Shown here: one piece after another, positions 1 through 63,421 of the stretch
How the letters are laid out: each line of letters begins with the position of its first letter
Position numbering within the stretch: the stretch's first letter is position 1
Program-made: the position numbers and the translations under genes
Notes under the pieces: generated by a model
Told to the model about the DNA's origin: nothing
The model's database searches: none
What the model saw: the letters and a program-made list of their open reading frames with translations, nothing else
IMG/VR virus record: IMGVR_UViG_3300020187_000029
Strand: one strand, 5' to 3'
Length of the DNA stretch: 63,421 nt
Origin: a virus

Positions 1-127
1 ATTATTTTATTAACATCCAAATGTGAATATCACTTTTTTTAGTAAATACCTCTGTATAACCTGTAAAACCTAGGAAAAAAACTTTAAAAAAAATTTGAAC
101 GCATGTCCAAGCGGGGGGTAATTTATC
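1..127. repeat. Terminal overlap copy 1 (identical to 63295-63421)
   Basis: Base-by-base identity of 1-127 with 63295-63421. The length is typical of a k-mer overlap from a circular assembly path. Confidence 0.95.
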
Positions 128-144
128 CCATTGGGGGGTAATTT

Positions 145-221
145 TGGTTACCTGGGAGAGGCTCGAACTCTCAACCTACAGATTAGAAGTCTGTTGTTCT
201 ATCCAATTGAACTACCAGGCA
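145..221 (-). tRNA. tRNA-Arg (anticodon UCU), encoded CCA end
   Basis: Hand-folded cloverleaf on the minus strand. Acceptor UGCCUGG/CCAGGUA (one G-U pair); D stem GUUC/GAAC; anticodon stem ACAGA/UCUGU with loop CUUCUAA (U33, UCU, A37). 5-nt variable loop; T arm GAGAG-UUCGAGC-CUCUC; discriminator A followed by CCA. 77 nt. Confidence 0.85.
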
Positions 222-226
222 ATGTG

Positions 227-254
227 CTTTACATATGATCCATAACGTGTAAAG
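227..254 (-). terminator. Hairpin between CDS 301-693 and the tRNA (7-bp arms CTTTACA/TGTAAAG, 14-nt loop)
   Basis: Inverted repeat read directly. No clear U-tract, so the role (terminator or processing site) is uncertain. Confidence 0.25.
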
Positions 255-300
255 GTTTCAGGGTTTTCTTATCAGATCATTTTGGGGTGACCGTATAGAA

Positions 301-693
301 TTACTGTAAGGAAGTATAAAGATCACGTATAAGGTAATTGTATAGTCTACGTAGTTGCGTCCTTCCATATATCGTAACACAAAACTGTTGGCCTTTGTAC
401 TCTTGCTTCTTGGTTAACCTATCAATGAACCCTAGTGCGAGTAACTTCTTATGTTCCCTGTATACAGGATACTGATTGTCTTTACTACTTAACCAATCCA
501 TACGCTCGCATAGATCTATTACTTGTGGCATAGTATAAAAACTAAAGGACGATTTACATTCGCTCTCACGTATAGCACATGCAAGAAATACCATGACTGT
601 TCTAGTCTGTAATTGGTGATCCAATGACTTAATGTATTTGTTGATTGCGTGTTGATGACTGAACAACTCTACTAGTTTTTTTGCTACGACCAT
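301..693 (-). CDS. Hypothetical protein (130 aa), possible DNA-binding regulator
   Basis: Clean ORF with protein-like composition. Its start lies 3 nt after the upstream stop. The function is a guess. Confidence 0.5.
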   Translation of the reverse strand: MVVAKKLVELFSHQHAINKYIKSLDHQLQTRTVMVFLACAIRESECKSSFSFYTMPQVIDLCERMDWLSSKDNQYPVYREHKKLLALGFIDRLTKKQEYKGQQFCVTIYGRTQLRRLYNYLIRDLYTSLQ

Positions 694-696
694 GTC

Positions 697-993
697 TTAA
701 TATTTTTGTTGGTTTTGTTTTGTCTTAAAATCTTCAGGGCATTGCATCGTTAACGTAACGACATGCATTTTTTTAATCGGCACATGCAATTGGTTTCCCT
801 TCCTGATCAAATCAACAGGAAAAATGATCACCTGGTAAATAATTTGAGCAGCGAACAATGTAAATGCCTGTGTATCAGTGGGTATGGGTGGGTTGTTGCT
901 AGTCCTACATGGACTAATTCGGCCATTTAATCGCATTTTGCCAGGGTACCCAGTTCCTCTTTCCCAGTCTCCCTTTTTGACTCTAGCCCCCAT
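697..993 (-). CDS. Hypothetical protein (98 aa)
   Basis: ORF tightly coupled to 301-693. The N-terminal third is unusually GC-, Gly-, Pro- and Arg-rich for this genome, so coding status is uncertain. Confidence 0.35.
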   Translation of the reverse strand: MGARVKKGDWERGTGYPGKMRLNGRISPCRTSNNPPIPTDTQAFTLFAAQIIYQVIIFPVDLIRKGNQLHVPIKKMHVVTLTMQCPEDFKTKQNQQKY

Positions 994-1038
994 ATGTTAG
1001 GTGTTATACCACAGAAACATCTACAATGACGTTCTGAG

Positions 1039-1046
1039 CAAATATA
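1039..1046 (-). promoter_or_regulatory. Candidate -7 box TATATTTG (Bacteroidota TAnnTTTG type) for the leftward genes 993->301
   Basis: Exact TATATTTG on the minus strand about 45 nt upstream of the ATG at 993. No clean TTTG -33 box. Confidence 0.3.
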
Positions 1047-1170
1047 AGAAACTTAAATTAAATTTTAGTGGCAATATATCGGGACTATTTTTAACATGCC
1101 TTAAATCCTTTAAAATGCAATTCATTAAAAAAAAGATGTATAATATTAGTTTAATTTAATATACTAGTGT

Positions 1171-1213
1171 ATTATATATTATATATATATATTATATATT
1201 ATACTATATATAG
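1171..1213. repeat. TA-rich low-complexity tract, (TA)n / TATTATATA-like
   Basis: Read directly in the divergent intergenic region 994-1295. Confidence 0.8.
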
Positions 1214-1214
1214 T

Positions 1215-1246
1215 TGGCTAGACAAATTGTCTACCTAGGCTAGCCA
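1215..1246. promoter_or_regulatory. Nested palindrome, operator-like
   Basis: TGGCTAG (1215-1221) pairs with CTAGCCA (1240-1246). Inside it is the perfect palindrome TAGACAA-A-TTGTCTA (1219-1233). The element lies 50 bp upstream of the first rightward gene. Confidence 0.5.
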
Positions 1247-1295
1247 GTATGTCCATCAGTGCATATTTCTGTGAATATCTTTCTCTGCATTATTA

Positions 1296-1931
1296 ATGAA
1301 CGATGGTTCATATTCTATTATCTTAGCAGCAATGGATATGATTGGCCAAAAAATAGCGGTTAAAATTACAAAAAAGTATAATGATACAGTAGAATTCTCA
1401 ACTGGCAAACTTTATTTAGATGTATCCTGGAACCCAGAGCAACATGTTACAATCTGTGGAAGTGTCGTGGCTTTGCCTAGAGGGGAATGGTGCAGCAATA
1501 CGAGAGGAGACTTTTTAAGGCAGGAATTAGAGTTGGGCGATATCGTCTATTTTAATTACTTGACGGTACAAGAGGATAATTTAGTATTTGGGGAAAGGGA
1601 CATCTATTTTGTTGAATTAGAACAATGCTTTTGCTTTACCAGAGGTGATAAATTGACCGCTATTGCCAACCATGTCTTAATTGAGCCTAAAATGACTGAG
1701 AATATGGCAGGTTCTATTTACCTAGGGGCACCCATTCGTAGTGAAGAAGAAGGGCATCTCAGATACATAGGTACACCCATCAGAGGTGAAGAAGATCTAG
1801 GTTTAACAGCAGGCGATACAGTACGATTTCATGAGAGAAATGCATTTCTTAATACAATCGAGGATAAGGATTATTACGTAATGACACAAGATGTAATATT
1901 AGGGAAGGTTTTAAATGGACGAAATTTATAA
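1296..1931 (+). CDS. GroES-like (Cpn10-fold) two-domain protein, putative co-chaperonin
   Basis: The C-terminal half matches the GroES pattern (HVLIEPKM..AGSIYLG...GDTVRF...YYVMTQDVILGKV). The N-terminal half has a similar GD-I-V-Y-F layout. Confidence 0.45.
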   Translation: MNDGSYSIILAAMDMIGQKIAVKITKKYNDTVEFSTGKLYLDVSWNPEQHVTICGSVVALPRGEWCSNTRGDFLRQELELGDIVYFNYLTVQEDNLVFGERDIYFVELEQCFCFTRGDKLTAIANHVLIEPKMTENMAGSIYLGAPIRSEEEGHLRYIGTPIRGEEDLGLTAGDTVRFHERNAFLNTIEDKDYYVMTQDVILGKVLNGRNL

Positions 1932-2466
1932 GATACCAGAGTGTATTTTTGAGCACGCAAGATTATATGTTGACACTCGTGTCATGGCAAACAGAGACCA
2001 TTATAAAAAACTTTACTGGAAGTCTAGAAGTTACAAATACAAGCATCCAATTTTATTTGATGAGCCTATAGACAATGAGTTCTACACAGATTTTAAAGGA
2101 ATATTAGGGGAACTTTTAGTTAGGCATCATTATGATCTAAAAGGGGTTAATTATACAACCTCAGCATTTGTAAAAGAAAAAGGTGTAAGTGATCCAGATC
2201 TAATAGTTAACGGAAAAAGAATAGATGTTAAGGGTTGTGAAAGATCTTTAAAGGTAAACATGTTTACAATAGATAAGTTGGAAGTAGACTTTGTATTGTT
2301 TGTTCTGTTCTTATCAGATCACAGATATATTTTATTGGACTTTGAAAAGGATAAGATCAAGGAATGGAATGTGGTTACAATCAATGATAGAAACAAGTAT
2401 TATGAATATAAGGTTGACAAACGTAAGTATAGATATGTCACCCCAGATTTAAATACCCCCAAATAA
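1915..2466 (+). CDS. Hypothetical protein, possible PD-(D/E)xK nuclease fold
   Basis: Motif spacing GELLV ... DPDLIV ... IDVKG resembles E/D...(D/E)xK. Confidence 0.35.
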   Translation: MDEIYKIPECIFEHARLYVDTRVMANRDHYKKLYWKSRSYKYKHPILFDEPIDNEFYTDFKGILGELLVRHHYDLKGVNYTTSAFVKEKGVSDPDLIVNGKRIDVKGCERSLKVNMFTIDKLEVDFVLFVLFLSDHRYILLDFEKDKIKEWNVVTINDRNKYYEYKVDKRKYRYVTPDLNTPK

Positions 2467-2478
2467 AAATTTTTTGAA

Positions 2479-2643
2479 ATGAGTAGACTAAAAAGAAAGC
2501 CAGAGGAAACATTAAAAGAGTGGGTAAGCAGAATCGGTAACAAGAAAAAGGATTACACCCTAAAGGACGTGGATATACTTCTTTTGACTGTGATCGGTGC
2601 GGTAGTACTCTTTGTTCTTATTATAGAAATTGTATGGATATGA
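2479..2643 (+). CDS. Small membrane protein (54 aa)
   Basis: Hand-translated ORF below the track cutoff: MSRLKRKPEE...ILLLTVIGAVVLFVLIIEIVWI, with a C-terminal TM segment. Confidence 0.45.
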   Translation: MSRLKRKPEETLKEWVSRIGNKKKDYTLKDVDILLLTVIGAVVLFVLIIEIVWI

Positions 2644-2903
2644 TAAAAGACTTGTTAAAACGTCTAGTTAAGACTCGTAGACTTACCCCCATAGAAAAAA
2701 TTTCCCAAAGATTGGGATATATGGGTACAGCCTTTATTATGATATCACCCTATCTACTTAAATATGATAATATGGGTGCTGTAACGTATGTAATAGGTGG
2801 TATACTATCGCTACCCCAAGTTTTTGTGGCAAAGCAATGGAATATTGTTGCAGTCAATATGAATGTAATATTAGGCTATGCAATTTACTTAATAACACAA
2901 TGA
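2634..2903 (+). CDS. Small multi-pass membrane protein (89 aa, about 3 TM)
   Basis: Three hydrophobic stretches. The start may instead be the ATG at 2640. Confidence 0.55.
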   Translation: MDMIKDLLKRLVKTRRLTPIEKISQRLGYMGTAFIMISPYLLKYDNMGAVTYVIGGILSLPQVFVAKQWNIVAVNMNVILGYAIYLITQ

Positions 2904-3175
2904 AGAAACATACTAAAGTATATCACGAAGCGTTTTGTATTGATCCAGGAGATTGGATTGGATGTGAGGTTTGTGATAGAACCGCTGTAGATATTCATCA
3001 TATACACCCCAGAGGAATGGGTGGATCAAATAAAAAGGACACCCCAGAAAACCTGCAAGCATTGTGTAGAGAATGTCACAGTTACTTTGGAGATAAAAAA
3101 CAATTTAAACGAATGCTAACAACTATGCACCATGAAAGACTCAAAGAAATCTACCATACCTGGAAATCAGACTAG
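2900..3175 (+). CDS. HNH endonuclease
   Basis: CEVCDR...DIHHIHPRGMGGS...NLQALCRECHSYF (Cys pairs plus the H-N-H core). Start moved to the ATG at 2900 (ATGA overlap with the upstream stop) rather than the track start at 2837. Confidence 0.8.
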   Translation: MKKHTKVYHEAFCIDPGDWIGCEVCDRTAVDIHHIHPRGMGGSNKKDTPENLQALCRECHSYFGDKKQFKRMLTTMHHERLKEIYHTWKSD

Positions 3176-3287
3176 TATCCCTGTGGAAAAAATGACTAAA
3201 CAAGAGATAATGAATACAATATTATCACTTAAGTTAGAACACCCATATCATCCTAGCATACCAGGACTACAAAATTTATTGGATAAT

Positions 3288-3467
3288 TTATAATTTACTT
3301 ACTGCTCTCTCTAGTTTATCGACCACAGAAATTTTAACACCATAAAGTTCTGGTGCGTTTGAATTATCTAAAGCAGCCAACACATCTAATAATACTTCTA
3401 TTTTTCTTATTGCTAATACATCAACTGTTTGTTGATCTGTTATAGACATTATGTGTTCTGCTGACAT
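3288..3467 (-). CDS. Hypothetical protein (59 aa)
   Basis: Hand-translated: MSAEHIMSITDQQTVDVLAIRKIEVLLDVLAALDNSNAPELYGVKISVVDKLERAVSKL. It replaces the implausible plus-strand ORF 3451-3684. Confidence 0.5.
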   Translation of the reverse strand: MSAEHIMSITDQQTVDVLAIRKIEVLLDVLAALDNSNAPELYGVKISVVDKLERAVSKL

Positions 3468-3506
3468 ATTATTCTTCTTTTTTGATTTTCTTAATTTGTT
3501 TAATCA

Positions 3507-3677
3507 TTATGAGCCACATCCTACACATTCAATATACGAATCTGTTGGTTTAACTCCATTAATTTTCATATTGATATTATGGATTTTATCAGCAATTTCC
3601 ATTTGCTCTCCAAAATCAGAAGTCATAGATTTTAATATTTCTAATTCCTCTACTTGTTGCTTTAAATCTTTAGCCAT
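3507..3677 (-). CDS. Hypothetical protein (56 aa)
   Basis: Hand-translated: MAKDLKQQVEELEILKSM...YIECVGCGS. Its ATG overlaps the upstream stop (TAATG). Confidence 0.5.
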   Translation of the reverse strand: MAKDLKQQVEELEILKSMTSDFGEQMEIADKIHNINMKINGVKPTDSYIECVGCGS

Positions 3678-4585
3678 TAGTTGAATTTTGTTTTACCTCT
3701 TGTTGTAGATGATCCTCTACTACCTCTACCGCCTAATAAATAATCAAATCCATTTTTTCTGGCCCATTCAGCAGATTCTTTTTCAGATGCTTGACTTTTA
3801 AATAAATCGTATAACTGTTGTGGAGTCATGTCTTCACCTCTTTTACGCATACTTCTTGCTAAACTACCTACCATTCCTTCGGGTAATCCATCAGCCCAAG
3901 ATTGTTTTTTGATCCAGTCTTCTCTAGTTTGAGTAATAACCTTTTCTTCTCTAGTAGGAACTTTTTCGATAACTTTTTCCTCTGTCTCTACAGTTTTAAC
4001 CTGATCATCACGAAATTTTTGTGCAGCAATTCTAAAACTTGAGAAGGTTGGGTATTTCTTTTTTAAACTAGGGTCTGCGTTATATACATCTTCATCTGTT
4101 TTACCAGTTGGTTTGAATGTGTTAATCTCTTTACTACCCTTAATTATTCTTTCTACTTCTTTTTCACCTTCAATAATTTCGGTTCTCTGTCTTTTATTAG
4201 CAGTGTTTGCATCACCTCCTACGTAATTCCAGTCGTAATTATCTTCTTTTTCTTGATTGACTTGTTCTGTATTTCTACGCTTTTTTTCGATAGAATTATA
4301 TTCTTTTTCCATCGCTATGTCACTATTGTTTTTATCAATCTTTGCTTGTCTCGCATCTAAACCTTCTTGTTTTTTTGCGTTTATGGCTGCTCTTCTTTCT
4401 GCCATAGCCTTAGCACGAGCCTCAAGTTTTGCTTTTTTAGTTGCTGCTAATTCTGCTCTTTTAGTGGCTATTAAATCATTCCTTTTTTTAATTGCTGCTT
4501 GTCTAGCCGCAAGTGCTGCTTCTCTTTTTTGTGCTGCAATTTTTTTAGGATCGGTCTCTTGTCCTTGAATTTCTTCGTCTTCCAT
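3677..4585 (-). CDS. Highly charged Lys/Glu/Ala-rich protein (302 aa)
   Basis: Long ORF with low-complexity KRAAxxAK repeats in the N-terminal third. Confidence 0.65.
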   Translation of the reverse strand: MEDEEIQGQETDPKKIAAQKREAALAARQAAIKKRNDLIATKRAELAATKKAKLEARAKAMAERRAAINAKKQEGLDARQAKIDKNNSDIAMEKEYNSIEKKRRNTEQVNQEKEDNYDWNYVGGDANTANKRQRTEIIEGEKEVERIIKGSKEINTFKPTGKTDEDVYNADPSLKKKYPTFSSFRIAAQKFRDDQVKTVETEEKVIEKVPTREEKVITQTREDWIKKQSWADGLPEGMVGSLARSMRKRGEDMTPQQLYDLFKSQASEKESAEWARKNGFDYLLGGRGSRGSSTTRGKTKFN

Positions 4586-4590
4586 AATAT

Positions 4591-4779
4591 TTATTTAAAC
4601 ATTGCTTTATTAATAGCATTGTAATCAACACTTGCGTTAGGATCTAATGTAGAAGTATTGTATGTACTAGATTTTTCTTCTGTACTATTTCTCAATCTTT
4701 CCGCACGTTTTTTAGCATTTGCAGCACGCTTGTCTGATCTTTTTTTCTTTCTTATCTCTTTAGGTGTTTCTGATGCCAT
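4591..4779 (-). CDS. Small basic protein (62 aa)
   Basis: Lys/Arg-rich ORF in the same operon. Confidence 0.5.
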   Translation of the reverse strand: MASETPKEIRKKKRSDKRAANAKKRAERLRNSTEEKSSTYNTSTLDPNASVDYNAINKAMFK

Positions 4780-4859
4780 AACTTACTTGTTACATTTTTT
4801 ACACTTGCTGTAAGGCTTTCCACACTTACACATTTTTTTAATTTTTGAATATGCCATAA

Positions 4860-5081
4860 TTATGATTTTTTAAGTCTACTTTTTTCTTTTCTACTTTTAT
4901 TTATCACAGAAGGTTCAAAACCAACTATTTTACCATCTTTATGAGATGCATCTAAACCATCACCATTTCCGTATGTACCTCTCTTACGATTGTACTTGTT
5001 TAGAAGTGCTCTATATTTTATCATAGCAGGAGAAGACTGAAACTTTTTATATTCGTCTTTATAGTCTCTTTTTGCTGCCAT
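4860..5081 (-). CDS. Small basic protein (73 aa)
   Basis: ORF whose stop overlaps the ATG side of its neighbour. Confidence 0.55.
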   Translation of the reverse strand: MAAKRDYKDEYKKFQSSPAMIKYRALLNKYNRKRGTYGNGDGLDASHKDGKIVGFEPSVINKSRKEKSRLKKS

Positions 5082-5593
5082 TACTTATTTCTTTTTTTCT
5101 TTTTTAATTCTTGCATTCTTGCTTCTGCTGCTTCTTTTCGCTCAATGGTTTCCATAAACACTCCTTTTGCAGTTTCATAGCCTTGATCACCTGGTTTATA
5201 TGTCTTACCATTATAAGTTACTGATCCAACTCCTTTTTTACCGTCTTTGCCATATGCTAAACCATATGTACCAGAAACACTAGTAGATGTAGAAGAAGTA
5301 GTCGTAGTAGTTTTAGGTTTTTTTTCCTTCTTTCTTTTCTTTACTTTCTTTACTTTTTTCTCTTTAGGGGCATCATCATCATCAGAATTAAAATTTACTT
5401 TATTTACAAGTTCTGCACCTTTAGTTTTTACTTTCTTGATAATTTTACTTAATCCAGAAGGACCTTTGGCTTTTTTATATTCTGCCTTAGCAATAAGTCC
5501 TTTAATTTTCTTTCTTATATTATATGCTTTTTGGTGGTCACCCGAATCTTCAGCAAGTTTTGCTTTCAGCCTAAGTTTTGCAATTTTATCCAT
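5081..5593 (-). CDS. Lys-rich low-complexity protein (170 aa)
   Basis: Contains KKVKKVKKRKKEKKPKTTTTTSSTSTS. Confidence 0.6.
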   Translation of the reverse strand: MDKIAKLRLKAKLAEDSGDHQKAYNIRKKIKGLIAKAEYKKAKGPSGLSKIIKKVKTKGAELVNKVNFNSDDDDAPKEKKVKKVKKRKKEKKPKTTTTTSSTSTSVSGTYGLAYGKDGKKGVGSVTYNGKTYKPGDQGYETAKGVFMETIERKEAAEARMQELKKKKRNK

Positions 5594-5759
5594 TGTCTTT
5601 ATTTTTATTTTCTTGTCTCAGGTAATACCAACGCTGTGCGGTGTATCCGATTGAAATAACAAGTAATGATATTTTAAGTACGGTATCGATTTGTGTCATA
5701 GAGATTGTAAACGTCCCTGCGTTAATGAGGTATAATTTTAAGTCTTGCATTGTCATCAT
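5586..5759 (-). CDS. Small membrane protein (57 aa)
   Basis: Hand-translated codon by codon: MMTMQDLKLYLINAGTFTISMTQIDTVLKISLLVISIGYTAQRWYYLRQENKNKDNG. Its stop overlaps the ATG of 5081-5593. Confidence 0.5.
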   Translation of the reverse strand: MMTMQDLKLYLINAGTFTISMTQIDTVLKISLLVISIGYTAQRWYYLRQENKNKDNG

Positions 5760-5990
5760 GGGGTTACCAAATTTTACATTTTTTTGCTGTTCGCTCTAAC
5801 TTCATGATTTTATTGAGCGTAACGCTCTTACTCTGATATAGTGCCATAACAATAAATTAAAGGGTAAATATAAAAGAAGTCGTCATTAGGAGCCTAATAA
5901 TTCATTACTCGATCTACTGTTGTAAAAGCCAATCCTGAATTTTAATAATACCCAGAACATTATATTTTATTTTTACCAAAAATCAACAAC

Positions 5991-6587
5991 ATGTCTTTAA
6001 CTGAAATCTTCAACACAGAAGACTTTAAAAAGATGATATTTAATCCATTTAAGGTTAAAGGGTCATTGAAAAAAAAGTTTCCTAAAATGAAAATGTTTAG
6101 CAGTTTCCAAACCGCTGAAGACCAAATGATTGCATATGTTCTTTATATGTATGATCAAAACACACCAATGAAAGAGCAGTTTCCAGATCTTAAAATAAGA
6201 AAGGAGCAGTCCGCTGTTTTATCTGGATATGATCTTGTAAAAGACAATGAGATATTACATGATATGTTTTTTTTCAAATCCACTAAGGTTATAGAAATGG
6301 TGGATGAGTTTTTAAGAAAACAAAACAATAGAATATGGTCAATGATTGTTTCTAATGAGCAAACATTTTTTGAATATCAAAAAAAATTATTAAGTCCTGT
6401 TGAAGGGGAAAGAGATAAAGATATATTACAAGCCTTACAAATAAAGTCTAAAATAATGGACGACTTAAACACTATAAATGATAGGTTGGATTCTTATTAC
6501 ATGAAACTTTATGGTGAAGATCAAGAATTGTTAAAGACAATAAAATCAGATAAAAGATTAACTCCAGAATTCATTGCTAATTTATGA
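5991..6587 (+). CDS. Hypothetical protein (198 aa); small terminase candidate by position only
   Basis: First gene of the late block, overlapping the TerL start. Confidence 0.5.
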   Translation: MSLTEIFNTEDFKKMIFNPFKVKGSLKKKFPKMKMFSSFQTAEDQMIAYVLYMYDQNTPMKEQFPDLKIRKEQSAVLSGYDLVKDNEILHDMFFFKSTKVIEMVDEFLRKQNNRIWSMIVSNEQTFFEYQKKLLSPVEGERDKDILQALQIKSKIMDDLNTINDRLDSYYMKLYGEDQELLKTIKSDKRLTPEFIANL

Positions 6588-8569
6588 AAGTAAACATACA
6601 AGGAGTAGAATTTGAGATACCTCCAAAAGGTAAAGTTAGAAACGTAATTACAGGTGATTTAGAGAAAAGGCCTATAATAACAAGTTCTTCAAAAAAAGAA
6701 GATCAAATATGGGTCAGGACTACACTCCCTGAAAGTTATGACTATAAGAGAAAAGAAGAGTTAATTAGACAATCAGAAGATAAAGATTTTTTTGATGTAG
6801 AGTTAGAAAACTTTAGATCTCAAGAGTGGGATAGAAGGTTAAATGGGGCATGGTTTATGAATAATGGAAAGCCAGAATACCTTACAGGTATGCACTATTT
6901 GTTTTTAAATTGGTGGAAAATAGATATAGGATATCCAAGTTTTAGAAAGGTAGACCAGGATTATTTTTATTTTTTACAAGCCACAATTGATGATCCTAAC
7001 TCTCTTGGAATGATTGAGTTAACTAAGCGTAGGCAGGGAAAAACAGTTAGAGCAGGAGTGTTTATGTTTGATCTTATATCAAGGTCAAAAAATAAAAATG
7101 GTGGAATACAATCTAAAACTGCAAGTGATGCTAAAAACAATGTTTTTGCTAAATCTATTGTAGGACCGTTTAAAAAACTACCAGATTTCTTTAGACCAGT
7201 TTATGACCAATCTAAAGGGGTAACTCCAACATCAGAGTTAAGATTTTATAGAACAACAAAAAGAGGAAAAAAATCATTAGAAGATTTAGGTAAACCAGAA
7301 CTTGAAAGCCAAATAGATTGGAAGAGTTCAGAAAAATATGGATATGATGGAACAAAATTACACAGATACCTTGGTGACGAGGTTGGGAAAACTATGGAAG
7401 TGGATGTCTGGGAAAGGCATAATGTTGTACGTTTCTGTTCAGAACTGGATGGTGAGTATATTGGAAAACTACTTTACACAACCACTGTTGAGGAAATGGA
7501 ATCTGGTGGTGAGTCGTTTAAAAGACTTTGGGACAACAGTAACCAGGAAGATAGAAACGTACATGGTAGAACTCCCAGTGGATTATTTCGATTCTTTACT
7601 CCCTCATTTAAGACCTTATACTTTGACAAATATGGTTATGCAGATGAAGAACGTGCTAAGGAGTATTATCTGGCTGAACGTGCAAATCTTGTCAATGATG
7701 ATCGTGCTTTGTCTAGTATTATTCGGAGGAATCCGTTTACTATTGAAGAGGCTTTTAGAATAGATGGGGAAAGGTCACTGTTTAATGCCATGAAATTAAA
7801 TGATCAAATAGATCGTATATCTTGGAAAGATAACTTGTACACTAAAGGAAATTTCGAATGGGTAGGAGACAAGGAAACAGGACATGTAGAGTTTAAACCA
7901 ATGTCTAACGGTAGGTTTAAAGTTTCGTATTTATTTGACGACTTTAAGGACGCTAATAATGTAATAAAAAGGGGTAAAAATTATTTTCCTACTAAAAAGG
8001 GAGAGTTTACTATGGGCTGTGATCCTTATGATCATGACAGTACTGTAGACCAAAGAAGATCTAACGGTGCCTTCTATGTATACAAGAAGCACAACTCAGT
8101 ATCAAATTTTTATGACAGTTCATTTATAGTTGAATATATTTACCGACCAAGTACCGCAAGACAATTTTACGAAGATGTGTTGAAGTGCTGTCATTACTAT
8201 TCTTGTGATCTTTTATTTGAAGATAATAAGATAGGTATAAAAAATTATTTTGAAGATAGAGGATATTCTGCCTTTTTAATGTTTTTACCTGGTAATGCAA
8301 AACCTGGGATGAGTGGATCTGTGAAAACACATCAGCAAATTGCAGAAGTAACTGAAGACTATATAGAAAACAATATAGATAAAGTGTGTTATCCAGAATT
8401 ATTAAAAGACTGGTTAGAGTTTGATATAAGTAAAACAACAAAGTTTGATGCGGCAATGGCAGCAGGATATACTTTAATAGCAGACAAAAATATACTTTTG
8501 AAAAATTACCTAAGAAAAGGAAATTTAGTAGAAGCAAAAAATATGTTTAAAAAGTTTAAGGTAGGATGA
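6584..8569 (+). CDS. terL: Terminase large subunit
   Basis: Walker A-like KRRQGKT, Walker B-like YLGDEVG, a TTT coupling-like motif and a C-terminal nuclease-like GCDPYDHD. Lies directly upstream of the portal. Confidence 0.8.
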   Translation: MKVNIQGVEFEIPPKGKVRNVITGDLEKRPIITSSSKKEDQIWVRTTLPESYDYKRKEELIRQSEDKDFFDVELENFRSQEWDRRLNGAWFMNNGKPEYLTGMHYLFLNWWKIDIGYPSFRKVDQDYFYFLQATIDDPNSLGMIELTKRRQGKTVRAGVFMFDLISRSKNKNGGIQSKTASDAKNNVFAKSIVGPFKKLPDFFRPVYDQSKGVTPTSELRFYRTTKRGKKSLEDLGKPELESQIDWKSSEKYGYDGTKLHRYLGDEVGKTMEVDVWERHNVVRFCSELDGEYIGKLLYTTTVEEMESGGESFKRLWDNSNQEDRNVHGRTPSGLFRFFTPSFKTLYFDKYGYADEERAKEYYLAERANLVNDDRALSSIIRRNPFTIEEAFRIDGERSLFNAMKLNDQIDRISWKDNLYTKGNFEWVGDKETGHVEFKPMSNGRFKVSYLFDDFKDANNVIKRGKNYFPTKKGEFTMGCDPYDHDSTVDQRRSNGAFYVYKKHNSVSNFYDSSFIVEYIYRPSTARQFYEDVLKCCHYYSCDLLFEDNKIGIKNYFEDRGYSAFLMFLPGNAKPGMSGSVKTHQQIAEVTEDYIENNIDKVCYPELLKDWLEFDISKTTKFDAAMAAGYTLIADKNILLKNYLRKGNLVEAKNMFKKFKVG

Positions 8570-10881
8570 TAAAACACACAGAAAAAGCAAACTATCCAAA
8601 CCATAATGTTGACCCAGTACAAAAGGGAAAGGATTGGTGTTTGTCATACGCTAAAGCAGCGTGGTCAGATTATACTCAACATGGCACCCAATCATTTCAT
8701 AATAACAGAGGCACCTATGCAAAGGTAAAAGACTACGCACAAGGAAATCAAAATATTAATAAATATAAATCATTATTAAATGTTGATGAAGCAGATAATG
8801 AAAGTTGGTTTGCTATTGATTGGACTGTTCTACCAATAGTCCCAAAATTTAGACGTATTGCATTAGGTAAACTAAGCAAAACAGAATACAATATTACAGC
8901 CACACCTATAGATTCATTGGCTCAGTCAGATATAGAAACATATTATAAGACTACAAAAGCAAAAATGGATCTTAGAAATATGGCTTCTAAATCCATGCCT
9001 GGTGTAGAAGAATTCAGTGCTTTAAAGGCTCAACCAAAAGAACCTTTAAATGATGAAGAATTAGAAATGCACATGGCTTATACATATAAGCACAATGCCT
9101 CCATTGAAATGGAACAAGGGATTGACCTCATCTTTCATACAAACGATATGGAGGAAAAGCGTAAACAAATAAACGAGTATTTATTTGATTTTGGTGTTGC
9201 AGGATATAAAGAATATATCGATAGTAACGGTGCTGTAAAAATAAGAGTTGTTGATCCTGGTAAATTATTAATATCGCATTGTAATAAAAGAGATTTTACT
9301 GACAAAATACATGTAGGTGAAATTACAGAGATGTCTATTTCTGATCTAAAACAAAGAGCAGGTAGCCAGTTTGATGAAAAAGAATATCAGGATATTGCAG
9401 ATAGGTTTTCTGGAAGGCAAGGGGATACAAAAATGTTCCCAAGCAACAAAAAACACTTTAAGCATTATGATGACAGAAAAATATTAGTCTTAGATATAGA
9501 GTTTTTCTCTGTGGACCAAATGGTTCACGAGTCTAGAACAGACAGAAGAGGAAATAAAAGATTTGGAAGGGCAGGTTATAATAGTTATAACAAGAAAAAA
9601 AATAAATTTATTAGATCATCATACAAAACGGTTTATAAAATATCATGGATAGTTGATTCTGATTATTGTTTTGACTATGGTTTATGTTCTGATATGAAAA
9701 GAGTAAAATCAAACTTGATGGATACAGATTTATCCTATCATTTGTATGCTCCAGATTTTCACAGCATGAAGCCATTAGGTATAATGGAACAATTACTGCC
9801 TATTGCTGATCAAATACAAATTTCCTGGTATAGGCTTCAAAATACAATTAATCAAGCGAGACCTAAAGGGATTATGATCGAACTCGGTGCTCTTGAGGAT
9901 ATTCCATTAGGAGCAGGTGGTCAACAAATGAAACCGATGGATGTTATTGATTTATTCAATAAAACAGGTACCCTTGTTTACAGAAAAAATGATATAGGTG
10001 GTAAGCCAACTAATTATAAGCCAATTGAAGAATTGGAGAATGGATTAGGTAGAGACGCTATGACTTATTATCAGGTTATTCAAAATAACATTGAAATGAT
10101 CAGGCAGATAACAGGTTTAAATGAATTTACAGATGGTTCTACACCAGACGCAAGATCATTAACAACTACTGCTAAGTTAGCAGCCCAAGCCACTAATAAT
10201 GCATTGGCACATATAGAGCAAGGTGAAAGAAGGTTGTTAGAAAAACTTGCATCAGCGGTTATAGTTAGATTACAGGATTCTGTTAAGAAAAAACCTATAG
10301 AGGGTTATATTAGATCCCTGGGCAAGAACACAATGGATTTCTTTAAAATGACAAAGACTGTCTCTAAGCACGAGTTTGGTGTAAAAATAGAAGACAGGCC
10401 TACAGAAGAGCAAAAAGCAAGACTTATGCAAATACTACAGGCTAGTGTTGCACAAGGACAAGTCGATTTTGAGGATGCTGTATTTATTGAGCAAATAACT
10501 AATTTAAAGCAGGCACAACAAGTATTAGCATATCGTATCAAAAAGAAGCGAGAAGAAGCCCAACAGCAAGCCATGCAGCAGCAAGAGCAAAACGGACAAA
10601 TACAAATGCAGTCTGCTCAATCTGCTGAACAATCTAAGCAACAAACATTACAAATGGAGTTGCAGGGTAAAATGCAAATGGAAAAATTAAAAGCAGAACT
10701 ACAGTCTCAACTGCAAAAAGAGAAATATCAGTTTGAATTAGAGTTGGCAGGTATGAGAGAACAAGGTTCAAGCGAAAGAAGTTTAATGGACAATTTACCA
10801 ACAAAAGAGGCTTTTATGGCGGGTATGCAGGAGCAACCAGAAGAAGCACCAGTTCCTGGAGGAATGCCTCAACAACAATAA
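8566..10881 (+). CDS. Portal protein
   Basis: 771 aa ORF immediately after TerL and before scaffold and MCP, with a Gln-rich C-terminal tail. Confidence 0.65.
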   Translation: MIKHTEKANYPNHNVDPVQKGKDWCLSYAKAAWSDYTQHGTQSFHNNRGTYAKVKDYAQGNQNINKYKSLLNVDEADNESWFAIDWTVLPIVPKFRRIALGKLSKTEYNITATPIDSLAQSDIETYYKTTKAKMDLRNMASKSMPGVEEFSALKAQPKEPLNDEELEMHMAYTYKHNASIEMEQGIDLIFHTNDMEEKRKQINEYLFDFGVAGYKEYIDSNGAVKIRVVDPGKLLISHCNKRDFTDKIHVGEITEMSISDLKQRAGSQFDEKEYQDIADRFSGRQGDTKMFPSNKKHFKHYDDRKILVLDIEFFSVDQMVHESRTDRRGNKRFGRAGYNSYNKKKNKFIRSSYKTVYKISWIVDSDYCFDYGLCSDMKRVKSNLMDTDLSYHLYAPDFHSMKPLGIMEQLLPIADQIQISWYRLQNTINQARPKGIMIELGALEDIPLGAGGQQMKPMDVIDLFNKTGTLVYRKNDIGGKPTNYKPIEELENGLGRDAMTYYQVIQNNIEMIRQITGLNEFTDGSTPDARSLTTTAKLAAQATNNALAHIEQGERRLLEKLASAVIVRLQDSVKKKPIEGYIRSLGKNTMDFFKMTKTVSKHEFGVKIEDRPTEEQKARLMQILQASVAQGQVDFEDAVFIEQITNLKQAQQVLAYRIKKKREEAQQQAMQQQEQNGQIQMQSAQSAEQSKQQTLQMELQGKMQMEKLKAELQSQLQKEKYQFELELAGMREQGSSERSLMDNLPTKEAFMAGMQEQPEEAPVPGGMPQQQ

Positions 10882-10909
10882 TTAACAAACAACAAAACAA
10901 ATTATTATT

Positions 10910-12049
10910 ATGGAAGAACAATTCGATTTATCAGAAGTCAAAGTTATTGACGACAATGGTGAGGCTCAACCTGTAGAGGTTCCTGTAGAGGAAACTGAAA
11001 CAGAGAGTACAGAAACAGAAAACGTAGAGGAAACAGAAGTAGAAGATACTCCTGTTGAAGAAACAGAGGTAATTGATGAGCCAAAAGCAGAAGAAGAACC
11101 TGCGGCTCAAGAAGAAACAACAAAAAGCAATCTACAAGACACTGCTGAGTTATTTGATGAATTAGATAATATATCAAAAGACTTAACAGATGGTAAAGTA
11201 GATAATTTAGAGGACTTTTTTGAAGAGTATAAAAGGATGAGAGATTCGTCTAGTACTCAATATAAAGATGACTACATTAAAAATGCAGTCGAATATTACA
11301 ATAAAACTGGATCGCTTACTCCTTATTTAGAAGCAACTTCAGTTAACTATGGGGAAATGTCTGACGAAAAAATCATGAGACGTGAATTAGAACAGGCAAA
11401 CCCAACTTTATCTGCAAAAGCAATTGAGCGTTTGTATACTAGAGACATAGTTAACAAGTATTCTTTGGACGAGGATAAGTATGATATGGAGGAGGTAGAA
11501 CTTGGTAAGGAACTTCTGAAAGCAGATGCGACTAAACTAAGAGATAAGTTTGTTGACGAACAAAAAAACTTTACTGAACCTGAAATCAAAGAAACTGAAG
11601 ACAATGAAACTGTAGACAATACTGAACAGATGGAAAAATGGGCAGAATCCGTTAATTCTAATGACTTTACTAAAGACGTTTTAGAAAACAAACGTATTTT
11701 AATTGGTTATAATGATGAGAAATTCTCTTATGAAGTGGAAAATCCTGAAGAATTGCAAGCCATGACGGTTGACAATAATAAGTTTTTTGCACTATTTAAG
11801 GATGATCAAGGGCAAGTTGATTTTGATAAATGGTATAGAGTATTGGCTTACGCTTCAGACCCTGAAGTTTATGACTCATCCCTTATTGCACATGGGCAAG
11901 AATTAGGACAAGAAAAGGTTGTTTCGGATTTGAAAAACCCTACTAAACCTACTAAAAGCACACAGCAATATAAAACACCATCTAGCCCATTAGAGGGTTT
12001 ATTTGGTGCACTGAGTAGAGGTGACTCGGATGTTAAAATAATTCGTTAA
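10910..12049 (+). CDS. Scaffolding protein (acidic)
   Basis: Very acidic Glu/Thr/Val-rich N-terminus. Located between portal and MCP. Confidence 0.55.
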   Translation: MEEQFDLSEVKVIDDNGEAQPVEVPVEETETESTETENVEETEVEDTPVEETEVIDEPKAEEEPAAQEETTKSNLQDTAELFDELDNISKDLTDGKVDNLEDFFEEYKRMRDSSSTQYKDDYIKNAVEYYNKTGSLTPYLEATSVNYGEMSDEKIMRRELEQANPTLSAKAIERLYTRDIVNKYSLDEDKYDMEEVELGKELLKADATKLRDKFVDEQKNFTEPEIKETEDNETVDNTEQMEKWAESVNSNDFTKDVLENKRILIGYNDEKFSYEVENPEELQAMTVDNNKFFALFKDDQGQVDFDKWYRVLAYASDPEVYDSSLIAHGQELGQEKVVSDLKNPTKPTKSTQQYKTPSSPLEGLFGALSRGDSDVKIIR

Positions 12050-12069
12050 ATAATATTAAAAAGTAAAAA

Positions 12070-13380
12070 ATGGAAAATTCTAGTTATATAAGTTCTTTAT
12101 CATTCCTACAGCACTCATTCGTGCAAGGAAGAGAGATCTTATCAAGCGTCTTAGACGTACAAAACGAAGAGGAAGGATTCCTTGACGTAATGCAGGCATT
12201 AGGTAAATTAAAGCCTACTAGCCAACCAGTATACCACGCATTTGTAAATGAAGCGTTGTATAAGGATAATGCAATTGAGGTAAAAACAGCAGGATCTGGT
12301 ACAGGCTCACAAGCAGGTATTGAAACTACGGCTATTGGTAATGCAAGAGTTGGTGACCTTATGATGGGTGCTTCTGGTCAAGTATATTTGATCAAAGGAA
12401 TTGCATCTAACGGTGATATCGACTTTACACCAGTAGATGGTGCAGGAGTTGCTGCTGATTACGGTGCAGGATCAAAACTTGTTGTATTCTCGAATGCACA
12501 AGGTGAAGGATCTGGTTCTCCAGACCCAATCAAATATGGTCTTACTAAGCAGTCTAACCGAGTGCAAATCTTTAAAAACAAATACAGAATTTCTGATGTT
12601 GCTAAAGCGTCTAAAATTACTGTTGAGTATAAAGGTAAGCCTTACTTCATGTACAAAGGTACTTACGAAGCATTACAGCGTTTTAGAGGTGATATCTCTA
12701 ATGCATTGATGTTTGGTCAAGGATCAGGTGACTTCTACGCAGGAGCGTCTGTAGGTGATATGTCAATTGGTGGAAATGCAGTACAAACTACTAACGGTCT
12801 TAAGCAAGAACTTAAGAATGGTGGTATTTTAAATTCTGGATCTCCTTACGATCATGCTACTGATGTATTAGCAACATTATCAACCTTAACTGCTGCATTG
12901 AACAAAGCAAGAGCACCAAAAGACTACTGGATGTGGTTAGGTACTTCTGCTAACATTGCTATTGACAATGCATTGAATGGGTTGAATGCAACTGGTTTAA
13001 CTGGTGCTAGATTCTCAGTAGATGGAAAGAACATTGACTTAGGTGTTGACAAGTTTAGCCTTTACGGAAGAACTTGGAACAAAAAGCAATTATCAATCTT
13101 AGATCACAATGAACTAGGTTCTACAGTAACAGGATCTGGTGAGATTTACCTTGTACCAACTGGACAAGTTAAAACCGCAGGTGGTGGTGGATCACAAGAT
13201 TACCTACAAGTACGTTACTTAGAAGGAGATGGAAACAACTTCTCTTTCAGAGAAACTTTGACAGGTGGACTTGCTCCAACTCCAACTAGTGCTGATTCAA
13301 TTCTTGACGTAAACTACCAGGCTATTATGGGTCTAGAAGTTTTAGGAAAAGAACACTGTGCACTTGTTACAGGATTTTAG
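12070..13380 (+). CDS. Major capsid protein
   Basis: 436 aa Gly/Ala/Ser-rich ORF after the scaffold, followed by a strong intrinsic terminator. Confidence 0.65.
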   Translation: MENSSYISSLSFLQHSFVQGREILSSVLDVQNEEEGFLDVMQALGKLKPTSQPVYHAFVNEALYKDNAIEVKTAGSGTGSQAGIETTAIGNARVGDLMMGASGQVYLIKGIASNGDIDFTPVDGAGVAADYGAGSKLVVFSNAQGEGSGSPDPIKYGLTKQSNRVQIFKNKYRISDVAKASKITVEYKGKPYFMYKGTYEALQRFRGDISNALMFGQGSGDFYAGASVGDMSIGGNAVQTTNGLKQELKNGGILNSGSPYDHATDVLATLSTLTAALNKARAPKDYWMWLGTSANIAIDNALNGLNATGLTGARFSVDGKNIDLGVDKFSLYGRTWNKKQLSILDHNELGSTVTGSGEIYLVPTGQVKTAGGGGSQDYLQVRYLEGDGNNFSFRETLTGGLAPTPTSADSILDVNYQAIMGLEVLGKEHCALVTGF

Positions 13381-13395
13381 TAATAAATAACCTTA

Positions 13396-13430
13396 AGAAG
13401 AGGGGAGGTAACCCCTCCCTTCTTTTTTTT
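13396..13430 (+). terminator. Rho-independent terminator after the MCP gene
   Basis: GAAGAGGGGAGG-taacc-CCTCCCTTCTTT stem (about 12 bp including G-U pairs), followed by a T-run. Confidence 0.8.
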
Positions 13431-13444
13431 AAAACCCAACAATT

Positions 13445-14266
13445 ATGATTAAAACTAAAGAGTACAACAACGTAAAAACACCGCCTCAACTAAAAAGAAA
13501 TGAGGTAAAGGTTTTTCAATATTTAAATGTGAAAGCCGATAAGCAAAACCCTGGTAAAGTGGTAATGCCATCTGTTCACATGGTTCCTCAAGTAGACAGA
13601 GTTTACGACAAAGAGTTAGATGATTATGTAGATATTGCATCTATAGCATCAATAGGTGTTGGAGGAAAACCGTCATTTAATACCATACAGTTTACGAAGC
13701 AGGAAAAGGGTTTAATGCCCTTAAGAGGTAATAGAACAGGAGATAGAGAAATATTTCAATATTTAATGTTGTCTAACTATAATGCTTCTAATCCTGATAG
13801 GGACACAAGCATTGTTCCTTTATTTAAATTAGTAGAGCCTACGAAAGAGGCCGCTGATAGCAGAAAACAAAGAACTTTAAGAAGGGACGCTATGAATGTC
13901 GCTGCTGAACTATCTGCTGCTGAAGTAAGAGTATTTATTGCTGCTTTAAATAAGGATGAAAAAAGAGATATTTCTATACTAAGAGATGAGTTAGAAATTA
14001 TGGCTGAAAAGGATCCACAAAAATTCATCACATTAAGTAAGGATAAAAACAAGTCTATTCAGGCAACCTGTAAGTCTGCTATTGACAAAAAACTTATAAA
14101 GTTCGATAAAGGTAATAGTACTTTTTCATGGGTCTCCACAGGTGAGACTATAGTGCAAGTACCTAGATCATCTAAATCAAGTTATTTACAGGGGTTCACC
14201 AACTTTGTTTTGAGTAACAAAAATGGGGAATTAGTTTACGAAGAAATCGTAAAATTGCTTAAATAA
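13445..14266 (+). CDS. Hypothetical virion-module protein (273 aa)
   Basis: ORF bracketed by two intrinsic terminators. Confidence 0.6.
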   Translation: MIKTKEYNNVKTPPQLKRNEVKVFQYLNVKADKQNPGKVVMPSVHMVPQVDRVYDKELDDYVDIASIASIGVGGKPSFNTIQFTKQEKGLMPLRGNRTGDREIFQYLMLSNYNASNPDRDTSIVPLFKLVEPTKEAADSRKQRTLRRDAMNVAAELSAAEVRVFIAALNKDEKRDISILRDELEIMAEKDPQKFITLSKDKNKSIQATCKSAIDKKLIKFDKGNSTFSWVSTGETIVQVPRSSKSSYLQGFTNFVLSNKNGELVYEEIVKLLK

Positions 14267-14286
14267 TTTGTTGTTGGTTTGTTTTG

Positions 14287-14329
14287 AAGTCGGCCAAAGT
14301 AAATTAATACTGAGGCCGACTTTTTTTTT
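14287..14329 (+). terminator. Rho-independent terminator
   Basis: AAGTCGGCC ... GGCCGACTT 9-bp stem followed by T9. Confidence 0.75.
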
Positions 14330-14337
14330 CGTAAAAT

Positions 14338-15579
14338 ATGAGCACATATAAAGATGATACTATAGAGGTATCTGCAAGATTTCTGTTAAAATTTGACATC
14401 ACTTCCGTACCAAAAATGGTAGTGACAGATAGTTCTATTGCTACAGTAGAGGGTGAAAATCAAACTGGCTATGTGTTTATACGAGTCACAAAACCTAACG
14501 GAATTATAAGGGAACCAGACATGAATGTCCCAGACATGACTATTGTCTTTAGTAGTGTTCCTACAAAACCGCCTGAAAGTAAATGGGAATATATATTGCC
14601 ACTTTCTTCATCTGACGGAAATCCTAGTGAAGGTTTATACAAAATAGAATATATTTTAAAAGTAGGTGAAGTTTCAGAAACTTTAACTACTAATATAAAA
14701 CAAATTGATTTTAGTTTTGATTATAAAACTTTAAGGTGCATAAATTTAATAGATGAGTTTACTCCTAGTGTAAAAGTTAGAGACACTACTGAAGATTATA
14801 CGGTAACAAACTACGATTTAAATAGCGTTACACGAACTTTTGAATCTTCTAATGGTGTAGGACTCGATATTGATAAAAAGGTCTCTAATGGCTTCTCTGA
14901 GGAAGACAGGACCTTTGATTTAAGAGATCAAGAGGGTAAATACCAGGATTCTACTTATACCACATATATAGATGTTGTGTGTGAACACCAACATATAGAG
15001 TTTGATTGGTTTTCGGTAAGTGTAAAATTAAATAATACTTTAACAACAGATGTATTTAAAGCACCAACACGAGCAGAACTCTTATCATATATAGATGTTG
15101 TAAGAAATTTAATGGACACTTATGTAAATTACAATGATACTCTTTATGCTAGATACAGTAAAGATTACGAATACATTATAACAAGTTTTCAGCATTTTGA
15201 AGATAGATTGTCTGAGAGACAAACAGGTCAAGACACGACAGAGATATTAAGAGATATGATGGATGTTATTAGAAGTAATGTTCCAAGAGATCATACTTCT
15301 GAAGAAATACTACCAGTTGATATTAGGGATTATATTCCTTCTGTAGATTGGGATCAAATAACAAACAAACCAATATATAATCCATTTGCAACATACGAAA
15401 AAAAATTCCCTACACCTCTTTATCAATGGGATGTCATTCATAGTTTAAATAAAAAGCCAACAGTTACACTTGTTGATGACTATGAAAATATTGTGTATGG
15501 GGCGGTAGAATACGTAAATTTGAACATTATAAAAATAACATTTAACACATTAACCTCTGGTAAGGTTTATATAAATTAA
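14338..15579 (+). CDS. Hypothetical structural protein (413 aa)
   Basis: Long ORF in the structural block. Confidence 0.6.
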   Translation: MSTYKDDTIEVSARFLLKFDITSVPKMVVTDSSIATVEGENQTGYVFIRVTKPNGIIREPDMNVPDMTIVFSSVPTKPPESKWEYILPLSSSDGNPSEGLYKIEYILKVGEVSETLTTNIKQIDFSFDYKTLRCINLIDEFTPSVKVRDTTEDYTVTNYDLNSVTRTFESSNGVGLDIDKKVSNGFSEEDRTFDLRDQEGKYQDSTYTTYIDVVCEHQHIEFDWFSVSVKLNNTLTTDVFKAPTRAELLSYIDVVRNLMDTYVNYNDTLYARYSKDYEYIITSFQHFEDRLSERQTGQDTTEILRDMMDVIRSNVPRDHTSEEILPVDIRDYIPSVDWDQITNKPIYNPFATYEKKFPTPLYQWDVIHSLNKKPTVTLVDDYENIVYGAVEYVNLNIIKITFNTLTSGKVYIN

Positions 15580-15585
15580 TACATC

Positions 15586-16797
15586 ATGGCAATAGACTTT
15601 TTACATCATCTTGATCTCAATCAGAATCAAGTAAAAAATGTCGTAATAGACAACATCACAACTGATGCGTTTAAAGAACTTAACGCAGTCGAAGACACAG
15701 GAACTCAACCAGTCGCAGGACAGGCTGTATTTATTACAACAACTAGCAAGTTTAGATTCTACGATGGCTCTGCTTGGGTAACTCTAGGAGAGACCTTGAC
15801 TGAGGCTGAGGTAAGAGCGATGTTTGAGGTATCTGATACAGGTGGTGATGGTAGTTTGTCTTATGATAAAGATACAGGTAAATTTACTTACACAGGGCCA
15901 AGTGCTACTGAGGTAAGAGCACACTTTTCACAAGGTACAGGTATTACTATTACTGATGGTGAAATTGCAACCACTATCACGCAATACGCAGATGCTGATG
16001 TACAGGCTTATATAAGCGAAGGTACTGGTGTTACTATAAGTGCAACAGGTCAAATATCTATTGGACAAGCAGTAGCAACAACTAGCGATGTAACATTTAA
16101 TTCAGTTACAACAGAGGCAGACATTACATCTAACAAAGGAAATCTTTCAATTGGAGGTAATGCTGTAATTAAAGGAAACCTTAGTGTTGAAGGTTCTACT
16201 GTAACAGTTAACCAAACACAGGTAAATGTTCAAAACGCTTTTGTCTTTGAGGGAGCAACAGCAGATGAGTTTGAAACAACTTTATCTATTGAAGAACCTA
16301 CAAAGGATCAAACAATAAATCTACCAGATGCTTCAGGAACAATTGCATTAACATCGCAACTTAATCCTTTCGATGCTGCTGATGCTAAGACTGCTGTAGG
16401 TGAGATGGTTACTGGAAATACAGAAACAGGCTTATCTGTAACTTATGAATCATCCGATCAAACTCTAGACTTTAAATTAACAGCAGATCCAACAATTACC
16501 TTAACTGGTGATGTGACTGGTTCTGGTACAATGACTAATCTTGGAGATGTTTCTATTGCACTAGATACAGTAAAAAACAAAGCATACTCTTCCCTAATGC
16601 CAAAAGAAGCAGCATCCAATAGTTTTGCTGTTTCACATGGATTAAACACAGAAAATGTTATTGTTCAGTTATATAAAGGTGGTAAGTTAATTTACGCAGA
16701 TGTAACTGTAAAAGATAAAGACACAGTTTCAATAGATTTTGCAAAAGATCAAGCAGTAGGAGAAATAAAAGTAAACATTTTGTCGGCTGCTGTCTAA
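15586..16797 (+). CDS. Tail fiber-like protein (403 aa)
   Basis: Its N-terminus MAIDFLHHL parallels MAIEFIHSL of the next fiber gene. Thr/Gly/Val-rich beta-type sequence. Confidence 0.5.
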   Translation: MAIDFLHHLDLNQNQVKNVVIDNITTDAFKELNAVEDTGTQPVAGQAVFITTTSKFRFYDGSAWVTLGETLTEAEVRAMFEVSDTGGDGSLSYDKDTGKFTYTGPSATEVRAHFSQGTGITITDGEIATTITQYADADVQAYISEGTGVTISATGQISIGQAVATTSDVTFNSVTTEADITSNKGNLSIGGNAVIKGNLSVEGSTVTVNQTQVNVQNAFVFEGATADEFETTLSIEEPTKDQTINLPDASGTIALTSQLNPFDAADAKTAVGEMVTGNTETGLSVTYESSDQTLDFKLTADPTITLTGDVTGSGTMTNLGDVSIALDTVKNKAYSSLMPKEAASNSFAVSHGLNTENVIVQLYKGGKLIYADVTVKDKDTVSIDFAKDQAVGEIKVNILSAAV

Positions 16798-16810
16798 AAA
16801 AAATTAAGAC

Positions 16811-19800
16811 ATGGCAATAGAATTCATTCACTCGTTAGAAGTAGCAGGGGATTTAACAGTAGATGGTGTAATCTCAAAAAGTGATGGAGGTTCTTCGACA
16901 CAATGGGATGCTGCCTACGGTTGGGGTAACCATGCTGATGCAGGATATTCAACCTCAGATCACAACCATGATGCTAGATATTTAAAACTATCTGGCGGAA
17001 CTATAACCAGTGCAACAGCAGTTGGGTTAACAATAAATCACGACACTTTTAATAAAGGATTAATACTTGAAAGAAAGCATGACTCTAATGCTGCTTCTAT
17101 TAAGTTTAAAAATACTACCTCAACACAAGGAACATTGTTCGCTATAAGTAATGATAATTCTTTGTATTGGAGACATGGTGATGAAACAGATAACTACAAG
17201 TTATGGACTGCAAAAGACTTTTCCGAAACAGACGTTGCTAACGGAGTTACAGCCCATGGATGGTCTAACCATGCTGATGCAGGATACATAAAAACAATTC
17301 CAAGAACCTATGGTAATGCTACTACAATATTAGATAGAGCAATTGAATTTCATGACAACGGAGGTGATTTATCCTGGATTGTTGGTGCAGATGATAGAGG
17401 AGGAGTTGGCACACCAGGTCAAAATGCTTTTGTAATTAGAACATTAAAAGGAACAAGGTTTCCACAAGACACAACTTGGAATTCAAAAGGAACTGAGGTT
17501 TTTGGAATAGACGACAGTGGTAATGTTGGTATCAATGTTACACAAGCAGACTATCTTGAAAGAGTTAATATTGGTGGTAATATTCGTATCACAGGTGGTA
17601 TTGAGGCTGATGGTTATAAACCTACTGAATGGGATGCTGCGTATACCTTCTCTACAGGAACTCACGCACCAACAGATGCAGAAAAAAACGTACAATCAGA
17701 TTGGACTGAAGCAACTACGACAAGCGATGCTTTTATACTTAATAAACCTAGTATAATAACAACTGGTCACACAAATGCTCTTTTTACCTCACTAGACGAT
17801 GTAGATGATAATAGAGTAGACAGTCAAACAAACTATACGCAAGGACCACACGCAAACCATAGTATTGTAATGACTCTGAAAAGTGCAGCATCTTCAGGTA
17901 GACGAGCACAGTTATTTTTTGGAGACACCTCAGCAGGAGGTATGCATTTAAGACTCCATCAAGGTGGTGAGGCTTGGCATCCCTGGAAGAAAGTATGGAC
18001 ATCTAATGAGTTTTCAAGTGATGATGTCGCTAACGGAGTTACTGCACATGGTTGGGGTAATCACGCAGACGAGGATTACTTAACTGCACTACCTAGTCAC
18101 AATCATGATGGCAGGTATTTAAAATTAAACCCAAGACTTAAAGCAAATGCAGATACAATAACTCAGTCAGGAATTCATATTTGGGATGTTAGCGAGGCTA
18201 CAGATGATCCTGAAGGTGCATCAGATGGTTTACTAACTACTAAGTTTTGGGATTCTTCAGGTTGGGCAGTACAGTCTTACCATGACTTTCACCATAATAA
18301 ACTTTACATAAGAAGTAAACAAAGCAGTAATTGGCAAGATAAGTGGGCACAAGTTCATACAACAGATAGTTTTACAATTAGTGATGTTGAACAAGGTCAA
18401 ACAGCATACAGTTGGGGTAACCATGCCGATGCAGGTTATGTCAAAACAGACACCGACACCGTTTTTAATGGTGGAAATGTAGACAATCCAGTTGTTATAG
18501 ATAACACCTCTGCTAATTGTGTTTTACACTGGTCAGATAGTGGTGATTCTACAGGTGCAATAAAAATTAAATTACCAGGATTTCATAGTAAATCGAACTG
18601 GTCTATGCTTGTAATGAGGGTGACCTTATATGAGTACACATCAGATGCACATACAATTTATACTGTATCAGGACATGACTGGACAAGTGGATGGTATAAT
18701 AAAAGAATTAAAAAGCATGGAGAGAGTGCTAAGGAATTAAAGTATGCGTTCTCATCCTCAGCAGATGAAGATTATTTAATTTTAGGAGAGGTAGGTGATA
18801 AATTTAAATATGGTCATGTTACGGTAGATGTAATTGCTCACCCAGGGTTTTACCATGGTGCAATGAATTTAACATCTGGATGGGAAATAAGCCAGGTAAC
18901 AAGTCTTGAAGGTGTTACAGAACAAGAATCAACTAATGAAAAAGTAATAGATACAGCAAACCCATCTGTTGCTAATTGGGATACAGCCTACGGTTGGGGT
19001 AATCATGCTGACGGTGGATATCTTACATCTCTACCTACTCATGGTCATGAAACTATTCAAGCAGAATCAACATATTCTATAGACGTAAAAGATCATGGAG
19101 GTCATACTTGGTTTAGAAATGCTACAAATATGTGGACTTTCCAAGGTGGATCTAGTGGTGATGATTGGACACAAACATTTACTCATTACTTACCAAGTAG
19201 AACTACTGCCAATGCTCAAATGATGCAGATTGGACAAAGAGATTCTAATGCTGTTGATGGTAGTTATAAAGGTGTTAGAATTGTAAAATACGCTGCAAGT
19301 AAAGTTGTTGACGGTCATTTACAAGTTGGAACTATTTCTATAACAGATGGATCATCAGACAATTGGAATACTGCCTACGGATGGGGTAACCATGCAGATG
19401 GTGGATATCTAACGTCATATTCAGAGACATCAGATCTAGAAAGTGTTCGTGCAAGAGACAATAGCATTGCAGGTGTAATTAACTTTACTCCTGATACTGG
19501 AGATATATTACAGGTAGATGGTCAAGTAATACTTAAAAGAACTACAGCAAACGGAGGAATAACTATTGGTCATGATGATGCTGTAATTATAGCAGGTGGT
19601 GATACGTCAAGCACATTAAATGCCAATATTAATAATGCAGAAGAGACTGTATTTATTGGTGCTGAAGGTGGTCTAAAAGTATTTGCATTTCCAGATAATA
19701 TGTCTGGAGGATGGGGTGCTAGAAAAGAATGGAGATTCCAAAATGATGGTGATACAGACTTTCCTGGAAAATTATACCCAAGTGGCGGAAGTACGCACTA

Positions 19801-20413
19801 TGTAGACAGCACAAGAATTGCAAACTGGCAAACAGCCTATGGTTGGGGTGACCACTCAACAAGAGGATATCTCACAAGATCTAAACCTGAATCACCAAAA
19901 ATATTATCACAAATAGTTGGTGACACAATAGAGGTTGTTATTACTGCATCTGGAACTGGTAACATCGATCAATATTTAGTATTTAGTTCTGTAGTAGGAA
20001 GTGACTTTGGATTAATATCTGTCATTCCTCCTGATGACTTTGCAGAAGAAATGTCTGTAATAGATAATTCTTTTGATGAAGGTGGAAAAATTGAGTACAG
20101 AGTTTACGCAGTTAAACAAGGGGTTTATTCTGACGTTGCAACTACATCACAAGACTTTAGTGTTGGTGAACTAGAGCCTACTAATCTAAGTGTAGTAGAC
20201 CTTAATAATGCAAAATACATTCAATGGGATGCACCATCAAGTAAGAAAAGATTTGTAGGTGTATACAATGTGTACCATCATGAACATGATACTCAAGCGA
20301 GTTTATTAAGATCAAGTGCATCATTAATTTATTCTGGAACTAACACAAGTTATATGAAGCCTACTAGCAATAATAAGTTTCATCAGTTTTGGGTTGAAAT
20401 AACAGAGTCATAA
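16811..20413 (+). CDS. Large tail fiber protein (1200 aa) with 7 WG[ND]H motif repeats
   Basis: Recurring xAxGW(G/S)(N/D)H(A/S)xxGY motif with intervening variable modules. Confidence 0.65.
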   Translation: MAIEFIHSLEVAGDLTVDGVISKSDGGSSTQWDAAYGWGNHADAGYSTSDHNHDARYLKLSGGTITSATAVGLTINHDTFNKGLILERKHDSNAASIKFKNTTSTQGTLFAISNDNSLYWRHGDETDNYKLWTAKDFSETDVANGVTAHGWSNHADAGYIKTIPRTYGNATTILDRAIEFHDNGGDLSWIVGADDRGGVGTPGQNAFVIRTLKGTRFPQDTTWNSKGTEVFGIDDSGNVGINVTQADYLERVNIGGNIRITGGIEADGYKPTEWDAAYTFSTGTHAPTDAEKNVQSDWTEATTTSDAFILNKPSIITTGHTNALFTSLDDVDDNRVDSQTNYTQGPHANHSIVMTLKSAASSGRRAQLFFGDTSAGGMHLRLHQGGEAWHPWKKVWTSNEFSSDDVANGVTAHGWGNHADEDYLTALPSHNHDGRYLKLNPRLKANADTITQSGIHIWDVSEATDDPEGASDGLLTTKFWDSSGWAVQSYHDFHHNKLYIRSKQSSNWQDKWAQVHTTDSFTISDVEQGQTAYSWGNHADAGYVKTDTDTVFNGGNVDNPVVIDNTSANCVLHWSDSGDSTGAIKIKLPGFHSKSNWSMLVMRVTLYEYTSDAHTIYTVSGHDWTSGWYNKRIKKHGESAKELKYAFSSSADEDYLILGEVGDKFKYGHVTVDVIAHPGFYHGAMNLTSGWEISQVTSLEGVTEQESTNEKVIDTANPSVANWDTAYGWGNHADGGYLTSLPTHGHETIQAESTYSIDVKDHGGHTWFRNATNMWTFQGGSSGDDWTQTFTHYLPSRTTANAQMMQIGQRDSNAVDGSYKGVRIVKYAASKVVDGHLQVGTISITDGSSDNWNTAYGWGNHADGGYLTSYSETSDLESVRARDNSIAGVINFTPDTGDILQVDGQVILKRTTANGGITIGHDDAVIIAGGDTSSTLNANINNAEETVFIGAEGGLKVFAFPDNMSGGWGARKEWRFQNDGDTDFPGKLYPSGGSTHYVDSTRIANWQTAYGWGDHSTRGYLTRSKPESPKILSQIVGDTIEVVITASGTGNIDQYLVFSSVVGSDFGLISVIPPDDFAEEMSVIDNSFDEGGKIEYRVYAVKQGVYSDVATTSQDFSVGELEPTNLSVVDLNNAKYIQWDAPSSKKRFVGVYNVYHHEHDTQASLLRSSASLIYSGTNTSYMKPTSNNKFHQFWVEITES

Positions 20414-20577
20414 TGAAAGGAGATAATTTATCATATTGGAACTGGTTGTTGTCACAAAGACAAAAAGACCTAGAGTTAGAATTAGAAAGAGAACCACTAG
20501 ATGATAATCTAGTTAAATTATTAAAATCCTCAATTGTAGAGGCAGAAAATAAAATAGAAGAACTAAATAATGTTTAA
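20413..20577 (+). CDS. Small hypothetical protein (54 aa)
   Basis: Hand-translated: MKGDNLSYWNWLLSQRQKDLELELER...EELNNV. TAATG overlap upstream, and the stop overlaps the next ATG. Confidence 0.45.
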   Translation: MKGDNLSYWNWLLSQRQKDLELELEREPLDDNLVKLLKSSIVEAENKIEELNNV

Positions 20578-22297
20578 ATCAGACGAGTTATCAAGATCTA
20601 AGATCAAGAGTATAGTTGGAGCAGGTATGAATGAATACGGAGGCCAATATGCTGTTCTACCTTTATTTAAAGGTGGTTACAGTAATGCTTTAGTCAATAG
20701 TGGTTCTGGTGATTACGATGGTGGAGATAGACAAATTGGTTTTCCAAACTCTTATGAAATTGACGGTGACCTATTATTTACAGCAGGTTGGGGTGATGGT
20801 ATGGCTGTAAGAAGATTAAACAACGATGGTACAATGACAAGGTTGTTTTATGATTCAAATTTTATATGGAGAGACACAGGTAGCACATATAACCATATGC
20901 AATCTATTGCCATAGATAAGGTAAATAAAAAGGGTGTGATGATGACGTATAATGTTGATGGCTACACAACATTTGATTATAGTGGTTGTCTAAACGGAGG
21001 TACAACATTTGTTAAAGATCCTAGACCGACTCACGCAAACCCACAAAGATTTATAAATGAAGGAGGTATGAATATTTCTTCAGCAGGTCTTTATTATACA
21101 AGTGGTTTAGTTTGTGCAGGAGAGTGGTTCTATGTAGGTGAGTATGATGCAAGGCATTATCAAAAATACCCTAGGAGAAATGTAAAAACAGGTGTAGAAC
21201 AAATACTTACTTGGGAGACAAATGGTAAGTCAGGAACTGCAAATGACGATAGAAACGGATATAGATTTACTTTGTTTTATGATGAGGTAAATGACAGAGT
21301 GTTTTACTGTTCATACTACAATGCAAACTTTATGATGATCGAAAAAGCATCAACAGCAAGTCCAGAACTTGTATGGTGTGATTTAGGGGATGCAGGTGTA
21401 GGAGATGATGGATATGAAATGGGTTTGTTTGTGGAAGATCCTAATGGTGCACCTAATATAATGTGGATTGGTGGTAGTAGTAGAATAGTTAAAATAGATG
21501 TTACACCATGTATGACAGGAACAAAGCCAACTATATTAAAACAAGTTTATGTAAACAATGCAGATAATGTTCAGTTTGATAACTTATTTAGATTTGGTAA
21601 TAAATACCAGAAAACATCTGGAACACCTATGGATAAAGATCCAGAGTATCCAGAATACATAAGAACACATTCTGATAGAGGGTGGAATATGCTAGGTGGT
21701 TGGATAGACAAAACCAATTCAAAGTCACCAGGATTTAGAAGGTATAACGATATGACTGAGGACACCACTACAGGTGGTAGAGGTAGGTCTTATAGAAGTG
21801 ACTATGGACATGGAATGGTTTTAATGTCTTCAGCCAACGGATCACAATATTGGATACAAGGAGGTTATGGAGCAGACGGTCATAGATTTTTAATTTGGCC
21901 TAAAGAAGATAAACCTCAGCAATTGATTGGTGACTGGAATGTTTCATTTGGGACTTATACATTACCAAATAGTGGTAATATAGATATGGTTTTTTTAGGT
22001 GGTTTGCAAAATTATTATGTTCCAGAAGGCTGCTCATTAACTGTCTTTGTATCTCCAGATAATGGGGTGACCTGGGAAACTTACGACAGAACTACTGATC
22101 AAGCACATATATTTACTGCAAAGGGAACTCAATTAGTAGTTAAGATACAAGCAATAGGTCATCCTGATAGATCACCTTATAACTTAGGTTATAAAGGAAA
22201 AGGCTCAGTAATGTATGGAAGTTTGCACGATGCGTCTTTAGACTCTAAAATAAAATTTAAAATACCAAGAAAGCGTTTAAAAGGAAAAAAGAAATAA
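20570..22297 (+). CDS. Hypothetical structural protein (575 aa)
   Basis: Long ORF between the two fiber genes. Confidence 0.6.
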   Translation: MFKSDELSRSKIKSIVGAGMNEYGGQYAVLPLFKGGYSNALVNSGSGDYDGGDRQIGFPNSYEIDGDLLFTAGWGDGMAVRRLNNDGTMTRLFYDSNFIWRDTGSTYNHMQSIAIDKVNKKGVMMTYNVDGYTTFDYSGCLNGGTTFVKDPRPTHANPQRFINEGGMNISSAGLYYTSGLVCAGEWFYVGEYDARHYQKYPRRNVKTGVEQILTWETNGKSGTANDDRNGYRFTLFYDEVNDRVFYCSYYNANFMMIEKASTASPELVWCDLGDAGVGDDGYEMGLFVEDPNGAPNIMWIGGSSRIVKIDVTPCMTGTKPTILKQVYVNNADNVQFDNLFRFGNKYQKTSGTPMDKDPEYPEYIRTHSDRGWNMLGGWIDKTNSKSPGFRRYNDMTEDTTTGGRGRSYRSDYGHGMVLMSSANGSQYWIQGGYGADGHRFLIWPKEDKPQQLIGDWNVSFGTYTLPNSGNIDMVFLGGLQNYYVPEGCSLTVFVSPDNGVTWETYDRTTDQAHIFTAKGTQLVVKIQAIGHPDRSPYNLGYKGKGSVMYGSLHDASLDSKIKFKIPRKRLKGKKK

Positions 22298-22298
22298 T

Positions 22299-25200
22299 AT
22301 GGCTACAACATCACCAAGTAAAAGACATTTAGGGTTAACATCCTCAACATTGATAAGTACATCTGATGTTACTGTTGGTGGTAACCTTATTGTTAATGGA
22401 ACGACAACTACATTAAATACTGCTACCCTACAGGTAGAAGATAAGAATATAGAACTTAATAAAGGAGGAAGTGCTGCTAGTAGTAATCTTGGTGGTATAA
22501 CTGTTCTAAGAGGGACAAGTGCCTCTGCTCAATTTATTTGGGATCAAGGGAATACTAGATGGGATATATCAAATGGTCTTCATGTTGATGGAGAAATTTT
22601 TACAAAATCTCATGGAAAGTCATCACAATGGGCCACAGCCTACGGTTGGGGAGATCACGCTGATGGCGATTATCTAGGGAATACTGCGAAAGCAGCAGAT
22701 TCAGAAAAACTTGATGGCATAGACTCTACAGATGTACTTCATGGAAACGCAAACGGAACAAATGATTCAGTTACTACGGATCTTGATGGCTTAGATAAGA
22801 CAGGGTTTTACACCTCATCAGCGTTTGTTACAAAACCCTCATCGGTAAGTAATTGGATGTATGTTAACCATATTAAACTGTATAATTCTAATACAGGATA
22901 TCAAAAACAAATTGGATACGACACATATGATGACCGTATGTGGCTTAGAACTAAAAATAATAGTACATGGACTTCTTGGAAAGAAGTATGGAACTCTGGG
23001 GACTTTGCTAAGGCAGATGTAACAAAGGGAGTTACTGCACATGGATGGGGTAACCATGCCGATGCAGGTTATGTTACAACAGATACTACATATAATTTTG
23101 CAGGCAGTACGTTTACATCAAGAAATAGTGGTAATGCTATTGCAATAAATAGTGCAACCAGTAATATGACTGGTTATACAAACGGATCATCTGATGCAGG
23201 TTATGCTGATGGAGGTCTTTTTGTAGCAGCATATAATTCAAGTTGGGTTTCACAAATATTTAGTAATTTCAGAACAGGTGAAATATCTGTTAGAGGTAAA
23301 AACAGTGGAACATGGAAAGATTGGAGATTTGTACATGATTCAGGTCATTTTTCTACAACAGACGTTGCTAATGGAGTTACTGCTCATGGTTGGGGTAACC
23401 ACGCAGATGAAGGATATTCAACTACAGATACTAATACCCAATTAACCACTGCTCAGATAGCAGCAATGGGTTATATCAAAGAAAATGAAGATAAAAGATA
23501 TAAGGCTTTAAGATTTACAGGAGAAGGTGGTGATTCAGGTAACGGAGTGATAAATTATGGAATTTACCAAGAGGGAGGTTCATGGTCACATCCTTATCCA
23601 GACTTAGTTATTGGTTATCATACAGGTGTTAAGATTGGTGGTGCTACAGGTTATAATGGAACAAGATTTTATAGTGATGCACCTGGAAGAAGTGGTGCTG
23701 TAGAGTTAATGTCTGTAGGTGATGGGAATACTAACGTTAACATTACTAATAGTCTAACTGTTGGAGGAACAGTTACTGCATCAGGAGGAAACTCAGGAAA
23801 CTGGAATACTGCCCATGGTTGGGGTGACCATGCTAATGCAGGGTATATTAAAACATTACCATCTCACAACCATGACGATAGGTATTATACTGAAGATGAA
23901 TCTGATAAACTATTTGCAGACATTGACGTAGAAAGTCACATTAACACTGCTTATGTAGATATTCAAGTTGATGGAAATGCAGATACATATTACCCTGTAA
24001 GAATACAAGGAAGAGGTTCGTATGCTTATCAAAGATATTCTGTTTCAAGAAGATATAGTTGGAAAGCACCTGATACATGGTATACAGCATCACACAAAGG
24101 AGGATTGACATTTACTTTTGAATGGTCAGGTGATACTGCATGGGGTGGAAATCATAAATCAATAAGAGTTGTTGAATTTCATGAAACATATTCTAATATG
24201 CTAGGTGGTATAGTTTTACCAGTTACTGGTGGTATTATGGTGTGGCTTAGAGGTGGAGGTGCTCAATATAGATTACATACACCAGAGGGAAGAAACGCAG
24301 GTGCTGATATAGAATATGAAGCATATACAGCAGGTAATGGTGATGTTTATAAACCAAGAAATGCTGAAGAAGCAGCAACTGGTAGAACGAACGAAGTTAA
24401 CTCTAAATGGCCTGTAAGATATAGTAATGATTTATACGATGATGGAAATAGAGTAGCCACACAATCATGGTCAAATTCTCAATACTTAGGCAAGACTGCA
24501 AAAGCAGCAGACTCTGAAAAAGTGGACGGTATTAATGGTGCATCTTTATTAAGATCAGATGCAGCAGACTCATTTAGTGGAATATTAACAGGAACAGCCT
24601 CTACTGAAAACTTAAAAATTGGTGGTATTAGAGGTACTGCAAAAGGATCACAAACAGGAGAATACATACATTTATATAATAGAGTTCATATTGGAGGCCC
24701 TAGTGGATGGGGTGCTGCTTCACATGGTGCACCAAATCATGGTTTAAGTACCTGGGGTTCTGCTGACTTTGGTATGAATGGTTCAGGGGTTCTACAATTA
24801 AACGGTACAACTTTTTTAACTAAAGATAGGCTACTACAAAATGTAACCAATACTAATTGGGATGCTGCACATGGTTGGGGTAACCACGCAAGTGCAGGAT
24901 ATATAAAAAGTTTTGATATAACTGCTCAAACAGACTCCAAGTATCTTAGAAGTAATGCAGCAGATACAATCGGATCTACTCTTACAATGGGTACACAAGT
25001 AGCATTAGTCGCTAATAATTATGGTCGTGGTGTATTTGGACTTTACTCATCAACAAGATATCAGCATGTTTGGAGTATGGGTGCTGCTTATAAAACGGCG
25101 GATGATGGAACGACTTTAGGTAATTTATATGGACTAGCGTGGACTCATTCAAACAACACACAGGGCGAGGATATTGCAGGTCTAGGACATCAACTACTAT

Positions 25201-26282
25201 GTGTTTCTAATGGAGATACAAGGTCTGCAATGGGTGATGGATTCTGGACTAAATACAATATTACTACTACGTCTTATGGAACAGCAGCAAATTGGAAAAC
25301 TGCTTATGACTGGGGTAATCACGCTGATGCAGGATATGTGAAACAAGCAGCAGTCAATAGTTCTACTGTAGATAAAGCAAACGGATTAGCAGAAGTTGGA
25401 TATGGATCTGATGAAGGAACTTTTTACCAAACATCAGGTACTTTTGCAGGGCATACAGGTTGGGCAAATTATTGGATTGGTAATCATGGTAATGGGCAGA
25501 CTTATTATAATACTGTAGATATTCGACCTTTCTGGGGAGTGCCAAGATACTCAAGGCAAGAGGGAACAGAAGGTGTTATAAAAGGGCCATTTGATTATTG
25601 GACTCAAGAAAACTTTACTCCAAGTAATTATTCTGTAAAAAGTGCTAATGAAACTCTTTCAGGATCTAAAACCTTTAGTAATAGTTATAATGAGTTTGGT
25701 AATTCAACAGGAAGTGTATCTAATGATGGAGGTTGGAATGGTAGAGTAAATGTTGCAGGATCTTCTCACGCTAGACTAGATGTTAAGTCAGTTAGTGATG
25801 GAATCATTACTACAATGTATGCACATACTGGCCATGGAGCAGGTAAGATTGGTACAATGTCAAGTCATCCAATACAGTTTATGACTGGAGGTACTACAAG
25901 AGGACAAGTAAACTCTAAAGGTGTTTTACATATGGCCTCAGATATTGTTGGATTTTGGGATTTTTCAGATAGAAGATTAAAAACCAATATAAAGCCTTTA
26001 GAAAACAACTTAGAAAAAGTGATGTCATTACATCCTGTAAGTTACCAATGGAAAGAGGGTGACCGTAAAGGAAGAACCAACATAGGACTTATAGCACAAG
26101 AGGTAGAAGAAATTGTACCAGAAGTTGTACGAGAGCAGGAAAGATTAGAGGAAGGTTCTACAAAGACCTATAAGACAGTTGATTACGAGCACTTAGTGTC
26201 AGTATTAATTGGTGCAGTTAAAGAACAGCAAGAGCAAATAAATGAATTAAAATCTAAAATGTGTAAGTGTAATGGCAAATAA
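22299..26282 (+). CDS. Tail fiber/tailspike (1327 aa) with a C-terminal intramolecular-chaperone (peptidase S74-like) domain
   Basis: Six WG[ND]H motifs. The C-terminus SDRRLKTNIKPL...VSYQWKE...IGLIAQEVEEIVPEVV matches the hallmark of self-cleaving fiber chaperone domains. Confidence 0.7.
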   Translation: MATTSPSKRHLGLTSSTLISTSDVTVGGNLIVNGTTTTLNTATLQVEDKNIELNKGGSAASSNLGGITVLRGTSASAQFIWDQGNTRWDISNGLHVDGEIFTKSHGKSSQWATAYGWGDHADGDYLGNTAKAADSEKLDGIDSTDVLHGNANGTNDSVTTDLDGLDKTGFYTSSAFVTKPSSVSNWMYVNHIKLYNSNTGYQKQIGYDTYDDRMWLRTKNNSTWTSWKEVWNSGDFAKADVTKGVTAHGWGNHADAGYVTTDTTYNFAGSTFTSRNSGNAIAINSATSNMTGYTNGSSDAGYADGGLFVAAYNSSWVSQIFSNFRTGEISVRGKNSGTWKDWRFVHDSGHFSTTDVANGVTAHGWGNHADEGYSTTDTNTQLTTAQIAAMGYIKENEDKRYKALRFTGEGGDSGNGVINYGIYQEGGSWSHPYPDLVIGYHTGVKIGGATGYNGTRFYSDAPGRSGAVELMSVGDGNTNVNITNSLTVGGTVTASGGNSGNWNTAHGWGDHANAGYIKTLPSHNHDDRYYTEDESDKLFADIDVESHINTAYVDIQVDGNADTYYPVRIQGRGSYAYQRYSVSRRYSWKAPDTWYTASHKGGLTFTFEWSGDTAWGGNHKSIRVVEFHETYSNMLGGIVLPVTGGIMVWLRGGGAQYRLHTPEGRNAGADIEYEAYTAGNGDVYKPRNAEEAATGRTNEVNSKWPVRYSNDLYDDGNRVATQSWSNSQYLGKTAKAADSEKVDGINGASLLRSDAADSFSGILTGTASTENLKIGGIRGTAKGSQTGEYIHLYNRVHIGGPSGWGAASHGAPNHGLSTWGSADFGMNGSGVLQLNGTTFLTKDRLLQNVTNTNWDAAHGWGNHASAGYIKSFDITAQTDSKYLRSNAADTIGSTLTMGTQVALVANNYGRGVFGLYSSTRYQHVWSMGAAYKTADDGTTLGNLYGLAWTHSNNTQGEDIAGLGHQLLCVSNGDTRSAMGDGFWTKYNITTTSYGTAANWKTAYDWGNHADAGYVKQAAVNSSTVDKANGLAEVGYGSDEGTFYQTSGTFAGHTGWANYWIGNHGNGQTYYNTVDIRPFWGVPRYSRQEGTEGVIKGPFDYWTQENFTPSNYSVKSANETLSGSKTFSNSYNEFGNSTGSVSNDGGWNGRVNVAGSSHARLDVKSVSDGIITTMYAHTGHGAGKIGTMSSHPIQFMTGGTTRGQVNSKGVLHMASDIVGFWDFSDRRLKTNIKPLENNLEKVMSLHPVSYQWKEGDRKGRTNIGLIAQEVEEIVPEVVREQERLEEGSTKTYKTVDYEHLVSVLIGAVKEQQEQINELKSKMCKCNGK

Positions 26283-26613
26283 CTATAGCATAGAAATTGT
26301 AAGATTATATACTAATAAAAAATTCGTAGATGGTGACGTTACTTTGTATAATGTAATCACAAGAGTAGACTACAGATGGATTGCAAAATCACCAAGTGGC
26401 ACAATAAAATCTATTGGTTTTACAAGAGACCTAGAGTTTCCAACAGAAGATTTCAAGCAGTTTACAGATATAGATAAAGGTGAGGTTCAAAACTGGGTAA
26501 ACCAGGACGATGAAAGAAACACAGCAATTCTGATTTTAGATGAACAAATAGAACTAGAAGAAGCGGAGAAATTTGTAGAAACCCCATTACCATGGAATGA
26601 AATATCAGAATAA
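26272..26613 (+). CDS. Hypothetical protein (113 aa)
   Basis: ORF overlapping both neighbours. Confidence 0.55.
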   Translation: MANNYSIEIVRLYTNKKFVDGDVTLYNVITRVDYRWIAKSPSGTIKSIGFTRDLEFPTEDFKQFTDIDKGEVQNWVNQDDERNTAILILDEQIELEEAEKFVETPLPWNEISE

Positions 26614-27275
26614 TGGCAGTACCATCAGAAGGGAACATAAGTTTATCAGGGTTATCTAAAGAGAAGTCAGAAGATAACTATAATGCTATTGTAGATATTC
26701 CAGGTGCAATATCACTCCAAGATCTAATAAATGGTGGTAAACTCAATGGAAGTGTTATTTCTTATGATGTGACTAACACAGATAGCGAACATTATCCTGG
26801 AGATACTGGTGCTAAAGTAGACCGTTTTAGTCAATGGTATAGTTATGATCACGATGCATCACCTGCTGAGTATATTGATTTGATTAATTACAATATGAGA
26901 TCCTTTGTGGATGGTCTTGGTACGTCAACATCAAAACTATCAGGTGCTTCTGAATCCTTAACAGCGTTTGACAAGTATCAACACAACTACTTTAGACTTA
27001 AATTTTTGGATAACACCTTTGATCAAATGCTGATAGACGTTGCAAAAAGCGAGTTAGGCACTCTTAGAATTTATATAGATCCAAAAGGTGATCCAAATGA
27101 TAATCCAACTACACCAAAAGAATGGCAACTTTATACAGAGATAGAAAAGGGTGGTGAAAGTTCTATAATTATTAATGGCTCGGCAGGAATGTATGTTTAC
27201 TTTACCATGTATAATAATGGTAAGACACCAACAAGTTTTGAGGTTTCAAACATCTACTGTCAACCTAAACAGTAA
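26613..27275 (+). CDS. Hypothetical protein (220 aa)
   Basis: ORF in the structural block. Confidence 0.6.
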   Translation: MAVPSEGNISLSGLSKEKSEDNYNAIVDIPGAISLQDLINGGKLNGSVISYDVTNTDSEHYPGDTGAKVDRFSQWYSYDHDASPAEYIDLINYNMRSFVDGLGTSTSKLSGASESLTAFDKYQHNYFRLKFLDNTFDQMLIDVAKSELGTLRIYIDPKGDPNDNPTTPKEWQLYTEIEKGGESSIIINGSAGMYVYFTMYNNGKTPTSFEVSNIYCQPKQ

Positions 27276-27379
27276 AACACTTTCTTAATTCAACAACCAA
27301 GTATAAATTATAATTACTTACCCAGAGGAATTCCTTTTATTTGTACAGCAAACAATAAGTAACAATTAAATTATTTAAA

Positions 27380-27664
27380 ATGAAAAAAGTAAGCAAAAAA
27401 CACCTAGAACAAATTCAAGAATTAAACAAGAAGCAGATTGATATTAAAATTGCTCTTGGAGATACACAATTAATGCAAGGAGATTTAGATAAAAGAGTTT
27501 CGGACTTAAAAGTAGAGTTTACAGATGTAAGCGAAGAGATGAAAAAATTATCTGAAGAATTAAAAGAAAGTTATGGAGATTGCCAAATTGATGTAATGAC
27601 AGGAGAAATTGTTGATCAAACTTCTACAAATGTAGAAAAAGATGACAATAAAGGAGATTCATGA
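27380..27664 (+). CDS. Small acidic coiled-coil protein (94 aa)
   Basis: ORF after a 104-bp gap. Confidence 0.5.
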   Translation: MKKVSKKHLEQIQELNKKQIDIKIALGDTQLMQGDLDKRVSDLKVEFTDVSEEMKKLSEELKESYGDCQIDVMTGEIVDQTSTNVEKDDNKGDS

Positions 27665-28520
27665 TTATATAGTCTTTATCCTAAATAAGGAGACTACAGG
27701 GTATGTTTCGCATAGTGACATTGATGCCGCTTTAGATAGGGGTCAAATGTCTAAGTTTATGGAGTTATACAGTAACCCTAAACAATATCAGCCAGGCAGA
27801 CCAGTGCCTCCAATTGCTTATGGTCAAACACAAAAAATATCTGATGATTTAAGATATTTTAAAATGAGAAGACAGTTTGAAACACAGAATGATGGTGTTT
27901 TAGACTTAGGTAATTTCATGAGTGGTATAGGTCCTGCGAATCCAGAATATTTACATTTATTAGGTTTATATGTTTCAGGATCAATTAATAGTACACCAGT
28001 AATTAAAAGTGTAGTAGATGAGGCAACAGGTGTTATAGAAGTATACAGAGAAAACCAATCTGTAAAGACTCAGAACCCTGTAAAAATAGTGAGTGAAGAT
28101 CAACTAGCGGATAGATTAATTTCTCAAGTAGCAACTCCTTCAACTACCTCTCCTGTTGGAATACTAGGAGATTCTGGAACTAAAATTCAGTTATTTCCTG
28201 AGACTAAACATGAAGGGTATATTATGTATTTAACCAGGCCTCGTAAGCCTAAGTTTAGTTATGTAGTGGATGGTAGAAAGGTTGTACACAATGGTGGTTC
28301 AATTACTGCTACATACACTGCTTCAAGTACGTTAACACTTCCAGATGGAACTGTAATAAGTCCAGGAACTTCTTATATTTTAGGGCCTAGTTTTGATCTA
28401 GAATGGCCAGAAGACTGTATAAATGATATTATAAACAAAGCCTTAGTTTCTCTAGGTATACATATAGAGGATATGAATGTATATCAATATGCAGAGGTTA
28501 AAAATCAAACAGGGCTATGA
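27642..28520 (+). CDS. Hypothetical virion protein (292 aa)
   Basis: ORF. Confidence 0.6.
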   Translation: MTIKEIHDYIVFILNKETTGYVSHSDIDAALDRGQMSKFMELYSNPKQYQPGRPVPPIAYGQTQKISDDLRYFKMRRQFETQNDGVLDLGNFMSGIGPANPEYLHLLGLYVSGSINSTPVIKSVVDEATGVIEVYRENQSVKTQNPVKIVSEDQLADRLISQVATPSTTSPVGILGDSGTKIQLFPETKHEGYIMYLTRPRKPKFSYVVDGRKVVHNGGSITATYTASSTLTLPDGTVISPGTSYILGPSFDLEWPEDCINDIINKALVSLGIHIEDMNVYQYAEVKNQTGL

Positions 28521-29164
28521 TAACAAAAGGAAAAATAATAGATCAAATCTTAAGGCTTTCAACAGGTGGTAGTACAAATGATGAGAAAGAAATATCTAGA
28601 GAAGACATAGCGTTACTTGTTAGTCAGGTTATTAATAGGTTATTAAAAACTGAGCATTTGTCAGTAAACATGCCTTTAGATTCAGATTACCCTCCTCATA
28701 CTTTAATAACTACTTACATAGTTGAGAGATATCCTGTAGAAGGTTCAGAAAAGTTTGTAAGAGATTGGTATTTAAAACTACCAGTTATGCCAATATCCCT
28801 TCCTAGAAATATGGGGATATGGTCTATAACTGATGAACAAGGTTCAGAGGAATTAATTCCTATTGAATCAGGGCAACAACATCAAATTGGAAAACTAGAA
28901 GGTCTTTCGCAGATGGAATACCAACCATTTTACTGGGTAGAAGGCAAAATGATCTGGGTACGTTATCCTTTATTTGGCATAGATCCAGAAAAAAAACGAT
29001 TAAAAGTTAAATTATTAATTGTAGATCCAACTGTAATAGGAGAATATGATTACTTGCAGATTCCAATTGAAATGGAAGAATCGGTAGTAAAAGAGGTTTT
29101 AACATTAATTGGTGCATTACCTAAAGTGGTAGACAAAGCATCAGATACAAATAATCAAATATGA
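28517..29164 (+). CDS. Hypothetical virion protein (215 aa)
   Basis: ORF with a 4-nt overlap. Confidence 0.6.
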   Translation: MITKGKIIDQILRLSTGGSTNDEKEISREDIALLVSQVINRLLKTEHLSVNMPLDSDYPPHTLITTYIVERYPVEGSEKFVRDWYLKLPVMPISLPRNMGIWSITDEQGSEELIPIESGQQHQIGKLEGLSQMEYQPFYWVEGKMIWVRYPLFGIDPEKKRLKVKLLIVDPTVIGEYDYLQIPIEMEESVVKEVLTLIGALPKVVDKASDTNNQI

Positions 29165-29910
29165 GAGTATATAAAATAGACGAAATAATTCGTTCTGCCT
29201 TATTAACAACTCAGAAGCCTATACATTATTATATGCAGTATTTGCATTATGGTTTAAAGGCTGTGAGAGAAATAGGTTATGATTCACCATACACTATTAA
29301 ATCTGTAAAGTTGGCTGTTAATCAAAACAATGAAATTTCTCTTCCTCGTGATTATGTTGATTATGTTAGAGTTGGTTGGTCAAACGGTCAATACATTAAA
29401 AAACTTATAGAAAAAGATTCTTTTAACAGATTAGTTAACAGAGACTCAAGTGGTAATCAGATACCTTATCCTGATGTTGAAACGGATCAAGGCTTAATAC
29501 ACGATAATAACGATAGTCATTCAAATGATAAAGGTGAACATGTAGGTAGGCATTTTGGACATAAACCTAGTTATAAAAATTCTTTTATGGTTATACCAGA
29601 AAGAGGTGTTATAATGTTAGATCCTTCTCTACACTTAGTGAAGCATATCGTTATAGATTATATATCGACAAACATGGCTTTTAAAGATGTACCAACTGCG
29701 GTTCCTGCATATGCGGCTGAAACGATAGAGAGGTATATCTTGTGGAGAGTTGCAGAACAAAGTCGAACAACACCCATGAATGCTAAAATCATGGCTAAAG
29801 AAGAATGGATACAAGCACATAAAAGATATAGAAGTAGAAACTATAAGTTATCAATGGATGATATTCTTAAGTCCCTAAGATCTCATACGAATGCGGCTGT
29901 TAAATCTTAA
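29161..29910 (+). CDS. Hypothetical virion protein (249 aa)
   Basis: ORF with a 4-nt overlap. Confidence 0.6.
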   Translation: MRVYKIDEIIRSALLTTQKPIHYYMQYLHYGLKAVREIGYDSPYTIKSVKLAVNQNNEISLPRDYVDYVRVGWSNGQYIKKLIEKDSFNRLVNRDSSGNQIPYPDVETDQGLIHDNNDSHSNDKGEHVGRHFGHKPSYKNSFMVIPERGVIMLDPSLHLVKHIVIDYISTNMAFKDVPTAVPAYAAETIERYILWRVAEQSRTTPMNAKIMAKEEWIQAHKRYRSRNYKLSMDDILKSLRSHTNAAVKS

Positions 29911-29912
29911 TA

Positions 29913-32900
29913 ATGGAAAACTCAAAAAAAACATTTATAGCGGGAATTAATGCCGATGATTCTTTTTTTGCCCATACTGGTCAAGATAATTTAGATGCTC
30001 TTAATGTAAGGGTAGTCTCTTCATCTGAAGGTAAAGCAGGTTCAATATCTAATGTAAATGGGACAAGAAATATCCCTAACTCACAAGACTTGTCAAGATC
30101 TACGAAATGTATAGGAACTTATGAGGATCCTACTACTAATAATATATTTTATTTTTTAGTTGATGAAAATCCATCGACAAGGTATAAAGCGTCTAGTATT
30201 TATTGTTATAAACCCAAGGAGGATAATATTTATAAAGTACTTGCAGATAGTAATATGGAGGCATCCTACAGGTTAGGTTTTGATCCAGAAAAGCCAATTA
30301 CTGGAATAGCATATATAGATGATATATTGTATTGGACAGGTATAGATGGTAAAGAGCCATTTAGAATAAATGTAGAGAGAGGTATTGCAGCCAATAACAG
30401 CCAATATGACGCTGATCCATATAATCTACCAATAAAAAAATCAATAGTCACTCTTATTCGTAAACCTCCAATGTTGCCTCTTAAGATTACAGTTCAGGAG
30501 GACGATACGAGAGATACATCCTTTTTAAAATCTAGGGCACATACTTTTGCCTATAGGTATGTTTATAAAGATGGAGAGACAAGTGTTTTTTCGCCTACAT
30601 CATATCATTATCCTAACCAGGATATGGATGATGATAATCATAAAACATCAAAAAAAATCAAAGTGGATTTTCCTCAATTTGAGGCCGATGAAACTGGTAT
30701 ATATCAAGATGTACATAAAGTACAATACGCAGTTAAATTTGATTCTGATACATCATATTTTATATGGAAAGAATTTGATAGTAAAACTCATGAAACAGAA
30801 TTTGCTGATCAAACTAAAAGTCAGTCTGGAGTAATAACTGCTGATTTTTATAATGATGTTTTGGGTTTTGCTGTTGATGATGTCAACTCTATAAAACTAT
30901 CAGATGCAGTTCCGTATGAAGCAGAAGCATTAAGTATTGCACGAAACAGATTGTTTTTAGGTAATATAAAAGAAGGAAGATTAAACCCTGAACAAATCAC
31001 TTCAGAAGACATTTCTTTAGACTTGTTAACACAATCTTTTACTGATAGTTTTAATCAATATGATAGAGATAGAGGTGGAAAGGTAGGTTTTGCACACTCA
31101 TCAGCATACCAAATAGGTATTGCTTTTTTTGATTTTGCAGGCAGAACAGGAGGTGTATTAACAGACGATAGTTTAAAAGTTATAACACCTGAAAGAGGTG
31201 TTGATTTGTCAACATATAATTCATCTATTAGGTTTAATTTAAATCCATCTTTAGCAAGTAAAATACCAGATTGGGCTGAATATTATGCTATAGTTAGAAC
31301 TAAAAATTTAACTAAAGACTTTACAATATCAAATCTATCTGATAAGGTGAGATATTATACAACTGCATCTACAGGGAATTTCACTGTAAATGTAGAAAAA
31401 AATTATCCTGTAAATGACGAGAACGATAGAAAAGCAATATCAGATACTCCAAATGGAACATTTTCTGATGCAGAACATGTTTCGTTTAGGGCTGATTTTG
31501 AAGGATGTGCAATTGGTTTGGGTGACCTAACATCATATAAGCAAGGATATACATATCAAGAGGGGGATAGAGTTAAGTTAATCACGAATGATGGTGTAAT
31601 TGAAGCAGCAGTAACAGGACAGTCAGGAAGGTATGTCACAACTAACCTTTATGATTTAAATGATGAACAGTATTTAAATACTAGTGCATTATCAAATAAA
31701 GATTATGCTGTTGTTTATGAAATATATAGTCCACATAAAATACAGCCTAATGAGTTTTATTATGAAGCATTTAATGGAAGGATATTAAGAGACTCTAGCG
31801 GTAACGCATCTTTTTCAAATACAACTGAAGAATTAATTGGAGATGTTTATCTAAGAAAACTTATAGCCGACACGAGTGCTTTAGAAAGTTATTTTTTCCA
31901 GGGGCACTCTTCTACAGACAGTGGTCAGGATCATGAACTTAAAGGAGAGATAAAATATATTGATTTTCCTGTATTTTATGGGGATGGTGAAAATGATTTG
32001 GAATGTAATACAGGTGTAAATAATGGAAGTCATAATCTAGATCTTAGATATGACATTAAAATATCTTCTACGGGAACTCCTGATAAATTCAGATGGAGAA
32101 AAAGAACAAGAACTCAGTATACTACAAACGTAGGTTATAGTGGTGAAGTAAGTATAACAGGTAACACACAAACATTAGATAATGGTGTTACTATAAAGTT
32201 TGAAAGTACAACAGGACATACTATAGATGACAGATGGGTTGTAAATGCAAAGATTGCTGATAACTCTGGAATGAATGAGGAACATAAAAGGTATACTGCT
32301 ACTTGGGCTTCACCTCCAAATGGAACCATATTAATAAACTCAGAAATTAAACTATACCTCACAGAATACAAGCAAGGTACTCTTGTTGCTTCTGAGGATA
32401 GAAGAACTTGGGAGGTTACTTATCCTGCTACATCAGTTACTAGAACTTATGATAATATAGAAGAATTATTTTGGGAAAGCAGTTTTGGGTCTGTTGTAAT
32501 GGCAGCGGCTCAAGGAGATATGGATAATTTTTCATTTAGAAGAGGGGTTGTTGATCCGTCAGGTAATGGTGGGCAAACCCAATTAAACATTTTAAATTAT
32601 CTAGGGTCATCTGTATCCCAAGAGGTAAGTAGGAGTGATGGGTCTACTATACATATGATTTATGAAGGTGTATTAAGAAAAAGAAGTGGTGGTAGAAATA
32701 TTAATGGAAATCATACTATGAACGTAGATTATACTGATGAATTCCCTTATTCTGCTGAATCAATGAATCCAAGTAATGATTACTTTTTAAATTGGACTCA
32801 AATTACAGGTAAACCTAATTTAGTACCGTCAGAGGTTAGTAGTCAAAAGAAGACTACAGCGATTGTATTTAGCGAAACAAAAATTCCAGGAAGTAAAATA

Positions 32901-35162
32901 AATGGACTATCTAAGTTTAGTGCATTGGATGAGAAGAGGTTAGATGACGCTACAGGACCATTAAGAGCATTGAAAATAACTAGCAAAACTCAATCTACAG
33001 GTTCTGTATTGTTGGCTATTTCTGAAAATGAAACAACTGGTATATATCTTGGAGAACAGCAATTACAACAAACCTCTAGTGGAGGACAGTTTTTAGCAGT
33101 TTCTTCTGGAGTTATTGGAACCATGAATACATTAAAAGGATCTTATGGTACAATGCATCCTGAATCTATAGTTGTAAATGAAGGTACAGCATTTTGGTTT
33201 GATGTTAAAAATGAGACAGTTGTTAGATATGATTCTAATGGGTTGACTGCAATTGGAGATAATAAAATGAAAACCTTTTTTAAATCAAAGGCAAATGTAA
33301 TTTTAAATGATTCAATTAAGAATTTTGTTATAGGCACATATGATGATTATAATTCTGAATACATTATATCTCTACCTAGTACAGGTGAGGTAGTTACGGT
33401 TTTACAAGAAGATCCTTATTACCCAGACACACCAGTTATTGACATTACAAATATAGGTGAAGAGCCAACAGATAAGATTGTAAACTATACAATACTTGGC
33501 CCATGGAATATAACAGGAACTGTTACAATAACTAGTGGTGTAGGCCAAATAACATTTGAATCACCATTTAGTTTTAGTATACCTTCGGATGCAATAGAAG
33601 AGCCTGAGAACACAAACATCACTATCATCAATTCAACGTCTGGAGGTTTTAATTCTCCAAACAATGATGGCCAATATATTTCAGGTTCAGGGTCTTTAAC
33701 AGTGTCAAATGTTGGGGGTGACGTAGAACAAATAACAATTAAATTAGCAAGAATTAAAGAATTGGGTGGAGGAGAAGTAGTCGTATCAAATCCTAAATTA
33801 TATTTTAATGACACTAATTTTGTTTTTGGAGAAACTTTAAATGGTAATACCCCAATAAGAATAACTGGTGCTGTAGATAGTACTATACAGAATTTTGAAG
33901 AAAAAGAAATTACAGTATCTTCAGGATCAATAGTTATACCCATAACTACTGGGACTTTTTGGCAATTTGGTAATGATGATGAAAATTCAATAAACTTTAC
34001 AGAATGCTCTCAAGGTGTTTGTACTATTATACCTTCTAATAGAGTGTCAACAACTGCCACTCCAGTTACAGAAGGCTCAGAAAGAATTGGTTATTTATCA
34101 GGAAATTCTAATATTAATATTTCAGGAATAGATGAAGATATTGATTCGATTATCATAGAATCTAGACCACTAAAAAGAGCAGTGATTTCGTTACCAGTTT
34201 ATACTAATGTAGCACCAACATCATTAACCTTTAGAAGTGGAATCGTTTTAAATAGAGAAACTCCTGTTGATTTTGGTTTTGTAATTTCAGAAACAAATAG
34301 TAATCCTGCAATTGGAGATTCAGACGTAACACTTATTGTGGTTGGAACTGCCGCTTCGGATGCGGTTGATTTTAATACTACAGCATCTGATCTTTCACCT
34401 AGTACTACTTACTATGTGAAACCTTTCTTAAGATCTAATTTCGGAACTAGTTATGGATCTTGTGTTCCTAACACTACAGGACAAGAAAACGTAAAACCTT
34501 CAACAGTATACACAGTTCCATTTGATGACACTACTAAAAAGTTTGAAGGAAGAGCAACTATAACAGGTTCAGCAGATCTAGAACAACATGGTTTTGTTTG
34601 GTCTACTTCAGAGACGACCCCACAAATAGGCTATGTAGGTGTAGAACAAATAAATATACCTGTTCCGATTCAAGATGAATATGTCTATGAGTTTGAAAGT
34701 AATGCACGCCTTTTTATACAAGACCTAACATACTATTTCAGGGCATTTGCTATAGATGCAGGAGGAACATATTACGGAGAAGTAAGGTCGTTAATAATAA
34801 CGTCTTCTGATGTAGGGATTGGAAGTTTTAGACTAAGAACATCAGAGGTGCCATACCAAGGCGGATTTGTACAGATTGACGCAATAAAGAGTACACAGTT
34901 AGGTGTGGCTAATGGAACTATTGAGATCGTTGTTTCTTCAGGATTAGAGATTTTAAACACTAGATATCTAAATGTTTCTTTTGACAATAATCAATCATCT
35001 GATACTTTACAAATACAAATACCTAGAAACACAAGTGTTGGTTCAAGAGACTTAAGTTTTAAAGTCCACGCTTTTGATGGTATATCAAACGAAACAGGTA
35101 TTGCGGAACCTGTAAGTATAACTGGAACTGTTTCGCAAAGCGGTTCACCATATCAACCATAA
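29913..35162 (+). CDS. Very large virion structural protein (1749 aa)
   Basis: Uninterrupted 5.2-kb ORF. The function cannot be read from the sequence. Confidence 0.65.
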   Translation: MENSKKTFIAGINADDSFFAHTGQDNLDALNVRVVSSSEGKAGSISNVNGTRNIPNSQDLSRSTKCIGTYEDPTTNNIFYFLVDENPSTRYKASSIYCYKPKEDNIYKVLADSNMEASYRLGFDPEKPITGIAYIDDILYWTGIDGKEPFRINVERGIAANNSQYDADPYNLPIKKSIVTLIRKPPMLPLKITVQEDDTRDTSFLKSRAHTFAYRYVYKDGETSVFSPTSYHYPNQDMDDDNHKTSKKIKVDFPQFEADETGIYQDVHKVQYAVKFDSDTSYFIWKEFDSKTHETEFADQTKSQSGVITADFYNDVLGFAVDDVNSIKLSDAVPYEAEALSIARNRLFLGNIKEGRLNPEQITSEDISLDLLTQSFTDSFNQYDRDRGGKVGFAHSSAYQIGIAFFDFAGRTGGVLTDDSLKVITPERGVDLSTYNSSIRFNLNPSLASKIPDWAEYYAIVRTKNLTKDFTISNLSDKVRYYTTASTGNFTVNVEKNYPVNDENDRKAISDTPNGTFSDAEHVSFRADFEGCAIGLGDLTSYKQGYTYQEGDRVKLITNDGVIEAAVTGQSGRYVTTNLYDLNDEQYLNTSALSNKDYAVVYEIYSPHKIQPNEFYYEAFNGRILRDSSGNASFSNTTEELIGDVYLRKLIADTSALESYFFQGHSSTDSGQDHELKGEIKYIDFPVFYGDGENDLECNTGVNNGSHNLDLRYDIKISSTGTPDKFRWRKRTRTQYTTNVGYSGEVSITGNTQTLDNGVTIKFESTTGHTIDDRWVVNAKIADNSGMNEEHKRYTATWASPPNGTILINSEIKLYLTEYKQGTLVASEDRRTWEVTYPATSVTRTYDNIEELFWESSFGSVVMAAAQGDMDNFSFRRGVVDPSGNGGQTQLNILNYLGSSVSQEVSRSDGSTIHMIYEGVLRKRSGGRNINGNHTMNVDYTDEFPYSAESMNPSNDYFLNWTQITGKPNLVPSEVSSQKKTTAIVFSETKIPGSKINGLSKFSALDEKRLDDATGPLRALKITSKTQSTGSVLLAISENETTGIYLGEQQLQQTSSGGQFLAVSSGVIGTMNTLKGSYGTMHPESIVVNEGTAFWFDVKNETVVRYDSNGLTAIGDNKMKTFFKSKANVILNDSIKNFVIGTYDDYNSEYIISLPSTGEVVTVLQEDPYYPDTPVIDITNIGEEPTDKIVNYTILGPWNITGTVTITSGVGQITFESPFSFSIPSDAIEEPENTNITIINSTSGGFNSPNNDGQYISGSGSLTVSNVGGDVEQITIKLARIKELGGGEVVVSNPKLYFNDTNFVFGETLNGNTPIRITGAVDSTIQNFEEKEITVSSGSIVIPITTGTFWQFGNDDENSINFTECSQGVCTIIPSNRVSTTATPVTEGSERIGYLSGNSNINISGIDEDIDSIIIESRPLKRAVISLPVYTNVAPTSLTFRSGIVLNRETPVDFGFVISETNSNPAIGDSDVTLIVVGTAASDAVDFNTTASDLSPSTTYYVKPFLRSNFGTSYGSCVPNTTGQENVKPSTVYTVPFDDTTKKFEGRATITGSADLEQHGFVWSTSETTPQIGYVGVEQINIPVPIQDEYVYEFESNARLFIQDLTYYFRAFAIDAGGTYYGEVRSLIITSSDVGIGSFRLRTSEVPYQGGFVQIDAIKSTQLGVANGTIEIVVSSGLEILNTRYLNVSFDNNQSSDTLQIQIPRNTSVGSRDLSFKVHAFDGISNETGIAEPVSITGTVSQSGSPYQP

Positions 35163-35165
35163 AAG

Positions 35166-36710
35166 ATGAGTAGTTTTTCTATAGATACAAGTTTTAATCC
35201 TGGAGATGAAATAAAAATTGTCTTTGACATAAGCAATCAGGTGCCTACAACATCAGGTAAAACTGTTCACATAGTAGATATACATGAAGGTGTTCCTCAT
35301 ACTATAGCAGAAGAGAATATTCAACAAAGTGATTATCAAAATATACAGTCACAAAATATACATTGGAGTAATGTAAGAGCAACTTATGTAGAGCCAGGAG
35401 GATGGCAAACTAATGAAGATTATTTTGCAGGTGCTACTTCAGCAGATGGAGCATACAATACAAACCAAGTAATTAACCAAGCGGGGCACGAGACCTCTGC
35501 TCATAAGATTGCTTCAGACATATCAAGAACAGTAGACGGAGTCACATATGATGATTGGTATTTACCACATAGTTGGGAATTAGCAACATTGTATAATTTA
35601 ATGTCTGTTTTAGATCCTGTAATCATTAGCAACGGAGGAAGTCAATTAAGAAAGAATCATAGTTGGGCTATTGTAAAAAACTATTGGAGTTCCCAGGAAT
35701 CAAGCAATCAAACCAGTAATACTCCATGCGTAAGTATATCGTTTAACCCAAACTCTGGTGGTGGTGCGGCTTTTGGAAGACGTAAATATCATAAATTCAG
35801 AGTAAGAGCAGTTAGAAAAGAAGTGACTACAGACAGTGTTTCTGTTGGTGATTTCTACAAAGGAGGAGTTGTTTTTAAAATAGTAGAAGAAGGTGAAGGT
35901 ATAACACCAAAAACAGATTTAGATATAAAAATAGGATATGCTGATGCCATTATATTTGCAGAAGATGATTTGAATGATGGATATAGTAACTCAGGTATTG
36001 AATTAACTTTAACTAATCATCATGGTTCAAATCCTGTAGTGTCTTTTGATTACTCCAACAGTAACACAGGTAACTATCAATGGCAGACAAATGTTCAAAT
36101 TTATAAGAAGGTTGAAGAAATAGTAGAACAAGTACGAGCAGGTAAAAAGCAAACTATGGCTTGGAGTCAAGCAGCACAAAGATGGGTTACTAGATATTCT
36201 TTTACCCCTGAATATTTTTCAACTTACAAAACTGGCTTTGCTTCATTTGTAAAAGGGAAGTTATATATTCATGATGATTCCAATAATAAGAATTATTTTT
36301 ACAATGGTGCATTTCCTACACAGGTTTGCTATGTAGAAAACATTGAACCATCACAGTCTAAAGTGTTTATGACACATGCTGTTGAAGGTAATGCTGTACC
36401 AAGGATTACTAGATTTGAGACAATAGATAATTGGACAATGAATAGTGATCTTTTGAAAGATGATTATACCAAAAGAGAAAGCGTGTTTTATGCTGATATT
36501 TTTGGAGATACAAATGATCCAAACGTAGGAGATAATTCTACATACGGAGATAGGTTGATGAAGGGAACTAAACTAAGAGGTCAGTACATAAAAGTATTTA
36601 TGACTTTTAGACAGCAAGATTTAGAAGTTAAGCATTCTAATATAGGATATATAACAAGTAAAGGGCATACAACAAATGGTTCAAGAGGAGGCAGTCAGCA
36701 AAAAGGGTAA
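35166..36710 (+). CDS. Hypothetical structural protein (514 aa), possible DUF1566-like segment
   Basis: The DDWYLPHSWELATLY ... NYWSSQES pattern resembles the DUF1566/Lcl C-terminal signature. Confidence 0.5.
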   Translation: MSSFSIDTSFNPGDEIKIVFDISNQVPTTSGKTVHIVDIHEGVPHTIAEENIQQSDYQNIQSQNIHWSNVRATYVEPGGWQTNEDYFAGATSADGAYNTNQVINQAGHETSAHKIASDISRTVDGVTYDDWYLPHSWELATLYNLMSVLDPVIISNGGSQLRKNHSWAIVKNYWSSQESSNQTSNTPCVSISFNPNSGGGAAFGRRKYHKFRVRAVRKEVTTDSVSVGDFYKGGVVFKIVEEGEGITPKTDLDIKIGYADAIIFAEDDLNDGYSNSGIELTLTNHHGSNPVVSFDYSNSNTGNYQWQTNVQIYKKVEEIVEQVRAGKKQTMAWSQAAQRWVTRYSFTPEYFSTYKTGFASFVKGKLYIHDDSNNKNYFYNGAFPTQVCYVENIEPSQSKVFMTHAVEGNAVPRITRFETIDNWTMNSDLLKDDYTKRESVFYADIFGDTNDPNVGDNSTYGDRLMKGTKLRGQYIKVFMTFRQQDLEVKHSNIGYITSKGHTTNGSRGGSQQKG

Positions 36711-37170
36711 TTCTGGTGTAAGTAATTTTAAACAGAAACTTGAAGATTTACAAAATGTAATGATTGCTAATAATGATCAAGAAGGAATATATGGAGATGG
36801 AAAAACATTAGTTAATAATGATGAGTTTCAAATTACACATGATTTTTCAGATCAATTGTATATGAGAAAAATGAGAATGCCAAAAGGATCCTTTGTGGTT
36901 AGTGCGATACATCACACTGATCATTTTTGGTTTTTATTATCTGGTAGAATATTTGTTACGACAGATGAAGAAACTGTAGAACATATTGCACCTTGTTACG
37001 CTAAATCTATTAAGGGTGCTAAAAGATTTATTGTTTGTACAGAGGAATGCTTATTTATAAATGTGCATAAAAACCCAACAAACATAAAAGATATTGAAAA
37101 AATACAGGATGAACTATACTCTATTACAATAGAGGAATATAATAAAAAAGAAAAATCATGGCAGGAATAG
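36676..37170 (+). CDS. Hypothetical protein (up to 164 aa); the true start may lie downstream
   Basis: ORF overlapping the previous gene by 35 nt. Confidence 0.5.
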   Translation: MVQEEAVSKKGNSGVSNFKQKLEDLQNVMIANNDQEGIYGDGKTLVNNDEFQITHDFSDQLYMRKMRMPKGSFVVSAIHHTDHFWFLLSGRIFVTTDEETVEHIAPCYAKSIKGAKRFIVCTEECLFINVHKNPTNIKDIEKIQDELYSITIEEYNKKEKSWQE

Positions 37171-37763
37171 TTACAGCAGGTTTAATCGGAGGAGGTATTC
37201 AAGCACTAGGTGGTTTGGCTCAAGCGGCCTCTGGTATATTTGGTAAGAAAAAAAGACAGAAAAGATTAGAAAATCTTCTGGCTCAAAGACCTAAATACAA
37301 AATACCAAAAGAGATATCACAAGACATGGAGATGATGCGTAACCGAAAAGATGGTAGGTTATCAGAGCAACAAGACATGAAGAATGCTTTATTCACTAAT
37401 GCACAAAATTCAGTTGCTAGAGCACAGGCGGCTTCAGGATCATTAGAAGATCAATTAGCAATTGGTGCAAGTGCGGGTGCAGGAATGCAAGATGCATTAA
37501 TAAAAAACAGAATGGCAGGTGCACAAGAAAGATCACAAAGAATTTCTGGATACAGAGAATCTTTAACTAACCTGGCTCAAGCAAAAGACCAAGCATTTAA
37601 ATTAAATGAATTAGATCCGTTCAAAATGAAAGTTCAAGGGACATTAGCCAATGATGCTATGTCTAGACAAATGACTTTTGGTGGTATTAACCAGGCGGGT
37701 GCAGGTTTAGCAAATATGGGAACAGCAGGAACAGCAGCAGGTAATACTGGGTTCTTCCAATAA
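37158..37763 (+). CDS. Gly/Ala-rich putative internal virion protein (201 aa)
   Basis: Gly/Ala-rich hydrophobic ends. Lies upstream of the giant protein. Confidence 0.5.
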   Translation: MAGIVTAGLIGGGIQALGGLAQAASGIFGKKKRQKRLENLLAQRPKYKIPKEISQDMEMMRNRKDGRLSEQQDMKNALFTNAQNSVARAQAASGSLEDQLAIGASAGAGMQDALIKNRMAGAQERSQRISGYRESLTNLAQAKDQAFKLNELDPFKMKVQGTLANDAMSRQMTFGGINQAGAGLANMGTAGTAAGNTGFFQ

Positions 37764-37772
37764 AACATAATT

Positions 37773-39671
37773 ATGGCAAAATATACACCGACTTTACTAG
37801 GTCAAGACACAGAAGTAAATTTAGCACCTTTCTTTGGAGGAGGCTTTGTTGATGCAGGAGCAGCACAATTAAATCAGGCTGTTCAAAACAATGCTAGAGC
37901 AATCACAGAGGCAAAGAATAAAAAGTTTGAACAAGCCCAAGCACTTAGAGATGGTATTGTATCAGGACATTTTTCTGATATAATGGCTGCTGAGGTTGGT
38001 GAAGATATAGCGAAGTTGGCTACTATGGGTACTTATTCAGAAGCATATCAAGTTACGCTTGCAGAGGCCAATGCTAAACTAGGTATCAATGTTGCTAAAC
38101 AAGCACAGATTACAACAGGTGCTCAAGAAATAACTGACCAGTTTAAAGAGGATCCTAGTAATAAATACTACGAACGTAATGCTTTGGGTGCAAGTCTAGA
38201 TGATGCAATTCAAACAGGTGGTTTAAATACTACTAGAGATGATTTAGATAACTCATTTACAGGTTTTAAAAGAAATATAGACAATATTAAAGACGGTGTT
38301 GTTAGAACAGACTTTCAGTCTAAACTTGGAGAAATAGTACAAAAGGTAGAGCAAACAGGAGGATTAAATAATGTAAACTCAGAGTTTTCGCAGTTTACTA
38401 AAACAGTAGATGGACAAAAGTTTGTTACAGGTTATAAATATGATCCTGCTACTCGTATGTATATTCCTGCGTTTGATTCAACAAAATTACCTCCTATGGG
38501 ATTGGTTGAATTGTATAGAGGTATAGATGATTCTGCTTCTACATTGATGGATAATTTTGTTGATCAAAAACATCAATTAAATGGTGGTGGAGATTTAGAT
38601 CCACATGCTAAAAAAGTTTATGAGCAAGAGTTTGTTTTATCAGAAATGAAAAAACTTGCTCCTGGAGGATCAATTCAAGATTCAGAAGATACACAGTTTA
38701 GAAGTAGACCTCAAGATCCTAATAGAGGATCAGCAGCAAACAAAGAATTACAGTTAAAAGCAAATACTGTAAATGACATGGTAACAAATATAGATCAAGT
38801 TAGAAACTTAGATTTAAGTCAATTGCCAGGAGGAACAGATTCAGTTCCTTTTGCTCAAGTAGATACAAATGGTGATGGTATAGATACTCAAATGTTGGAT
38901 GTCACAGGATTTTCTAAAGCAGATTATAAGTTGGCTCGAATAGTCACAGAAAATCTTGCAACTGGACAACCCACAGAAACGTATGTTAGACCAAACAAAG
39001 TTTATTTAAGTATTGATCCTAATACAGAAGAAAGAACACTTTACTTTGAAGGGATGGATGCAAATGGTGACCCACAGTATACAATATACAACGACAGAAC
39101 TGCAAATCAAGTAGTTCAAAATATGTCTAAAAATACATTTGGTAGTCAATCATACTTTGATGCCTGGAGTTATTACAACAAAAGTACAGGTGTTATGTCT
39201 GGTGATGGTAGTGTAAATAGACAAAGTAATATAACTGGACTTACAGATGAGGCTCAAGCAGATGCTATATCAAGACAAAATGCTGCTCAAGATCAAGCAA
39301 ATGCACAGCCTGCTTTTGATGCTGCTACTTTAGGTCAAAGTATATCTAATGCAAGTAATGACAGTAAAAAAATTGATGCAGCACTTAAGCCAGTTAATTT
39401 ACATTTTGCTAGAAATGGGCATACAAGTGTGGGTGTAACAGATAGAAATGGTGCAGTGGTTACTGATAAAAAAGTAAAATATATTAAGTTTAAAAGAGAC
39501 GGAGAATATTATGGAAATAGGTTCTCTAAGAAGTACGGTATACTAGAATATAAAGTAGATAACGGAGATGGAACATTTGGTCCTCTTCAGACAGCAGAAG
39601 TGAAGGTACAGGACTTTATAAATGAAGTATCAGGTTCTTCAGGTGAATTCAATTTAAACGAGGAAAGATAA
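37773..39671 (+). CDS. Putative internal virion protein (632 aa)
   Basis: Assigned by position only. Confidence 0.5.
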   Translation: MAKYTPTLLGQDTEVNLAPFFGGGFVDAGAAQLNQAVQNNARAITEAKNKKFEQAQALRDGIVSGHFSDIMAAEVGEDIAKLATMGTYSEAYQVTLAEANAKLGINVAKQAQITTGAQEITDQFKEDPSNKYYERNALGASLDDAIQTGGLNTTRDDLDNSFTGFKRNIDNIKDGVVRTDFQSKLGEIVQKVEQTGGLNNVNSEFSQFTKTVDGQKFVTGYKYDPATRMYIPAFDSTKLPPMGLVELYRGIDDSASTLMDNFVDQKHQLNGGGDLDPHAKKVYEQEFVLSEMKKLAPGGSIQDSEDTQFRSRPQDPNRGSAANKELQLKANTVNDMVTNIDQVRNLDLSQLPGGTDSVPFAQVDTNGDGIDTQMLDVTGFSKADYKLARIVTENLATGQPTETYVRPNKVYLSIDPNTEERTLYFEGMDANGDPQYTIYNDRTANQVVQNMSKNTFGSQSYFDAWSYYNKSTGVMSGDGSVNRQSNITGLTDEAQADAISRQNAAQDQANAQPAFDAATLGQSISNASNDSKKIDAALKPVNLHFARNGHTSVGVTDRNGAVVTDKKVKYIKFKRDGEYYGNRFSKKYGILEYKVDNGDGTFGPLQTAEVKVQDFINEVSGSSGEFNLNEER

Positions 39672-39674
39672 AAT

Positions 39675-42600
39675 ATGGAAGACGAAGATATCTTAGGAGT
39701 TGATCCTTTTGTAGATTTAAGTACAGAGGAAAAAGAAGATAAATTAATTATTCTTGCGGATAAATTGAGAAAGTCCAGGAATACAGGTATGTCTGGTTTT
39801 GAAATACAAGATATACAAAGTGTTATACCTGACCTTAATCAAAATCAATTTCAAGAGGCTGTAGCCTGGGGTAACACTTTTAATAGAGGTCGTTACGAAC
39901 AAGGTGATGAGTTGAATTCTAAATTTGAAGGTTTATTTCCTGAGTTAGAGGGTGTTCAGTTTCCTGAATATGAAAACAACAACGGTTCTATAAATGTATT
40001 AAATGCCCAAACAAATCCTGATAACGCTCAGGGTAAGTGGGGTAAAATACAAGGTGCTATAGACAAAGGGACTCAGATGTACGATAACCAGGAAGTTGAT
40101 GGTGTTATTGCACAGCCTGGATTGTTGCCAGAAGGAACTGATGAAAGTATAAAAAAGAATTTGATACAATACGGACAGGTGTTAAGACATACTGATCCTG
40201 AGTTTAATAAAAAATACCAACCAGGAGAAGACCCTTTTGAAGATCCTAGGTCTGCATATGAATTTACAAAGCAAGCAAGAAATTTTCAAGGAACTAAATT
40301 TAAAGTTAATGCATTAAGATATATTGCTTCTAACTACGATAAGAATCTATATGATTTTGTAGATAAAAATGAAGACTTTTTTAAGATAATGCCTGAACTG
40401 CGTGAAGATGAAGAGTTCATGAAGATGTATAAATCCCATGAGGATGTAGCATCTAAATATCATGATCATATAAAAGCCAATTTTGGAGATATGTATTCTC
40501 AGGATGCAAGGGATATGCTGCAAACTGCTAGATTAAGTGGGGCTATGGGTCCAGGTGTTGGTGGAATTATGCCTGGTTATCTTGATACTTCTGTTGCAGT
40601 AGGTGTGGGAGCAGTTGTTGAAACTTTAGGAAACTTAGGAGGTGGTCTGTATGAGTTTTTTGCAAAGCATGGCGATAAACTAAATCCAGGGTTATTATTA
40701 GCAGACGCTATAGGAAGTTCACTTGCTTCAGATGAAACAAATGAAAAGTTAGCCGAACTAGATGAAGTATATGACAGACAAGCGGAAGTAACAGCAGATA
40801 AAATCTCCCATTTTTTCTCATCAGATAATTGGAAAGACACATCTTTAGGTCAATATGCATATGTACCTAATGAGGTAGCAGGGGCAGACTTGGCTGACAA
40901 TCCTATGTATATATTACCAATGACATTAAAGACTGTAGGTGAAATGGCTCCTGCGATTGTTGCTGCGGCTTACACAGGTGGAGGTACATTAGTAGCAGGT
41001 TCTATAATGGGGGGTGACCAATTCTTTAAATCTTATCATCAAACAAATAAAGAAGCAAGAGAACTTGGAGTAGATCCAGAAGACGCTGAAGCAATGGCAT
41101 TAAGTATAGCCCTTGTTACTGGTGGTACTAGTGCTTTATTTAATAACCCTTTAGCAAGAAAAGGTGTTGGTGCTATGATGGGTGTAAGACAAAGAGCCAC
41201 AAAAGAAGCGGTTAAAACCTTAGCATCTTCAGGAAGTAGACAAGCAGCAATAAAAGCAGGAGGAAAAGCATATTTAAAAGAAGTTGGAGGTGAGGAGTTA
41301 GAAGAACTTGTACAAGGAGGCTTTGAAAATTATACTAAATACAAGTACGATCAAAACTCTCCAAACCCAGTATATGGTGTAGATAAGTTTATGTCTAAAG
41401 AAGAGTTTACAAATACGGTAATTCTTACTGCAACAGCAACGACTTTAATGGCATCACCAAACCTAGGAATATCTTCATCTCAACTAGAGAAGGAAGCATG
41501 GACAACAGCAGGTTTAGATTATGCCAATTTTGAGAAATCTGTACAAAAAGAATTAAGCAAAAAGAACCCTAAGTTCACTGAGGAAACTGGCCAAGGTATG
41601 TTGGAGAAGGCTAAAGTATATGAAACTATAGTTAAGCCATTAAAAGACTCAGGGGTTAAAATAAATGAGATCACCGAATTGGCTGATGTTGTTTATAATT
41701 CAATGAATGCACCTACACAGCCTGATGCAGAAACATCTGCGGAACCAACTGTAGAGGAAAAGAAAGCAGAAATTAAAAATGGTATACCTAAACAAGGTGC
41801 TATTGTTGACGGAGGCAAAGTTGTTTCTGTAATAGAAAACATAGGAGATAGTGCCACAGATTCTGATTTAAAAACTAAACTAGATAACATCCAGGGTAGA
41901 ACTTTTAAAATGAAAAGGACTTCTCTTGAAACATTATACGAAACAAACAAAGAGTTTAAAAAGTTTGTAGATGAAAATCCTGACATGGTTTATGATGGCA
42001 AGAACAAAAATGCTCCTGCTGTTATTGATAATGAAGGAAATGTTTTAGATGGAATGAAGCGATTGGCTGCTGCATACAACAGAGGCCAAAAAGGAATTAG
42101 AGTTTTTAACGAACAAGAAACCACTGTTTCTAAAGAAGAAGAAACATCTATTGTAAACGCTATAGATAATATTGTATCTCCAACATCGGAGAATAGTACT
42201 AATGAATCTATGCAAGACATAGAAAAAATTGGTAACCATTTTCAAAGAGTGTTCAAAGGATCAACAATAGAATTTGATCAAGAAGTATTTAATGAAGAGG
42301 CCCAAAAAAGAGGATTAGATCCTGCAAAAAACAAAGGGTTTAGAGACAGAAATACAAATCAAATTTATATAAACCCTAAACTTGCTACGCTTGATACACC
42401 TATACATGAGTTTGCTCATATATGGGAAGACATGTTGGCTGAGGTAAATCCAGATGCTCATAAAAAAGCAATGGCTTTAATTAAGGGTACAAAGTTTCAT
42501 AAAGAAGCGGTTGCTAACGGTTATGGCGATAGAGCACTAAACGAGGCTTTAGTACAGGCTATTGGCGAAAAAAGTGCTAAAATATTTAAAGATCCTAAGA

Positions 42601-45600
42601 GACAATCACAGTTTGAAAAAGTAATTGATCAAGTTAAACAGGCAATTAAGCAAGCATTAAACTTACCTGCTGATGCAGATTTTGATATCAAAACAAGTAG
42701 TATTGATGCTGTTATAAACTCAAGTGCTGAGAAAATAATGTCTGCTACAAGTATTGATCCTAATGCAAATAAAGAATCAATTGATGTAGACGCAATTGAC
42801 GCACAGAGATATAAAAACCCTGAGCGTGAAGCAATAAAAGAATTCAATGCGTTAAAAGAAACATTAGAAAACGATCCAACACTATCACAACTTACTCCTG
42901 TGATGAAGGACGGTAAATATCAATTCACTAAAACAAAATCAGGTAAACTAAAAGTTAAAATATCTGGTCAGTCTTATGCTTTGGTTAACGGAGTTAATGA
43001 ACACTTTGAGGGGACTATTGAAGAGAAAATAGACCTGATTGGTGACAAAATTGTAGATGAATTTGAAGCAAATAAGGATGTACCTGAAGTAGTTAAAGGT
43101 TTAGGATGGTATAAAGATTTACATCTAAATATGAGAAACCTCTTTGGAGGTAGAACTAATTTCTTTGGTAGATTATTAGGTGCAACTTCAGGACAGACAG
43201 ATGTACAGCAAAATTACAAATATGCTACTCAAGCATTAGAGGCTTACTCAAAGGGTGCTTATGACAAGTACCTTGAAGAGTATAAAGAGTTTATTGACAG
43301 AGTAGAACAGTTTGAAAACGAAGAGGAATTAAATCAATTCTTTAACGAATATAAGGGAAGAGCAGTAAACGCTTTAAAAAAACAAGGAAAAACTGCTTAT
43401 AGCGAATCAAGAATTAAGCCTGATCCCAAAGACATTAACGAAACAAAAAGAAAGTTATTAAATCTATGGCCAAAGGCTAATCCTTTATATAGAACTGATA
43501 ATCCTACAAAACTATACGGTATTAATAGTCCTGCTGCTGCAAAGGTATTAGCAGGTATATGGTTGCAACAAACTCAGCAATCAAAGACAAATAACTTTTA
43601 TGAAAATGTTGTTGGTTTAACAACAAATCCTACTATTGATTTATGGGCTGCTCGTACAATAAGACGAATGGTTTATGATGGTAATGTTGATAGATACAGA
43701 ATTGCAGAGAGAGCAGAGCAAGGTGTAGATGAAAGAGTTTATGCTGCTGAAGCAGGAGGTTTTTCAGATTATCAATTAGCGGAAGAGGTTATCAAAAACG
43801 CTTCGGCAAAACTAGATATGGATCCCGATGATCTACAGGCATACTTATGGTTTGCAGAAAAGGATCTTTGGTTAAAAAAAGGATGGTCAAAAGGAACTGC
43901 CGCTAAGAAATCTGACTTTAGGGAAGAGGCTGCTAAAGATGATATCACTAGATATTATTTAGGATTAAGTACAGAAAGAGATCAGTATACAGATCCTGAG
44001 TTAGAAGCAAAAGATAACTTAGAGATAATAGAAGAGGAAAGACAGTCTATTCAAAACGACTTAAGAGAGGGTGACCTGGTATCATTAAAAGTAAACGAGA
44101 CACAGGGACAGTATTTAATATATCCTGAAAGAAGTTTTGATGCTGAGATGATTGTAAAATCGGATCAAGATATGACTCCTGTTTTGAAGAGGGCTATTGA
44201 GTCGGCAAAGAAACATGAACAAGAGTCGGTATTCTTGTCAGAGGTATTACCTATTGATGAGAGAATGGATCCTGAAACAATGGAGAGAGAATTGGCTAAA
44301 CGTCCAAACGCTCGGCCTGCTGTTGAAATGCAATTTAGAACTCCTATGAGTTTTGAAGAAGCATCTACTTTTGCTAGAGAAAATTTAGACAAAGAAGGTG
44401 TTCAATTAGGACCAGTAAAAACAGATATTTCTGGTTATACTTTTATAACTAATGAAGAAGGAAATAAGGTCTTAGGTGTTAAGTATCAGTTTGTTCCAGA
44501 GTTTGTTTTTGAAAACGAAGAGGATATTACAGATGATAATGTAAGGCAAGCAGTTAGTGACTGGAGTAATAATGCACATGAAACTAAATTAAATTTAGAA
44601 AACAACGAAAATGTTTTGTACTTTTACAACCATTATGTAGATACATTCGTTGCTCACAATAATCAATACAACGGAATCTTAAATAATATAGAAAATGGAT
44701 CAAAAGACATATTTAAAGGAACTAGCAAAACACGCACAAAGGAATACTTCCAATCAAAGGCCACAAGAGTCGAACCCCAACAAGGAAGTCCAAGTGTCGA
44801 TGCACAAAGACAACAAGATGAAGGGGATAGATCCCGCTTCTCTGGAACTGTATCGCCAAATGATGGCGGATCGATTTCAGGAGTCGAACACAGAAGAATA
44901 GATCAGGCAAAACTACCTGATCAACTTACACAGTTACTTACTACATTAAGTGGACAAGGCATGGTGCCTTCTAAACTTATACCCGCAATTAAGATATATT
45001 CTCAAAGAGTAGATGGTAAAGAACTATCTACTGAACAAGCGAGAATGCTGCTTAATAAATTCATGGGGTCTGAAGGTTTTAGACAAAGAGGATTTGAAAC
45101 AGGATCTATTGAAAATGCTAAGGACAGCGATGAAGGAAAGCAGGAAGTATATGATTGGGTAAACGAAAATCCCAACTATTACCAAACCATGGATATGAAA
45201 CAAACCATGGAACTAGTATTAGATGATATAAATTCTAGAGGTGGTTTTGAAAACGAACAAGTAATAAAAGATTTACTAGGTAGTAATACCACTGTTAAAG
45301 AATTAGCAAGAGTACAGTTAGCACGTCAAGCAGCATTACATCATTACGGATTAAAAGTCAGTAAACTTAGATCGGAGGGTGCATCAGGTGCGGAGATAGA
45401 TTCTGTAATTGATACAATGGCTAAAATAGAACGTGTTTTAGCAAAAGACGCTACAGAAGCAGGACAAGCATCTGCCGCATTAAGATCTTGGACAGCACAA
45501 ACAGCCGCTACATTAATTGACAGGACTGAACGTGCCATGGAGAAGTTTAATGAGGACATGGACAATAAGAGTAAGTTTGGTAATTTTATTCATAGGCTTT

Positions 45601-47885
45601 TTGGAGGTAAACAAAAATTAGAAAGCACAACACTATCACCAGAACAGCGTAAAAAAATTGAAGAGTTACACTCTATAATTAAAGACGCTCCTGCTAACAG
45701 TGAACTTGCTAATGTTGCTATGAGATCTATGTATAAATATATGGATTCGGTATTACCTTCTTACACATGGCAAGACACGTTTTTTGGTTTGCAATACGCA
45801 GCACTTTTATCAGGTGTTTCTACGCAAGTATTAAATGTAACATCAGGTAGTGCAAACATTGTTTTGCAACCGTTAATGGAAATGTCTAGAATAGATAAAA
45901 TATTTACAGGCGGTTACTTTGATTTCATAAGAAAGATTGGTTCTGGCACAAATAAAAAAGGTATGCAGCAAGGTTATAACATGGCTATGGATATCTGGAA
46001 AAATGGAGCCAGGGTAGATAAATACCAGAACTCTGAAAGCACACCAGATGGTGGTCAGTACAATGTTTTAGAAACTACAGAGTTTAAAGGTGGTAAAGCA
46101 AATCCTTACAACTACTATAAGTATGTGGGTAGAATGCTAAATGCTACTGATAGATTTATAAGTAAAGTTGGATATGAAGGTAGATATTATAATTATCTGA
46201 TAGATCAATTAAGAAAAGATGGTGTTCCTAAAAGTCAATTAAGAAAGAGAGCATCAGACTTATACTTAGCAACTGAAGTTAGTAGAACCGCACAAAAGGA
46301 AATGGAAACCTTAATGAACAGAATGCGTGAGGCTGATCCTGATACTGATTTTAGTAATATAGAAGTTGTTAGAGCAAGAGAATTAATGCACGAAGCACTT
46401 GCTTTAAAATATAGTGAGGACTTTGTTGACAAATCAGATGCTGAACTTGAAGTAATGAAGGAAAAAGATGGTTTCGATGGAACCATTGAAGAGTTTAAAG
46501 AATACATGAAGGCCATGAAAGAGGCTGAAATAAACGGTATTGCTACAGACGCTAACCTGGCAAGTAATGCACAGGTGTTTATAGACAATAGACCAGGAAG
46601 TTTTGCTCAACCTATTGCTTGGGTCGCTGAGAAAATTCGACAAGCATCCAATTCACAAAGTATAGGATTTGGTGGAAAACTTGCCATGAAATCATTTGTA
46701 CCTTTTACAAGTATTATTGGTTCAATTGGTGAATATATGATCGATGTTACACCTGGTATAGGTTTAGCAAGAGCATATATGGCTAAGGATGGTTTAGGTG
46801 AAAAAGGATCTAGAATGAGAGATGAACAAATGTCTAGAGCATACTTTGGTACAATGTCGTTTTTAGGTTTAGCAGCACTTGCGGCTAAGGCATATGAAGA
46901 TGATGATGAAGAACCGTTTTTTGAAGTAAGTGGTGGAGGTTACAACAACTCTAACATGTACACTAGAAACGATATGAAGAATGCTGCACTACCTCCATAT
47001 TCTTTTAAAGTTGGTGGTGTAGTTATGGATTATAGAAACATAGTTCCTTTAGCAATTCCAATGGCTATTATAGGTAATTATATGGAAACTCACAAGATGA
47101 CAGGAGGAAAAGGTGAGGTGTTTGATGACATGCAAGATAGATTGCTTATTGCTTATGCAAACTCTGCTAACTTAATTATGGATTCATCTGTACTTACATC
47201 TGTAAAAGAATTAACTGAGGCTATATTTGGTCAAGTAGATGGTAGAGGGTCTCAGTTTGATCCTAATACAGTTAGTGATTCTAGTTTAAATAAAACATTA
47301 CAGCGAATAGGTAAAACATCTATAAAATCTATTGGAGGAACTGTTTTAAGACCACTACCGCAAAACCTAAATTTATTTAGACAAACGACTAAAATTCTTG
47401 ACGCAAACTCATACAGTGCGGGAGATGCTAAAAATGCATTGTTATATGCAGCAGGACTTAGTCAAATTGCAGGTCAACCAAAGGTAGATGTGTTTGGTGA
47501 ACAGGCTAAAAGTTATCCAGGTGAAACAGTAATCCCTTATACTCATTGGTTTGGCTTAAGAGGTGAAGATGCTAGATGGCAGTTTTTAGATAAGTATAAT
47601 GCTTATCCTGGTAAAATTCAAAACAGACCTATGAAAATAGGAAGAGACATGAGAACTCTTACAGATGATGAACTTTACCAACATCAAATAACTACTGGTC
47701 AAGAGTTTAATAAACTCATTACTAATTATATGAGAGGAAGAGGTAGACGTGAAGATAAAATACTTACTTACTCAGGTAGATCTCAAAGCATGCACAAGAT
47801 GAACATTTCTAAAATGTGGGCTGCTGCTCAGGCTAAATCTAAACTGAGAAATAAAAAATCCTGGAGGAACACAATAATAGATTAA
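39675..47885 (+). CDS. Giant polyvalent-type virion/ejection protein (2736 aa) with ParB-like and zincin (HExxH) motifs
   Basis: PAVIDNEGNVLDGMKRLAAAY (nt 42042-42077) resembles the ParB/Srx DGxxRxxAA box. HEFAH lies at nt 42405-42419. Several Gly/Ala-rich hydrophobic segments. Lies directly upstream of the lysis genes. Confidence 0.55.
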   Translation: MEDEDILGVDPFVDLSTEEKEDKLIILADKLRKSRNTGMSGFEIQDIQSVIPDLNQNQFQEAVAWGNTFNRGRYEQGDELNSKFEGLFPELEGVQFPEYENNNGSINVLNAQTNPDNAQGKWGKIQGAIDKGTQMYDNQEVDGVIAQPGLLPEGTDESIKKNLIQYGQVLRHTDPEFNKKYQPGEDPFEDPRSAYEFTKQARNFQGTKFKVNALRYIASNYDKNLYDFVDKNEDFFKIMPELREDEEFMKMYKSHEDVASKYHDHIKANFGDMYSQDARDMLQTARLSGAMGPGVGGIMPGYLDTSVAVGVGAVVETLGNLGGGLYEFFAKHGDKLNPGLLLADAIGSSLASDETNEKLAELDEVYDRQAEVTADKISHFFSSDNWKDTSLGQYAYVPNEVAGADLADNPMYILPMTLKTVGEMAPAIVAAAYTGGGTLVAGSIMGGDQFFKSYHQTNKEARELGVDPEDAEAMALSIALVTGGTSALFNNPLARKGVGAMMGVRQRATKEAVKTLASSGSRQAAIKAGGKAYLKEVGGEELEELVQGGFENYTKYKYDQNSPNPVYGVDKFMSKEEFTNTVILTATATTLMASPNLGISSSQLEKEAWTTAGLDYANFEKSVQKELSKKNPKFTEETGQGMLEKAKVYETIVKPLKDSGVKINEITELADVVYNSMNAPTQPDAETSAEPTVEEKKAEIKNGIPKQGAIVDGGKVVSVIENIGDSATDSDLKTKLDNIQGRTFKMKRTSLETLYETNKEFKKFVDENPDMVYDGKNKNAPAVIDNEGNVLDGMKRLAAAYNRGQKGIRVFNEQETTVSKEEETSIVNAIDNIVSPTSENSTNESMQDIEKIGNHFQRVFKGSTIEFDQEVFNEEAQKRGLDPAKNKGFRDRNTNQIYINPKLATLDTPIHEFAHIWEDMLAEVNPDAHKKAMALIKGTKFHKEAVANGYGDRALNEALVQAIGEKSAKIFKDPKRQSQFEKVIDQVKQAIKQALNLPADADFDIKTSSIDAVINSSAEKIMSATSIDPNANKESIDVDAIDAQRYKNPEREAIKEFNALKETLENDPTLSQLTPVMKDGKYQFTKTKSGKLKVKISGQSYALVNGVNEHFEGTIEEKIDLIGDKIVDEFEANKDVPEVVKGLGWYKDLHLNMRNLFGGRTNFFGRLLGATSGQTDVQQNYKYATQALEAYSKGAYDKYLEEYKEFIDRVEQFENEEELNQFFNEYKGRAVNALKKQGKTAYSESRIKPDPKDINETKRKLLNLWPKANPLYRTDNPTKLYGINSPAAAKVLAGIWLQQTQQSKTNNFYENVVGLTTNPTIDLWAARTIRRMVYDGNVDRYRIAERAEQGVDERVYAAEAGGFSDYQLAEEVIKNASAKLDMDPDDLQAYLWFAEKDLWLKKGWSKGTAAKKSDFREEAAKDDITRYYLGLSTERDQYTDPELEAKDNLEIIEEERQSIQNDLREGDLVSLKVNETQGQYLIYPERSFDAEMIVKSDQDMTPVLKRAIESAKKHEQESVFLSEVLPIDERMDPETMERELAKRPNARPAVEMQFRTPMSFEEASTFARENLDKEGVQLGPVKTDISGYTFITNEEGNKVLGVKYQFVPEFVFENEEDITDDNVRQAVSDWSNNAHETKLNLENNENVLYFYNHYVDTFVAHNNQYNGILNNIENGSKDIFKGTSKTRTKEYFQSKATRVEPQQGSPSVDAQRQQDEGDRSRFSGTVSPNDGGSISGVEHRRIDQAKLPDQLTQLLTTLSGQGMVPSKLIPAIKIYSQRVDGKELSTEQARMLLNKFMGSEGFRQRGFETGSIENAKDSDEGKQEVYDWVNENPNYYQTMDMKQTMELVLDDINSRGGFENEQVIKDLLGSNTTVKELARVQLARQAALHHYGLKVSKLRSEGASGAEIDSVIDTMAKIERVLAKDATEAGQASAALRSWTAQTAATLIDRTERAMEKFNEDMDNKSKFGNFIHRLFGGKQKLESTTLSPEQRKKIEELHSIIKDAPANSELANVAMRSMYKYMDSVLPSYTWQDTFFGLQYAALLSGVSTQVLNVTSGSANIVLQPLMEMSRIDKIFTGGYFDFIRKIGSGTNKKGMQQGYNMAMDIWKNGARVDKYQNSESTPDGGQYNVLETTEFKGGKANPYNYYKYVGRMLNATDRFISKVGYEGRYYNYLIDQLRKDGVPKSQLRKRASDLYLATEVSRTAQKEMETLMNRMREADPDTDFSNIEVVRARELMHEALALKYSEDFVDKSDAELEVMKEKDGFDGTIEEFKEYMKAMKEAEINGIATDANLASNAQVFIDNRPGSFAQPIAWVAEKIRQASNSQSIGFGGKLAMKSFVPFTSIIGSIGEYMIDVTPGIGLARAYMAKDGLGEKGSRMRDEQMSRAYFGTMSFLGLAALAAKAYEDDDEEPFFEVSGGGYNNSNMYTRNDMKNAALPPYSFKVGGVVMDYRNIVPLAIPMAIIGNYMETHKMTGGKGEVFDDMQDRLLIAYANSANLIMDSSVLTSVKELTEAIFGQVDGRGSQFDPNTVSDSSLNKTLQRIGKTSIKSIGGTVLRPLPQNLNLFRQTTKILDANSYSAGDAKNALLYAAGLSQIAGQPKVDVFGEQAKSYPGETVIPYTHWFGLRGEDARWQFLDKYNAYPGKIQNRPMKIGRDMRTLTDDELYQHQITTGQEFNKLITNYMRGRGRREDKILTYSGRSQSMHKMNISKMWAAAQAKSKLRNKKSWRNTIID

Positions 47886-47887
47886 TT

Positions 47888-48328
47888 ATGAGAGAAATAG
47901 ACAAGATCATTGTGCATTGCACAGCGACACAGGAAGGTAAACCTATATCAGTTAGTACCATTGATAAATGGCACAAGAAAAGAGGTTGGTCAGGAATTGG
48001 GTATCATTATGTTGTGCAATTAGATGGTACAATAAATCGGGGGCGACCAATTGAAAAGCAAGGTGCCCATGTTAAGAATCAAAACAAAAGCAGTATCGGT
48101 ATTACATATGTAGGAGGAGTAGAATCTGAAAGAGGTGAAGACGGTAAATGGATTGCAAAAGATACAAGGACGGAAGCACAAAAAGATAGTTTAGAATATC
48201 TGATTGGTTTTCTTTGTGCTAGTTATCCAGGGTCAGAGGTGTCAGGTCATAATAATTGGTCTAGCAAAAGTTGTCCATGCTTTGATGCAAAAGAAGAATA
48301 TAAATCAATACAAGAAAAATATGTTTGA
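47888..48328 (+). CDS. N-acetylmuramoyl-L-alanine amidase (Amidase_2/PGRP, T7-lysozyme-like endolysin)
   Basis: IIVHCTAT...GWSGIGYHYVV...GAHV...NSSSIGI-like...SCPCFD signature. Confidence 0.85.
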   Translation: MREIDKIIVHCTATQEGKPISVSTIDKWHKKRGWSGIGYHYVVQLDGTINRGRPIEKQGAHVKNQNKSSIGITYVGGVESERGEDGKWIAKDTRTEAQKDSLEYLIGFLCASYPGSEVSGHNNWSSKSCPCFDAKEEYKSIQEKYV

Positions 48329-48488
48329 TAATTTAGGCTACGTTGTAGCAATATCAGAAAGGTTTAGGATTGGTCCAATGTTAGGTTGGGCATTCTACAC
48401 ACCTGATGATGAGGAAGACAACTATGAGTTGAATATTTATATAATATTCATAATGATTCACATTAAATGGTGGGAAGGGGATGAGTGA
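48321..48488 (+). CDS. Small membrane protein (55 aa)
   Basis: Start re-set to the ATG at 48321; the track start at 48204 lies inside the amidase gene. Hydrophobic C-terminus. Confidence 0.45.
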   Translation: MFDNLGYVVAISERFRIGPMLGWAFYTPDDEEDNYELNIYIIFIMIHIKWWEGDE

Positions 48489-48726
48489 AATAAACCTAAA
48501 TAAATTTTTGGCTAATAATTGGTCAATTGTAATAGGTTTATTGGCGGGTATATTTACAGCGGGAACTATCTTCGCACAATTTACTGCTCTTCAAGTAGAG
48601 TTAACAACTGTACACGAAAGGTTAGATAAAAAGATAAAGGTTATCAATGAATTAGAAGACAGAATAGTAGGTATAGAAAAAGAACTACAATACGAAAAAG
48701 GATATTTAGAAGGTAAGAAAAAATAA
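48481..48726 (+). CDS. N-terminal TM plus coiled-coil protein (81 aa), lysis-cassette member
   Basis: WSIVIGLLAGIFTAGTIFAQF TM segment followed by a heptad-like helix. Confidence 0.5.
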   Translation: MSEINLNKFLANNWSIVIGLLAGIFTAGTIFAQFTALQVELTTVHERLDKKIKVINELEDRIVGIEKELQYEKGYLEGKKK

Positions 48727-48732
48727 AAAGAT

Positions 48733-49170
48733 ATGAGTAAACCAAAAAAGAAATTTAAGGATACTAAAGTTGGTCAATTTTTACTTAAAAAAGTACCATC
48801 TATTTTAGGTATAGTTGGAGATGTATTGCCTGATGCAGGTGTATTGGGGTTGGTTAAAAATTTAATAGAGAAAGAAGATCCTAAAGTATTAACTCCTGAA
48901 GATAAAGAAACAGCACTAAAACTTTTAGATATTGACATGATTGAAATGCAAGAAGTCACAAAAAGGTGGACTTCAGATATGGCAAGTACATCATGGTTGA
49001 GTCAAAATGTAAGACCTATTACACTCGTATTTTTTTCGGTTAGTTATATTGTTGGTTGGTACCTAGATTATCCCTTAGAATCAGTCTCAGGTGTATTGAG
49101 TTTGATTGTAGGAGCATACTTTGGCTCCAGGGGAATTGAAAAAGTCATGGGAAACAATAGACATAGGTAA
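48733..49170 (+). CDS. Membrane protein (145 aa), holin candidate
   Basis: Two C-terminal TM segments. Last gene of the late block, next to the endolysin. Confidence 0.45.
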   Translation: MSKPKKKFKDTKVGQFLLKKVPSILGIVGDVLPDAGVLGLVKNLIEKEDPKVLTPEDKETALKLLDIDMIEMQEVTKRWTSDMASTSWLSQNVRPITLVFFSVSYIVGWYLDYPLESVSGVLSLIVGAYFGSRGIEKVMGNNRHR

Positions 49171-49185
49171 TTACAATGTAATTAC
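49167..49185. terminator. Hairpin at the convergent gene junction (GTAATTAC-aat-GTAATTAC)
   Basis: Two self-complementary 8-mers span both stop codons and are followed by TTT. The stem is AT-rich, so the hairpin is weak. Confidence 0.35.
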
Positions 49186-50424
49186 TTTATCCCTCAACAT
49201 TTCAAACATTTCAGATACCCTGTACTTAATTAAAATGTCTGAATGAAACTTTGTATACTTTGCTAACATCATTGGTGCCTGAGTGTCCTTATAATGTTTT
49301 GAAATTGTATTATCTGTTTGAAACATAAGTTCTCTTATATCAGCATCTGGAATACTAATAATGGATCCTGTTGTGTTGAATGCTTTTCTTGCTGACTTAT
49401 AACTATGACCTGTCAATTTCTTGAATTGCATTTGATTGACTTTCCAAACACTATCATCTACCGAACCACTCATTATTGGAAAAAGACTGTCACTGTTTGT
49501 GTTGGTTATATTATTTAATAATCGTATAATTTTCTTTATTGGATCTAGCCCCATATACACTAAGCCCATTTTATTAGTCTTTGATCTAAAGTGTTTGTAT
49601 ACCATATTCTTTTCAGCAAATAAATATGTATTATGATTTTCATAAGTAGAGTTTACAAATGACTTCATTGATAACTTCTCAAGGTCTTTAGCATACATTC
49701 CTCTCATTGAAAACATTAATAAATAAATCAAAATAGATATTACTTCTTTATTAAATTTTTTATCATTGGGGTTTAAGTCTTTAATTACATCAATTAATTC
49801 ATGAGATTTAATCCACTGTGGAGTGAAATTATTTTGTGGATTTGTTCTTACGTGAGGAAAAACATTAAATGTGATTTCATCTTTTAAAGCGTGAGAATGA
49901 ATTGCTTTTATTGCTCTATGATAAGTATTAAATGTAGCAGGACTTCTGCCTCTTTCTAACAGGACTTTTTTAAGTTTCACCCAAACCTGTTTCTGACATA
50001 CATCTTGAAAAGTGAGGTTCTTAATTCCAATATTAGAAGCAACTGATCTTACTTTGTTCTTATAATCATTAAAAGTGGTATCTCTCATTTGATCCTTAAG
50101 ATGATTATCTAGGTAGGAATTAATGTCATTTACATAAGATCCATAGGTTAATCTAGTTTTAGCCTCTTCAAATGTAAGAGTTCCAATAGCACTTTGCATG
50201 TGAAGATCATGAACAACATCCGTTAGTTTTTTTACTTGTTTATTCTTTTGTTCAAAATATGGATGATCAGGTTTTAACCTTTTGTTTTTTTTATCCCAAT
50301 ATTTTTTATACACTTTTATTGAAGTATATATTTTTTTATCTAGCAGTTTATTTTTAAAACGAACATGCAACAATACAGTTCCATCTTTATTAGTTTCGTT
50401 TCTGCTTCCAATTAATAGTCCCAT
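49171..50424 (-). CDS. int: Tyrosine recombinase / integrase (Bacteroidota-type, with an N-terminal arm-binding-like domain)
   Basis: The N-terminus LLHVRFKNKL..IKVYKKYWDKKNKRLK resembles arm-DNA-binding domains. The C-terminus carries MRGMYAKDL (R), LTGHSYKSARKAFNT (H..R) and SKHY (Tyr). Confidence 0.7.
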   Translation of the reverse strand: MGLLIGSRNETNKDGTVLLHVRFKNKLLDKKIYTSIKVYKKYWDKKNKRLKPDHPYFEQKNKQVKKLTDVVHDLHMQSAIGTLTFEEAKTRLTYGSYVNDINSYLDNHLKDQMRDTTFNDYKNKVRSVASNIGIKNLTFQDVCQKQVWVKLKKVLLERGRSPATFNTYHRAIKAIHSHALKDEITFNVFPHVRTNPQNNFTPQWIKSHELIDVIKDLNPNDKKFNKEVISILIYLLMFSMRGMYAKDLEKLSMKSFVNSTYENHNTYLFAEKNMVYKHFRSKTNKMGLVYMGLDPIKKIIRLLNNITNTNSDSLFPIMSGSVDDSVWKVNQMQFKKLTGHSYKSARKAFNTTGSIISIPDADIRELMFQTDNTISKHYKDTQAPMMLAKYTKFHSDILIKYRVSEMFEMLRDKVITL

Positions 50425-50445
50425 GGTCCCTGATTTGGTCCCTAA
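50424..50445. repeat. 22-bp direct repeat copy 1 (TGGTCCCTGATTTGGTCCCTAA)
   Basis: Identical to 50649-50670. It contains two TGGTCCCT half-sites 11 bp apart and begins at the A of the integrase ATG. Confidence 0.9.
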
Positions 50446-50559
50446 AACATAAAATGCTGTTTATAAGGTGTTAGCCTCAAAGTTATGCACAAAGCACGAA
50501 AATCTGATGGTAGGTTATTAACATTAGGTCAAAGTTATTGTATATATTTGCCGCTATGT

Positions 50560-50574
50560 TTAACATGATGTTAA
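50560..50574. promoter_or_regulatory. Perfect palindrome TTAACAT-G-ATGTTAA
   Basis: Read directly in the ORF-free 50446-50648 region. Confidence 0.45.
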
Positions 50575-50613
50575 TTTATCAGCATATCGGTATTCAAGAC
50601 TTCTACCTCATAA

Positions 50614-50649
50614 AAAAGAGACAAATCTAAGTAGAAATATCTCTCTTTT
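50614..50649 (-). terminator. Intrinsic terminator ending the early leftward operon
   Basis: Minus-strand AAAAGAGA...UCUCUUUU stem followed by UUUUUUAU. Lies 40 nt after the stop of 50692-50898. Confidence 0.55.
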
Positions 50650-50670
50650 GGTCCCTGATTTGGTCCCTAA
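50649..50670. repeat. 22-bp direct repeat copy 2
   Basis: Identical to 50424-50445. Confidence 0.9.
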
Positions 50671-50691
50671 TTTTAATGTTAATAACTTTGA

Positions 50692-50898
50692 TTATAGGCT
50701 CTTTGTCATTTTGTCAGACACTTTTACTATGAGTTTGCTTATACCTAATGTATCGTAAATTCTTGGACTTTTTGTTGACCTTTTATAAACGATGTAACCA
50801 TCTTTTTTTAATAGTAAAATTGCTTTTTGTATTCTTTCTTCTTCTTCTCTAAAGTGATTAAATATTTCACTTTCAATTACGTTATGTTTTCCAGGCAT
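50692..50898 (-). CDS. Hypothetical protein (68 aa)
   Basis: ORF. Confidence 0.55.
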   Translation of the reverse strand: MPGKHNVIESEIFNHFREEEERIQKAILLLKKDGYIVYKRSTKSPRIYDTLGISKLIVKVSDKMTKSL

Positions 50899-50908
50899 AT
50901 CTTTTAGT

Positions 50909-51244
50909 TTAAGTGTGATTTGAAAACCATCCTGAATGATCTCTAAAAGGTTTGTTTCTATTCTTCATATCCTCTGTTGGCTGCTCTTGGTCTTTTAAAG
51001 CAATCAATAACAGTATGAGATATCCTGTAAGATCCTTAACAGTATCTTCAGTCTTGTCGTATAGCCCTTTTTGTTTTATTCTAGATAATTTATCATCTAT
51101 CCTGGCACATAAAGATACTACTGCATCGCCCTCTCCAAAAACTTTAATAGGTGATGTAGCACTATCACCATAGTCAGCGTTTTTAGAGATGAGAAGGCTG
51201 ATGATTTCAGCACCAACCCTCTCAATTTTTTCTCTAGTATCCAT
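50909..51244 (-). CDS. DUF1599-like protein (all-alpha NTP-pyrophosphohydrolase-like superfamily)
   Basis: KNADYGDS ... ARIDDKLSRIK pattern recalled from that family. Confidence 0.4.
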   Translation of the reverse strand: MDTREKIERVGAEIISLLISKNADYGDSATSPIKVFGEGDAVVSLCARIDDKLSRIKQKGLYDKTEDTVKDLTGYLILLLIALKDQEQPTEDMKNRNKPFRDHSGWFSNHT

Positions 51245-51246
51245 TA

Positions 51247-51630
51247 TTAAAACGGTAGATCAGGACCATCTTGTTTACCATTAACAAAGTTTTCAACCTT
51301 CTGCTCATGAGAATTAGACTTTCCGTTTGGAATGTTTCCATCGGCATAAGTAATTTTCCATGCGTTAGCATTAGCAGTCCTCAACTCTCCGTTACGATCT
51401 CTGTAACTTCTAAGGTTAATAGAAACCAATACTTCGTCTCCGCTTTTGTAAGCACTAAACAAGTTTGCCTTGGCACCAATTGCTTCAACAGGATAGTCTA
51501 CAGGATACTGACTATCAGCACCTAATTCAACTGTTAATACTCTTTTTTCAATCTCTCCTTTTTGAGTTTGAATGGTTTGTGCATCAGAGATGTTTTTGAT
51601 ACGACCTTGTAATTCTAATGAATTGCTCAT
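51247..51630 (-). CDS. ssb: Single-stranded DNA-binding protein
   Basis: OB-fold-sized N-terminal part with an acidic C-terminal tip ...DGPDLPF (the SSB D-D-D-I-P-F type). Confidence 0.6.
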   Translation of the reverse strand: MSNSLELQGRIKNISDAQTIQTQKGEIEKRVLTVELGADSQYPVDYPVEAIGAKANLFSAYKSGDEVLVSINLRSYRDRNGELRTANANAWKITYADGNIPNGKSNSHEQKVENFVNGKQDGPDLPF

Positions 51631-51648
51631 AATTAAATAATTAAACTG

Positions 51649-51885
51649 TTATATATATTCAGAGGTTTCGCAACCTCTCGCCTCCAAATATTGCAGGACT
51701 TCATTAACCACTTCATTTATATGGTCAATTTCTTTTATTAAAGAGTCATCTAACTCTTTGAGTTTTTTTACTTCTTCTTTTGTGTTTGTAACAGATACAA
51801 TTTCTACGTGTGCATGATTGTGATCTGTTAGAAGTTTATCTATCTTAGGTATTCTAATCTTATAGTTTACAGGCATTTCTTGCAT
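51649..51885 (-). CDS. Hypothetical protein (78 aa)
   Basis: ORF. Confidence 0.55.
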   Translation of the reverse strand: MQEMPVNYKIRIPKIDKLLTDHNHAHVEIVSVTNTKEEVKKLKELDDSLIKEIDHINEVVNEVLQYLEARGCETSEYI

Positions 51886-51886
51886 C

Positions 51887-52258
51887 TTATGGGGTATTAA
51901 TAATTTTATTACTTACTAGCATTTGTATTAATTCCATCATGTCTTCTTTATACAAGATGCAATACTCTTTACCTCCTGGTGCTTTATGAAAAACAATTGG
52001 CACATCTGTTGGCTGTACAACCATGTCTGCTAACACCTTTTTGTACTGTGGGTTTCTTTTATAACATTTTGCCTGGACTACAAAATCTCCTGTGTTCATT
52101 AGATCAATTCCACGATCATCTAACATTTTAGATCCATACCTTGAGGTAACGCAATCCGTAAATCCTAATTCTTTAAAGTCTTTGACTAATTGTCTTTCGT
52201 AATTGTGTCCTTTGTTTCTGTTAGTGTTTGCCATATTTATTAAAATCTTTGTAGACAT
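51887..52258 (-). CDS. PD-(D/E)xK nuclease, Holliday-junction-resolvase-like
   Basis: KGHNYERQLVKDF ... DDRGIDL ... VVQAKC motif order. An alternative start is MANTN at 52234. Confidence 0.5.
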   Translation of the reverse strand: MSTKILINMANTNRNKGHNYERQLVKDFKELGFTDCVTSRYGSKMLDDRGIDLMNTGDFVVQAKCYKRNPQYKKVLADMVVQPTDVPIVFHKAPGGKEYCILYKEDMMELIQMLVSNKIINTP

Positions 52259-52544
52259 ATACCATTTTGTTTTTTACAAAACTTTTTATGTCGTTGTATT
52301 CTGCGGTTTTGTGAAAACCTTTATGTACTAAATAATAATCTTCTCCATGTGCATTGGGTCTGATAAAATATTCTTCTTTTCCTGGTACAATCTCATCTAT
52401 ATTAGCCAATCGCAAAAATTCACCATTATCGAAAATTTTATGTACACCTATCTTACTGCCCCATTTATTTGTTTCCCAAACAATTTTATGAAGGTTTTGA
52501 TTACTGTCCTTTAAACTTTGGGAATTGCCCATTCGATGTCTCAT
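52221..52544 (-). CDS. Hypothetical protein (up to 107 aa)
   Basis: ORF; the start is uncertain because it overlaps the helicase 3' end. Confidence 0.5.
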   Translation of the reverse strand: MRHRMGNSQSLKDSNQNLHKIVWETNKWGSKIGVHKIFDNGEFLRLANIDEIVPGKEEYFIRPNAHGEDYYLVHKGFHKTAEYNDIKSFVKNKMVYVYKDFNKYGKH

Positions 52545-54225
52545 ATTGATCTTCGTTATGCTCTGTATAGCATGTTGTTGTTAAATTATATTTGAACTCT
52601 TGCATTCCTGTCTTACCTGTAAATCTCCATCTGACTTTCCATATGTGAACCTCAACGAGTTCTTTTTCAAAATCTCTATAAACGGTAATACCATTGTCTA
52701 CTTTATTAAAGAAGTGGGAAGAGCCACTTACGCTGTAACCTGAAGCGACCTCAACCTTCCCATTTTCTTTTTTTAGTTTTTGTGGGTGAGCCACTAACAC
52801 TACACCACAATCATATGACTCTTTAAATATTTTAATTTTTGACAATTGCATTCCTGTGTATTGGTGCTCGTTCATTCCTCGTTCTATCTTATGTTCTACG
52901 AATGCCCAATTATCAATTATCAAACAATTAATTCCTAACTTCTTAACTAACTCTTTCCCTTTGTTTAATATTCCATCTACTGTAAGATCATTGTCTTTAA
53001 GATTTATAAAAAAGAAATGATTGTTTATGAAATCAATAGCGGGATCTAGTTCTTCAGGCTGAAGATTATCTACAGATCCTTTACCAAATCTTTTACCCGC
53101 ATACTTTTCAATAAGTTCAGCAACATGAACTTTAATTGGCTGCTTTTCAGCAGAAAATATTCCAAACTTCCATCCCTTCTTAGCGAGTTCTATAGCAACC
53201 TGATCAACAAAACTTGATTTACCATGCCCAGGAACTCCTGTAACAAGAGTAAATTCGCTTGGCCTCCAGGACATTAATTCATCAAACTTTGGATATCCTA
53301 TAGTATCACCTTTAGGCATACCATAGTTATATAAGTTGTGAATTTCTGATCGAGAATCTGATGCTTTACTTACACCTTCTAGTGGAAAGGGTTTTGCTTC
53401 ATCAATACATTTAACTAATACTTCTGATCCATGATTAAGTAAAACATCATTGGCATCCTTACATCCCTCGGGAAAATTTACTAACCATACTCTTTCTTTC
53501 CCTAACCTTCTCGATAATTCATCTCTTAATTTAATTCCTGGTGCATCATTATCTAAAGCCAGGTATATTTTCTCCTTATTTTCAAACTCATCAATACTAT
53601 TATCTAAGTAAGTTAGGTTTTGATTACCTGTAGATGCTCCGTTTGGAACAGAACAAGCAAACATAAGTTTACCTTGCTGTAGACCCGCCTCATAAAATGC
53701 CATTGCATCAAACTCTCCTTCCGTTATAACACACCATGAAGCGGGTTTAATAAGATCTAAACCATACATGATCATCTCAGACCCTTTGTTGAGTTTAAAG
53801 TTCTTCTGTGAGTCTCTAAATTTTACATTAATTCTTCGGCCTTTTCTTATGTAGTTAAATTGTATTACAGGTCTTTCAGCGGAAACCTGTGGCATCCACT
53901 CTACACCTTCAGTAACTCCAAAATATTCTATTGTGCTATTGTTTATACCTCTGTCTTTGAAAAACTTTAAAACTTTATCGCTTAGTGAAGATGATTTTAC
54001 AACAGGCAATTCATATTCTGACTCGTACTCTGCAACAGATCCATTTTCTCCACAGTGATGGCAGTAATAAGTACCTGTCTCTACCCAAACTCTTAGGCAT
54101 TTTTCATTCTTATTCTTTTTCCTTGTGTGAGAACACTTAGGACATTTAGTCTTCTGTGGCTCAGAGTTACTATTTCCATTGACTTCAATGCCAAGATCTT
54201 GCAGTTTAGATAAATTATCACTCAT
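52501..54225 (-). CDS. Bifunctional DNA primase-helicase (T7 gp4-like)
   Basis: Zinc ribbon CPKC..CHHC, TOPRIM ITEGEFDAMAF / LDNDAPG, and P-loop GVPGHGKSSF. Confidence 0.8.
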   Translation of the reverse strand: MSDNLSKLQDLGIEVNGNSNSEPQKTKCPKCSHTRKKNKNEKCLRVWVETGTYYCHHCGENGSVAEYESEYELPVVKSSSLSDKVLKFFKDRGINNSTIEYFGVTEGVEWMPQVSAERPVIQFNYIRKGRRINVKFRDSQKNFKLNKGSEMIMYGLDLIKPASWCVITEGEFDAMAFYEAGLQQGKLMFACSVPNGASTGNQNLTYLDNSIDEFENKEKIYLALDNDAPGIKLRDELSRRLGKERVWLVNFPEGCKDANDVLLNHGSEVLVKCIDEAKPFPLEGVSKASDSRSEIHNLYNYGMPKGDTIGYPKFDELMSWRPSEFTLVTGVPGHGKSSFVDQVAIELAKKGWKFGIFSAEKQPIKVHVAELIEKYAGKRFGKGSVDNLQPEELDPAIDFINNHFFFINLKDNDLTVDGILNKGKELVKKLGINCLIIDNWAFVEHKIERGMNEHQYTGMQLSKIKIFKESYDCGVVLVAHPQKLKKENGKVEVASGYSVSGSSHFFNKVDNGITVYRDFEKELVEVHIWKVRWRFTGKTGMQEFKYNLTTTCYTEHNEDQYETSNGQFPKFKGQ

Positions 54226-54836
54226 ATTATTGCTATGTTTTTTCTGTTGGGGGTGACCTTATTCATTGTCTCCCACTCTTTATATTGTATTAGGTACTTC
54301 TCTACGAATTTGTTTCCAAAAATTACTTCAGGAGTAACAGAGGATTGATACTTTTCACTCCAATTCTCTTTACACCAAACAAACACATCTACCATTTGGG
54401 ATCCTGTGATCAATTCCCCATCAAACTTTTTAGATAAAATGCTTTTAAATCTTTTCTCGTATGTTCTTGGGTTGTATTTATGTTTAAACCTCTCGTTTAA
54501 ATATGTTATAACTTCACTGCATACCTTTTGATATTCAAGAGATATTGTTTGATTGCCATCTGCAACAGCAACATTAAACCACAGCGGAGTAGTTCTAAAT
54601 TTTGGATGTGCTTTTGTCCCTATATTTTCAACAGTACCTTTTTCTGAAAGTTCTGTCATATATCTACTCATTGTCCTGGAGGACGAGTTAAGTTCTTCTG
54701 CTAGATCCGTTAATGTTTTATCACAATACCCATCAACTGATGTGTACTTGTATATTAGATCACACAACATGTATGCTAGAGGAGAAATGTCGTGCTTTCT
54801 CAACACCTCATATATAATTGTTGTTGATCTTATCAT
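54222..54836 (-). CDS. HTH DNA-binding protein, possible replication initiator/organizer
   Basis: LTDLAEELNSSSRTMSRYMTELSEKG is a helix-turn-helix-like segment. Lies upstream of the primase-helicase. Confidence 0.4.
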   Translation of the reverse strand: MIRSTTIIYEVLRKHDISPLAYMLCDLIYKYTSVDGYCDKTLTDLAEELNSSSRTMSRYMTELSEKGTVENIGTKAHPKFRTTPLWFNVAVADGNQTISLEYQKVCSEVITYLNERFKHKYNPRTYEKRFKSILSKKFDGELITGSQMVDVFVWCKENWSEKYQSSVTPEVIFGNKFVEKYLIQYKEWETMNKVTPNRKNIAII

Positions 54837-55093
54837 TTTAATAATATTTTATGATAAAATAATGTTGGATTTTTCTTGTTTCTATGTGACTCAATCTTAC
54901 ATTCAAGTGTAACTATTTCGCCAATTTTAAAATCTACTGTTTTTGCTATGGTACCATCCCAACAGTTAATGGCTATGTGAGAATCTTCCAAAGTTTTGAG
55001 CCACATTGTTACAAAAGAATGATCTTCATTTCCTGATTCAACTATCTTTGGTTTTGATATGTATTTTACTTGCCCTAATACAGTTACATTCAT
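54833..55093 (-). CDS. Hypothetical protein (86 aa)
   Basis: ORF with a 4-nt overlap. Confidence 0.55.
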   Translation of the reverse strand: MNVTVLGQVKYISKPKIVESGNEDHSFVTMWLKTLEDSHIAINCWDGTIAKTVDFKIGEIVTLECKIESHRNKKNPTLFYHKILLK

Positions 55094-55455
55094 TTTATTT
55101 TTTCTTTAATTATATCCTTAAGAGACACTGATTTTTGGTGCTCTAGTCTGATATGGTTTAGTATTAGGTTTGTTTTGACAAAAAAACCTCTAGTAGTTAC
55201 ACTTGGATCCTTTGTGTTGAAGTAGTTATCAAGTATTGACAAAAACTTTTCTTCAAGAAATTCCACATGATCCATTGGCTCACTTAAAAACTCTTGTACT
55301 TCTGTTTTGGAAAAATTAAACATCCTAGAAACTCCAACAAAAATGCAAAGGCCAAAATAAGAGTTGCCTTCCAGGACAGGATCCACTTCTAAAGTGTGTT
55401 GATTTTTAACTGCTAAGTTGTTTAGTATGCCCTTCTTTATATCTAATAATTTCAT
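55090..55455 (-). CDS. Hypothetical protein (121 aa)
   Basis: ORF. Confidence 0.55.
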   Translation of the reverse strand: MKLLDIKKGILNNLAVKNQHTLEVDPVLEGNSYFGLCIFVGVSRMFNFSKTEVQEFLSEPMDHVEFLEEKFLSILDNYFNTKDPSVTTRGFFVKTNLILNHIRLEHQKSVSLKDIIKEKIK

Positions 55456-55456
55456 T

Positions 55457-56482
55457 TTAAAAATTTAATAATTTCACGTCCTTGTATCTTACGTTAAAGG
55501 TCTTTCCCCAAACGATCTTACCACTATCACCAAAGTCTACTTCCTGTGCTCCACGATGTAATAGGATTTGTTTTATTTGCTGCATTGCTAACTGTTTACC
55601 CGCTTTAGCAACCTTTTCATCTTCCCTAAAATTTATATATTGCTTTGTCAGTTCAGTGATTTCATCATTAGAATCAATCTTAACTCTGTCAAGCATTGCC
55701 TTATGTTTGAATGATAAAAATTGATCTAAATCTACTTTGTATTGATCTTCAACATCAGGCTCTAGATGTGATACGAGTCTGTATGCATCGTTTGTGTTTC
55801 CTTGAACACCTTCAATATCAATAATTCCTCTTGCTTCCTGGACGCTATTGTAAAACTTCTCACCTTCAATAAGTATAGTTTCCTGTATATTCTGATTTGC
55901 TTCTACAGTAAATACATCCATATGTCTACCATCTTTTAAAAAAGCGAACTGTCCATAATCGTATCCCAGGACTAACATGTATAATTGGATTTGTGCTATG
56001 TAATAAGGAGGTATCCCGCCTTCCCATTTATCTGCATTGTATCCTGAAATGGTTTTAATTTCTAATACTCCTCTTCCTGGTATTTCATCATGACTTGTTA
56101 TTTGTCTATCAATATTTGCAAACAAAAAAGGATACTTCTCATTGATAAAAATAGAATTACGTCTAATTGATTTCCTTAATTTAGTTTTGCTTTGATAATT
56201 ATTTATCATTTCAATTGGATCTCCTGTCCAATATTGCCATAGATCTGCAACGTAATCTTCTAAAAGTCTTCCATGAAACATAATCTCATTGTCAATGTTT
56301 TTCATGTTGGCTGTTCCGACAGATTGATTCCATCTTGTTATTTTAGAAGTCCAGGGATTAAGTCCTAACAATGTTGATGCATCTGATCCTCCGACCATTC
56401 CTTTGTAGACTAAAGTTTTTCTTAAATCAACCCACTCTTCGTAAGTTAGGTTTGCTGTTGGTATTCTAGTTATTTTGCTCAT
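55457..56482 (-). CDS. YqaJ-like (lambda-Exo-type) recombination exonuclease
   Basis: GGSDASTLLGLNPW..., GVLEIKT, and YYIAQIQLYMLVLG motifs. Confidence 0.7.
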   Translation of the reverse strand: MSKITRIPTANLTYEEWVDLRKTLVYKGMVGGSDASTLLGLNPWTSKITRWNQSVGTANMKNIDNEIMFHGRLLEDYVADLWQYWTGDPIEMINNYQSKTKLRKSIRRNSIFINEKYPFLFANIDRQITSHDEIPGRGVLEIKTISGYNADKWEGGIPPYYIAQIQLYMLVLGYDYGQFAFLKDGRHMDVFTVEANQNIQETILIEGEKFYNSVQEARGIIDIEGVQGNTNDAYRLVSHLEPDVEDQYKVDLDQFLSFKHKAMLDRVKIDSNDEITELTKQYINFREDEKVAKAGKQLAMQQIKQILLHRGAQEVDFGDSGKIVWGKTFNVRYKDVKLLNF

Positions 56483-56631
56483 ATTTTACAGTTTTTTTTT
56501 AATGCTTCTCTGATTAATTGAGAGATGTTTTTTCTCTCTAAATCGCATGCTGAATGCAGTTTGTTAACTTCACTTGGGGTAAGTCTGAATGTAATTCTAG
56601 TGGACAGTTTCTCTGTAATTCCTCTTTCCAT
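56479..56631 (-). CDS. Ribbon-helix-helix (CopG/Arc-like) protein (50 aa)
   Basis: Hand-translated codon by codon: MERGITEKLSTRITFRLTPSEVNKLHSACDLERKNISQLIREALKKNCKI. Its stop overlaps the ATG of the exonuclease. Confidence 0.55.
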   Translation of the reverse strand: MERGITEKLSTRITFRLTPSEVNKLHSACDLERKNISQLIREALKKNCKI

Positions 56632-56647
56632 TTGTCGTTTTTAAAGA

Positions 56648-56708
56648 AAGGGAGGACACGTAAAGACAGTGGTTGACTTCACAGGTTGTTGTTGGTTTGC
56701 GTCCTCCC
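56648..56708 (-). terminator. Long hairpin (9-bp GC-rich stem, 43-nt loop) followed by a U-rich run; terminator or attenuator candidate
   Basis: AGGGAGGAC / GTCCTCCCT inverted repeat, then UUCUUU on the minus strand. Confidence 0.4.
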
Positions 56709-56714
56709 TCTAAA

Positions 56715-57248
56715 TTATTTGCTTGCTTGTGCTATGGCCTTCTTAGATTTTTCAGCATTAATTAAAGACTTCAATTCCTTAATTTGCTCGGCAGAAAGTA
56801 GAGATTTGTTTGCGGGGATACGTTTCTCTACAGCGTTATAGTCTACCGTTATGTATGATAACATCGATTGATAAATTTCAGATCCGTTTGATGCTTTGAC
56901 TCTTTGAAGTTCTTTGGCCTCGTCTTCGTCCATAATAGAGTCTTCACCACTATCAACTATTCCTAAAATGAATAGTGCACGATTTAATGCTCCTGATTGG
57001 CATTTTTGAAAAGAGAATGGCTCGTTTGTTCTCTTGTGTGCTACACCATCAGCGACCATTACTCTGTCCTGGTTGTAGACTTTACCTATCATAACGATAA
57101 TACTATCGTTCATCTCAATGATCTCAGTTTCAAGTGTGTATCCTTCATTTCGGAAATAGTCGTTGAAATAATTCAATCTTTCAATCCAAGGTACAATATT
57201 TACTCCTCTACCTATTGATGTTTTTTTTAGTTTTCGCTTCAGTTTCAT
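56715..57248 (-). CDS. Rad52/Sak-like single-strand annealing protein
   Basis: QKCQSGALNRALFILGI resembles the Rad52-family ..SDALKRA..FGIG motif. It is paired with the YqaJ exonuclease. Confidence 0.45.
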   Translation of the reverse strand: MKLKRKLKKTSIGRGVNIVPWIERLNYFNDYFRNEGYTLETEIIEMNDSIIVMIGKVYNQDRVMVADGVAHKRTNEPFSFQKCQSGALNRALFILGIVDSGEDSIMDEDEAKELQRVKASNGSEIYQSMLSYITVDYNAVEKRIPANKSLLSAEQIKELKSLINAEKSKKAIAQASK

Positions 57249-57465
57249 TTCTTGATGTTTGTTTTAGATTGTTTAAATAAAAGTTTACTATATAATATTT
57301 TCTTGCGTGAAATAATATTGATTCCCAATCAAATACCCATCCTCTAATTCTTCTTTCCATGCATATATCTTCATGATATGTGAGCATGAATAATTTGAAA
57401 TCTCTTAGAGAAAATCTTTTTCGATCATGAATAATTTCCTTGTTGTCGTAGTCAAATCTGACCAT
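57208..57465 (-). CDS. Hypothetical protein (85 aa)
   Basis: ORF. Confidence 0.5.
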   Translation of the reverse strand: MVRFDYDNKEIIHDRKRFSLRDFKLFMLTYHEDICMERRIRGWVFDWESILFHARKYYIVNFYLNNLKQTSRNETEAKTKKNINR

Positions 57466-57527
57466 GTGATATATGGGTATTTCATGTCGTGGTTATTTTC
57501 TATAAATGTATGACAAATAGTTTTAAA

Positions 57528-57545
57528 TTTGAACTAATGTTCAAA
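57528..57545 (-). terminator. Hairpin TTTGAAC-taat-GTTCAAA just downstream of the second recombinase gene
   Basis: 7-bp perfect arms followed by UUUAAAA on the minus strand. Confidence 0.3.
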
Positions 57546-57555
57546 CAAAATCATT

Positions 57556-58518
57556 TTATTTTATTAACATTTGATTGTGTATTCTTTTTTGTTTTTCTAT
57601 AGAGTCTGAGTTACTGTGCTTTACGTATCTATAAAATGCTTTTGAGCCGTTAGTGTGCCCGCTAATATTCCTGGCCTCGATCTCGCTAAGACCCTTGGAT
57701 AGTTGGTAAGTTATACCGCTTGCTCTTAGTTTGTGGGGAGTTATAAGATCAAACAAAAACTTTTCTTCATGCACAGGGTTACCGTTATGATCATAACTGT
57801 ACACTATTTTCTTTTTATGAAATTCATTATAAAACTTAAGCAGTTCTTTAAGTCTTACTCTAAAGTATTGTTGTGACTGAGAAAAGGATCCCTTGCCCTC
57901 CAGGAATTTTAAAACATCATCAGGTAAGTAAAAAGAAGATATTGATCCTACTCCTTTTTTAGTAATTATCGTAACAACACTGCCATCTGAAGAGGCCTGG
58001 AAGTTTACCAGGTCACTTACTCTCATGCAAGAGTATAGCATAAGCCTGGTGTAGTACCATATATCCTGGAGTTCGATTCCTGGGTTGTTGTTATGTATAA
58101 GTTCTACTTGTGATGGCTCTAGAGCAATGACCTCCGTTTGAAGTTCCTTCATGCTCTGTAGTCCAGGAAACAGGTAACCATAATATGCTTCTGCTTTTTT
58201 AAGAGTTGTTCTTATTATTTTTAAATGTGTTTTCCTGGTGTTATGATGTTTGCAATCTTCTAGCATCATGTTGAGGTACTTATTTACGTGCGTCTGTAAA
58301 TTTCGGGTGACCTTCAATCTATCCTTTCTACTGTTTACGCTATTAAGATCTAAAGCATCTACATTAAAGTTATAATTGTATGCAGACATTTGATTGTATA
58401 CCTGTCTGTAGGAAGTTATAGTAAGGTTTGAAAATTTCTTTCCATAATTCAATATAGATCCATCCTCTAGTAAAGTAATGACTTGTTTCAGTAAGTGTAA
58501 AAAGGTTCCAGGCTTCAT
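57556..58518 (-). CDS. Tyrosine recombinase (second copy, short Xer/integrase-like)
   Basis: CMRVSDL (R), TPHKLRASGITY (HxxR) and SGHTNGSKAFYRYV (H...Y). Confidence 0.8.
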   Translation of the reverse strand: MKPGTFLHLLKQVITLLEDGSILNYGKKFSNLTITSYRQVYNQMSAYNYNFNVDALDLNSVNSRKDRLKVTRNLQTHVNKYLNMMLEDCKHHNTRKTHLKIIRTTLKKAEAYYGYLFPGLQSMKELQTEVIALEPSQVELIHNNNPGIELQDIWYYTRLMLYSCMRVSDLVNFQASSDGSVVTIITKKGVGSISSFYLPDDVLKFLEGKGSFSQSQQYFRVRLKELLKFYNEFHKKKIVYSYDHNGNPVHEEKFLFDLITPHKLRASGITYQLSKGLSEIEARNISGHTNGSKAFYRYVKHSNSDSIEKQKRIHNQMLIK

Positions 58519-58558
58519 AAAAGTTCTTTAAAGTTAGTAAGATGGTTTTGTACTATAG

Positions 58559-58813
58559 TTAATCGTTGATGATGTCTATTATCTCATCAGCAACCTTACC
58601 GTAATAGTCTATTATTTTGCAAGACTCTTCAAAAAATAAAGGAGATGCTCCTGTCTTCTTTTGATTTAGAGTGCTCTTCTTTTTTTTGGTACCGTAAACA
58701 TATTCGCAAACCTCGGTGGTCGGTAGATGGGTGAGTTGCAGCAGATTGTACGCTGTCTTTTTAAACCTTTCATGGGATCTATATTTGATCCTTAAATTTT
58801 TTTCAGTTTTCAT
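58559..58813 (-). CDS. Hypothetical protein (84 aa)
   Basis: ORF. Confidence 0.55.
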   Translation of the reverse strand: MKTEKNLRIKYRSHERFKKTAYNLLQLTHLPTTEVCEYVYGTKKKKSTLNQKKTGASPLFFEESCKIIDYYGKVADEIIDIIND

Positions 58814-58840
58814 AATTATTAATATAATAGTTTTCAGTTG

Positions 58841-58868
58841 TAGACATACTTATTATGATGTATGTCTA
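58841..58868 (-). terminator. Hairpin TAGACATAC-(10 nt)-GTATGTCTA
   Basis: 9-bp perfect stem between two early genes. No U-tract, so it may be regulatory. Confidence 0.3.
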
Positions 58869-58876
58869 AGTCTAAG

Positions 58877-59422
58877 TTAAATATTCATATTCTTTTGTAC
58901 AAGTATATCGTGTAAAGTTTTTTGTAGATCAGATGAACACTTGTCGTCTCTTATAATATCGTGTATTAAAACATTGTCTATTGGTGACAACAGTTCATTG
59001 ATCTTCTCTGTTACTTTATATTGAAGAGATTTTAAAAGATGATCGTATTTTTTTTGAACGTCAAAGTTGTCATCTTTAAGATGTAAGTAGTCAACAATAA
59101 TATCTTGACTATCAATAATGTTGCTGTCAAATTCTATACTAGAGATCACATGCATCACAGCATTATAATTTCTTCTAAACTCTCTATCTGTTTCAAATAA
59201 GGCATCGAATTGCTTAAGTCCATGAAGCACTGATGCATGATTCTTATCAAAATACTTGGCTATTCTTGTGTATGTGATGTTTAGTAATTCTCTACATAAC
59301 TTGTATACAATTCTCCTGGCATCTACATTCTGTCTTACTCTATCCCTTGCCATTGGATCTGATTTTGTAACTACTTTTACTGCATCGCAGATAATACTTA
59401 TGTCGTGGTTTATTGTGTTCAT
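58877..59422 (-). CDS. DnaA domain-IV-like HTH protein
   Basis: VDARRIVYKLCRELLNITYTRIAKYFDKNHASVLHGLKQF parallels the DnaA C-terminal pattern (ARQIAMYL.REL...IG..F.RDHTTVLHA.KKI). Confidence 0.45.
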   Translation of the reverse strand: MNTINHDISIICDAVKVVTKSDPMARDRVRQNVDARRIVYKLCRELLNITYTRIAKYFDKNHASVLHGLKQFDALFETDREFRRNYNAVMHVISSIEFDSNIIDSQDIIVDYLHLKDDNFDVQKKYDHLLKSLQYKVTEKINELLSPIDNVLIHDIIRDDKCSSDLQKTLHDILVQKNMNI

Positions 59423-59427
59423 TTGTT

Positions 59428-59739
59428 TTACGCTGTTAGGGTTTGTGTAATGTTTTTTGCAATTTCATTTGATACATTCCATTGATCTGACCAATATTTT
59501 TTTGATTTATTAATAGATCCAATGGAATTTTTTGATACCTGGTACCTTGAGGGCACTGTATTAAAAATATTAATTACATATTCTCTGTAGGGTAGGTAAC
59601 AAGCACCTGTTACTAATGCTGCTTTACATTTTTTTGTAATTGAGCCTCCTGAATTCCATGCTGCTCCTGAATTGATAAGAGCCTGTAAGACATCGTATCC
59701 GAATTGTTTCTGTAACTCTCGTATTTTACGTTCGTTCAT
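59428..59739 (-). CDS. Hypothetical protein (103 aa)
   Basis: ORF. Confidence 0.55.
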   Translation of the reverse strand: MNERKIRELQKQFGYDVLQALINSGAAWNSGGSITKKCKAALVTGACYLPYREYVINIFNTVPSRYQVSKNSIGSINKSKKYWSDQWNVSNEIAKNITQTLTA

Positions 59740-59798
59740 GACTTTAGTTTTTTTTTTCAGTTAGTAGTTGCCTGTCTGACAGGTGCTAAATTAATGAT

Positions 59799-59990
59799 TT
59801 AATCTCTATTACCAAAATATTCTCTATCCGATTTTGAATCATCGTTCATATCTAAGCAATCCCAAAGCATCTGTTTCCCTTTTAAACTATGAAACATGTT
59901 GCTAATAAATTGTTCATCCGTTCCTTTTGGAAACATTGCTTTGATGTGATCCTTTAATTTTTGATCTTCTTCGCTTAGGTTATAATACAT
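59799..59990 (-). CDS. Hypothetical protein (63 aa)
   Basis: ORF. Confidence 0.5.
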   Translation of the reverse strand: MYYNLSEEDQKLKDHIKAMFPKGTDEQFISNMFHSLKGKQMLWDCLDMNDDSKSDREYFGNRD

Positions 59991-60216
59991 CTCTTTGTGC
60001 TTTTAAAAATTCTTTGTTCTCATCTTCTTCTTTAATTTTTACTACAGTATTCATGTAGTCTTTAGTTTCGTTTACCAAAACCTGAACCTGTTTAAGTTGC
60101 TCTGTAATCTCATCCAGGTAAGGAAGAGATCTAGTCGGATCGTATTTATATTTCCTGGAGATCGTATCTAAAATGTTTGTCTCTAAAAACTTTCCCATTT
60201 TTATATTAGTTCCCAT
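59980..60216 (-). CDS. Hypothetical protein (78 aa)
   Basis: ORF. Confidence 0.5.
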   Translation of the reverse strand: MGTNIKMGKFLETNILDTISRKYKYDPTRSLPYLDEITEQLKQVQVLVNETKDYMNTVVKIKEEDENKEFLKAQRDVL

Positions 60217-60218
60217 AG

Positions 60219-60578
60219 TTATGAATTAAGTTTTTTAAATTGTAGTGTTAAGTTATCCTTCCAATGATCCTTGTCGTTGAGGTATTCGTCTATAATCTTA
60301 TTGACTAAGGGCAATTCCTCTACACCTAAGCCCGCCAATTTGGTTACCAGGGAGTCAATATGATTTTGAATATTCATATAAAACTGCTCATCGTTTTTAG
60401 CAAACAGGTTTATATACTTTTCCAATTCTTTTTCCAATTCTTTTTCTGCAATTTTTACTTTATGCTTTAAAGAGTGTTTAAAGATCTTTGTTTCTTTTAC
60501 ATCATCTAATGCTTCTAACATTAGTTGGCCATAGATCACCGCCTTGGTGACGCTATAAAATGTTTGTTCTTTATTCAT
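60219..60578 (-). CDS. Hypothetical protein (119 aa)
   Basis: ORF. Confidence 0.55.
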   Translation of the reverse strand: MNKEQTFYSVTKAVIYGQLMLEALDDVKETKIFKHSLKHKVKIAEKELEKELEKYINLFAKNDEQFYMNIQNHIDSLVTKLAGLGVEELPLVNKIIDEYLNDKDHWKDNLTLQFKKLNS

Positions 60579-60729
60579 ATTCTCTCATGTCTATTGGCTC
60601 CACATAAAATGTTTTACACAGTTTGTTATAAGTTTCTACTCCTGATCGAGACATTCTTTGTGTCTCCCATCCAAGGTCTACTATTTGATCCTGGATCTGT
60701 TTCAATTTTTTCATTGTTATTACTGCCAT
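60571..60729 (-). CDS. Small hypothetical protein (52 aa)
   Basis: Hand-translated: MAVITMKKLKQIQDQIVDLGWETQRMSRSGVETYNKLCKTFYVEPIDMREYE. TAATG overlap upstream, and the stop overlaps the next ATG. Confidence 0.5.
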   Translation of the reverse strand: MAVITMKKLKQIQDQIVDLGWETQRMSRSGVETYNKLCKTFYVEPIDMREYE

Positions 60730-61040
60730 TATTCCTCTTCTTTTAAAACTGTTAATAAATCCTTAAACACATCTATAAATCTGCATTCAAGTTCGTTTTC
60801 TGAAAACTCTATACGGTTTCCTGTATGTTGTAAATCAATACAGCCTATGTCTGTAGAAAAATCTTCAAATCCATTTTCAGTAAATATCCTTTGGATCTCC
60901 ATCATGGCTAGTTTAACTTTTAACTTTGCTTCAACTACTATGTCATCAGGGTTTAAATTAGTTTTCTTAAGTTCTTGTTTGAAGTAGGTATTTACTTCTC
61001 CCATTGTGTAATCTTCGGTATCAGTTATTAAGTATTTCAT
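60729..61040 (-). CDS. Hypothetical protein (103 aa)
   Basis: ORF. Confidence 0.55.
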   Translation of the reverse strand: MKYLITDTEDYTMGEVNTYFKQELKKTNLNPDDIVVEAKLKVKLAMMEIQRIFTENGFEDFSTDIGCIDLQHTGNRIEFSENELECRFIDVFKDLLTVLKEEE

Positions 61041-61477
61041 TATGAGTTGGTGTTTAAAATTGCGTAAATATTATCTATACATTCGCCATCACTTGGTGGC
61101 TCTTCGTTTGAGTCGGCCTCGTATTCTACCAGGTCCATGATCGCCTCAATTACTCTCATCATTCCAAAGCCTTCTGCTTTTTCTGTAGAGTTTCCGCTGT
61201 CTAATAATTCCTGGGCTTGTTCCTTTAGGCTGTAACGATTTGGGGTGACCTCCTCTTTGTCTTCAACCCAAGGACATGCTTTATTGTATAGAGAGAGAGC
61301 AAGTGTCTCATCGCCTATAGCAGTCATAAGAATATTTAATTCACCTCTTTGTGCTCTACCTCTTCTATAAACTCCAGGATCTTCTGATCTCTCGAAGTGC
61401 CAATCGTGAGAGGTTAACGCTTTTTGTAATTTAATGATCGCATTTAATTTTAATTGAACAGTTTGCATGATTTTCAT
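61040..61477 (-). CDS. Hypothetical protein (145 aa from the ATG at 61477)
   Basis: The track start at 61492 is a TTG lying inside hammerhead stem I. The first ATG (MKIMQTV...) lies 16 nt downstream of the predicted ribozyme cut. Confidence 0.55.
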   Translation of the reverse strand: MKIMQTVQLKLNAIIKLQKALTSHDWHFERSEDPGVYRRGRAQRGELNILMTAIGDETLALSLYNKACPWVEDKEEVTPNRYSLKEQAQELLDSGNSTEKAEGFGMMRVIEAIMDLVEYEADSNEEPPSDGECIDNIYAILNTNS

Positions 61478-61488
61478 TTTTAAGTTAT

Positions 61489-61540
61489 ACAAAGACGCTT
61501 CGCAGCGTTTCGCCTGGATCTCACAGGCTCATCAGTTTGT
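61489..61540 (-). ncRNA. Type-I hammerhead self-cleaving ribozyme (HH-A)
   Basis: Minus strand: ACAAA|CUGAUGA|GCCUG-UGAGAUC-CAGGC|GAA|ACGCU-GCGA-AGCGU|C^|UUUGU. All invariant core positions are present. Predicted cut after C at 61494. Confidence 0.85.
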
Positions 61541-61702
61541 TTATCCCAGGAAACCAAAAGTTGCGTTAGGATCTATACCTTCTGTTACCAGGTGAAAGAT
61601 TAGCATTGTGAATGATACAGCCCATACAGTAAATAAAGATCCTATAAAGGTTTTTGTTGCGATTGTTTGAATTTTGTTTAACATGGTTTTTCAGTTTAAA
61701 TT

Positions 61703-61855
61703 ATTAATTGATTATTTGTTGTAGTTCATTAAGTTGATAAGATCGGATTGCTCTCCTACTAAGTTCATTGCTGTTAACAATGCTAGTCCTAGAAAAGTAA
61801 TTGCTAATGCGACTACTGTTGCGACTAGTACTAATTTTAATTTTGATTTTGACAT
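61703..61855 (-). CDS. Small protein (50 aa) with an N-terminal hydrophobic segment
   Basis: Hand-translated codon by codon: MSKSKLKLVLVATVVALANYFSRTSIVNSNELSRRAIRSYQLNELQQIIN. Its ATG lies 27 nt after the HH-B cut. It replaces the plus-strand ORF 61734-61934. Confidence 0.45.
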
Positions 61856-61876
61856 TTTGTTTATTTTAAATTATTT

Positions 61877-61926
61877 GACAATGACGCTTCGCAGCGTTTC
61901 GATCATAAAGATCTCATCAGATTGCC
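61877..61926 (-). ncRNA. Type-I hammerhead self-cleaving ribozyme (HH-B)
   Basis: Minus strand: GGCAAU|CUGAUGA|GAUC-UUUAU-GAUC|GAA|ACGCU-GCGA-AGCGU|C^|AUUGUC. Predicted cut after C at 61883. Stem I overlaps the UAG stop of 61926-62171 by 1 nt. Confidence 0.85.
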
Positions 61927-62171
61927 TAGTATAGTTCCTTGTCTACTTGCATCCATAGATTATAAACATAGTTGTAATTGGTGCCGATCATATTGGCAAG
62001 TTGCTCAAACAATCTCTCTCTTACCAGGCTGTCATCAACACCTATGTAGAGGTAAACATCAGCACCTGTATGTAAGCAATCCATTAAGGCTACAAATGTT
62101 GTTAAATTGATTTCAGATCCCAATTCATCTGTTGGGTATTTTTCCTGGTAGAATTCTCTTAATGTTAACAT
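61926..62171 (-). CDS. Hypothetical protein (81 aa)
   Basis: ORF preceded by the conserved leader motif. Confidence 0.55.
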   Translation of the reverse strand: MLTLREFYQEKYPTDELGSEINLTTFVALMDCLHTGADVYLYIGVDDSLVRERLFEQLANMIGTNYNYVYNLWMQVDKELY

Positions 62172-62181
62172 AGTTTTCAGT

Positions 62182-62517
62182 TTAAATTGTTTGTGTGTAT
62201 AATTCGTTTGTTACTTCTTCGCCTATTATATAAACAATCATGTTTACAGTAGTTTCCGCATTGTCGTAAGTTCTTACAGCATCATCACCAAAATTTTCTC
62301 TCTCGTAGTTCTGTACAAATGCGATTGCTTCAAAAGGATCAATGTTGTGTTTTTTTAACCATTGGCTACAGTTGTAATAACCGATTAAATAATAATCATT
62401 GTTGAATGCTTCCTGGTGTAGGTCGTTATCATCGCTATTCCATTTAACATCGTTGTTATCAGCGATAAAATCATTTAAATACTCTTTTAGTTCAGTTTTG
62501 ATTGTTTCAGTATACAT
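62182..62517 (-). CDS. Hypothetical acidic protein (111 aa)
   Basis: ORF preceded by the conserved leader. Its ATG lies 25 nt after the HH-C cut. Confidence 0.55.
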   Translation of the reverse strand: MYTETIKTELKEYLNDFIADNNDVKWNSDDNDLHQEAFNNDYYLIGYYNCSQWLKKHNIDPFEAIAFVQNYERENFGDDAVRTYDNAETTVNMIVYIIGEEVTNELYTQTI

Positions 62518-62538
62518 TGTTTTCAGTTTAAATTATTA

Positions 62539-62590
62539 ATCAGACATCCCGAAGGATGTTTCGCCTGGATCTCACAGGCTCATCAGTGAT
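62539..62590 (-). ncRNA. Type-I hammerhead self-cleaving ribozyme (HH-C)
   Basis: Minus strand: AUCA|CUGAUGA|GCCUG-UGAGAUC-CAGGC|GAA|ACAUCC-UUCG-GGAUGU|C^|UGAU. Predicted cut after C at 62543. Confidence 0.8.
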
Positions 62591-62591
62591 C

Positions 62592-62867
62592 TTATGCTCG
62601 TGCTACAATTCCGTCTAGAGTGTCGGCAATTGCGTGTAGATCTCTAAGCATCATAATATCATGTGAGTATAAACGATCAGCCTCGGCTCTAAGATTTGTG
62701 TAGTAGTAACCGTCATAGATACCGTAAAGAGAGTTGACCAAATCTGATGCTCTAAAGCCTCCGTTACGTAGGTTGTGAATTGTTGTTTGGATAAATGACA
62801 TCATCATTGGATTGAATGTTGTGTATCTATCGAATCTTTCTGTGGTGTTGTAGTTTGAATTTTGCAT
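62592..62867 (-). CDS. Hypothetical protein (91 aa)
   Basis: ORF. Confidence 0.55.
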   Translation of the reverse strand: MQNSNYNTTERFDRYTTFNPMMMSFIQTTIHNLRNGGFRASDLVNSLYGIYDGYYYTNLRAEADRLYSHDIMMLRDLHAIADTLDGIVARA

Positions 62868-62967
62868 TTTATTTTCAGTTTTAATTAATTAGTTATTAGT
62901 AGTTGTTACTTCTCATGAAGGTTGCAAATAATGCGATTGGAATTGCTAGTGCTATTAAGATCATGGC

Positions 62968-63213
62968 TTATTGGTTTACAGAGTTAATAAATCTTAAGGC
63001 TTCTTTTTTGCTAGTAAATTCTGTACCGCCTGAAAAAGGCTTATATAAATCTTCTTGAAATAGTTGATTGAATGGATCAGAAGGATCTTTGTAGTAGTTG
63101 AAATCAACACCATGCTCGCCCCAATCACTGTATGATATTCTAGCGTTGTGGACTTTGATACCTGTGAAGTTCGGAAGGTATTCTGTTTGCAGTTCTGTAC
63201 TTAAGTAATTCAT
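62968..63213 (-). CDS. Hypothetical protein (81 aa), first gene of the early operon
   Basis: ORF preceded by the leader motif and the candidate early promoter. Confidence 0.55.
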   Translation of the reverse strand: MNYLSTELQTEYLPNFTGIKVHNARISYSDWGEHGVDFNYYKDPSDPFNQLFQEDLYKPFSGGTEFTSKKEALRFINSVNQ

Positions 63214-63282
63214 AATTTCAGTTTAAATAATTGATATTCAGTTAATTAGCGTTTCGAGTGTCATGCTCGCTGAACGATGGTA

Positions 63283-63315
63283 CAAATATAACGCATTATT
63301 TTATTAACATCCAAA
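63283..63315 (-). promoter_or_regulatory. Candidate early promoter, Bacteroidota sigma-A type (TTTG-N21-TATATTTG)
   Basis: On the minus strand the -33 TTTG is at 63315-63312 and the -7 TATATTTG at 63290-63283, about 70 nt upstream of the first early ATG. Confidence 0.5.
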
Positions 63316-63421
63316 TGTGAATATCACTTTTTTTAGTAAATACCTCTGTATAACCTGTAAAACCTAGGAAAAAAACTTTAAAAAAAATTTGAACGCATGT
63401 CCAAGCGGGGGGTAATTTATC
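63295..63421. repeat. Terminal overlap copy 2 (identical to 1-127)
   Basis: Same as above. Confidence 0.95.

Follow-up and report, generated by a model that had tools for sequence, protein, structure and literature searches.

Perreault et al. reported in 2011 (PMC3088659) that the polycistronic RNAs of prophages contain several hammerhead ribozymes on the flanks of individual genes or of short blocks of genes, and proposed that their role is the processing of long phage transcripts. Fragments of about 2 kb carrying tandem (multiple) hammerheads from prophage regions cleaved in vitro, and a triple array from A. tumefaciens also cleaved in vivo. The genes flanked by the hammerheads were not constant, and spliced or circular products were looked for and none were found. 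The same study placed a hammerhead of the haloarchaeal viruses HF1/HF2 13 nt before a start codon in an early transcript. A review published in 2019 (PMC6765202) repeated the idea of polycistron processing and described the function of hammerheads as "largely elusive." In D. vulgaris, in vivo cleavage is known for type II hammerheads that neighbor phage-like genes, and by established chemistry the cleavage leaves 5'-OH and 2',3'-cyclic-phosphate ends, which are substrates of RtcB (PMC8782182). Type I hammerheads are also reported in the 5' untranslated regions of fungal and plant RNA viruses, where cleavage is needed for translation initiation (preprint 10.1101/2024.05.16.594327).

The window analyzed here, a stretch of 63.4 kb of viral DNA, contains three type I hammerheads in the spacers of an operon of small phage genes. 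We propose, with a probability of roughly 0.8, that these hammerheads self-cut one operon transcript into four mRNAs, uncoupling their decay and translation. The locus resembles the arrays of Perreault et al. in that at least two hammerheads on the coding strand flank gene blocks; here there are three within 1.1 kb, and they lie between pairs of genes. It also resembles them in belonging to one phage transcription unit, which in the window is read from a promoter pattern match only, and in the role proposed, which is the conversion of long transcripts into gene- or operon-length mRNAs. The published arrays come from prophage regions of Clostridium, Azorhizobium, and Agrobacterium, whereas the one described here belongs to a podovirus-like genome that is complete and apparently lytic-style, from a Bacteroidota-type lineage. 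Further differences are that the three hammerheads of the present array are all of type I and have very short stems I, that their cleavage is predicted, and that a repeated leader motif and cassette boundaries accompany them across relatives. A preliminary description of this DNA considered such a set of hammerheads not to be a characterized kind of system. Arrays of this kind were, however, described in 2011 and the idea was taken up again in 2019, and the array in the window is a good new example of that arrangement, not a new system.

Three type I hammerheads in an operon of small genes

The phage genome in the window is complete, at ~63.3 kb, and distantly related to the Flavobacterium and Cellulophaga podoviruses. 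The closest phages by terminase have Flavobacterium and Cellulophaga hosts, and no DNA similarity to the window was found among deposited phages. At the gathering score the sole Rfam match in the whole window was a tRNA. A leftward operon holds small genes of unknown function and is probably expressed early, judging from the order of the genes. Upstream of the first of these genes, which has its ATG at 63213, there is a candidate promoter (Table 1). The consensus of Bacteroidetes promoters is TTTG at -33 and TAnnTTTG at -7. On the minus strand of 59000-63421 there was one match of this type, with no other -7 element and none within the operon. A single promoter-like site upstream of the operon and none inside it is consistent with a putative single polycistron. 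A sigma-70 promoter and terminator scan was uninformative, the count of promoter matches being no higher than in shuffles.

Table 1. Hammerheads, candidate promoter, leaders, and gene cassettes in the window
Feature	Coordinates	Strand	Sequence elements	Basis or description
HH-A, type I hammerhead	62538..62591	-	GAUCA/CUGAUGA/GCCUG-UGAGAUC-CAGGC/GAA/ACAUCC-UUCG-GGAUGU/C/UGAUU (62591-62538)	Descriptor scan, fold, own covariance model R1
HH-B, type I hammerhead	61877..61926	-	GGCAAU/CUGAUGA/GAUC-UUUAU-GAUC/GAA/ACGCU-GCGA-AGCGU/C/AUUGUC (61926-61877)	Descriptor scan, fold, own covariance model R1
HH-C, type I hammerhead	61489..61540	-	ACAAA/CUGAUGA/GCCUG-UGAGAUC-CAGGC/GAA/ACGCU-GCGA-AGCGU/C/UUUGU (61540-61489)	Descriptor scan, fold, own covariance model R1
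Candidate promoter	63283..63315	-	TTTG-N21-TATATTTG (63315-63283)	Bacteroidota sigma-A-like (host-type) pattern match only
Leader of 111-aa gene, after HH-A cut	62518..62542	-	Carries repeated motif UUUAAACUGAAAA	25 nt, 84% A+U, predicted unstructured
Leader of first 47-aa membrane-peptide gene, after HH-B cut	61856..61882	-		27 nt, 89% A+U
Leader of 145-aa gene, after HH-C cut	61478..61493	-		16 nt
Cassette HH-A to HH-B	61926..62517	-		111-aa ORF 62517-62182 and 81-aa ORF 62171-61926
Cassette HH-B to HH-C	61541..61855	-		Two 47-aa hydrophobic ORFs, 61855-61712 and 61684-61541

A descriptor scan of the window found exactly three complete type I hammerheads, designated HH-A, HH-B, and HH-C, all on the minus strand and all in intergenic spacers. 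The core is complete in each (C3-A9, the G10.1-C11.1 pair, G12-A14, the A15.1-U16.1 pair, and C17). Both the descriptor scan and the folds have stem I open and stems II and III capped by loops in all three, which is the type I topology. Stem I has 5 bp in HH-A and HH-C and 6 bp in HH-B. HH-A has a 5-bp stem II with the 7-nt loop UGAGAUC and a 6-bp stem III with a UUCG loop, and HH-B has a 4-bp stem II with a UUUAU loop and a 5-bp stem III with a GCGA loop. HH-C has the stem II and loop II of HH-A and the stem III of HH-B, all identical in sequence. The three hammerheads are paralogues with whole stems in common and therefore not three independent occurrences. Their stem I helices (AUCA/UGAU, GGCAAU/AUUGUC, and ACAAA/UUUGU) are incompatible with one another.

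Each hammerhead is placed at the end of the gene upstream. HH-A and HH-C lie directly 3' of UAA stop codons, those of a 91-aa ORF (stop at 62594-62592) and of the second 47-aa ORF, respectively, and HH-B overlaps the UAG stop codon of the 81-aa ORF by one base, its own first G. The predicted cuts, 3' of C17, are at 62543 (HH-A), 61883 (HH-B), and 61494 (HH-C), and the gaps from C17 to the next AUG are 25, 27, and 16 nt. The preliminary description had the strand and spacers, the complete invariant core, the open stem I, the GCGA or UUCG loops of stem III, the three cut positions with their distances to the AUG, and the start at or overlapping a stop codon, and all of these were confirmed. It had also called the hammerheads regularly spaced, but the distances between cut sites are uneven, at 660 and 389 nt. 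The suggestion that they demarcate translation units was overstated, as each segment bounded by hammerheads contains two genes.

No Shine-Dalgarno-like sequence was found in the leaders. The repeated leader motif is also present before genes internal to the cassettes and before genes of hammerhead-free relatives, with no ribozyme there. The 111-aa ORF belongs to phrog_10208, a family of unknown function, and searches of the flanked proteins against Pfam, PHROGs, and PDB sequences gave no functional assignment. A link of the flanked genes to anti-restriction, comparable to ardA in A. tumefaciens, was considered, and nothing supports it.

Shuffled sequences, folds, and covariance models

When the window was shuffled 400 times with dinucleotides preserved, the same descriptor gave 8 matches, an average of 0.02 per window against the 3 observed. 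All three observed matches are, moreover, confined to spacers on the coding strand within a stretch of 1.1 kb. Of the remaining CTGATGA heptamers in the window, 17 in all, none is in a hammerhead context. Minimum free energy or centroid folds yielded the three-way junction, and the centroid fold of HH-C is the hammerhead. The fold z-scores of the hammerheads, from -1.0 to -1.6, are unremarkable.

The preliminary description had proposed a search with the Rfam hammerhead models and held that the lack of a significant hit would count against ribozymes. For the Rfam models, the result formally went against the claim: none of the hammerhead families (RF00163, RF00008, RF03152, and RF02275-7) matched at the gathering score. 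In E-value mode, the region 61300-62800 gave sub-threshold hammerhead matches only, the best with E-values of 0.11 and 0.52. HH-A scored 22.8 bits with RF03152 (gathering score 56.3), and the sub-threshold scores with RF00008 were 21.9 bits, for HH-A, and 17.1 bits (gathering score 48.5). HH-B had no Rfam match even in E-value mode, and RF00163 matched none of the three. The catalytic core and three-helix junction of RF00163 (type I), RF00008 (type III), and RF03152 (RAGATH-1) are nevertheless the same as those in the window. RF03152 also has the type I topology and aligns end to end with HH-A, differing in an extra 5' hairpin that is absent from the window hammerheads. The Rfam result was not taken as a refutation because the shuffle comparison and the covariation described below are independent of Rfam. 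We judge that it reflects the sequences on which the models were trained and not an absence of hammerheads. Annotation with Rfam in the usual way would thus pass over the hammerheads of the window.

A MAFFT alignment of all three types (A1) was discarded because it matched the HH-B core with loop II of the A and C types. A covariance model, R1, was built from A- and C-type sequences only (alignment A2), with zero B-type sequences. The scores with R1 were 83.2 bits for HH-A and 75.8 bits for HH-C. The model also recovered HH-B, with 31.8 bits and E = 5e-6, despite containing no B-type sequence. One extra match with filters off, at 51311-51356 on the minus strand (16.6 bits), has no CUGAUGA core, lies within an ORF, and was attributed to chance.

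Conservation and covariation in related phages

At least 11 related loci in IMG/VR, compared as 10-kb flanks, have the same elements at the corresponding junctions. HH-A is kept in L001, L012, L013, L028, and others, with compensatory changes in stems I and III. HH-B is kept in L001, L016, L028, L055, and L163, where loop II and stem III vary and N7 is U or A. HH-C is likewise kept in relatives, with U or C at N7 and with changes in stem III. In an alignment of 18 distinct sequences (A3), 97.4% of stem cells were paired, compared with 26 to 42% when the partners were slid by 1 to 3 columns, and both sides change in a compensatory manner in 10 of the 16 stem pairs. The G10.1-C11.1 and A15.1-U16.1 pairs are invariant across the 18 sequences, and there is equally no change at any of the 11 specified unpaired core positions (C3-A6, G8, A9, G12-A14, and C17), whereas the stems covary. 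Within the core, the relatives differ only at N7, which may be U, C, or A. N7 is the position left free in the hammerhead consensus. This conservation and covariation make it very likely that the hammerheads are functional.

The hammerheads are dispensable, because close relatives (L002, L011, L038, and L042) have none in this region even though the identity of their primase/helicase is 87-95%. In the relatives without hammerheads, no other ribozyme class was detected by Rfam at the gathering score. Close relatives carry 0, 2, 3, or 4 hammerheads at homologous junctions, with gain and loss between them. The genes between the hammerheads differ as well. For example, L028 lacks the 111-aa gene in the HH-A/HH-B cassette, and in L013 other genes replace the 81-aa gene, HH-B, and both 47-aa genes. 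The hammerheads and the repeated A/U-rich leader mark the junctions of cassettes that differ between relatives.

The role of hammerhead arrays in phages and bacteria is a question that this phage group could address. The group offers relatives with 0, 2, 3, or 4 hammerheads, variable cargo, and a simple operon with a putative single promoter. A comparison of isogenic or near-isogenic genomes that have or lack the ribozymes could reveal whether cleavage alters mRNA stability, translation, or cassette exchange.

Proposed self-cleavage of the operon transcript and alternative explanations

In the mechanism that we favor, each ~50-nt motif would fold during transcription and self-cut 3' of C17, which is past the upstream stop codon and 16-27 nt ahead of the next start codon. 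The cut would be effectively irreversible because stem I consists of only 5-6 weak base pairs, with duplex energies of only -1.1 to -3.5 kcal/mol, and the products are expected to fall apart. The upstream mRNA would retain its stop codon, and two stable tetraloop hairpins would precede its terminal 2',3'-cyclic phosphate; the 3' hairpins that the upstream fragment keeps have predicted energies of -10 to -15 kcal/mol. The downstream mRNA would begin with a 5'-OH and a short A/U-rich leader that is predicted to be unstructured. One primary transcript would in this way give rise to four independent mRNAs, each a two-gene or longer cassette. The type I cores and their placement support, as a prediction, the earlier proposal that the transcript is cut into at least four pieces with short conserved leaders. 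Cleavage in vivo, the single polycistron, and the effects on mRNA stability and translation are the parts of this explanation that we infer. Folding has to compete with translation, since stem I and the core would be hidden under a ribosome that terminates at the neighboring stop codon.

Cleavage might act mainly by freeing a 5' end near the AUG, so that in a Shine-Dalgarno-independent Bacteroidota host the leading gene of each cassette would be initiated more efficiently, with effects on stability being secondary. Such a switch would be a sub-mechanism of the proposed transcript processing and not an exclusive alternative, and as the main effect of cleavage we consider it rather unlikely. The short distance from each cut to the AUG and the unstructured leaders, with their 84-89% A+U and their lack of a Shine-Dalgarno-like sequence, are what would be expected of it, as is the infection of Flavobacterium and Cellulophaga by the closest phages by terminase. 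The requirement of hammerhead cleavage for translation initiation in the RNA viruses (10.1101/2024.05.16.594327) offers a parallel, with type I hammerheads just upstream of viral ORFs and cleavage linked to downstream expression. However, that precedent is drawn from eukaryotic hosts, RNA genomes, and cap-independent translation, and the link is by analogy only. Furthermore, the ribozyme-free genes that have the same leader motif, both in the cassettes and in hammerhead-free relatives, are presumably translated.

Less probable again is that the hammerheads and leaders serve as linkers for recombinational exchange of early-gene cassettes and persist or spread mainly for that reason or selfishly, with RNA cleavage insulating a newly acquired cassette from its upstream context. 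The variable cargo between conserved hammerheads would be accounted for, and flanked genes were not constant in the prophage arrays either (PMC3088659). Breakpoints in homology coincide with the 5' edges of HH-B (q1492-1495; hammerhead at 1496) and HH-C (q1880; hammerhead at 1882). The copies are also mosaic, HH-A and HH-C having stem II in common and HH-B and HH-C stem III, and hammerheads have been gained and lost between close relatives. On the other hand, the breakpoints sampled are few and have no null comparison, and several of them, including those at q908 and q1234 in leader repeats, are in the leader motif and not in a hammerhead. Nor would a role purely at the level of DNA keep the catalytic core intact and the stem changes compensatory.

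A portable "insulator junction" would combine a hammerhead with the repeated A/U-rich leader. Such a junction could permit early-gene cassettes to be swapped through recombination at the junctions while providing each new cassette with a uniform 5' end and translation start context, irrespective of the sequence upstream, and with initiation promoted by the 5' end in Shine-Dalgarno-independent Bacteroidota hosts. We offer this only tentatively, as an improbable elaboration. The variable cargo, the breakpoints at hammerhead and leader edges, and the gain and loss are compatible with it and do not establish it. RiboJ is reportedly an engineered insulator made from a satellite-RNA hammerhead and a hairpin. 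It is similar in that the transcript of a coding unit acquires a defined 5' end, whatever the upstream sequence, from a self-cleaving ribozyme placed ahead of it, and we hypothesize by analogy that the hammerheads here may be a natural use of the same principle.

Pairs of hammerheads might instead excise the segment between them, to be ligated into circular or spliced RNA by the reverse reaction of the ribozyme or by a host RtcB-type ligase. The ends expected from cleavage are RtcB substrates (PMC8782182), and in some relatives the stem I strands of HH-C and HH-D are interchangeable (ACAAA or GCAAA with UUUGU). In the window, however, the incompatible stem I helices would not allow a chimeric hammerhead to form across a circle junction, and Perreault et al. 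sought spliced and circular products without finding any (PMC3088659), which leaves this explanation very improbable. The least credible reading, that the elements are chance matches, transcription terminators, or non-catalytic structural repeats, would fit the lack of a significant Rfam match, the unremarkable z-scores, and the flagging of HH-C stem III by a simple terminator scan, but it is opposed by the shuffle comparison, by a core and core-adjacent pairs that are invariant while stems covary, by the lack of a U-tract after stem III in HH-A and HH-B, and by the recurrence of this design in unrelated viral contigs, of which there are more than 118.

A hammerhead design shared with other viruses

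HH-A and HH-C exactly match a design that is widespread in viruses. The design consists of a 5-bp stem I and a 5-bp stem II with the 7-nt loop UG(A/U)(A/G)A(U/C)(U/C). Of 135 pattern matches, 127 were complete type I hammerheads, and the design was present in more than 118 IMG/VR viral contigs. The Rfam hammerhead models miss this design, common as it is in viral metagenomes, so routine annotation undercounts phage ribozymes. The phages that carry it are unrelated to the window phage and mostly of high GC. A scan of genomes for the exact stem II sequence gave only 4 matches, in MAGs of unrelated taxa, and no clue to the host.

Arrays of five, six, and eight copies between ORFs were found in L105, L154, and L128, respectively. 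The copies in L128 all have one stem I sequence, whereas the three in the window differ.

To cleave fast at physiological Mg2+, natural hammerheads must have stem I in tertiary contact with loop II or else form a pseudoknot. Among 130 distinct viral type I hammerheads of the design, 99 have a stem I of exactly 5 bp, 114 have an A 5' of the stem, and 87 have an A 3' of it. Loop II has 7 nt in 111, although its length was preset by the search pattern. A docking site between stem I and loop II is only suggested by these counts.

The contexts of type I hammerheads in viral loci resemble those in the window. Nearly all of the distinct contexts (135 of 142) are outside ORFs. About half of the 142 start no more than 2 nt from a stop codon, and in about half C17 is 11-35 nt ahead of the next ATG.

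Hammerheads in the small-gene operon

We designated three type I hammerheads on the minus strand of the small-gene operon as HH-A, HH-B, and HH-C. The descriptor with which both strands of the 63,421-base window were searched specified a stem I with 4 or more base pairs, then CUGANGA, the hairpin of stem II, the GAA trinucleotide, the hairpin of stem III with A15.1-U16.1 as its closing pair, any base other than G at position 17, and the 3' strand of stem I. It returned exactly three matches, at the positions given in a preliminary description of this DNA. The chance level was 0.02 per window (8 matches in 400 dinucleotide-preserving shuffles), and none of the 17 remaining CTGATGA heptamers in the window has a hammerhead context. 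All three motifs contain the full hammerhead core when the minus strand is read across 61300-62800. RNA folding recovered the three-way junction in each case, as the minimum free energy structure of HH-A and of HH-B and as the centroid structure of HH-C.

The ORF map confirmed the placement of the elements reported in the preliminary description. A UAA stop codon lies directly 5' of HH-A and of HH-C, and the G of the UAG stop of the upstream ORF also belongs to HH-B. The distance from C17, the residue 5' of the predicted cut, to the next AUG is 25 nt for HH-A, 27 nt for HH-B, and 16 nt for HH-C. However, the suggestion that the elements are regularly spaced, with one translation unit per segment, was overstated: successive cut sites are separated by 660 and 389 nt, and each bounded segment holds two genes.

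Coordinates of features in the window
Feature	Position	Strand	Detail
Direct repeat at window ends	1-127 = 63295-63421		exact, 127 bp
tRNA-Arg, anticodon UCU	148-221	minus	Rfam, 67 bits
Candidate promoter TTTG-N21-TATATTTG	63315-63283	minus	pattern match to Bacteroidetes consensus
Leader motif UUUAAACUGAAAA	63227-63215, 62884-62872, 62532-62520, 62186-62174, 61700-61688	minus	0-1 mismatch
HH-A	62591-62538	minus	C17 at 62543
HH-B	61926-61877	minus	C17 at 61883
HH-C	61540-61489	minus	C17 at 61494
Hydrophobic-peptide ORF	approx. 62964-62896	minus	~22 codons
Giant ORF	39675-47885	plus	2736 aa
ORF with integrase match (phrog_1)	57556-58518	minus	E = 6e-13
ORF with integrase match (phrog_1)	49171-50424	minus	E = 1e-8

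Conservation of the hammerhead structure

With the primase/helicase as a handle, 80 related IMG/VR loci were collected, and a covariance model was trained on A/C-type copies only. The descriptor and this model located hammerheads at homologous junctions in L001, L012, L013, L015, L016, L028, L032, L033, L048, L055, and L057. In the model-guided alignment (38 matches, 18 distinct), standard pairs occupied 97.4% of stem cells, compared with 26-42% when partners were slid by 1-3 columns, and 10 of 16 pairs showed changes on both sides. Compensatory changes were found in stem I (GAUCA/UGAUU to GAUUA/UAAUC) and stem III (CAUCC/GGAUG to CUUCC/GGAAG; CGCU/AGCG to CGCUC/GAGCG). The pairs G10.1-C11.1 and A15.1-U16.1 did not vary, and within the core only N7 varied (U, C, or A), the one position without a fixed base in the hammerhead consensus. 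Covarying stems around a constant core are the sequence signature of a selected RNA structure with a fixed catalytic core. The three hammerheads are real features and almost certainly function as self-cleaving ribozymes.

The Rfam covariance-model check that had been proposed was negative. At gathering scores, Rfam 15 reported only the tRNA and no hammerhead. With permissive E-values over 1.5 kb, HH-A scored 22.8 bits with RAGATH-1-hammerhead (threshold 56.3) and 21.9 bits with Hammerhead_3 (threshold 48.5), and HH-C scored 17.1 bits with Hammerhead_3, all below threshold; HH-B had no match, and the type I family RF00163 had none anywhere in the 1.5 kb. Because the comparative evidence is independent of Rfam, we treat this failure as a limit of the Rfam models rather than as evidence against hammerheads.

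Phage genome and operon

The window is a phage genome encoding a terminase, portal, primase/helicase, and RecE-like exonuclease (PHROGs). Podoviruses of Flavobacterium and Cellulophaga and crAss-like phages have large terminase subunits that share 31-33% identity with the one encoded here; no DNA similarity to deposited phages was found. The identical 127-base ends, which leave ~63.3 kb of unique sequence, demonstrate that the genome is complete and either closed (a circular assembly overlap) or terminally redundant (a terminal repeat). Joining the ends places the tRNA-Arg immediately 5' of the small-gene operon and in its orientation, a position kept in relatives L001, L013, L016, L028, and L055.

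Between 59000 and 63421, exactly one minus-strand sequence matches the Bacteroidetes promoter consensus; it precedes the first small gene by ~70 nt and lies in part within the terminal repeat. This single candidate promoter is consistent with one polycistron, presumably early, that would be read by the host polymerase. The leader motif ends 1-6 nt 5' of five consecutive start codons, and none of these five sites has a Shine-Dalgarno sequence. The genes flanked by hammerheads encode 111, 81, 47, 47, and 145 residues, with no assignable function. A small ORF between an 81-aa and the 91-aa gene encodes the hydrophobic peptide MILIALAIPIALFATFMRSNNY, adding to the two 47-aa membrane peptides of the operon.

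Elsewhere, DUF7178 is the only Pfam match of the giant ORF in the structural block, whose product may resemble the giant virion proteins known from crAss-like and N4-like phages. The two integrase matches (PHROGs) are weak and stand in a genome otherwise lytic in appearance.

Variation among relatives

Gene content between the conserved hammerheads varies. The order (gene products in aa) is 91-A-111-81-B-47-47-C-145 in the window, 92-A-84-B-46-47-C-135-55-103-47-D-~195 in L028, and 91-A-111-85-105-C-143 in L013, whose 85- and 105-aa genes have no kinship to the window genes at that position. The fourth hammerhead, HH-D, is absent from the window and lies ~1 kb downstream of HH-C in L028 (2910-2997), L016, L017, L032, L033, L035, L055, and L057. 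It has a 9-bp stem III with a large distal insert (~30 nt), and HH-C and HH-D have stem I strands that could replace each other. In four close relatives (L002, L011, L038, and L042; 87-95% primase identity), the early region is compact, its genes overlap, and it contains no hammerhead and, by Rfam, no other ribozyme class; in L038 and L042 a homologue of the 81-aa gene sits upstream of the tRNA. The differing cargo and the hammerhead-free close relatives demonstrate that the elements are accessory and modular.

In two more distant relatives (76% primase identity), L050 (3106-3211) and L051 (3329-3434), the descriptor found a type I hammerhead of 106 nt that the covariance model missed; both its stem II and its stem III contain long insertions.

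Possible functions

Segmentation of the polycistron, the most likely mode of action, is a reasonable reading of the sequence, and it matches the role in processing long phage transcripts proposed by Perreault et al. (PMC3088659). Cleavage would fall 3' of the upstream stop codon, so the upstream mRNA would keep its stop, and 5' of the entire leader of the next gene; the placement of the elements makes sense for this mechanism. Computed stem I duplex energies are only -1.1 to -3.5 kcal/mol, and the products should therefore separate. A single primary transcript would then yield four mRNAs with uncoupled decay and translation. Upstream fragments would retain two 3'-terminal hairpins of -10 to -15 kcal/mol; whether any effect on stability would be positive or negative depends on host RNases and is not predictable from sequence.

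Other roles might replace segmentation or add to it. The new 5' end could activate translation; the leaders that follow the cuts are unstructured, with an A+U content of 84-89%. The hammerheads could also be junctions for cassette exchange: the points at which homology to the window breaks off coincide with the 5' boundaries of HH-B and HH-C or lie in leader repeats. Indel boundaries between relatives map to these repeats, as at the 111-aa gene, which is missing from L028. Formation of RNA circles from hammerhead-bounded segments is disfavored because the three stem I helices of the window are mutually incompatible.

Comparison with other hammerhead arrays

The preliminary description regarded segmentation by hammerheads as an uncharacterized kind of system, a view that does not hold, because such arrays were published by Perreault et al. 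in 2011 and are widespread in IMG/VR. Those authors found that tandem-hammerhead fragments of ~2 kb, taken from three bacteria, gave the expected cleavage in vitro, that the triple array of Agrobacterium tumefaciens was active in vivo as well, that the identities of genes at hammerheads are not constant, and that haloviruses HF1 and HF2 have a hammerhead variant 13 nt 5' of an early helicase gene (PMC3088659). By cyPhyRNA-seq, hammerheads close to phage-like genes were found to cleave in vivo (PMC8782182), and a 2019 review restated the transcript-processing idea while calling the function of bacterial ribozymes "largely elusive" (PMC6765202).

At least 118 IMG/VR contigs contain the stem II and loop II signature shared by HH-A and HH-C. 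Among the matches listed, 127 of 135 are complete type I hammerheads, with arrays of five copies in L105, six in L154, and eight in L128 (IMGVR_UViG_3300041956_000313, a 92.7-kb contig; locus GC, 56%). The eight L128 hammerheads span 5.5 kb (1336-6896), every one between ORFs, and nearly all share stem I GCCCG/CGGGU. Among 142 distinct contexts from the viral loci analyzed, 135 are outside ORFs, a stop codon adjoins about half, and the cut is 11-35 nt 5' of the next ATG in about half. Therefore, the window arrangement is a typical member of a widespread, previously described kind. Modestly new are the lineage, that of a podovirus-like phage of Bacteroidota type; the association of hammerheads with a repeated leader and with the borders of gene cassettes; the natural series of close relatives that have or lack the elements; and a hammerhead design that Rfam misses.

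Of 130 distinct viral type I hammerheads from loci L001-L198, 99 have a stem I of exactly 5 bp; an A flanks the stem on its 5' side in 114 and on its 3' side in 87. A UAA stop codon often occupies positions -8 to -6 and may double as a tertiary-contact site.

Follow-up and report, generated by a model that had tools for sequence, protein, structure and literature searches.

A type I hammerhead ribozyme, one of three in a phage small-gene operon, lies between an upstream stop codon and the downstream translation-initiation region

Genomic context

The DNA analysed here, referred to as the window, is a 63,421-nt viral stretch (IMG/VR record IMGVR_UViG_3300020187_000029) that looks like a whole phage genome of ~63 kb. 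Its genes include a terminase, a portal, a primase/helicase and a 2736-aa ORF, and the terminase shares 31–33% identity with its counterparts in Flavobacterium (Elemovirus) and Cellulophaga phages. We regard it as a virulent-looking podovirus akin to these Flavobacterium and Cellulophaga phages, with a host probably in the Flavobacteriia. The 2736-aa ORF (39675-47885, plus strand) closes the structural block, and in size it recalls the giant virion proteins known from podoviruses of the N4-like and crAss-like groups. A tRNA-Arg(UCU) gene lies at 145-221 on the minus strand.

A leftward operon of small genes carries three hammerhead motifs, the last of which, HH-A, is the subject of this report. 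The features of the operon used below are the following (scores are from a covariance model described in the next section).

63283..63315, minus strand: Bacteroidota-type promoter-like site, TTTG-N21-TATATTTG, in the ~200-nt non-coding operon head
62538..62591, minus strand: HH1, the first hammerhead, with C17 at 62543 (descriptor scan; 77.0 bits)
61877..61926, minus strand: HH2, the second hammerhead, with C17 at 61883 (descriptor scan; 62.3 bits)
61541..61684, minus strand: upstream cistron, a 47-aa hydrophobic peptide with its TAA at 61543-61541, the last two A's of which are the conserved unpaired AA
61489..61540, minus strand: HH-A, a complete type I hammerhead (sequence, descriptor scan, covariance model at 80.2 bits, covariation)
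61040..61477, minus strand: downstream CDS, whose product has 145 aa if read from ATG 61477 and 142 aa if read from ATG 61468 (PHROG 10258)
61689-61700, 62175-62186, 62521-62532, 62873-62884 and 63216-63227, minus strand: copies of the 12-mer TTTAAACTGAAA

In the window the order is HH1, genes for 111 and 81 aa, HH2, two genes for 47 aa each, and HH-A. Among relatives, HH1 invariably comes after a 91-aa gene and HH-A before the 145-aa gene, and the genes between them vary: L004 is without the 111-aa gene, and L013 has genes for 111, 85 and 105 aa and no HH2. Because gene order is conserved around the ribozymes and variable between them, they sit at cassette borders. The sole cargo between the HH2 and HH-A cuts is a tandem pair of 47-aa hydrophobic, membrane-like peptides (61541-61684 and 61712-61855, minus strand), which is conserved in L004-type relatives and has unrelated genes in its place in L013-type relatives.

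The promoter-like site at 63283..63315 is a candidate start for a polycistronic transcript containing all three ribozymes, and the next minus-strand TAnnTTTG is found at 53665, ~9.6 kb further on. This reading is suggestive only, since the genome as a whole shows no enrichment of the motif. A separate observation concerns the 12-mer TTTAAACTGAAA (up to one mismatch allowed): each of its five operon copies lies a few nucleotides upstream of an ATG, and the whole window holds 10 matches compared with 2.0 expected, a number reached in 0 of 100 shuffles. It is present at junctions with and without a hammerhead, and also after hammerheads in related contigs, and has the look of a motif that the early genes share for translation initiation or RNA binding. 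Searching GenBank phages by blastn with the operon and with the 61-nt element returned no match.

Structure of HH-A and the array of three

Read directly, the minus-strand RNA is UAA-ACAAA-CUGAUGA-GCCUG(UGAGAUC)CAGGC-GAA-ACGCU(GCGA)AGCGU-C-UUUGU, in which the parts of HH-A are placed as follows.

61540-61536 (5' strand) and 61493-61489 (3' strand), minus strand: stem I, 5 bp
61535-61529, minus strand: core CUGAUGA
61528-61512, minus strand: stem II, GCCUG/CAGGC, 5 bp, with loop UGAGAUC
61511-61509, minus strand: G12 A13 A14 (GAA)
61508-61495, minus strand: stem III hairpin, ACGCU/AGCGU, 5 bp, with loop GCGA
61494, minus strand: C17
61493..61494, minus strand: scissile bond predicted from the hammerhead consensus, 3' of C17 (61494) and 5' of U1.1 (61493)

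The core matches the consensus throughout (C3 U4 G5 A6 N7 G8 A9, G12 A13 A14 and H17 = C61494), and both closing pairs are present, G10.1-C11.1 and A15.1-U16.1 (A61508-U61495). The topology is type I: both termini of the RNA lie in the open stem I, and a loop closes each of stems II and III. The motif lies on the strand of all flanking genes. After hammerhead cleavage the upstream RNA would end in a 2',3'-cyclic phosphate and the downstream RNA would begin with a 5'-OH. The original prediction of a complete type I hammerhead with these stems and this cut site agrees with conservation, covariation and synteny, and direct reading returns each of its coordinates, including the TAA at 61543-61541, the TTG at 61492 and the first ATG at 61477. 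A 42-aa plus-strand ORF (61467-61595) runs antisense across HH-A and is, by analogy with gp68 of a cultured Flavobacterium phage (see below), most likely a spurious call produced by the conserved RNA element.

The window was scanned with a deliberately loose descriptor (CUGANGA, stem II of at least 3 bp, GAA, an A...U stem III of at least 3 bp, H17 and stem I of at least 4 bp). Exactly three sites were found, all on the minus strand and within 1.1 kb, compared with a mean of 0.023 sites per window in 300 dinucleotide shuffles, of which 7 had any match. A covariance model built from relatives was also run on the window with filters off, and the best score outside the three sites was 15.2 bits. 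Since the three sites far outscore everything else, HH-A is one of exactly three. It had been described as a single element; the element is real, and it belongs to a three-ribozyme array. The window thus has three coding-strand hammerheads within 1.1 kb between small phage ORFs, the type of clustering reported by Perreault 2011.

The three copies are related in parts. In HH1 the upstream stop TAA abuts stem I, and the 29 nt that make up core, stem II and loop II match HH-A without a difference. HH2 has a 4-bp stem II (GAUC/GAUC) and an upstream TAG that overlaps stem I by 1 nt, and it has 18 identical nt in common with HH-A, which form stem III and its loop. Judged by these identities, HH-A looks chimeric. 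The segments between predicted cuts measure 660 nt (HH1-HH2) and 389 nt (HH2-HH-A). In several relatives (L004 2407-2492, L025 4093-4176, L030 7512-7593 and similar) a fourth hammerhead with a conserved long stem III insertion of ~48 nt lies ~1.1 kb downstream of the HH-A orthologue; neither the descriptor scan nor the covariance model finds this long-stem III hammerhead of L004/L025-type relatives in the window.

Conservation and covariation

A search of IMG/VR with the exact core and stem II returned 16 loci, and 82 when the loop was left free. Full-length homologues of the downstream protein (65–99% identity) are encoded on 16 related viral contigs, and every one of these contigs has the ribozyme directly upstream. 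In the closest relatives the array recurs at the same gene junctions, with 2–4 ribozymes per locus. HH-A orthologues vary only at N7 (U to C), in the stem III loop (GCGA, GAGA, UGCG or UACG) and in the length of stem III, where the lengthening is one base pair and is paired. In the core of wider relatives, too, N7 alone varies (U, C, A or G).

To avoid circularity, 65 unique sites were chosen on core and stem II only. Stem III, H17 and stem I are complete in 64 of them, despite 34 different stem I and 29 different inner stem III sequences, and H17 among 64 family members is C in 59 and A in 5. In an alignment of 34 sequences (A1), pairing holds in 97.7% of cells, and 94 cells are changed on both sides; none of 500 shuffles reaches the observed value, and sliding the partners lowers pairing to 16–36%. 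Both-side changes affect five of five pairs in stem I and three of five in stem II, and the third pair of stem III covaries. The G10.1-C11.1 pair is invariant (34/34 sequences), and RNAalifold, unaided, predicts the same three-way junction.

Curated models and folding energy contribute little to this picture. At gathering thresholds Rfam reports the tRNA alone in the window and no hammerhead, and in E-value mode it gives only sub-threshold matches to Hammerhead_3 or RAGATH-1. For HH-A the best curated model is Hammerhead_3 (RF00008), at 17.1 bits compared with a gathering score of 48.5. The scores against the hammerhead clan and RAGATH-1 (RF03152), 17.1 and 21.9 versus 48.5 bits and 22.8 versus 56.3 bits, stay below the gathering thresholds of the families RF00008, RF00163 and RF03152, which is a limit of models made for other topologies or subfamilies and no evidence against membership of the class. 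Folding z-scores are unremarkable (-1.3 for the 52-mer and -0.6 in context), and in the minimum-energy fold of a 101-nt context an upstream CCUGGG pairs with the 3' strand of stem II and no hammerhead is formed. The case consequently rests on comparative evidence, given that curated models miss HH-A and folding energy is uninformative. As a side observation, upstream coding sequence CCUGGGAU (61545-61553, minus strand) can pair with the stem II 3' strand (61512-61518), as it does in the minimum-energy fold. We considered the CCUGGG pairing as a regulatory switch and rejected it because it is not conserved in the flanks of orthologues; it is probably incidental.

Ends of stem I and loop II

Positions 1-5 of stem I pair in 71–77 of 77 unique members, which sets the stem at 5 bp. 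An extension through an internal loop (UA/UA, then GGG with CUU) had been proposed. Position 6 is a conserved A.A or A.G juxtaposition (61/77), positions 7-12 pair no more than independent columns across the 77 members, and the GGG/CUU pairing is absent in HH-A orthologues. The extension, which shows no covariation, is therefore unsupported and we do not retain it.

What is conserved next to stem I is single-stranded. The base at -1 is A in 80 of 82 members and that at -2 in 61 of 82, positions -3 to -1 read TAA in 42 of 82, and position +1 is A in 66 of 82. The upstream frame's UAA (61543-61541) directly abuts stem I, as originally noted, and this is a trait of the family: wherever the upstream ORF ends exactly at stem I, the stop is UAA (34/34). 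The AA is still present where no stop codon abuts (28/29 and 23/29), so the unpaired AA belongs to the ribozyme family, and upstream genes make use of it to complete their stop codon.

Fast hammerhead cleavage at physiological Mg2+ needs stem I and stem II to be joined by a tertiary contact, which can be a loop-loop or loop-bulge contact or a pseudoknot. Loop II is conserved as U-G-A-R-A-Y-U with an invariant G2, and together with the unpaired AA it is a candidate for such a contact; the unpaired A's on both sides of stem I (-1 and +1) are the candidate partners. We set aside a Watson-Crick pseudoknot joining loop II to the tails: the family alignment gave no Watson-Crick covariation between them, and the few mutual-information signals, read from pair counts with no control, look like the Legionella subfamily.

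Downstream gene and leader

The downstream CDS has no Pfam match. For the flanking proteins, Pfam and PHROGs gave no function, and a large protein search returned only unnamed homologues. Homologues of the downstream protein were found on contigs of 62.6–63.7 kb, Tara Oceans data included.

An automatic start call places the beginning of this gene at the TTG at 61492-61490, inside stem I and one nucleotide from the predicted new 5' end. The original prediction had considered this call very likely wrong, and relatives agree: 5 of 8 distinct orthologue types read TTG TAT AAC TAA in that frame, and an in-frame TAA at this place means that the TTG is not the start. The first ATG (61477) begins 16 nt after the predicted cut and a second in-frame ATG (61468) 25 nt after it. 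ATG 61477 is restricted to the window and the L001 and L049 lineage, and all orthologues start at the equivalent of ATG 61468 (M-Q-T), 25–27 nt from the cut. The 16-nt leader proposed at the outset is thus correct as a distance to ATG 61477, and the conserved start is ATG 61468; the leader is 16 or 25 nt long, and only the 25-nt form is conserved. The collection entry for the identical protein has 145 aa, as from ATG 61477, and most orthologue entries have 141–143 aa.

The same placement is seen across the family. Of 84 unique members, 36 have an upstream ORF that ends at offset 0 relative to stem I and 14 have one that ends at +1; from the cut to the first ATG that opens at least 30 codons, the median distance is 28 nt. 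From these stop and start offsets, the ribozyme fills the intercistronic spacer just before the translation-initiation region. The leaders are without a Shine-Dalgarno sequence.

Proposed role and alternatives

HH-A is very probably a functional, self-cleaving type I hammerhead that sits between two cistrons and processes the transcript of the leftward small-gene operon. The motif, its non-random occurrence, covariation, synteny and stop-to-start placement are properties of the locus and its relatives; that cleavage takes place, and that the phage benefits from it, we infer from these sequences.

As the polycistronic RNA emerges, stems II and III would fold locally, the 5-bp stem I would then close the three-way junction, and the RNA would cut itself after C61494. 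The upstream fragment would consist of the two 47-aa peptide genes followed by the whole ribozyme (two G+C-rich hairpins) and end in a 3' 2',3'-cyclic phosphate. The downstream fragment would start as 5'-OH-UUUGUAUAACUUAAAA, an A/U-rich leader that is short and has no Shine-Dalgarno sequence. With a stem I of only 5 bp, mostly A-U, the products should come apart easily. Together, the three ribozymes would divide the operon transcript into single-gene or few-gene mRNAs that could differ in stability or translation without any host RNase, and the possible benefits are differential stability, a freed initiation region and independence from host RNases.

A stronger version would make stop codon, hammerhead, leader and start codon one module, in which the ~25-nt A-rich 5'-OH leader made by cleavage is required for efficient downstream initiation or for stability and the upstream UAA takes its last two letters from the ribozyme's unpaired AA. 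In Bacteroidota, the hosts to which this would apply, no Shine-Dalgarno pairing is used. We consider the module fairly unlikely; if true, it would parallel, in bacteria, the translation initiation that depends on ribozymes and has recently been reported for RNA viruses of fungi and plants.

The three sequences might instead serve mainly as boundaries for homologous recombination and cassette swapping between phages, with cleavage secondary or incidental, a situation that can be likened to the mobile promoter/stem-loop cassettes of T4-type phages. The fixed neighbours of HH1 and HH-A around differing genes (window, L004 and L013) would fit this, as would the chimeric look of HH-A (29 nt of HH1 and 18 nt of HH2), and genes flanked by hammerheads were not constant in earlier work either (Perreault 2011, PMC3088659). 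However, a pure DNA recombination signal has no need for compensatory changes, an invariant core or the H17 rule, and a role in recombination could exist alongside cleavage without taking its place. As the main function we find recombination unlikely.

Excision followed by circularisation is very unlikely. Here pairs of ribozymes would release the 389-nt or 660-nt RNA, which would be closed by RtcB or by the reverse hammerhead reaction into a translatable or regulatory circle, as in retrozymes and viroid-like elements. RtcB joins 5'-OH and 2',3'-cyclic phosphate ends, the kind left by hammerhead cleavage, and the segments flanked by these type I hammerheads are short. The 5' end left by HH2, AUUGUC, could pair with four of the five bases of the HH-A stem I strand ACAAA, and tandem ribozyme pairs in RNA viruses enclose 186–399 nt (bioRxiv 10.1101/2024.05.16.594327). 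On the other hand, the flanking ribozymes differ in sequence and are not copies of one unit, L013-type relatives have no HH2, and spliced or circular array products were sought by Perreault 2011 (PMC3088659) and none were found.

A non-catalytic element (an intrinsic terminator or attenuator, a 3'-end stabiliser or a chance resemblance) is hardly credible: a consensus scan does flag the stem III hairpin and CUUUGUAUAA as terminator-like, but only three U's follow the HH-A hairpin, its sisters have CUGAUU and CAUUGUC with no U tract, a terminator would neither conserve CUGAUGA, GAA and H17 nor need covariation in stem I, and chance is excluded by three sites against 0.023 expected.

Processing of the operon transcript by self-cleavage, the reading we prefer, bears on a question that dates from 2011, namely what phage hammerheads do. 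The locus offers a clean case, with three conserved ribozymes in one operon, an exact placement from stop codon to start region and a family of more than 80 distinct relatives. It also carries a practical lesson for annotation, given that such ribozymes escape Rfam thresholds, are over-annotated as small ORFs on the wrong strand and mislead ORF start calls, as at TTG 61492.

Comparison with known systems

Hammerheads of this kind are already described and widespread. The same type of stem II (GCCUG-N7-CAGGC) is found in ~25 Legionella genomes, Patescibacteria, Prevotella, Clostridiales and archaeal MAGs. The Legionella subtype (L105-L137, ~25 genomes) has a 7-bp stem I followed by a conserved AAGCCA..., and one Patescibacteria MAG contig (JAHCSE010000023.1, L126) carries three clustered copies. 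Among cultured phages, Flavobacterium phage vB_FspP_elemoA_7-9A (L101) has a hammerhead of the HH2 subtype (NC_055852.1, 17349-17288, minus strand, 45.8 bits). GenBank places a 36-aa hypothetical protein, gp68 (17275-17382), on the opposite strand across it, which is probably spurious. On the ribozyme strand of this phage we noticed an unannotated 21-aa ORF whose TAG overlaps stem I by 1 nt. Together with Flavobacterium sp. BAL314 the phage is a ready experimental system. The first 50 kb of MW202828.1, the best GenBank terminase relative, has no hammerhead of the HH-A family.

Within Rfam, HH-A has the same core and three-way junction as the families of clan CL00010 (Hammerhead_1 RF00163, Hammerhead_3 RF00008 and others) and RAGATH-1 (RF03152). 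The type III model is a circular permutation of the HH-A RNA, and loop II (UGAGAU) lines up with the loop conserved in the Hammerhead_3 model. Like HH-A, RAGATH-1 places a 5-bp stem I after an A/U-rich linker, but its extra upstream hairpin is absent in HH-A.

In its proposed effect, the array resembles the processing of the T7 early polycistronic mRNA, in which intercistronic cuts by RNase III yield separate mRNAs and upstream products that end in a protective hairpin. Here the RNA itself would be the nuclease and no host enzyme would be needed. The ends would differ as well, with a predicted 5'-OH and 2',3'-cyclic phosphate in place of the 5'-phosphate and 3'-OH left by RNase III.

The closest precedent is the work of Perreault 2011 (PMC3088659), which reported clustered hammerheads in prophages and phages, with triple arrays in Agrobacterium tumefaciens, Clostridium scindens and Azorhizobium caulinodans, as well as Legionella hammerheads upstream of ardA. 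Cleavage was demonstrated in vitro for three prophage arrays and in vivo, in E. coli, for one triple array, and long phage transcripts were proposed to be cut into gene-length mRNAs (PMC3088659); according to a 2019 review (PMC6765202), a benefit from processing is unproven for any phage hammerhead. As in those arrays, several coding-strand hammerheads lie within 1–2 kb between variable small phage genes, and the same transcript-cutting role is proposed. In contrast to them, the host clade is that of a ~63-kb podovirus near Flavobacterium and Cellulophaga phages, each of the three ribozymes is type I, the spacer from stop codon to translation-initiation region is wholly taken up by the ribozyme, and none of the copies in the window reaches an Rfam gathering score. 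Given that clustered phage hammerheads have been known since Perreault 2011, the locus is an added case of a published arrangement, in a phage lineage that carries no annotation of them.

Lopez-Galiano et al. (bioRxiv 10.1101/2024.05.16.594327) describe RNA viruses of fungi and plants in which type I hammerheads in the 5' UTR enable translation to start. There, as at HH-A, a type I hammerhead lies just before an ORF and its cleavage would make the 5' end of the translated RNA. Those viruses use eukaryotic cap-independent translation, whereas HH-A lies in a bacterial operon with an upstream cistron, where any link to translation would be a hypothesis.

Follow-up and report, generated by a model that had tools for sequence, protein, structure and literature searches.

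Candidate type I hammerhead ribozymes between small leftward genes of a tailed-phage genome

Locus and gene arrangement

The window, i.e. the whole stretch of viral DNA analyzed here (63,421 nt; IMG/VR record IMGVR_UViG_3300020187_000029), is a tailed-phage genome; its plus strand carries terminase, portal, and structural genes and its minus strand primase-helicase, RecE-like exonuclease, and integrase-like genes. Its TerL is at most 33% identical to Flavobacterium and Cellulophaga phage terminases, and because of this relationship a host from the Bacteroidota (Flavobacteriia-like) is likely. The genome also contains a 2736-aa ORF in the structural arm (39675-47885, plus strand), two tyrosine-recombinase/integrase-like genes in the replication/early arm (49171-50424 and 57556-58518, minus strand), and a tRNA-Arg(tct) gene (145-221, minus strand).

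Within a leftward block of small ORFs at the right end of the window, three minus-strand hammerheads are located between small ORFs. This study deals with the middle one, HH-B, whose two sisters are 0.4 and 0.65 kb away. The features of the locus are as follows, a slash in a ribozyme sequence marking the predicted cut and R1 and R2 being covariance models described below:

63283..63314, minus strand: candidate Bacteroidetes-type promoter, TTG-N21-TATATTTG (TTGGATGTTAATAAAATAATGCGTTATATTTG), from a consensus match
62538..62591, minus strand: sister hammerhead GAUCA-CUGAUGA-GCCUG(UGAGAUC)CAGGC-GAA-ACAUCC(UUCG)GGAUGU-C/UGAUU, found with R1 and R2
61926-62171, minus strand: upstream CDS of 81 aa, the UAG stop codon of which (61928-61926) overlaps stem I of HH-B by one base
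61877..61926, minus strand: HH-B, complete type I hammerhead of 50 nt, from sequence, MFE structure, and custom covariance models
61926-61921 and 61882-61877, minus strand: HH-B stem I, 6 bp including G61925-U61878
61920-61914, minus strand: HH-B core CUGAUGA
61913-61910 and 61904-61901, minus strand: HH-B stem II (GAUC and GAUC) with loop UUUAU at 61909-61905
61900-61898, minus strand: HH-B GAA
61897-61893 and 61888-61884, minus strand: HH-B stem III (ACGCU and AGCGU) with loop GCGA at 61892-61889
61883, minus strand: HH-B C17, the predicted cut lying between 61883 and 61882
61856..61882, minus strand: predicted 27-nt 5′-OH leader of the downstream mRNA, AUUGUC followed by the A/U-rich tract AAAUAAUUUAAAAUAAACAAA
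61712..61855, minus strand: downstream CDS of 47 aa, hydrophobic and single-TM-like (MSKSKLKLVLVATVVALAITFLG...), which stays linked to HH-B across contigs
61489..61540, minus strand: sister hammerhead ACAAA-CUGAUGA-GCCUG(UGAGAUC)CAGGC-GAA-ACGCU(GCGA)AGCGU-C/UUUGU, found with R1 and R2

Both sisters carry the stem II GCCUG/CAGGC ascribed to them in the initial annotation. The first (62591-62538) begins directly after the UAA stop codon of ORF 62592-62867, and its predicted cut is 25 nt before the ATG at 62517; the second (61540-61489) begins directly after the UAA stop codon of ORF 61541-61684, and its stem-loop III is identical to that of HH-B. The ORF downstream of HH-B had been given as 61703-61855 with 50 aa and had to be corrected to 61712-61855 with 47 aa. 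Pfam and PHROG scans of the small ORFs flanking HH-B yielded no function, and the 81-aa upstream CDS had no match in them. Two plus-strand ORFs with TTG starts (61734-61934 and 61922-62110) were set aside as mechanical antisense ORFs over the conserved minus-strand genes, as nothing supports them. A 111-aa ORF (62182-62517, minus strand; PHROG 10208) separates the first hammerhead from the 81-aa ORF. It is missing in the related contig L015, where the first hammerhead directly precedes an 84-aa orthologue of the 81-aa protein; gene content between the ribozymes is therefore variable.

About 70 nt separate the promoter candidate from the first ORF of the leftward early block downstream. No other site on the minus strand within the right-hand 19 kb matches the Bacteroidetes promoter consensus TTG-N(17-23)-TAnnTTTG, and the candidate fits a Bacteroidota host. 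Gene orientation and this one consensus match suggest that a single transcript may run from 63314..63283 through all three hammerheads.

A 12-mer, TTTAAACTGAAA (in longer context AAUAAUUUAAACUGAAAA), was observed on the minus strand 2-5 nt before the ATG in a row of five small early ORFs, as exact copies at 63227..63216, 62532..62521, 62186..62175, and 61700..61689 and with one mismatch at 62884..62873; the window holds no further exact copy. One copy lies directly 3′ of the sister 62591-62538, and a degenerate copy (AAAUAAUUUAAAAUAAACAAA) lies 3′ of HH-B. The 12-mer may serve as an element for translation initiation or as a binding site for a protein.

Architecture of HH-B

Read from 61926 to 61877 on the minus strand, the sequence is GGCAAU-CUGAUGA-GAUC(UUUAU)GAUC-GAA-ACGCU(GCGA)AGCGU-C/AUUGUC. 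All elements described in the initial annotation are thus present at the coordinates given there, in the order stem I 5′ strand, CUGAUGA, hairpin II, GAA, hairpin III, C, and stem I 3′ strand. Stems II and III are loop-capped and stem I is the open helix, which gives the type I topology. The core is canonical throughout, with C3-A9 as CUGAUGA, G12A13A14, the pairs A15.1-U16.1 and G10.1-C11.1, and GUC as cleavage triplet; none of the 13 core nucleotides and none of the pairs adjacent to the core is altered. The Watson-Crick pairs adjoining the core are G61913-C61901 (10.1-11.1), U61921-A61882 (1.1-2.1), and A61897-U61884 (15.1-16.1).

Further details of the initial annotation were confirmed, namely the 6-bp stem I with one G-U pair (G61925-U61878), the 5′ G as last base of the UAG stop codon (G61926 ends the codon 61928-61926), and the predicted cut after C17 at 61883, with 27 nt (61882-61856) between it and the AUG at 61855. 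Its description of a 4-bp stem II as minimal did not hold: stem I has 6 bp and stem II has 4 bp in the Rfam type I consensus itself, and most of the viral type I hammerheads retrieved in this study share this geometry, with a 5-nt U-NNN-U loop (see below). Judged by these sequence features, HH-B is, among the three hammerheads in the window, the most canonical and not the marginal one.

Chance expectation and folding

The pattern CTGATGA-N(6-30)-GAAA occurs seven times in the window (1.7 expected). Three of these sites are hammerhead-shaped, all on the minus strand and within 1.1 kb, i.e. 62591-62538, 61926-61877, and 61540-61489. A descriptor comprising the core and three stems likewise had three matches in the window, all on the minus strand, while 300 dinucleotide-preserving shuffles of the window had on average 0.0033 matches and never more than one. 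Since three matches stand against 0.0033 per shuffled window, the HH-B motif is real and not a product of chance.

The MFE structure of the isolated 50-mer is exactly the hammerhead three-way junction. With 30-nt flanks, the MFE structure instead pairs the 5′ strand of stem I with upstream coding sequence. The fold z-score of HH-B (−0.61) means weak thermodynamic support, fold z-scores being uninformative overall in this analysis (−0.6 to −1.3).

Covariance models

At the gathering score, Rfam called no hammerhead in the whole window, and at E≤10 neither the 63-kb nor a 401-nt query gave a match to HH-B. With a 76-nt query, HH-B received 13.6 bits (E 0.7) from Hammerhead_1 (RF00163), the gathering score of which is 34. 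The initial annotation had named rejection of the short stem II by the covariance model as a finding that would count against HH-B; the score is indeed below the Rfam threshold, but the alignment extends over model positions 1 to 45, ends exactly at 61926 and 61877, contains no non-canonical pair, and pairs HH-B with a consensus of 6 bp in stem I and 4 bp in stem II. The low score results from the stem sequence, as the model favors GUCC/GGAC in stem II, and not from the architecture. A member of the same viral class having GUCC/GGAC as stem II (contig L005, 2233-2282) passes the Rfam threshold with 36.2 bits. When 18 loci were scanned with Rfam at the gathering score, one hammerhead was called, whereas custom models find many in those loci. 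The Rfam type I model thus misses a common viral hammerhead subclass. A match of Rfam Hammerhead_3 to 62555-62611 (21.9 bits) was rejected, as it aligns the sister type I element in a wrong permutation and does not represent a type III hammerhead.

Two custom covariance models were used, the E-values of which are rough due to short calibration. The training set of R1 comprised 22 hammerheads from other viral contigs, none of them having the stem I found in the window. Because half of these had the stem II of HH-B, R2 was built from 11 sequences having none of the three HH-B stems. HH-B was the top match in the window with both models, scoring 53.4 bits (E 7.2e-13) with R1 and 46.8 bits (E 7.7e-11) with R2. 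The sister at 62538..62591 reached 36.5 bits (E 5.5e-8) and 37.9 bits, and that at 61489..61540 reached 36.2 and 36.1 bits, respectively. Beyond these three, the R1 search of the window gave no match at E≤10. Two weak R2 matches were set aside, one at 51311-51356 (15.1 bits), which lacks the CUGAUGA core and therefore does not qualify as a hammerhead, and one at 2642-2687 (10.9 bits).

Relatives and covariation

For comparative analysis, viral contigs were scanned in two ways. The first scan specified the core and GAUC-N5-GAUC (20 specified bases) and left stems I and III unconstrained. It retrieved 39 viral contigs, 27 of them with complete type I hammerheads in which stems I and III varied but were always paired (for stem I e.g. 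GGUUAA/UUAACC, GCGUUA/UAACGC, GUCCAA/UUGGAC, GACUAA/UUAGUC, GCAUGA/UCAUGC, and GUUACA/UGUAAC); the other 12 were read as open-stem-III or otherwise different forms. The second scan specified GGCAAU and the core, with stems II and III unconstrained, and in all of the 20 contigs retrieved AUUGUC follows the cleavage triplet. Stem II appeared in the compensatory forms GAUC/GAUC, GACC/GGUC, GUCC/GGAC, GGAA/UUCC, and GGAC/GUCC and in one bulged variant. By these sequence comparisons, the helices of HH-B are supported by covariation, stems I and III by the first scan and stem II by the second. In a further set of hammerheads (A2), 100% of the cells were paired and nine of 14 pairs showed double changes, compared with 24-33% paired cells in slid controls; as this set was chosen by a pairing descriptor, its counts are partly circular, and the two scans were relied on for unbiased support.

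Orthologues of HH-B were recognized by the conserved hydrophobic ORF of 46-47 aa behind them. The core is invariant in these orthologues, and loop II has 4 nt in L042, 5 nt in the window, and 6 nt in L045. A compensatory change from U-A to C-G converts stem II from GAUC/GAUC to GACC/GGUC in L047, and stem III has an extra C-G pair in L004, L042, and L047. Seven contigs share HH-B with 100% identity over its 50 nt, while their upstream protein is just 79% identical; at the sequence level, HH-B is thus conserved above the flanking protein gene. Since the upstream gene in L004 is unrelated and the small downstream ORF is nevertheless retained behind the HH-B orthologue, HH-B is linked to the downstream gene across contigs. 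The predicted leader (61856..61882) is conserved in the orthologues of L004, L042, and L047.

The pattern of core conservation and stem variation bears on whether the hairpins might form an intrinsic terminator or attenuator between early genes, with a merely coincidental hammerhead core. A terminator scan flags stem III of one sister (61508..61495), which is followed by CUUUGUAUAA; HH-B itself is not flagged, and CAUUGUCAAAUAA after its stem III contains no U run. Moreover, a terminator leaves the invariant CUGAUGA/GAA core and the covarying stem I bracketing the element unexplained, so that we give this explanation practically no weight.

Several relatives, among them L015 (2407-2492), L017 (3634-3719), and L004 (8159-8244), have one more hammerhead, the fourth, which follows the third after about 1 kb. 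It reads GCAAA CUGAUGA GCCUG UGUAACU CAGGC GAA ACGAGGGAG...CUCCCUCGU C UUUGU and contains an insertion of about 50 nt in stem III. This fourth hammerhead of the close relatives has no counterpart within the window.

A megablast search of window positions 60400-63421 against a phage collection gave no match. The same core and stem II were rarer in cellular genomes and were mostly found there in the open-stem-III form: a scan of genome contigs retrieved nine MAG contigs, mostly with open stem III and one with a type I form. These nine contigs did not point to a host.

Taken together, the core, the type I topology, the covariation of all three stems across viral contigs both related and unrelated, and the scores of the independent covariance models support in silico the initial reading of HH-B as a hammerhead.

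A viral class of type I hammerheads

In the first 39 loci, 70 type I hammerheads (45 of them non-redundant) matched the descriptor, and a contig often had several on one strand. HH-B belongs to the majority geometry, i.e. 6 bp in stem I, 4 bp in stem II, and a 5-nt loop II with U at both ends (U-NNN-U; 6/4 class). The second geometry, with 5 bp in each of stems I and II and a 7-nt loop II, comprises its two sisters and their relatives. Among 29 sequences of the 6/4 class, the outermost pair of stem I is G-C in 26, and adenine predominates around the 6-bp stem I at −1 (26 sequences), +1 (25), and +2 (23). HH-B fits this pattern with A61927 and A61876-61875, and its stem I has neither extension nor bulge. 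This hints that in the 6/4 class flanking adenines, rather than a bulge in stem I, may contact loop II. Beyond these conserved adenines, no tertiary contact between stem I and loop II was identified in HH-B. A pseudoknot between loop II and the stem I flank was considered by eye across the class, as AUUUA follows members with a UAAAU loop in several contigs; it was rejected since the pattern is absent from L030, L038, L004, L008, and L005 and the flanks are A/U-rich. Hammerheads that lack a stem I/loop II contact are slow at physiological Mg2+.

The apparent lack of such a contact, the sub-threshold Rfam score, and the weak fold z-score would all suit a hammerhead relic that no longer cleaves and acts as a structured intergenic spacer or 3′-end stabilizer. 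In a relic, however, one would not expect all 13 core nucleotides and the core-adjacent pairs to be intact, the core to stay invariant in orthologues while stems and loops vary by compensation, or the element to be better conserved than the flanking protein gene, and we regard loss of activity as very unlikely. As to the preferred reading, we consider it highly likely from sequence that HH-B is a functional type I self-cleaving hammerhead which, together with its two sisters, cuts the leftward early polycistronic transcript.

Two other members of the retrieved hammerheads may be mentioned. L005 (IMGVR_UViG_3300042884_000166) is an extreme case of a multi-hammerhead operon: about 7 kb of its minus strand (2233-9483) contain at least nine hammerheads of type I, several of which share identical stems I and II (AUCUAA ... 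GUCG GUAA CGAC). In the cultured Schitoviridae phage RHph_Y38 of Rhizobium (L058, 1497-1544; MN988483.1, about 74204-74251), an unannotated 6/4 type I hammerhead with 47.7 bits in R2, GUGUAU CUGAUGA GAUC UUAUU GAUC GAA ACGCU UA AGCGU C AUACAC, starts 6 nt past the 3′ end of tRNA-Pro(tgg), which suggests a role in tRNA 3′ trailer processing.

Stop codon, ribozyme, and start codon

The overlap of HH-B with the upstream stop codon has parallels in other contigs. In L011, L015 (703-957), L017, L022, L025, and L035, the upstream ORF reads ...TAC CAG GCA ATC TGA. In these close relatives TAG is changed to CAG, so the ORF stops three codons later at the UGA within the CUGAUGA core; accordingly, the 84-aa L015 orthologue, which is 79% identical to the 81-aa protein, extends by three codons to the core UGA. 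L023 was left out of this check because it begins too near the ribozyme. Among the 45 non-redundant hammerheads, an upstream ORF was called for 44, and in 36 of these its stop codon is located at −2 to +22 of the ribozyme start. These stops abut or overlap stem I, use the core UGA, or lie inside stem-loop II (+20/+22), and the next start codon mostly follows 15-32 nt past the cut. Ribozymes that overlap a stop codon recur within the class.

Such a placement is compatible with a gating of cleavage by translation. A terminating ribosome would occupy the core together with stem I and some of stem II and thereby block folding, and cutting would then report on, or be timed by, ribosome traffic on the upstream cistron. 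The overlap of the stop with stem I in HH-B, the core UGA in close relatives, the positions at +20/+22 in stem-loop II elsewhere, and the recurrence of stops in or at the ribozyme across unrelated contigs speak for gating. Compact phage genomes, however, overlap signals for economy alone, and a stop within the ribozyme may simply be the first one in frame. Hammerheads also usually fold and cleave co-transcriptionally, which might happen ahead of the first ribosome. On balance, gating by the ribosome seems improbable to us, and we favor constitutive processing of the early transcript by self-cleaving hammerheads.

Discussion

In the preferred reading, the nascent early transcript would fold into the three-way junction as soon as the 3′ strand of stem I emerges, HH-B would cut after C61883, and the 6-bp A/U-rich stem I would then melt. 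Because stem I is the open stem, the upstream fragment would retain its stop codon together with nearly the whole ribozyme and end in hairpins II and III and a 2′,3′-cyclic phosphate. The downstream fragment would start with a 5′-OH at AUUGUC and carry an unstructured A/U-rich leader of 27 nt before the AUG of the 47-aa gene. The compact layout would be workable because the type I topology leaves just six ribozyme nucleotides on the downstream mRNA. With all three hammerheads, the leftward early polycistronic transcript would be divided into pieces of one or two genes. Processing would be constitutive, and its purpose might be to insulate the downstream start region from upstream RNA or to give adjacent cistrons different stabilities. 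Such purposes have also been put forward for the hammerhead arrays of prophages (PMC3088659). We infer that HH-B cleaves in vivo and that it may serve to uncouple the stability or translation of adjacent cistrons, with an insulated downstream start.

RNA ends of the kind predicted here, 5′-OH and 2′,3′-cyclic phosphate, can be ligated by RtcB-type ligases. RNA lying between two hammerheads would have both ends, and pairs of hammerheads might therefore excise this RNA and circularize it, as in retrozymes or viroids. In the window the three stem I sequences differ (GAUCA/UGAUU, GGCAAU/AUUGUC, and ACAAA/UUUGU), and because of this difference the excised ends could not rebuild a self-ligating hammerhead. 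Perreault et al., who raised circularization as a possibility, also sought spliced or circular products and found none (PMC3088659). We therefore consider circularization extremely improbable and return to the cutting of the early transcript into separate mRNAs.

Multiple hammerheads flanking genes in prophages were described by Perreault et al. in 2011. They cleave in vitro and in E. coli and were proposed to process long phage transcripts into gene-length mRNAs, and the arrays tested came from Clostridium scindens, Azorhizobium, and Agrobacterium prophages (PMC3088659). The biological benefit of phage hammerheads is regarded as unresolved (PMC6765202). As in those arrays, the window has several intergenic hammerheads on one strand that flank single genes or short blocks of non-constant identity. 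In contrast to them, the genome is of a lytic type, about 63 kb in size and akin to Flavobacterium/Cellulophaga phages, and the array consists of three type I hammerheads only, in a strict layout of stop, ribozyme, and, after about 26 nt, start. By its sequence and placement, HH-B very probably represents an additional, unannotated example of a kind known since 2011, namely type I hammerheads arrayed in phage operons.

Among the Rfam families, Hammerhead type I (RF00163, clan CL00010) shares with HH-B the catalytic core, the open stem I, the 6/4 stems, and the GUC triplet, whereas HH-B differs by A/U-rich stems and by GAUC/GAUC instead of the model-favored GUCC/GGAC in stem II. Compared with eukaryotic type I hammerheads, stem I of HH-B stops at 6 bp, and the classical contact between a stem I bulge and loop II is not evident. 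The RAGATH-1 hammerhead (RF03152) also has type I topology and a short stem II and gave the best Rfam score on the 76-nt segment (16.2 bits). Membership in this family was rejected since its gathering score is 56.3, the 5′ hairpin of the model (a 13-nt loop region) is collapsed to 3 nt, and stem II of HH-B has its full 4 bp as opposed to one pair in the model.

A comparison can also be drawn with type I hammerheads in the 5′ UTRs of fungal and plant RNA viruses, which enable translation initiation (bioRxiv 10.1101/2024.05.16.594327). As in these, HH-B is located directly upstream of an ORF, and its cut would create the 5′ end of a translated RNA; those systems, however, are eukaryotic and concern cap-independent translation, while HH-B belongs to a bacterial DNA phage and precedes an internal cistron. 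A more far-reaching idea is that the 6/4 U-NNN-U hammerheads form a distinct phage ‘cistron separator’ module, with conserved unpaired adenines flanking stem I as receptor of loop II in place of the classical stem I bulge, a stop codon within or adjoining the ribozyme, and cleavage about 26 nt ahead of the following start, in which cleavage is ribosome-gated and/or the 5′-OH A/U-rich leader is needed for efficient downstream initiation. We consider this idea unlikely on present sequence evidence. If true, it would mean that the ribozyme-dependent translation of eukaryotic RNA viruses has a bacterial counterpart, in hosts (Bacteroidota) without Shine-Dalgarno pairing.

HH-B leaves the knowledge of ribozyme classes and mechanisms unchanged. 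What is new is a well-supported, unannotated array of three predicted type I hammerheads in the putative early operon of a Flavobacteriia-type phage. The layout of stop codon, ribozyme, and start codon after about 26 nt, for which 45 non-redundant examples are now at hand, provides a testable handle on the purpose of genomic hammerheads in phages, which may lie in the insulation of mRNAs, in differential stability, or in help for translation initiation.

Follow-up and report, generated by a model that had tools for sequence, protein, structure and literature searches.

Candidate type I hammerhead ribozymes at gene boundaries of a crAss-related podovirus of Bacteroidota

Introduction

Two small minus-strand genes near one end of a viral DNA of 63,421 nucleotides (IMG/VR record IMGVR_UViG_3300020187_000029, the whole of which is hereafter called the window) are separated by a short segment, HH-C, that a sequence-only reading had taken for a hammerhead ribozyme. 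The locus thus raises the question of whether this segment encodes a self-cleaving RNA and, if it does, what cleavage would mean for the messages of the adjoining genes. Clustered hammerheads flanking genes were described in prophages by Perreault et al. (2011; PMC3088659), who proposed that they process polycistronic RNA; arrays were reported for Clostridium scindens, Azorhizobium caulinodans and the ardA locus of Agrobacterium tumefaciens, with cleavage demonstrated in vitro for three arrays and in vivo for the A. tumefaciens set. A review of 2019 still counts the biological role of hammerheads in bacteria and phages among the unsettled questions (PMC6765202), and in the literature that we searched no paper ties hammerheads to crAss-like, Flavobacterium or Cellulophaga phages. 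Here, we addressed the structure of HH-C, its conservation in related phages and in a wider family, and the roles that it may play within the gene cluster.

Materials and Methods

The window was scanned with a CUGANGA...GAAA pattern, by which two further elements, HH-B and HH-A, were first located, and with a descriptor that demanded, in addition to CUGANGA, GAA and H17, hairpins with minimum stem lengths of 3 bp (stem II) and 4 bp (stem III, closed by A-U) and no fewer than 4 bp in stem I. A covariance model derived from six relatives was run across the whole window with filters off. For the wider family, a relaxed pattern (CUGANGA-N5-UGAGAUC-N5-GAAA) was used, with a slightly stricter version for cellular genomes and metagenomes, and a covariance model run across 47 sources gave 86 matches, 48 of them distinct, from which the covariation alignment was composed.

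Results

The window codes for a large terminase, a portal protein, a primase-helicase and very large structural ORFs, and its TerL shares 31-33% identity with those of Flavobacterium elemo phages, Cellulophaga phages and an uncultured podovirus. Judged from TerL similarity and gene content, the window is assigned to a crAss-related podovirus of Bacteroidota. Giant ORFs follow the head genes in a crAss-like pattern (Table 1), the largest of which could be a candidate virion RNA polymerase-like protein. Two minus-strand ORFs (49171-50424 and 57556-58518) give weak PHROG integrase matches (E = 1e-8 and 6e-13), unexpected in a crAss-like lytic podovirus, and a tRNA gene at 148-221 on the minus strand (67.1 bits), with the anticodon loop CU-UCU-AA, suggests tRNA-Arg(UCU).

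Table 1. Coordinates of the described features (window positions unless an accession is given; ^, predicted cut)
Feature	Position	Strand	Description
Giant ORFs	39675-47885, 29913-35162, 22299-26282, 16811-20413	+	2736, 1749, 1327, 1200 aa
AAACUGAAAA copies	58800-58809, 61688-61697, 62174-62183, 62520-62529, 62872-62881	-	each just upstream of a minus-strand start codon
g1	61040-61477	-	CDS, ~145 aa; first gene past HH-A
HH-A	61489-61540	-	type I hammerhead, ACAAA-CUGAUGA-GCCUG(UGAGAUC)CAGGC-GAA-ACGCU(GCGA)AGCGU-C^UUUGU
g4	61541-61684	-	47-aa hydrophobic ORF; HH-B to HH-A segment
g5	61712-61855	-	47-aa hydrophobic ORF; HH-B to HH-A segment
HH-B	61877-61926	-	type I hammerhead, GGCAAU-CUGAUGA-GAUC(UUUAU)GAUC-GAA-ACGCU(GCGA)AGCGU-C^AUUGUC
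g8	61926-62171	-	CDS, 81 aa; HH-C to HH-B segment
g7	62182-62517	-	downstream CDS, 111 aa; phrog_10208, function unknown
Leader after predicted cut	62518-62542	-	25 nt, UGAUUAAUAAUUUAAACUGAAAACA, up to ATG at 62517
HH-C	62538-62591	-	complete type I hammerhead, 54 nt, GAUCA-CUGAUGA-GCCUG(UGAGAUC)CAGGC-GAA-ACAUCC(UUCG)GGAUGU-C^UGAUU; sequence reading, descriptor, covariance model, covariation
HH-C stem I, 5' strand	62591-62587	-	GAUCA, pairs with 62538-62542
HH-C core	62586-62580	-	CUGAUGA
HH-C stem-loop II	62579-62575, 62574-62568, 62567-62563	-	GCCUG, loop UGAGAUC, CAGGC
HH-C GAA	62562-62560	-	
HH-C stem-loop III	62559-62554, 62553-62550, 62549-62544	-	ACAUCC, loop UUCG, GGAUGU
HH-C C17	62543	-	GUC triplet 62545-62543; predicted cut between 62543 and 62542
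HH-C stem I, 3' strand	62542-62538	-	UGAUU
g0	62592-62867	-	upstream CDS, 91 aa; no known family match
HH-B-like hammerhead, Flavobacterium phage vB_FspP_elemoA_7-9A	NC_055852.1 (L049) 17289-17348	-	type I; between gp69 and gp67

Direct reading of the minus strand shows the entire conserved hammerhead core in HH-C, CUGAUGA / GAA / GUC (C3-A9, G12-A14 and N16.2 U16.1 H17), with loops capping stems II and III and only stem I continuing into the flanking RNA, which is the type I topology. All coordinates given in the sequence-only reading, including those of the GUC cleavage triplet, are correct to the base, and its identification of a hammerhead is borne out by the canonical core, the registers and the covariation of the stems. 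Its 4-bp stem I (AUCA, 62590-62587) was composed of correct pairs but was drawn one pair too short: the U-G pair that it had offered as a possibility is a real fifth pair, represented by G.U, G-C or A-U among orthologues. The UAA stop codon of g0, which had been placed next to stem I, is indeed found at 62594-62592, directly adjoining the 5-bp stem, and the leader that had been proposed to reach from the cut to the AUG is the one listed in Table 1.

The descriptor matched at exactly three places in the window, whereas 300 first-order Markov simulations of the window gave no match. With the covariance model from relatives, HH-C, HH-A and HH-B scored 87.8, 68.8 and 24.9 bits, and no other credible match was obtained in the window; a fourth one at 51310-51357 on the minus strand (18 bits), having the non-canonical core CUUAUGC and lying inside a 127-aa ORF, was dismissed as chance.

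All three elements occupy the coding strand between genes within 1.1 kb and bound segments of 388 and 661 nt. The genes of this run, all small and on the minus strand, follow a non-coding stretch that occupies the end of the window. Each begins at the stop codon of the preceding gene or at most one base from it: HH-A adjoins a UAA at 61541-61543, and the first stem I base of HH-B is the G of the upstream UAG. Their stem I sequences are mutually unrelated, yet all of them pair, and HH-A appears as a mosaic, its 28 nt of core plus stem II matching HH-C and its stem III matching HH-B. Thus at least two hammerheads of the same strand flank genes within what is probably a single phage transcription unit, a polycistronic minus-strand early RNA with a putative promoter. 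In the non-coding stretch upstream of this gene run, the minus strand at 63283-63315 carries TTTG, 21 nt and TATATTTG, which we take to resemble the Bacteroidota sigma-A promoter consensus (-33 TTTG, -7 TAnnTTTG) and consider a candidate promoter. Searches of Pfam and PHROGs gave no informative family for the proteins flanking the hammerheads.

The predicted downstream fragment of HH-C begins at 62542 with 5'-UGAUUAAU, and its leader includes a recurrent translation-initiation motif, AAUUUAAACUGAAAA. The inner part of this motif, AAACUGAAAA, is present in five copies in the window against 0.87 expected and resembles a translation-initiation leader specific to the phage, whose hosts belong to a group without strong Shine-Dalgarno use. 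At HH-A, the cut precedes the ATG of g1 by 16 nt; with initiation at the second ATG the distance would be 25 nt.

The exact 29-mer comprising core and stem II is present in 16 IMG/VR loci, and the descriptor retrieves orthologous HH-C, HH-B and HH-A from them. Five distinct HH-C haplotypes from about 16 contigs have a mean identity of 94%, as compared to 79% for the adjoining 87 nt of coding sequence, and their ungapped alignment contains 8 variable columns, all of them structure-neutral. In stem I, C-G is replaced by U-A at pair 2, and G.U by G-C or A-U at pair 5; the remaining variable columns are an A-U to U-A exchange in stem III, the core position N7 and loop III, so that compensatory changes in stems I and III are observed without any gap. 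In the HH-A and HH-B orthologues the core likewise varies at N7 only (CUGACGA in some HH-A, CUGAAGA in one HH-B, that of L001); three stem III variants of HH-A and a 6-nt loop of HH-B (L027) are also found.

The close relatives invariably have HH-C after g0 and HH-A before g1, the two bounding a region of variable gene content. The window has g7, g8, HH-B, g5 and g4 between them; one group of relatives has g7, g19 and g20 and lacks HH-B, and another has g8, HH-B, g5 and g4, with g8 in place of g7. HH-B accompanies the g5-g4 pair in every related locus. Six relatives (L004, L007, L009, L010, L011 and L016) carry a fourth hammerhead, with the loop II UGUAACU and a long stem III, in front of a 227-aa gene (for example, L004 2405-2460, plus strand); the window has neither this hammerhead nor the gene. 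An HH-B-like type I element is also found in Flavobacterium phage vB_FspP_elemoA_7-9A (Table 1), where it is overlain by gp68, a small annotated plus-strand ORF (17275-17382) that may be spurious. A second candidate in that genome, near 19112 on the minus strand, was not accepted: its stem II is present, and neither stem III nor stem I was found. DNA similarity search with the early region and a 58-nt element against deposited phage genomes returned nothing useful, BLAST being unsuited to such a motif.

Beyond close relatives, the relaxed pattern revealed 34 viral loci, only one of which resembles a chance match, and its stricter version revealed 12 loci in bacterial or archaeal genomes or MAGs and 69 in metagenomes. 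The same architecture recurs across genomes of 34% to 72% GC, and in dozens of unrelated contigs stem II covaries under the fixed loop UGAGAUC (GCCUG, GCCGG, GCUGG, GCCCG, GACCG, GCCAG and others). In the alignment of 48 distinct sequences, which is fitted to the structure model and composed of phylogenetically non-independent sequences (the ungapped comparison of orthologues is free of the fitting problem), 97.5% of pair cells are paired against 30-37% in slid registers, double-sided changes occur in 14 of the 16 pairs, and none of 500 shuffles matches any of these measures. Only two pairs are invariant, G10.1-C11.1 (G-C in 48/48) and A15.1-U16.1 (A-U in 44/44), and precisely these were named the most conserved hammerhead pairs by Perreault et al. 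(PMC3088659).

Among 105 distinct elements, with other core positions fixed by the descriptor, N7 is U in 55, C in 37, A in 11 and G in 2, and H17, for which the descriptor excluded G, is C in 90, A in 13 and U in 2. Pairs 1-4 of stem I are paired by construction of the descriptor and pair 5 in 81% of the elements; positions 6-10 of a distal extension are paired in 21-36%, which corresponds to background, and stem I therefore ends after about 5 bp. In 45 cases the upstream ORF ends 0 to +2 nt from stem I, in 13 at the core UGA and in 9 at the loop II UGA, and the distance from the cut to the start codon is mostly 23-31 nt across the family. Arrays are frequent in the family. One of them, at ~3170-7840 of the phage contig L092, consists of eleven type I elements spaced by 208-634 nt, with one between nearly every pair of small genes; ten of them are seen again at ~5090-9600 of L034, which is the same phage, and L086 (~320-2480) holds seven elements in 2.7 kb.

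Other structured RNAs were encountered in the vicinity of some members. Subclass hammerheads flank a tRNA gene in Propionibacteriaceae and Propionicimonas MAGs (L038 4509-5556, minus strand, and L046), the elements at 4763-4831 and 4944-5012 surrounding the tRNA at 4852-4924, while a GOLLD RNA adjoins at 5128-5556 and itself includes a tRNA. Within about 0.4-0.6 kb of other members are a twister-P5 ribozyme (L037 5347-5402, minus strand, 42.3 bits) and a type II hammerhead (L005 1191-1254, minus strand, 47.9 bits). Taken together, the comparison places HH-C, as far as sequence and predicted pairing can tell, in a widespread and stereotyped type I subclass with a 5-bp open stem I, flanking unpaired adenines, a 5-bp stem II and the loop UGAGAUC.

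No Rfam hammerhead reaches its gathering threshold in the window. The sub-threshold scores of HH-C are 22.8 bits for RAGATH-1 (RF03152; gathering score 56.3) and 21.9 bits, in a wrong register, for Hammerhead_3 (RF00008; gathering score 48.5). The Rfam scan of ten other loci reported the type II hammerhead, twister-P5 and GOLLD RNA near some members and no subclass member at gathering score. Since the core itself is canonical, the shortfall is attributed to the architecture of the models.

In minimum-free-energy folds of 106-116-nt contexts, stem I is absent for all three elements, two GC-rich hairpins dominate, and the folding z-scores are unremarkable; the evidence for the structure is thus comparative and not energetic. 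The loss of stem I in these modelled folds fits a need for tertiary support and is also the main internal weakness of the case. The concern voiced in the sequence-only reading that stem I may be too weak is eased by its length of 5 bp, typical for the subclass, and is kept alive by the context fold. In the fold of HH-A an upstream CCUGGG competes with stem II. The end of the coding sequence preceding HH-A (UUCCUGGGA, 61545-61560, minus strand) can form a duplex with UCCAGG, the 3' strand of stem II (61516-61522, minus strand), and this modelled alternative may be either a switch that responds to translation or fortuitous.

No change in loop II, UGAGAUC, is seen in HH-C or HH-A, and 63 of the 105 distinct members share it, the scan patterns having required this loop. 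The unpaired positions next to stem I are rich in adenine: 2.6 is A in 81% of the 105 elements, 2.7 in 67% and 1.6 in 60%, with 1.7 enriched too. Among 50 GC-rich loci, with a background A frequency of 0.20, 38 have A2.6 (p = 5e-17) and 26 have A1.6. The adenines on the 5' side are usually the AA of the UAA stop of the upstream gene. They are nevertheless more than stop codons, because A2.6 is retained in 19 of 30 cases having no stop trinucleotide there. Inspection of the flanks in the window and in the family revealed no Watson-Crick pseudoknot or covarying partner of loop II; a GAUCU complement 3' of the element in the actinobacterial L038 and L046 was rejected, as it is missing from the window and fails to covary with variants of the loop. 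A contact of loop II with the stem I extension, as suggested in the sequence-only reading, would agree with the constancy of that loop and the conservation of the unpaired adenines, and UGAGAUC is regarded as a candidate tertiary-contact element.

Discussion

HH-C is very probably a functional, cis-acting, self-cleaving hammerhead ribozyme of type I. This assignment follows from the presence of all defining sequence and secondary-structure features, from a core variable at N7 alone and from compensatory changes in all three stems. That the motif arose by chance, or represents plain intergenic hairpins (terminators or RNase processing sites) devoid of catalysis, is hardly credible. The two GC-rich hairpins that dominate the predicted fold, the lack of an Rfam family at gathering score and a consensus scan that flagged HH-A stem III with the following CUUUGU as terminator-like speak for such hairpins, but the descriptor found nothing in 300 simulations, the architecture is the same in genomes of 34% to 72% GC, HH-C and HH-B are not followed by a U-tract, and a terminator would not constrain single-stranded CUGANGA and GAAA to invariance while the stems change by compensation.

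Two other readings accept the ribozymes and differ as to their main role. Hammerhead-bounded segments could be circularised or spliced, either by the reverse reaction or by an RtcB-type ligase, which would agree with the gene-length spacing of same-strand elements (388 and 661 nt in the window, 208-634 nt in the larger arrays) and with the chemistry of the ends, since 5'-OH and 2',3'-cyclic phosphate termini suit RtcB; we consider RNA end-joining very improbable as the main role, however, for the three stem I sequences differ, so that no ribozyme assembled in trans across a junction is evident, and no ligase gene was noted in the flanked cassettes by Pfam and PHROGs searches. Perreault et al. 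raised the same possibility, sought spliced or circular products and found none (PMC3088659). The hammerheads might instead be mainly a footprint or vehicle of gene-cassette mobility, marking recombination junctions with little direct effect on expression. Variable gene content between HH-C and HH-A in close relatives, the tie of HH-B to g5-g4, the mosaic of HH-A (28-nt core and stem II as in HH-C, stem III as in HH-B) and the same stem-loop II in unrelated phages all point in this direction, and yet as the principal explanation it is decidedly unlikely: purifying selection acts on catalytic nucleotides and pairing and not on sequence identity, which argues for an RNA function, and copies of the leader motif AAUUUAAACUGAAAA are found at the breakpoints too and could themselves mediate the exchange. 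Mobility is in any case compatible with self-cleavage and does not exclude it.

Separation of messages by self-cleavage would proceed as follows. HH-C would be transcribed within a minus-strand polycistronic RNA of small early-region genes, and its three-way junction would fold once RNA synthesis has passed the 3' strand of stem I. Docking of loop II on the adenines beyond the 5-bp stem I probably keeps this stem parallel to stem II. Hammerheads cleave 3' of C17 and leave 2',3'-cyclic phosphate and 5'-OH ends, and the cut of HH-C would accordingly come after C17 (Table 1). Owing to the type I topology, the upstream message, whose last gene is g0, would keep the ribozyme body, stem-loops II and III included, and terminate in a 2',3'-cyclic phosphate, and the downstream message of g7-g8 would start with a 5'-OH and a short unstructured leader before the start codon. 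Cleavage at HH-C, HH-B and HH-A would then split the early operon RNA into three or four mRNAs of cassette length, in which the structured 3' end of each piece, together with the defined short 5'-OH leader of the piece that follows it, would uncouple stability and translation between cassettes, making translation and decay of each piece independent of what lies upstream, as in an insulator. We give this mRNA-separation and insulator role roughly an even chance.

Similarity to known systems is partial in each case. Like the arrays of Perreault et al. (PMC3088659), the window has several same-strand hammerheads around single genes or short blocks of unrelated small phage genes; it differs in belonging to a crAss-related podovirus of Bacteroidota, in having all three elements of type I with a stem-loop II shared by HH-A and HH-C, in their stereotyped placement, the ribozyme abutting the stop codon and about 25 nt separating the cut from the start, and in that cleavage is predicted. 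With the type I hammerheads represented by Hammerhead_1 (RF00163, clan CL00010) and Schistosoma Sm-alpha, HH-C shares the core CUGANGA, GAAA and UH and a three-way junction with open stem I; the Schistosoma element also has a proximal stem I of 5-6 bp and then unpaired nucleotides opposite a loop II of 6-7 nt. In the Schistosoma hammerhead the contact between the bulge and loop II is located beyond the proximal stem I. In contrast to RF00163, the subclass of HH-C has no distal stem I helix and resides in bacterial or phage mRNA and not in satellite repeats, and none of the models of clan CL00010 reaches gathering score on the subclass members scanned. Of the Rfam models, RAGATH-1 gives the highest score in the correct register and is likewise a type I hammerhead whose open stem I has 5 bp, but it has an extra hairpin 5' of stem I, which its alignment leaves essentially unmatched in HH-C, and a minimal stem II of about 1 bp, whereas HH-C has no such hairpin and a full 5-bp stem II.

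As in synthetic insulators of the RiboJ type, the predicted cut lies just upstream of the ribosome-binding region and would produce a defined short leader independent of upstream sequence. RiboJ, an engineered derivative of a satellite hammerhead of type III, keeps a hairpin on the downstream cleavage product, whereas the ribozyme body of HH-C would remain with the upstream one. HHphage of haloviruses HF1 and HF2, for which the mapped 5' end of the transcript is near the cleavage site (PMC3088659), is a single element with a variant core, working at high salt in an archaeal host, in contrast to HH-C, which stands in an array.

The position of the elements at stop codons admits one more proposal, that the subclass is a translation-gated ribozyme, which we regard as unlikely. 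A ribosome terminating or paused at the stop codon would unfold stem I and the tertiary contact, so that translation of the upstream gene would set the moment of cleavage and of release of the downstream message. Besides the stop codon, two in-frame UGA triplets are found in the core of HH-C, and loop II contains another UGA.

The stereotyped features of the subclass are worth recording, even though they have possibly been described already, and they mark a gap in annotation: as no scanned member attains an Rfam gathering score, routine annotation leaves the subclass unmarked. Since both the elemoA phage and its host are cultured, the hypotheses of RNA processing, insulation and translational gating are directly testable. 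The arrangement as such has been known in phages since 2011, and the present locus extends clustered hammerheads to crAss-related phages of Bacteroidota. In a reading linked to translational gating, the elements would constitute natural insulator parts, letting phages exchange small gene cassettes while the expression of their neighbours stays undisturbed.
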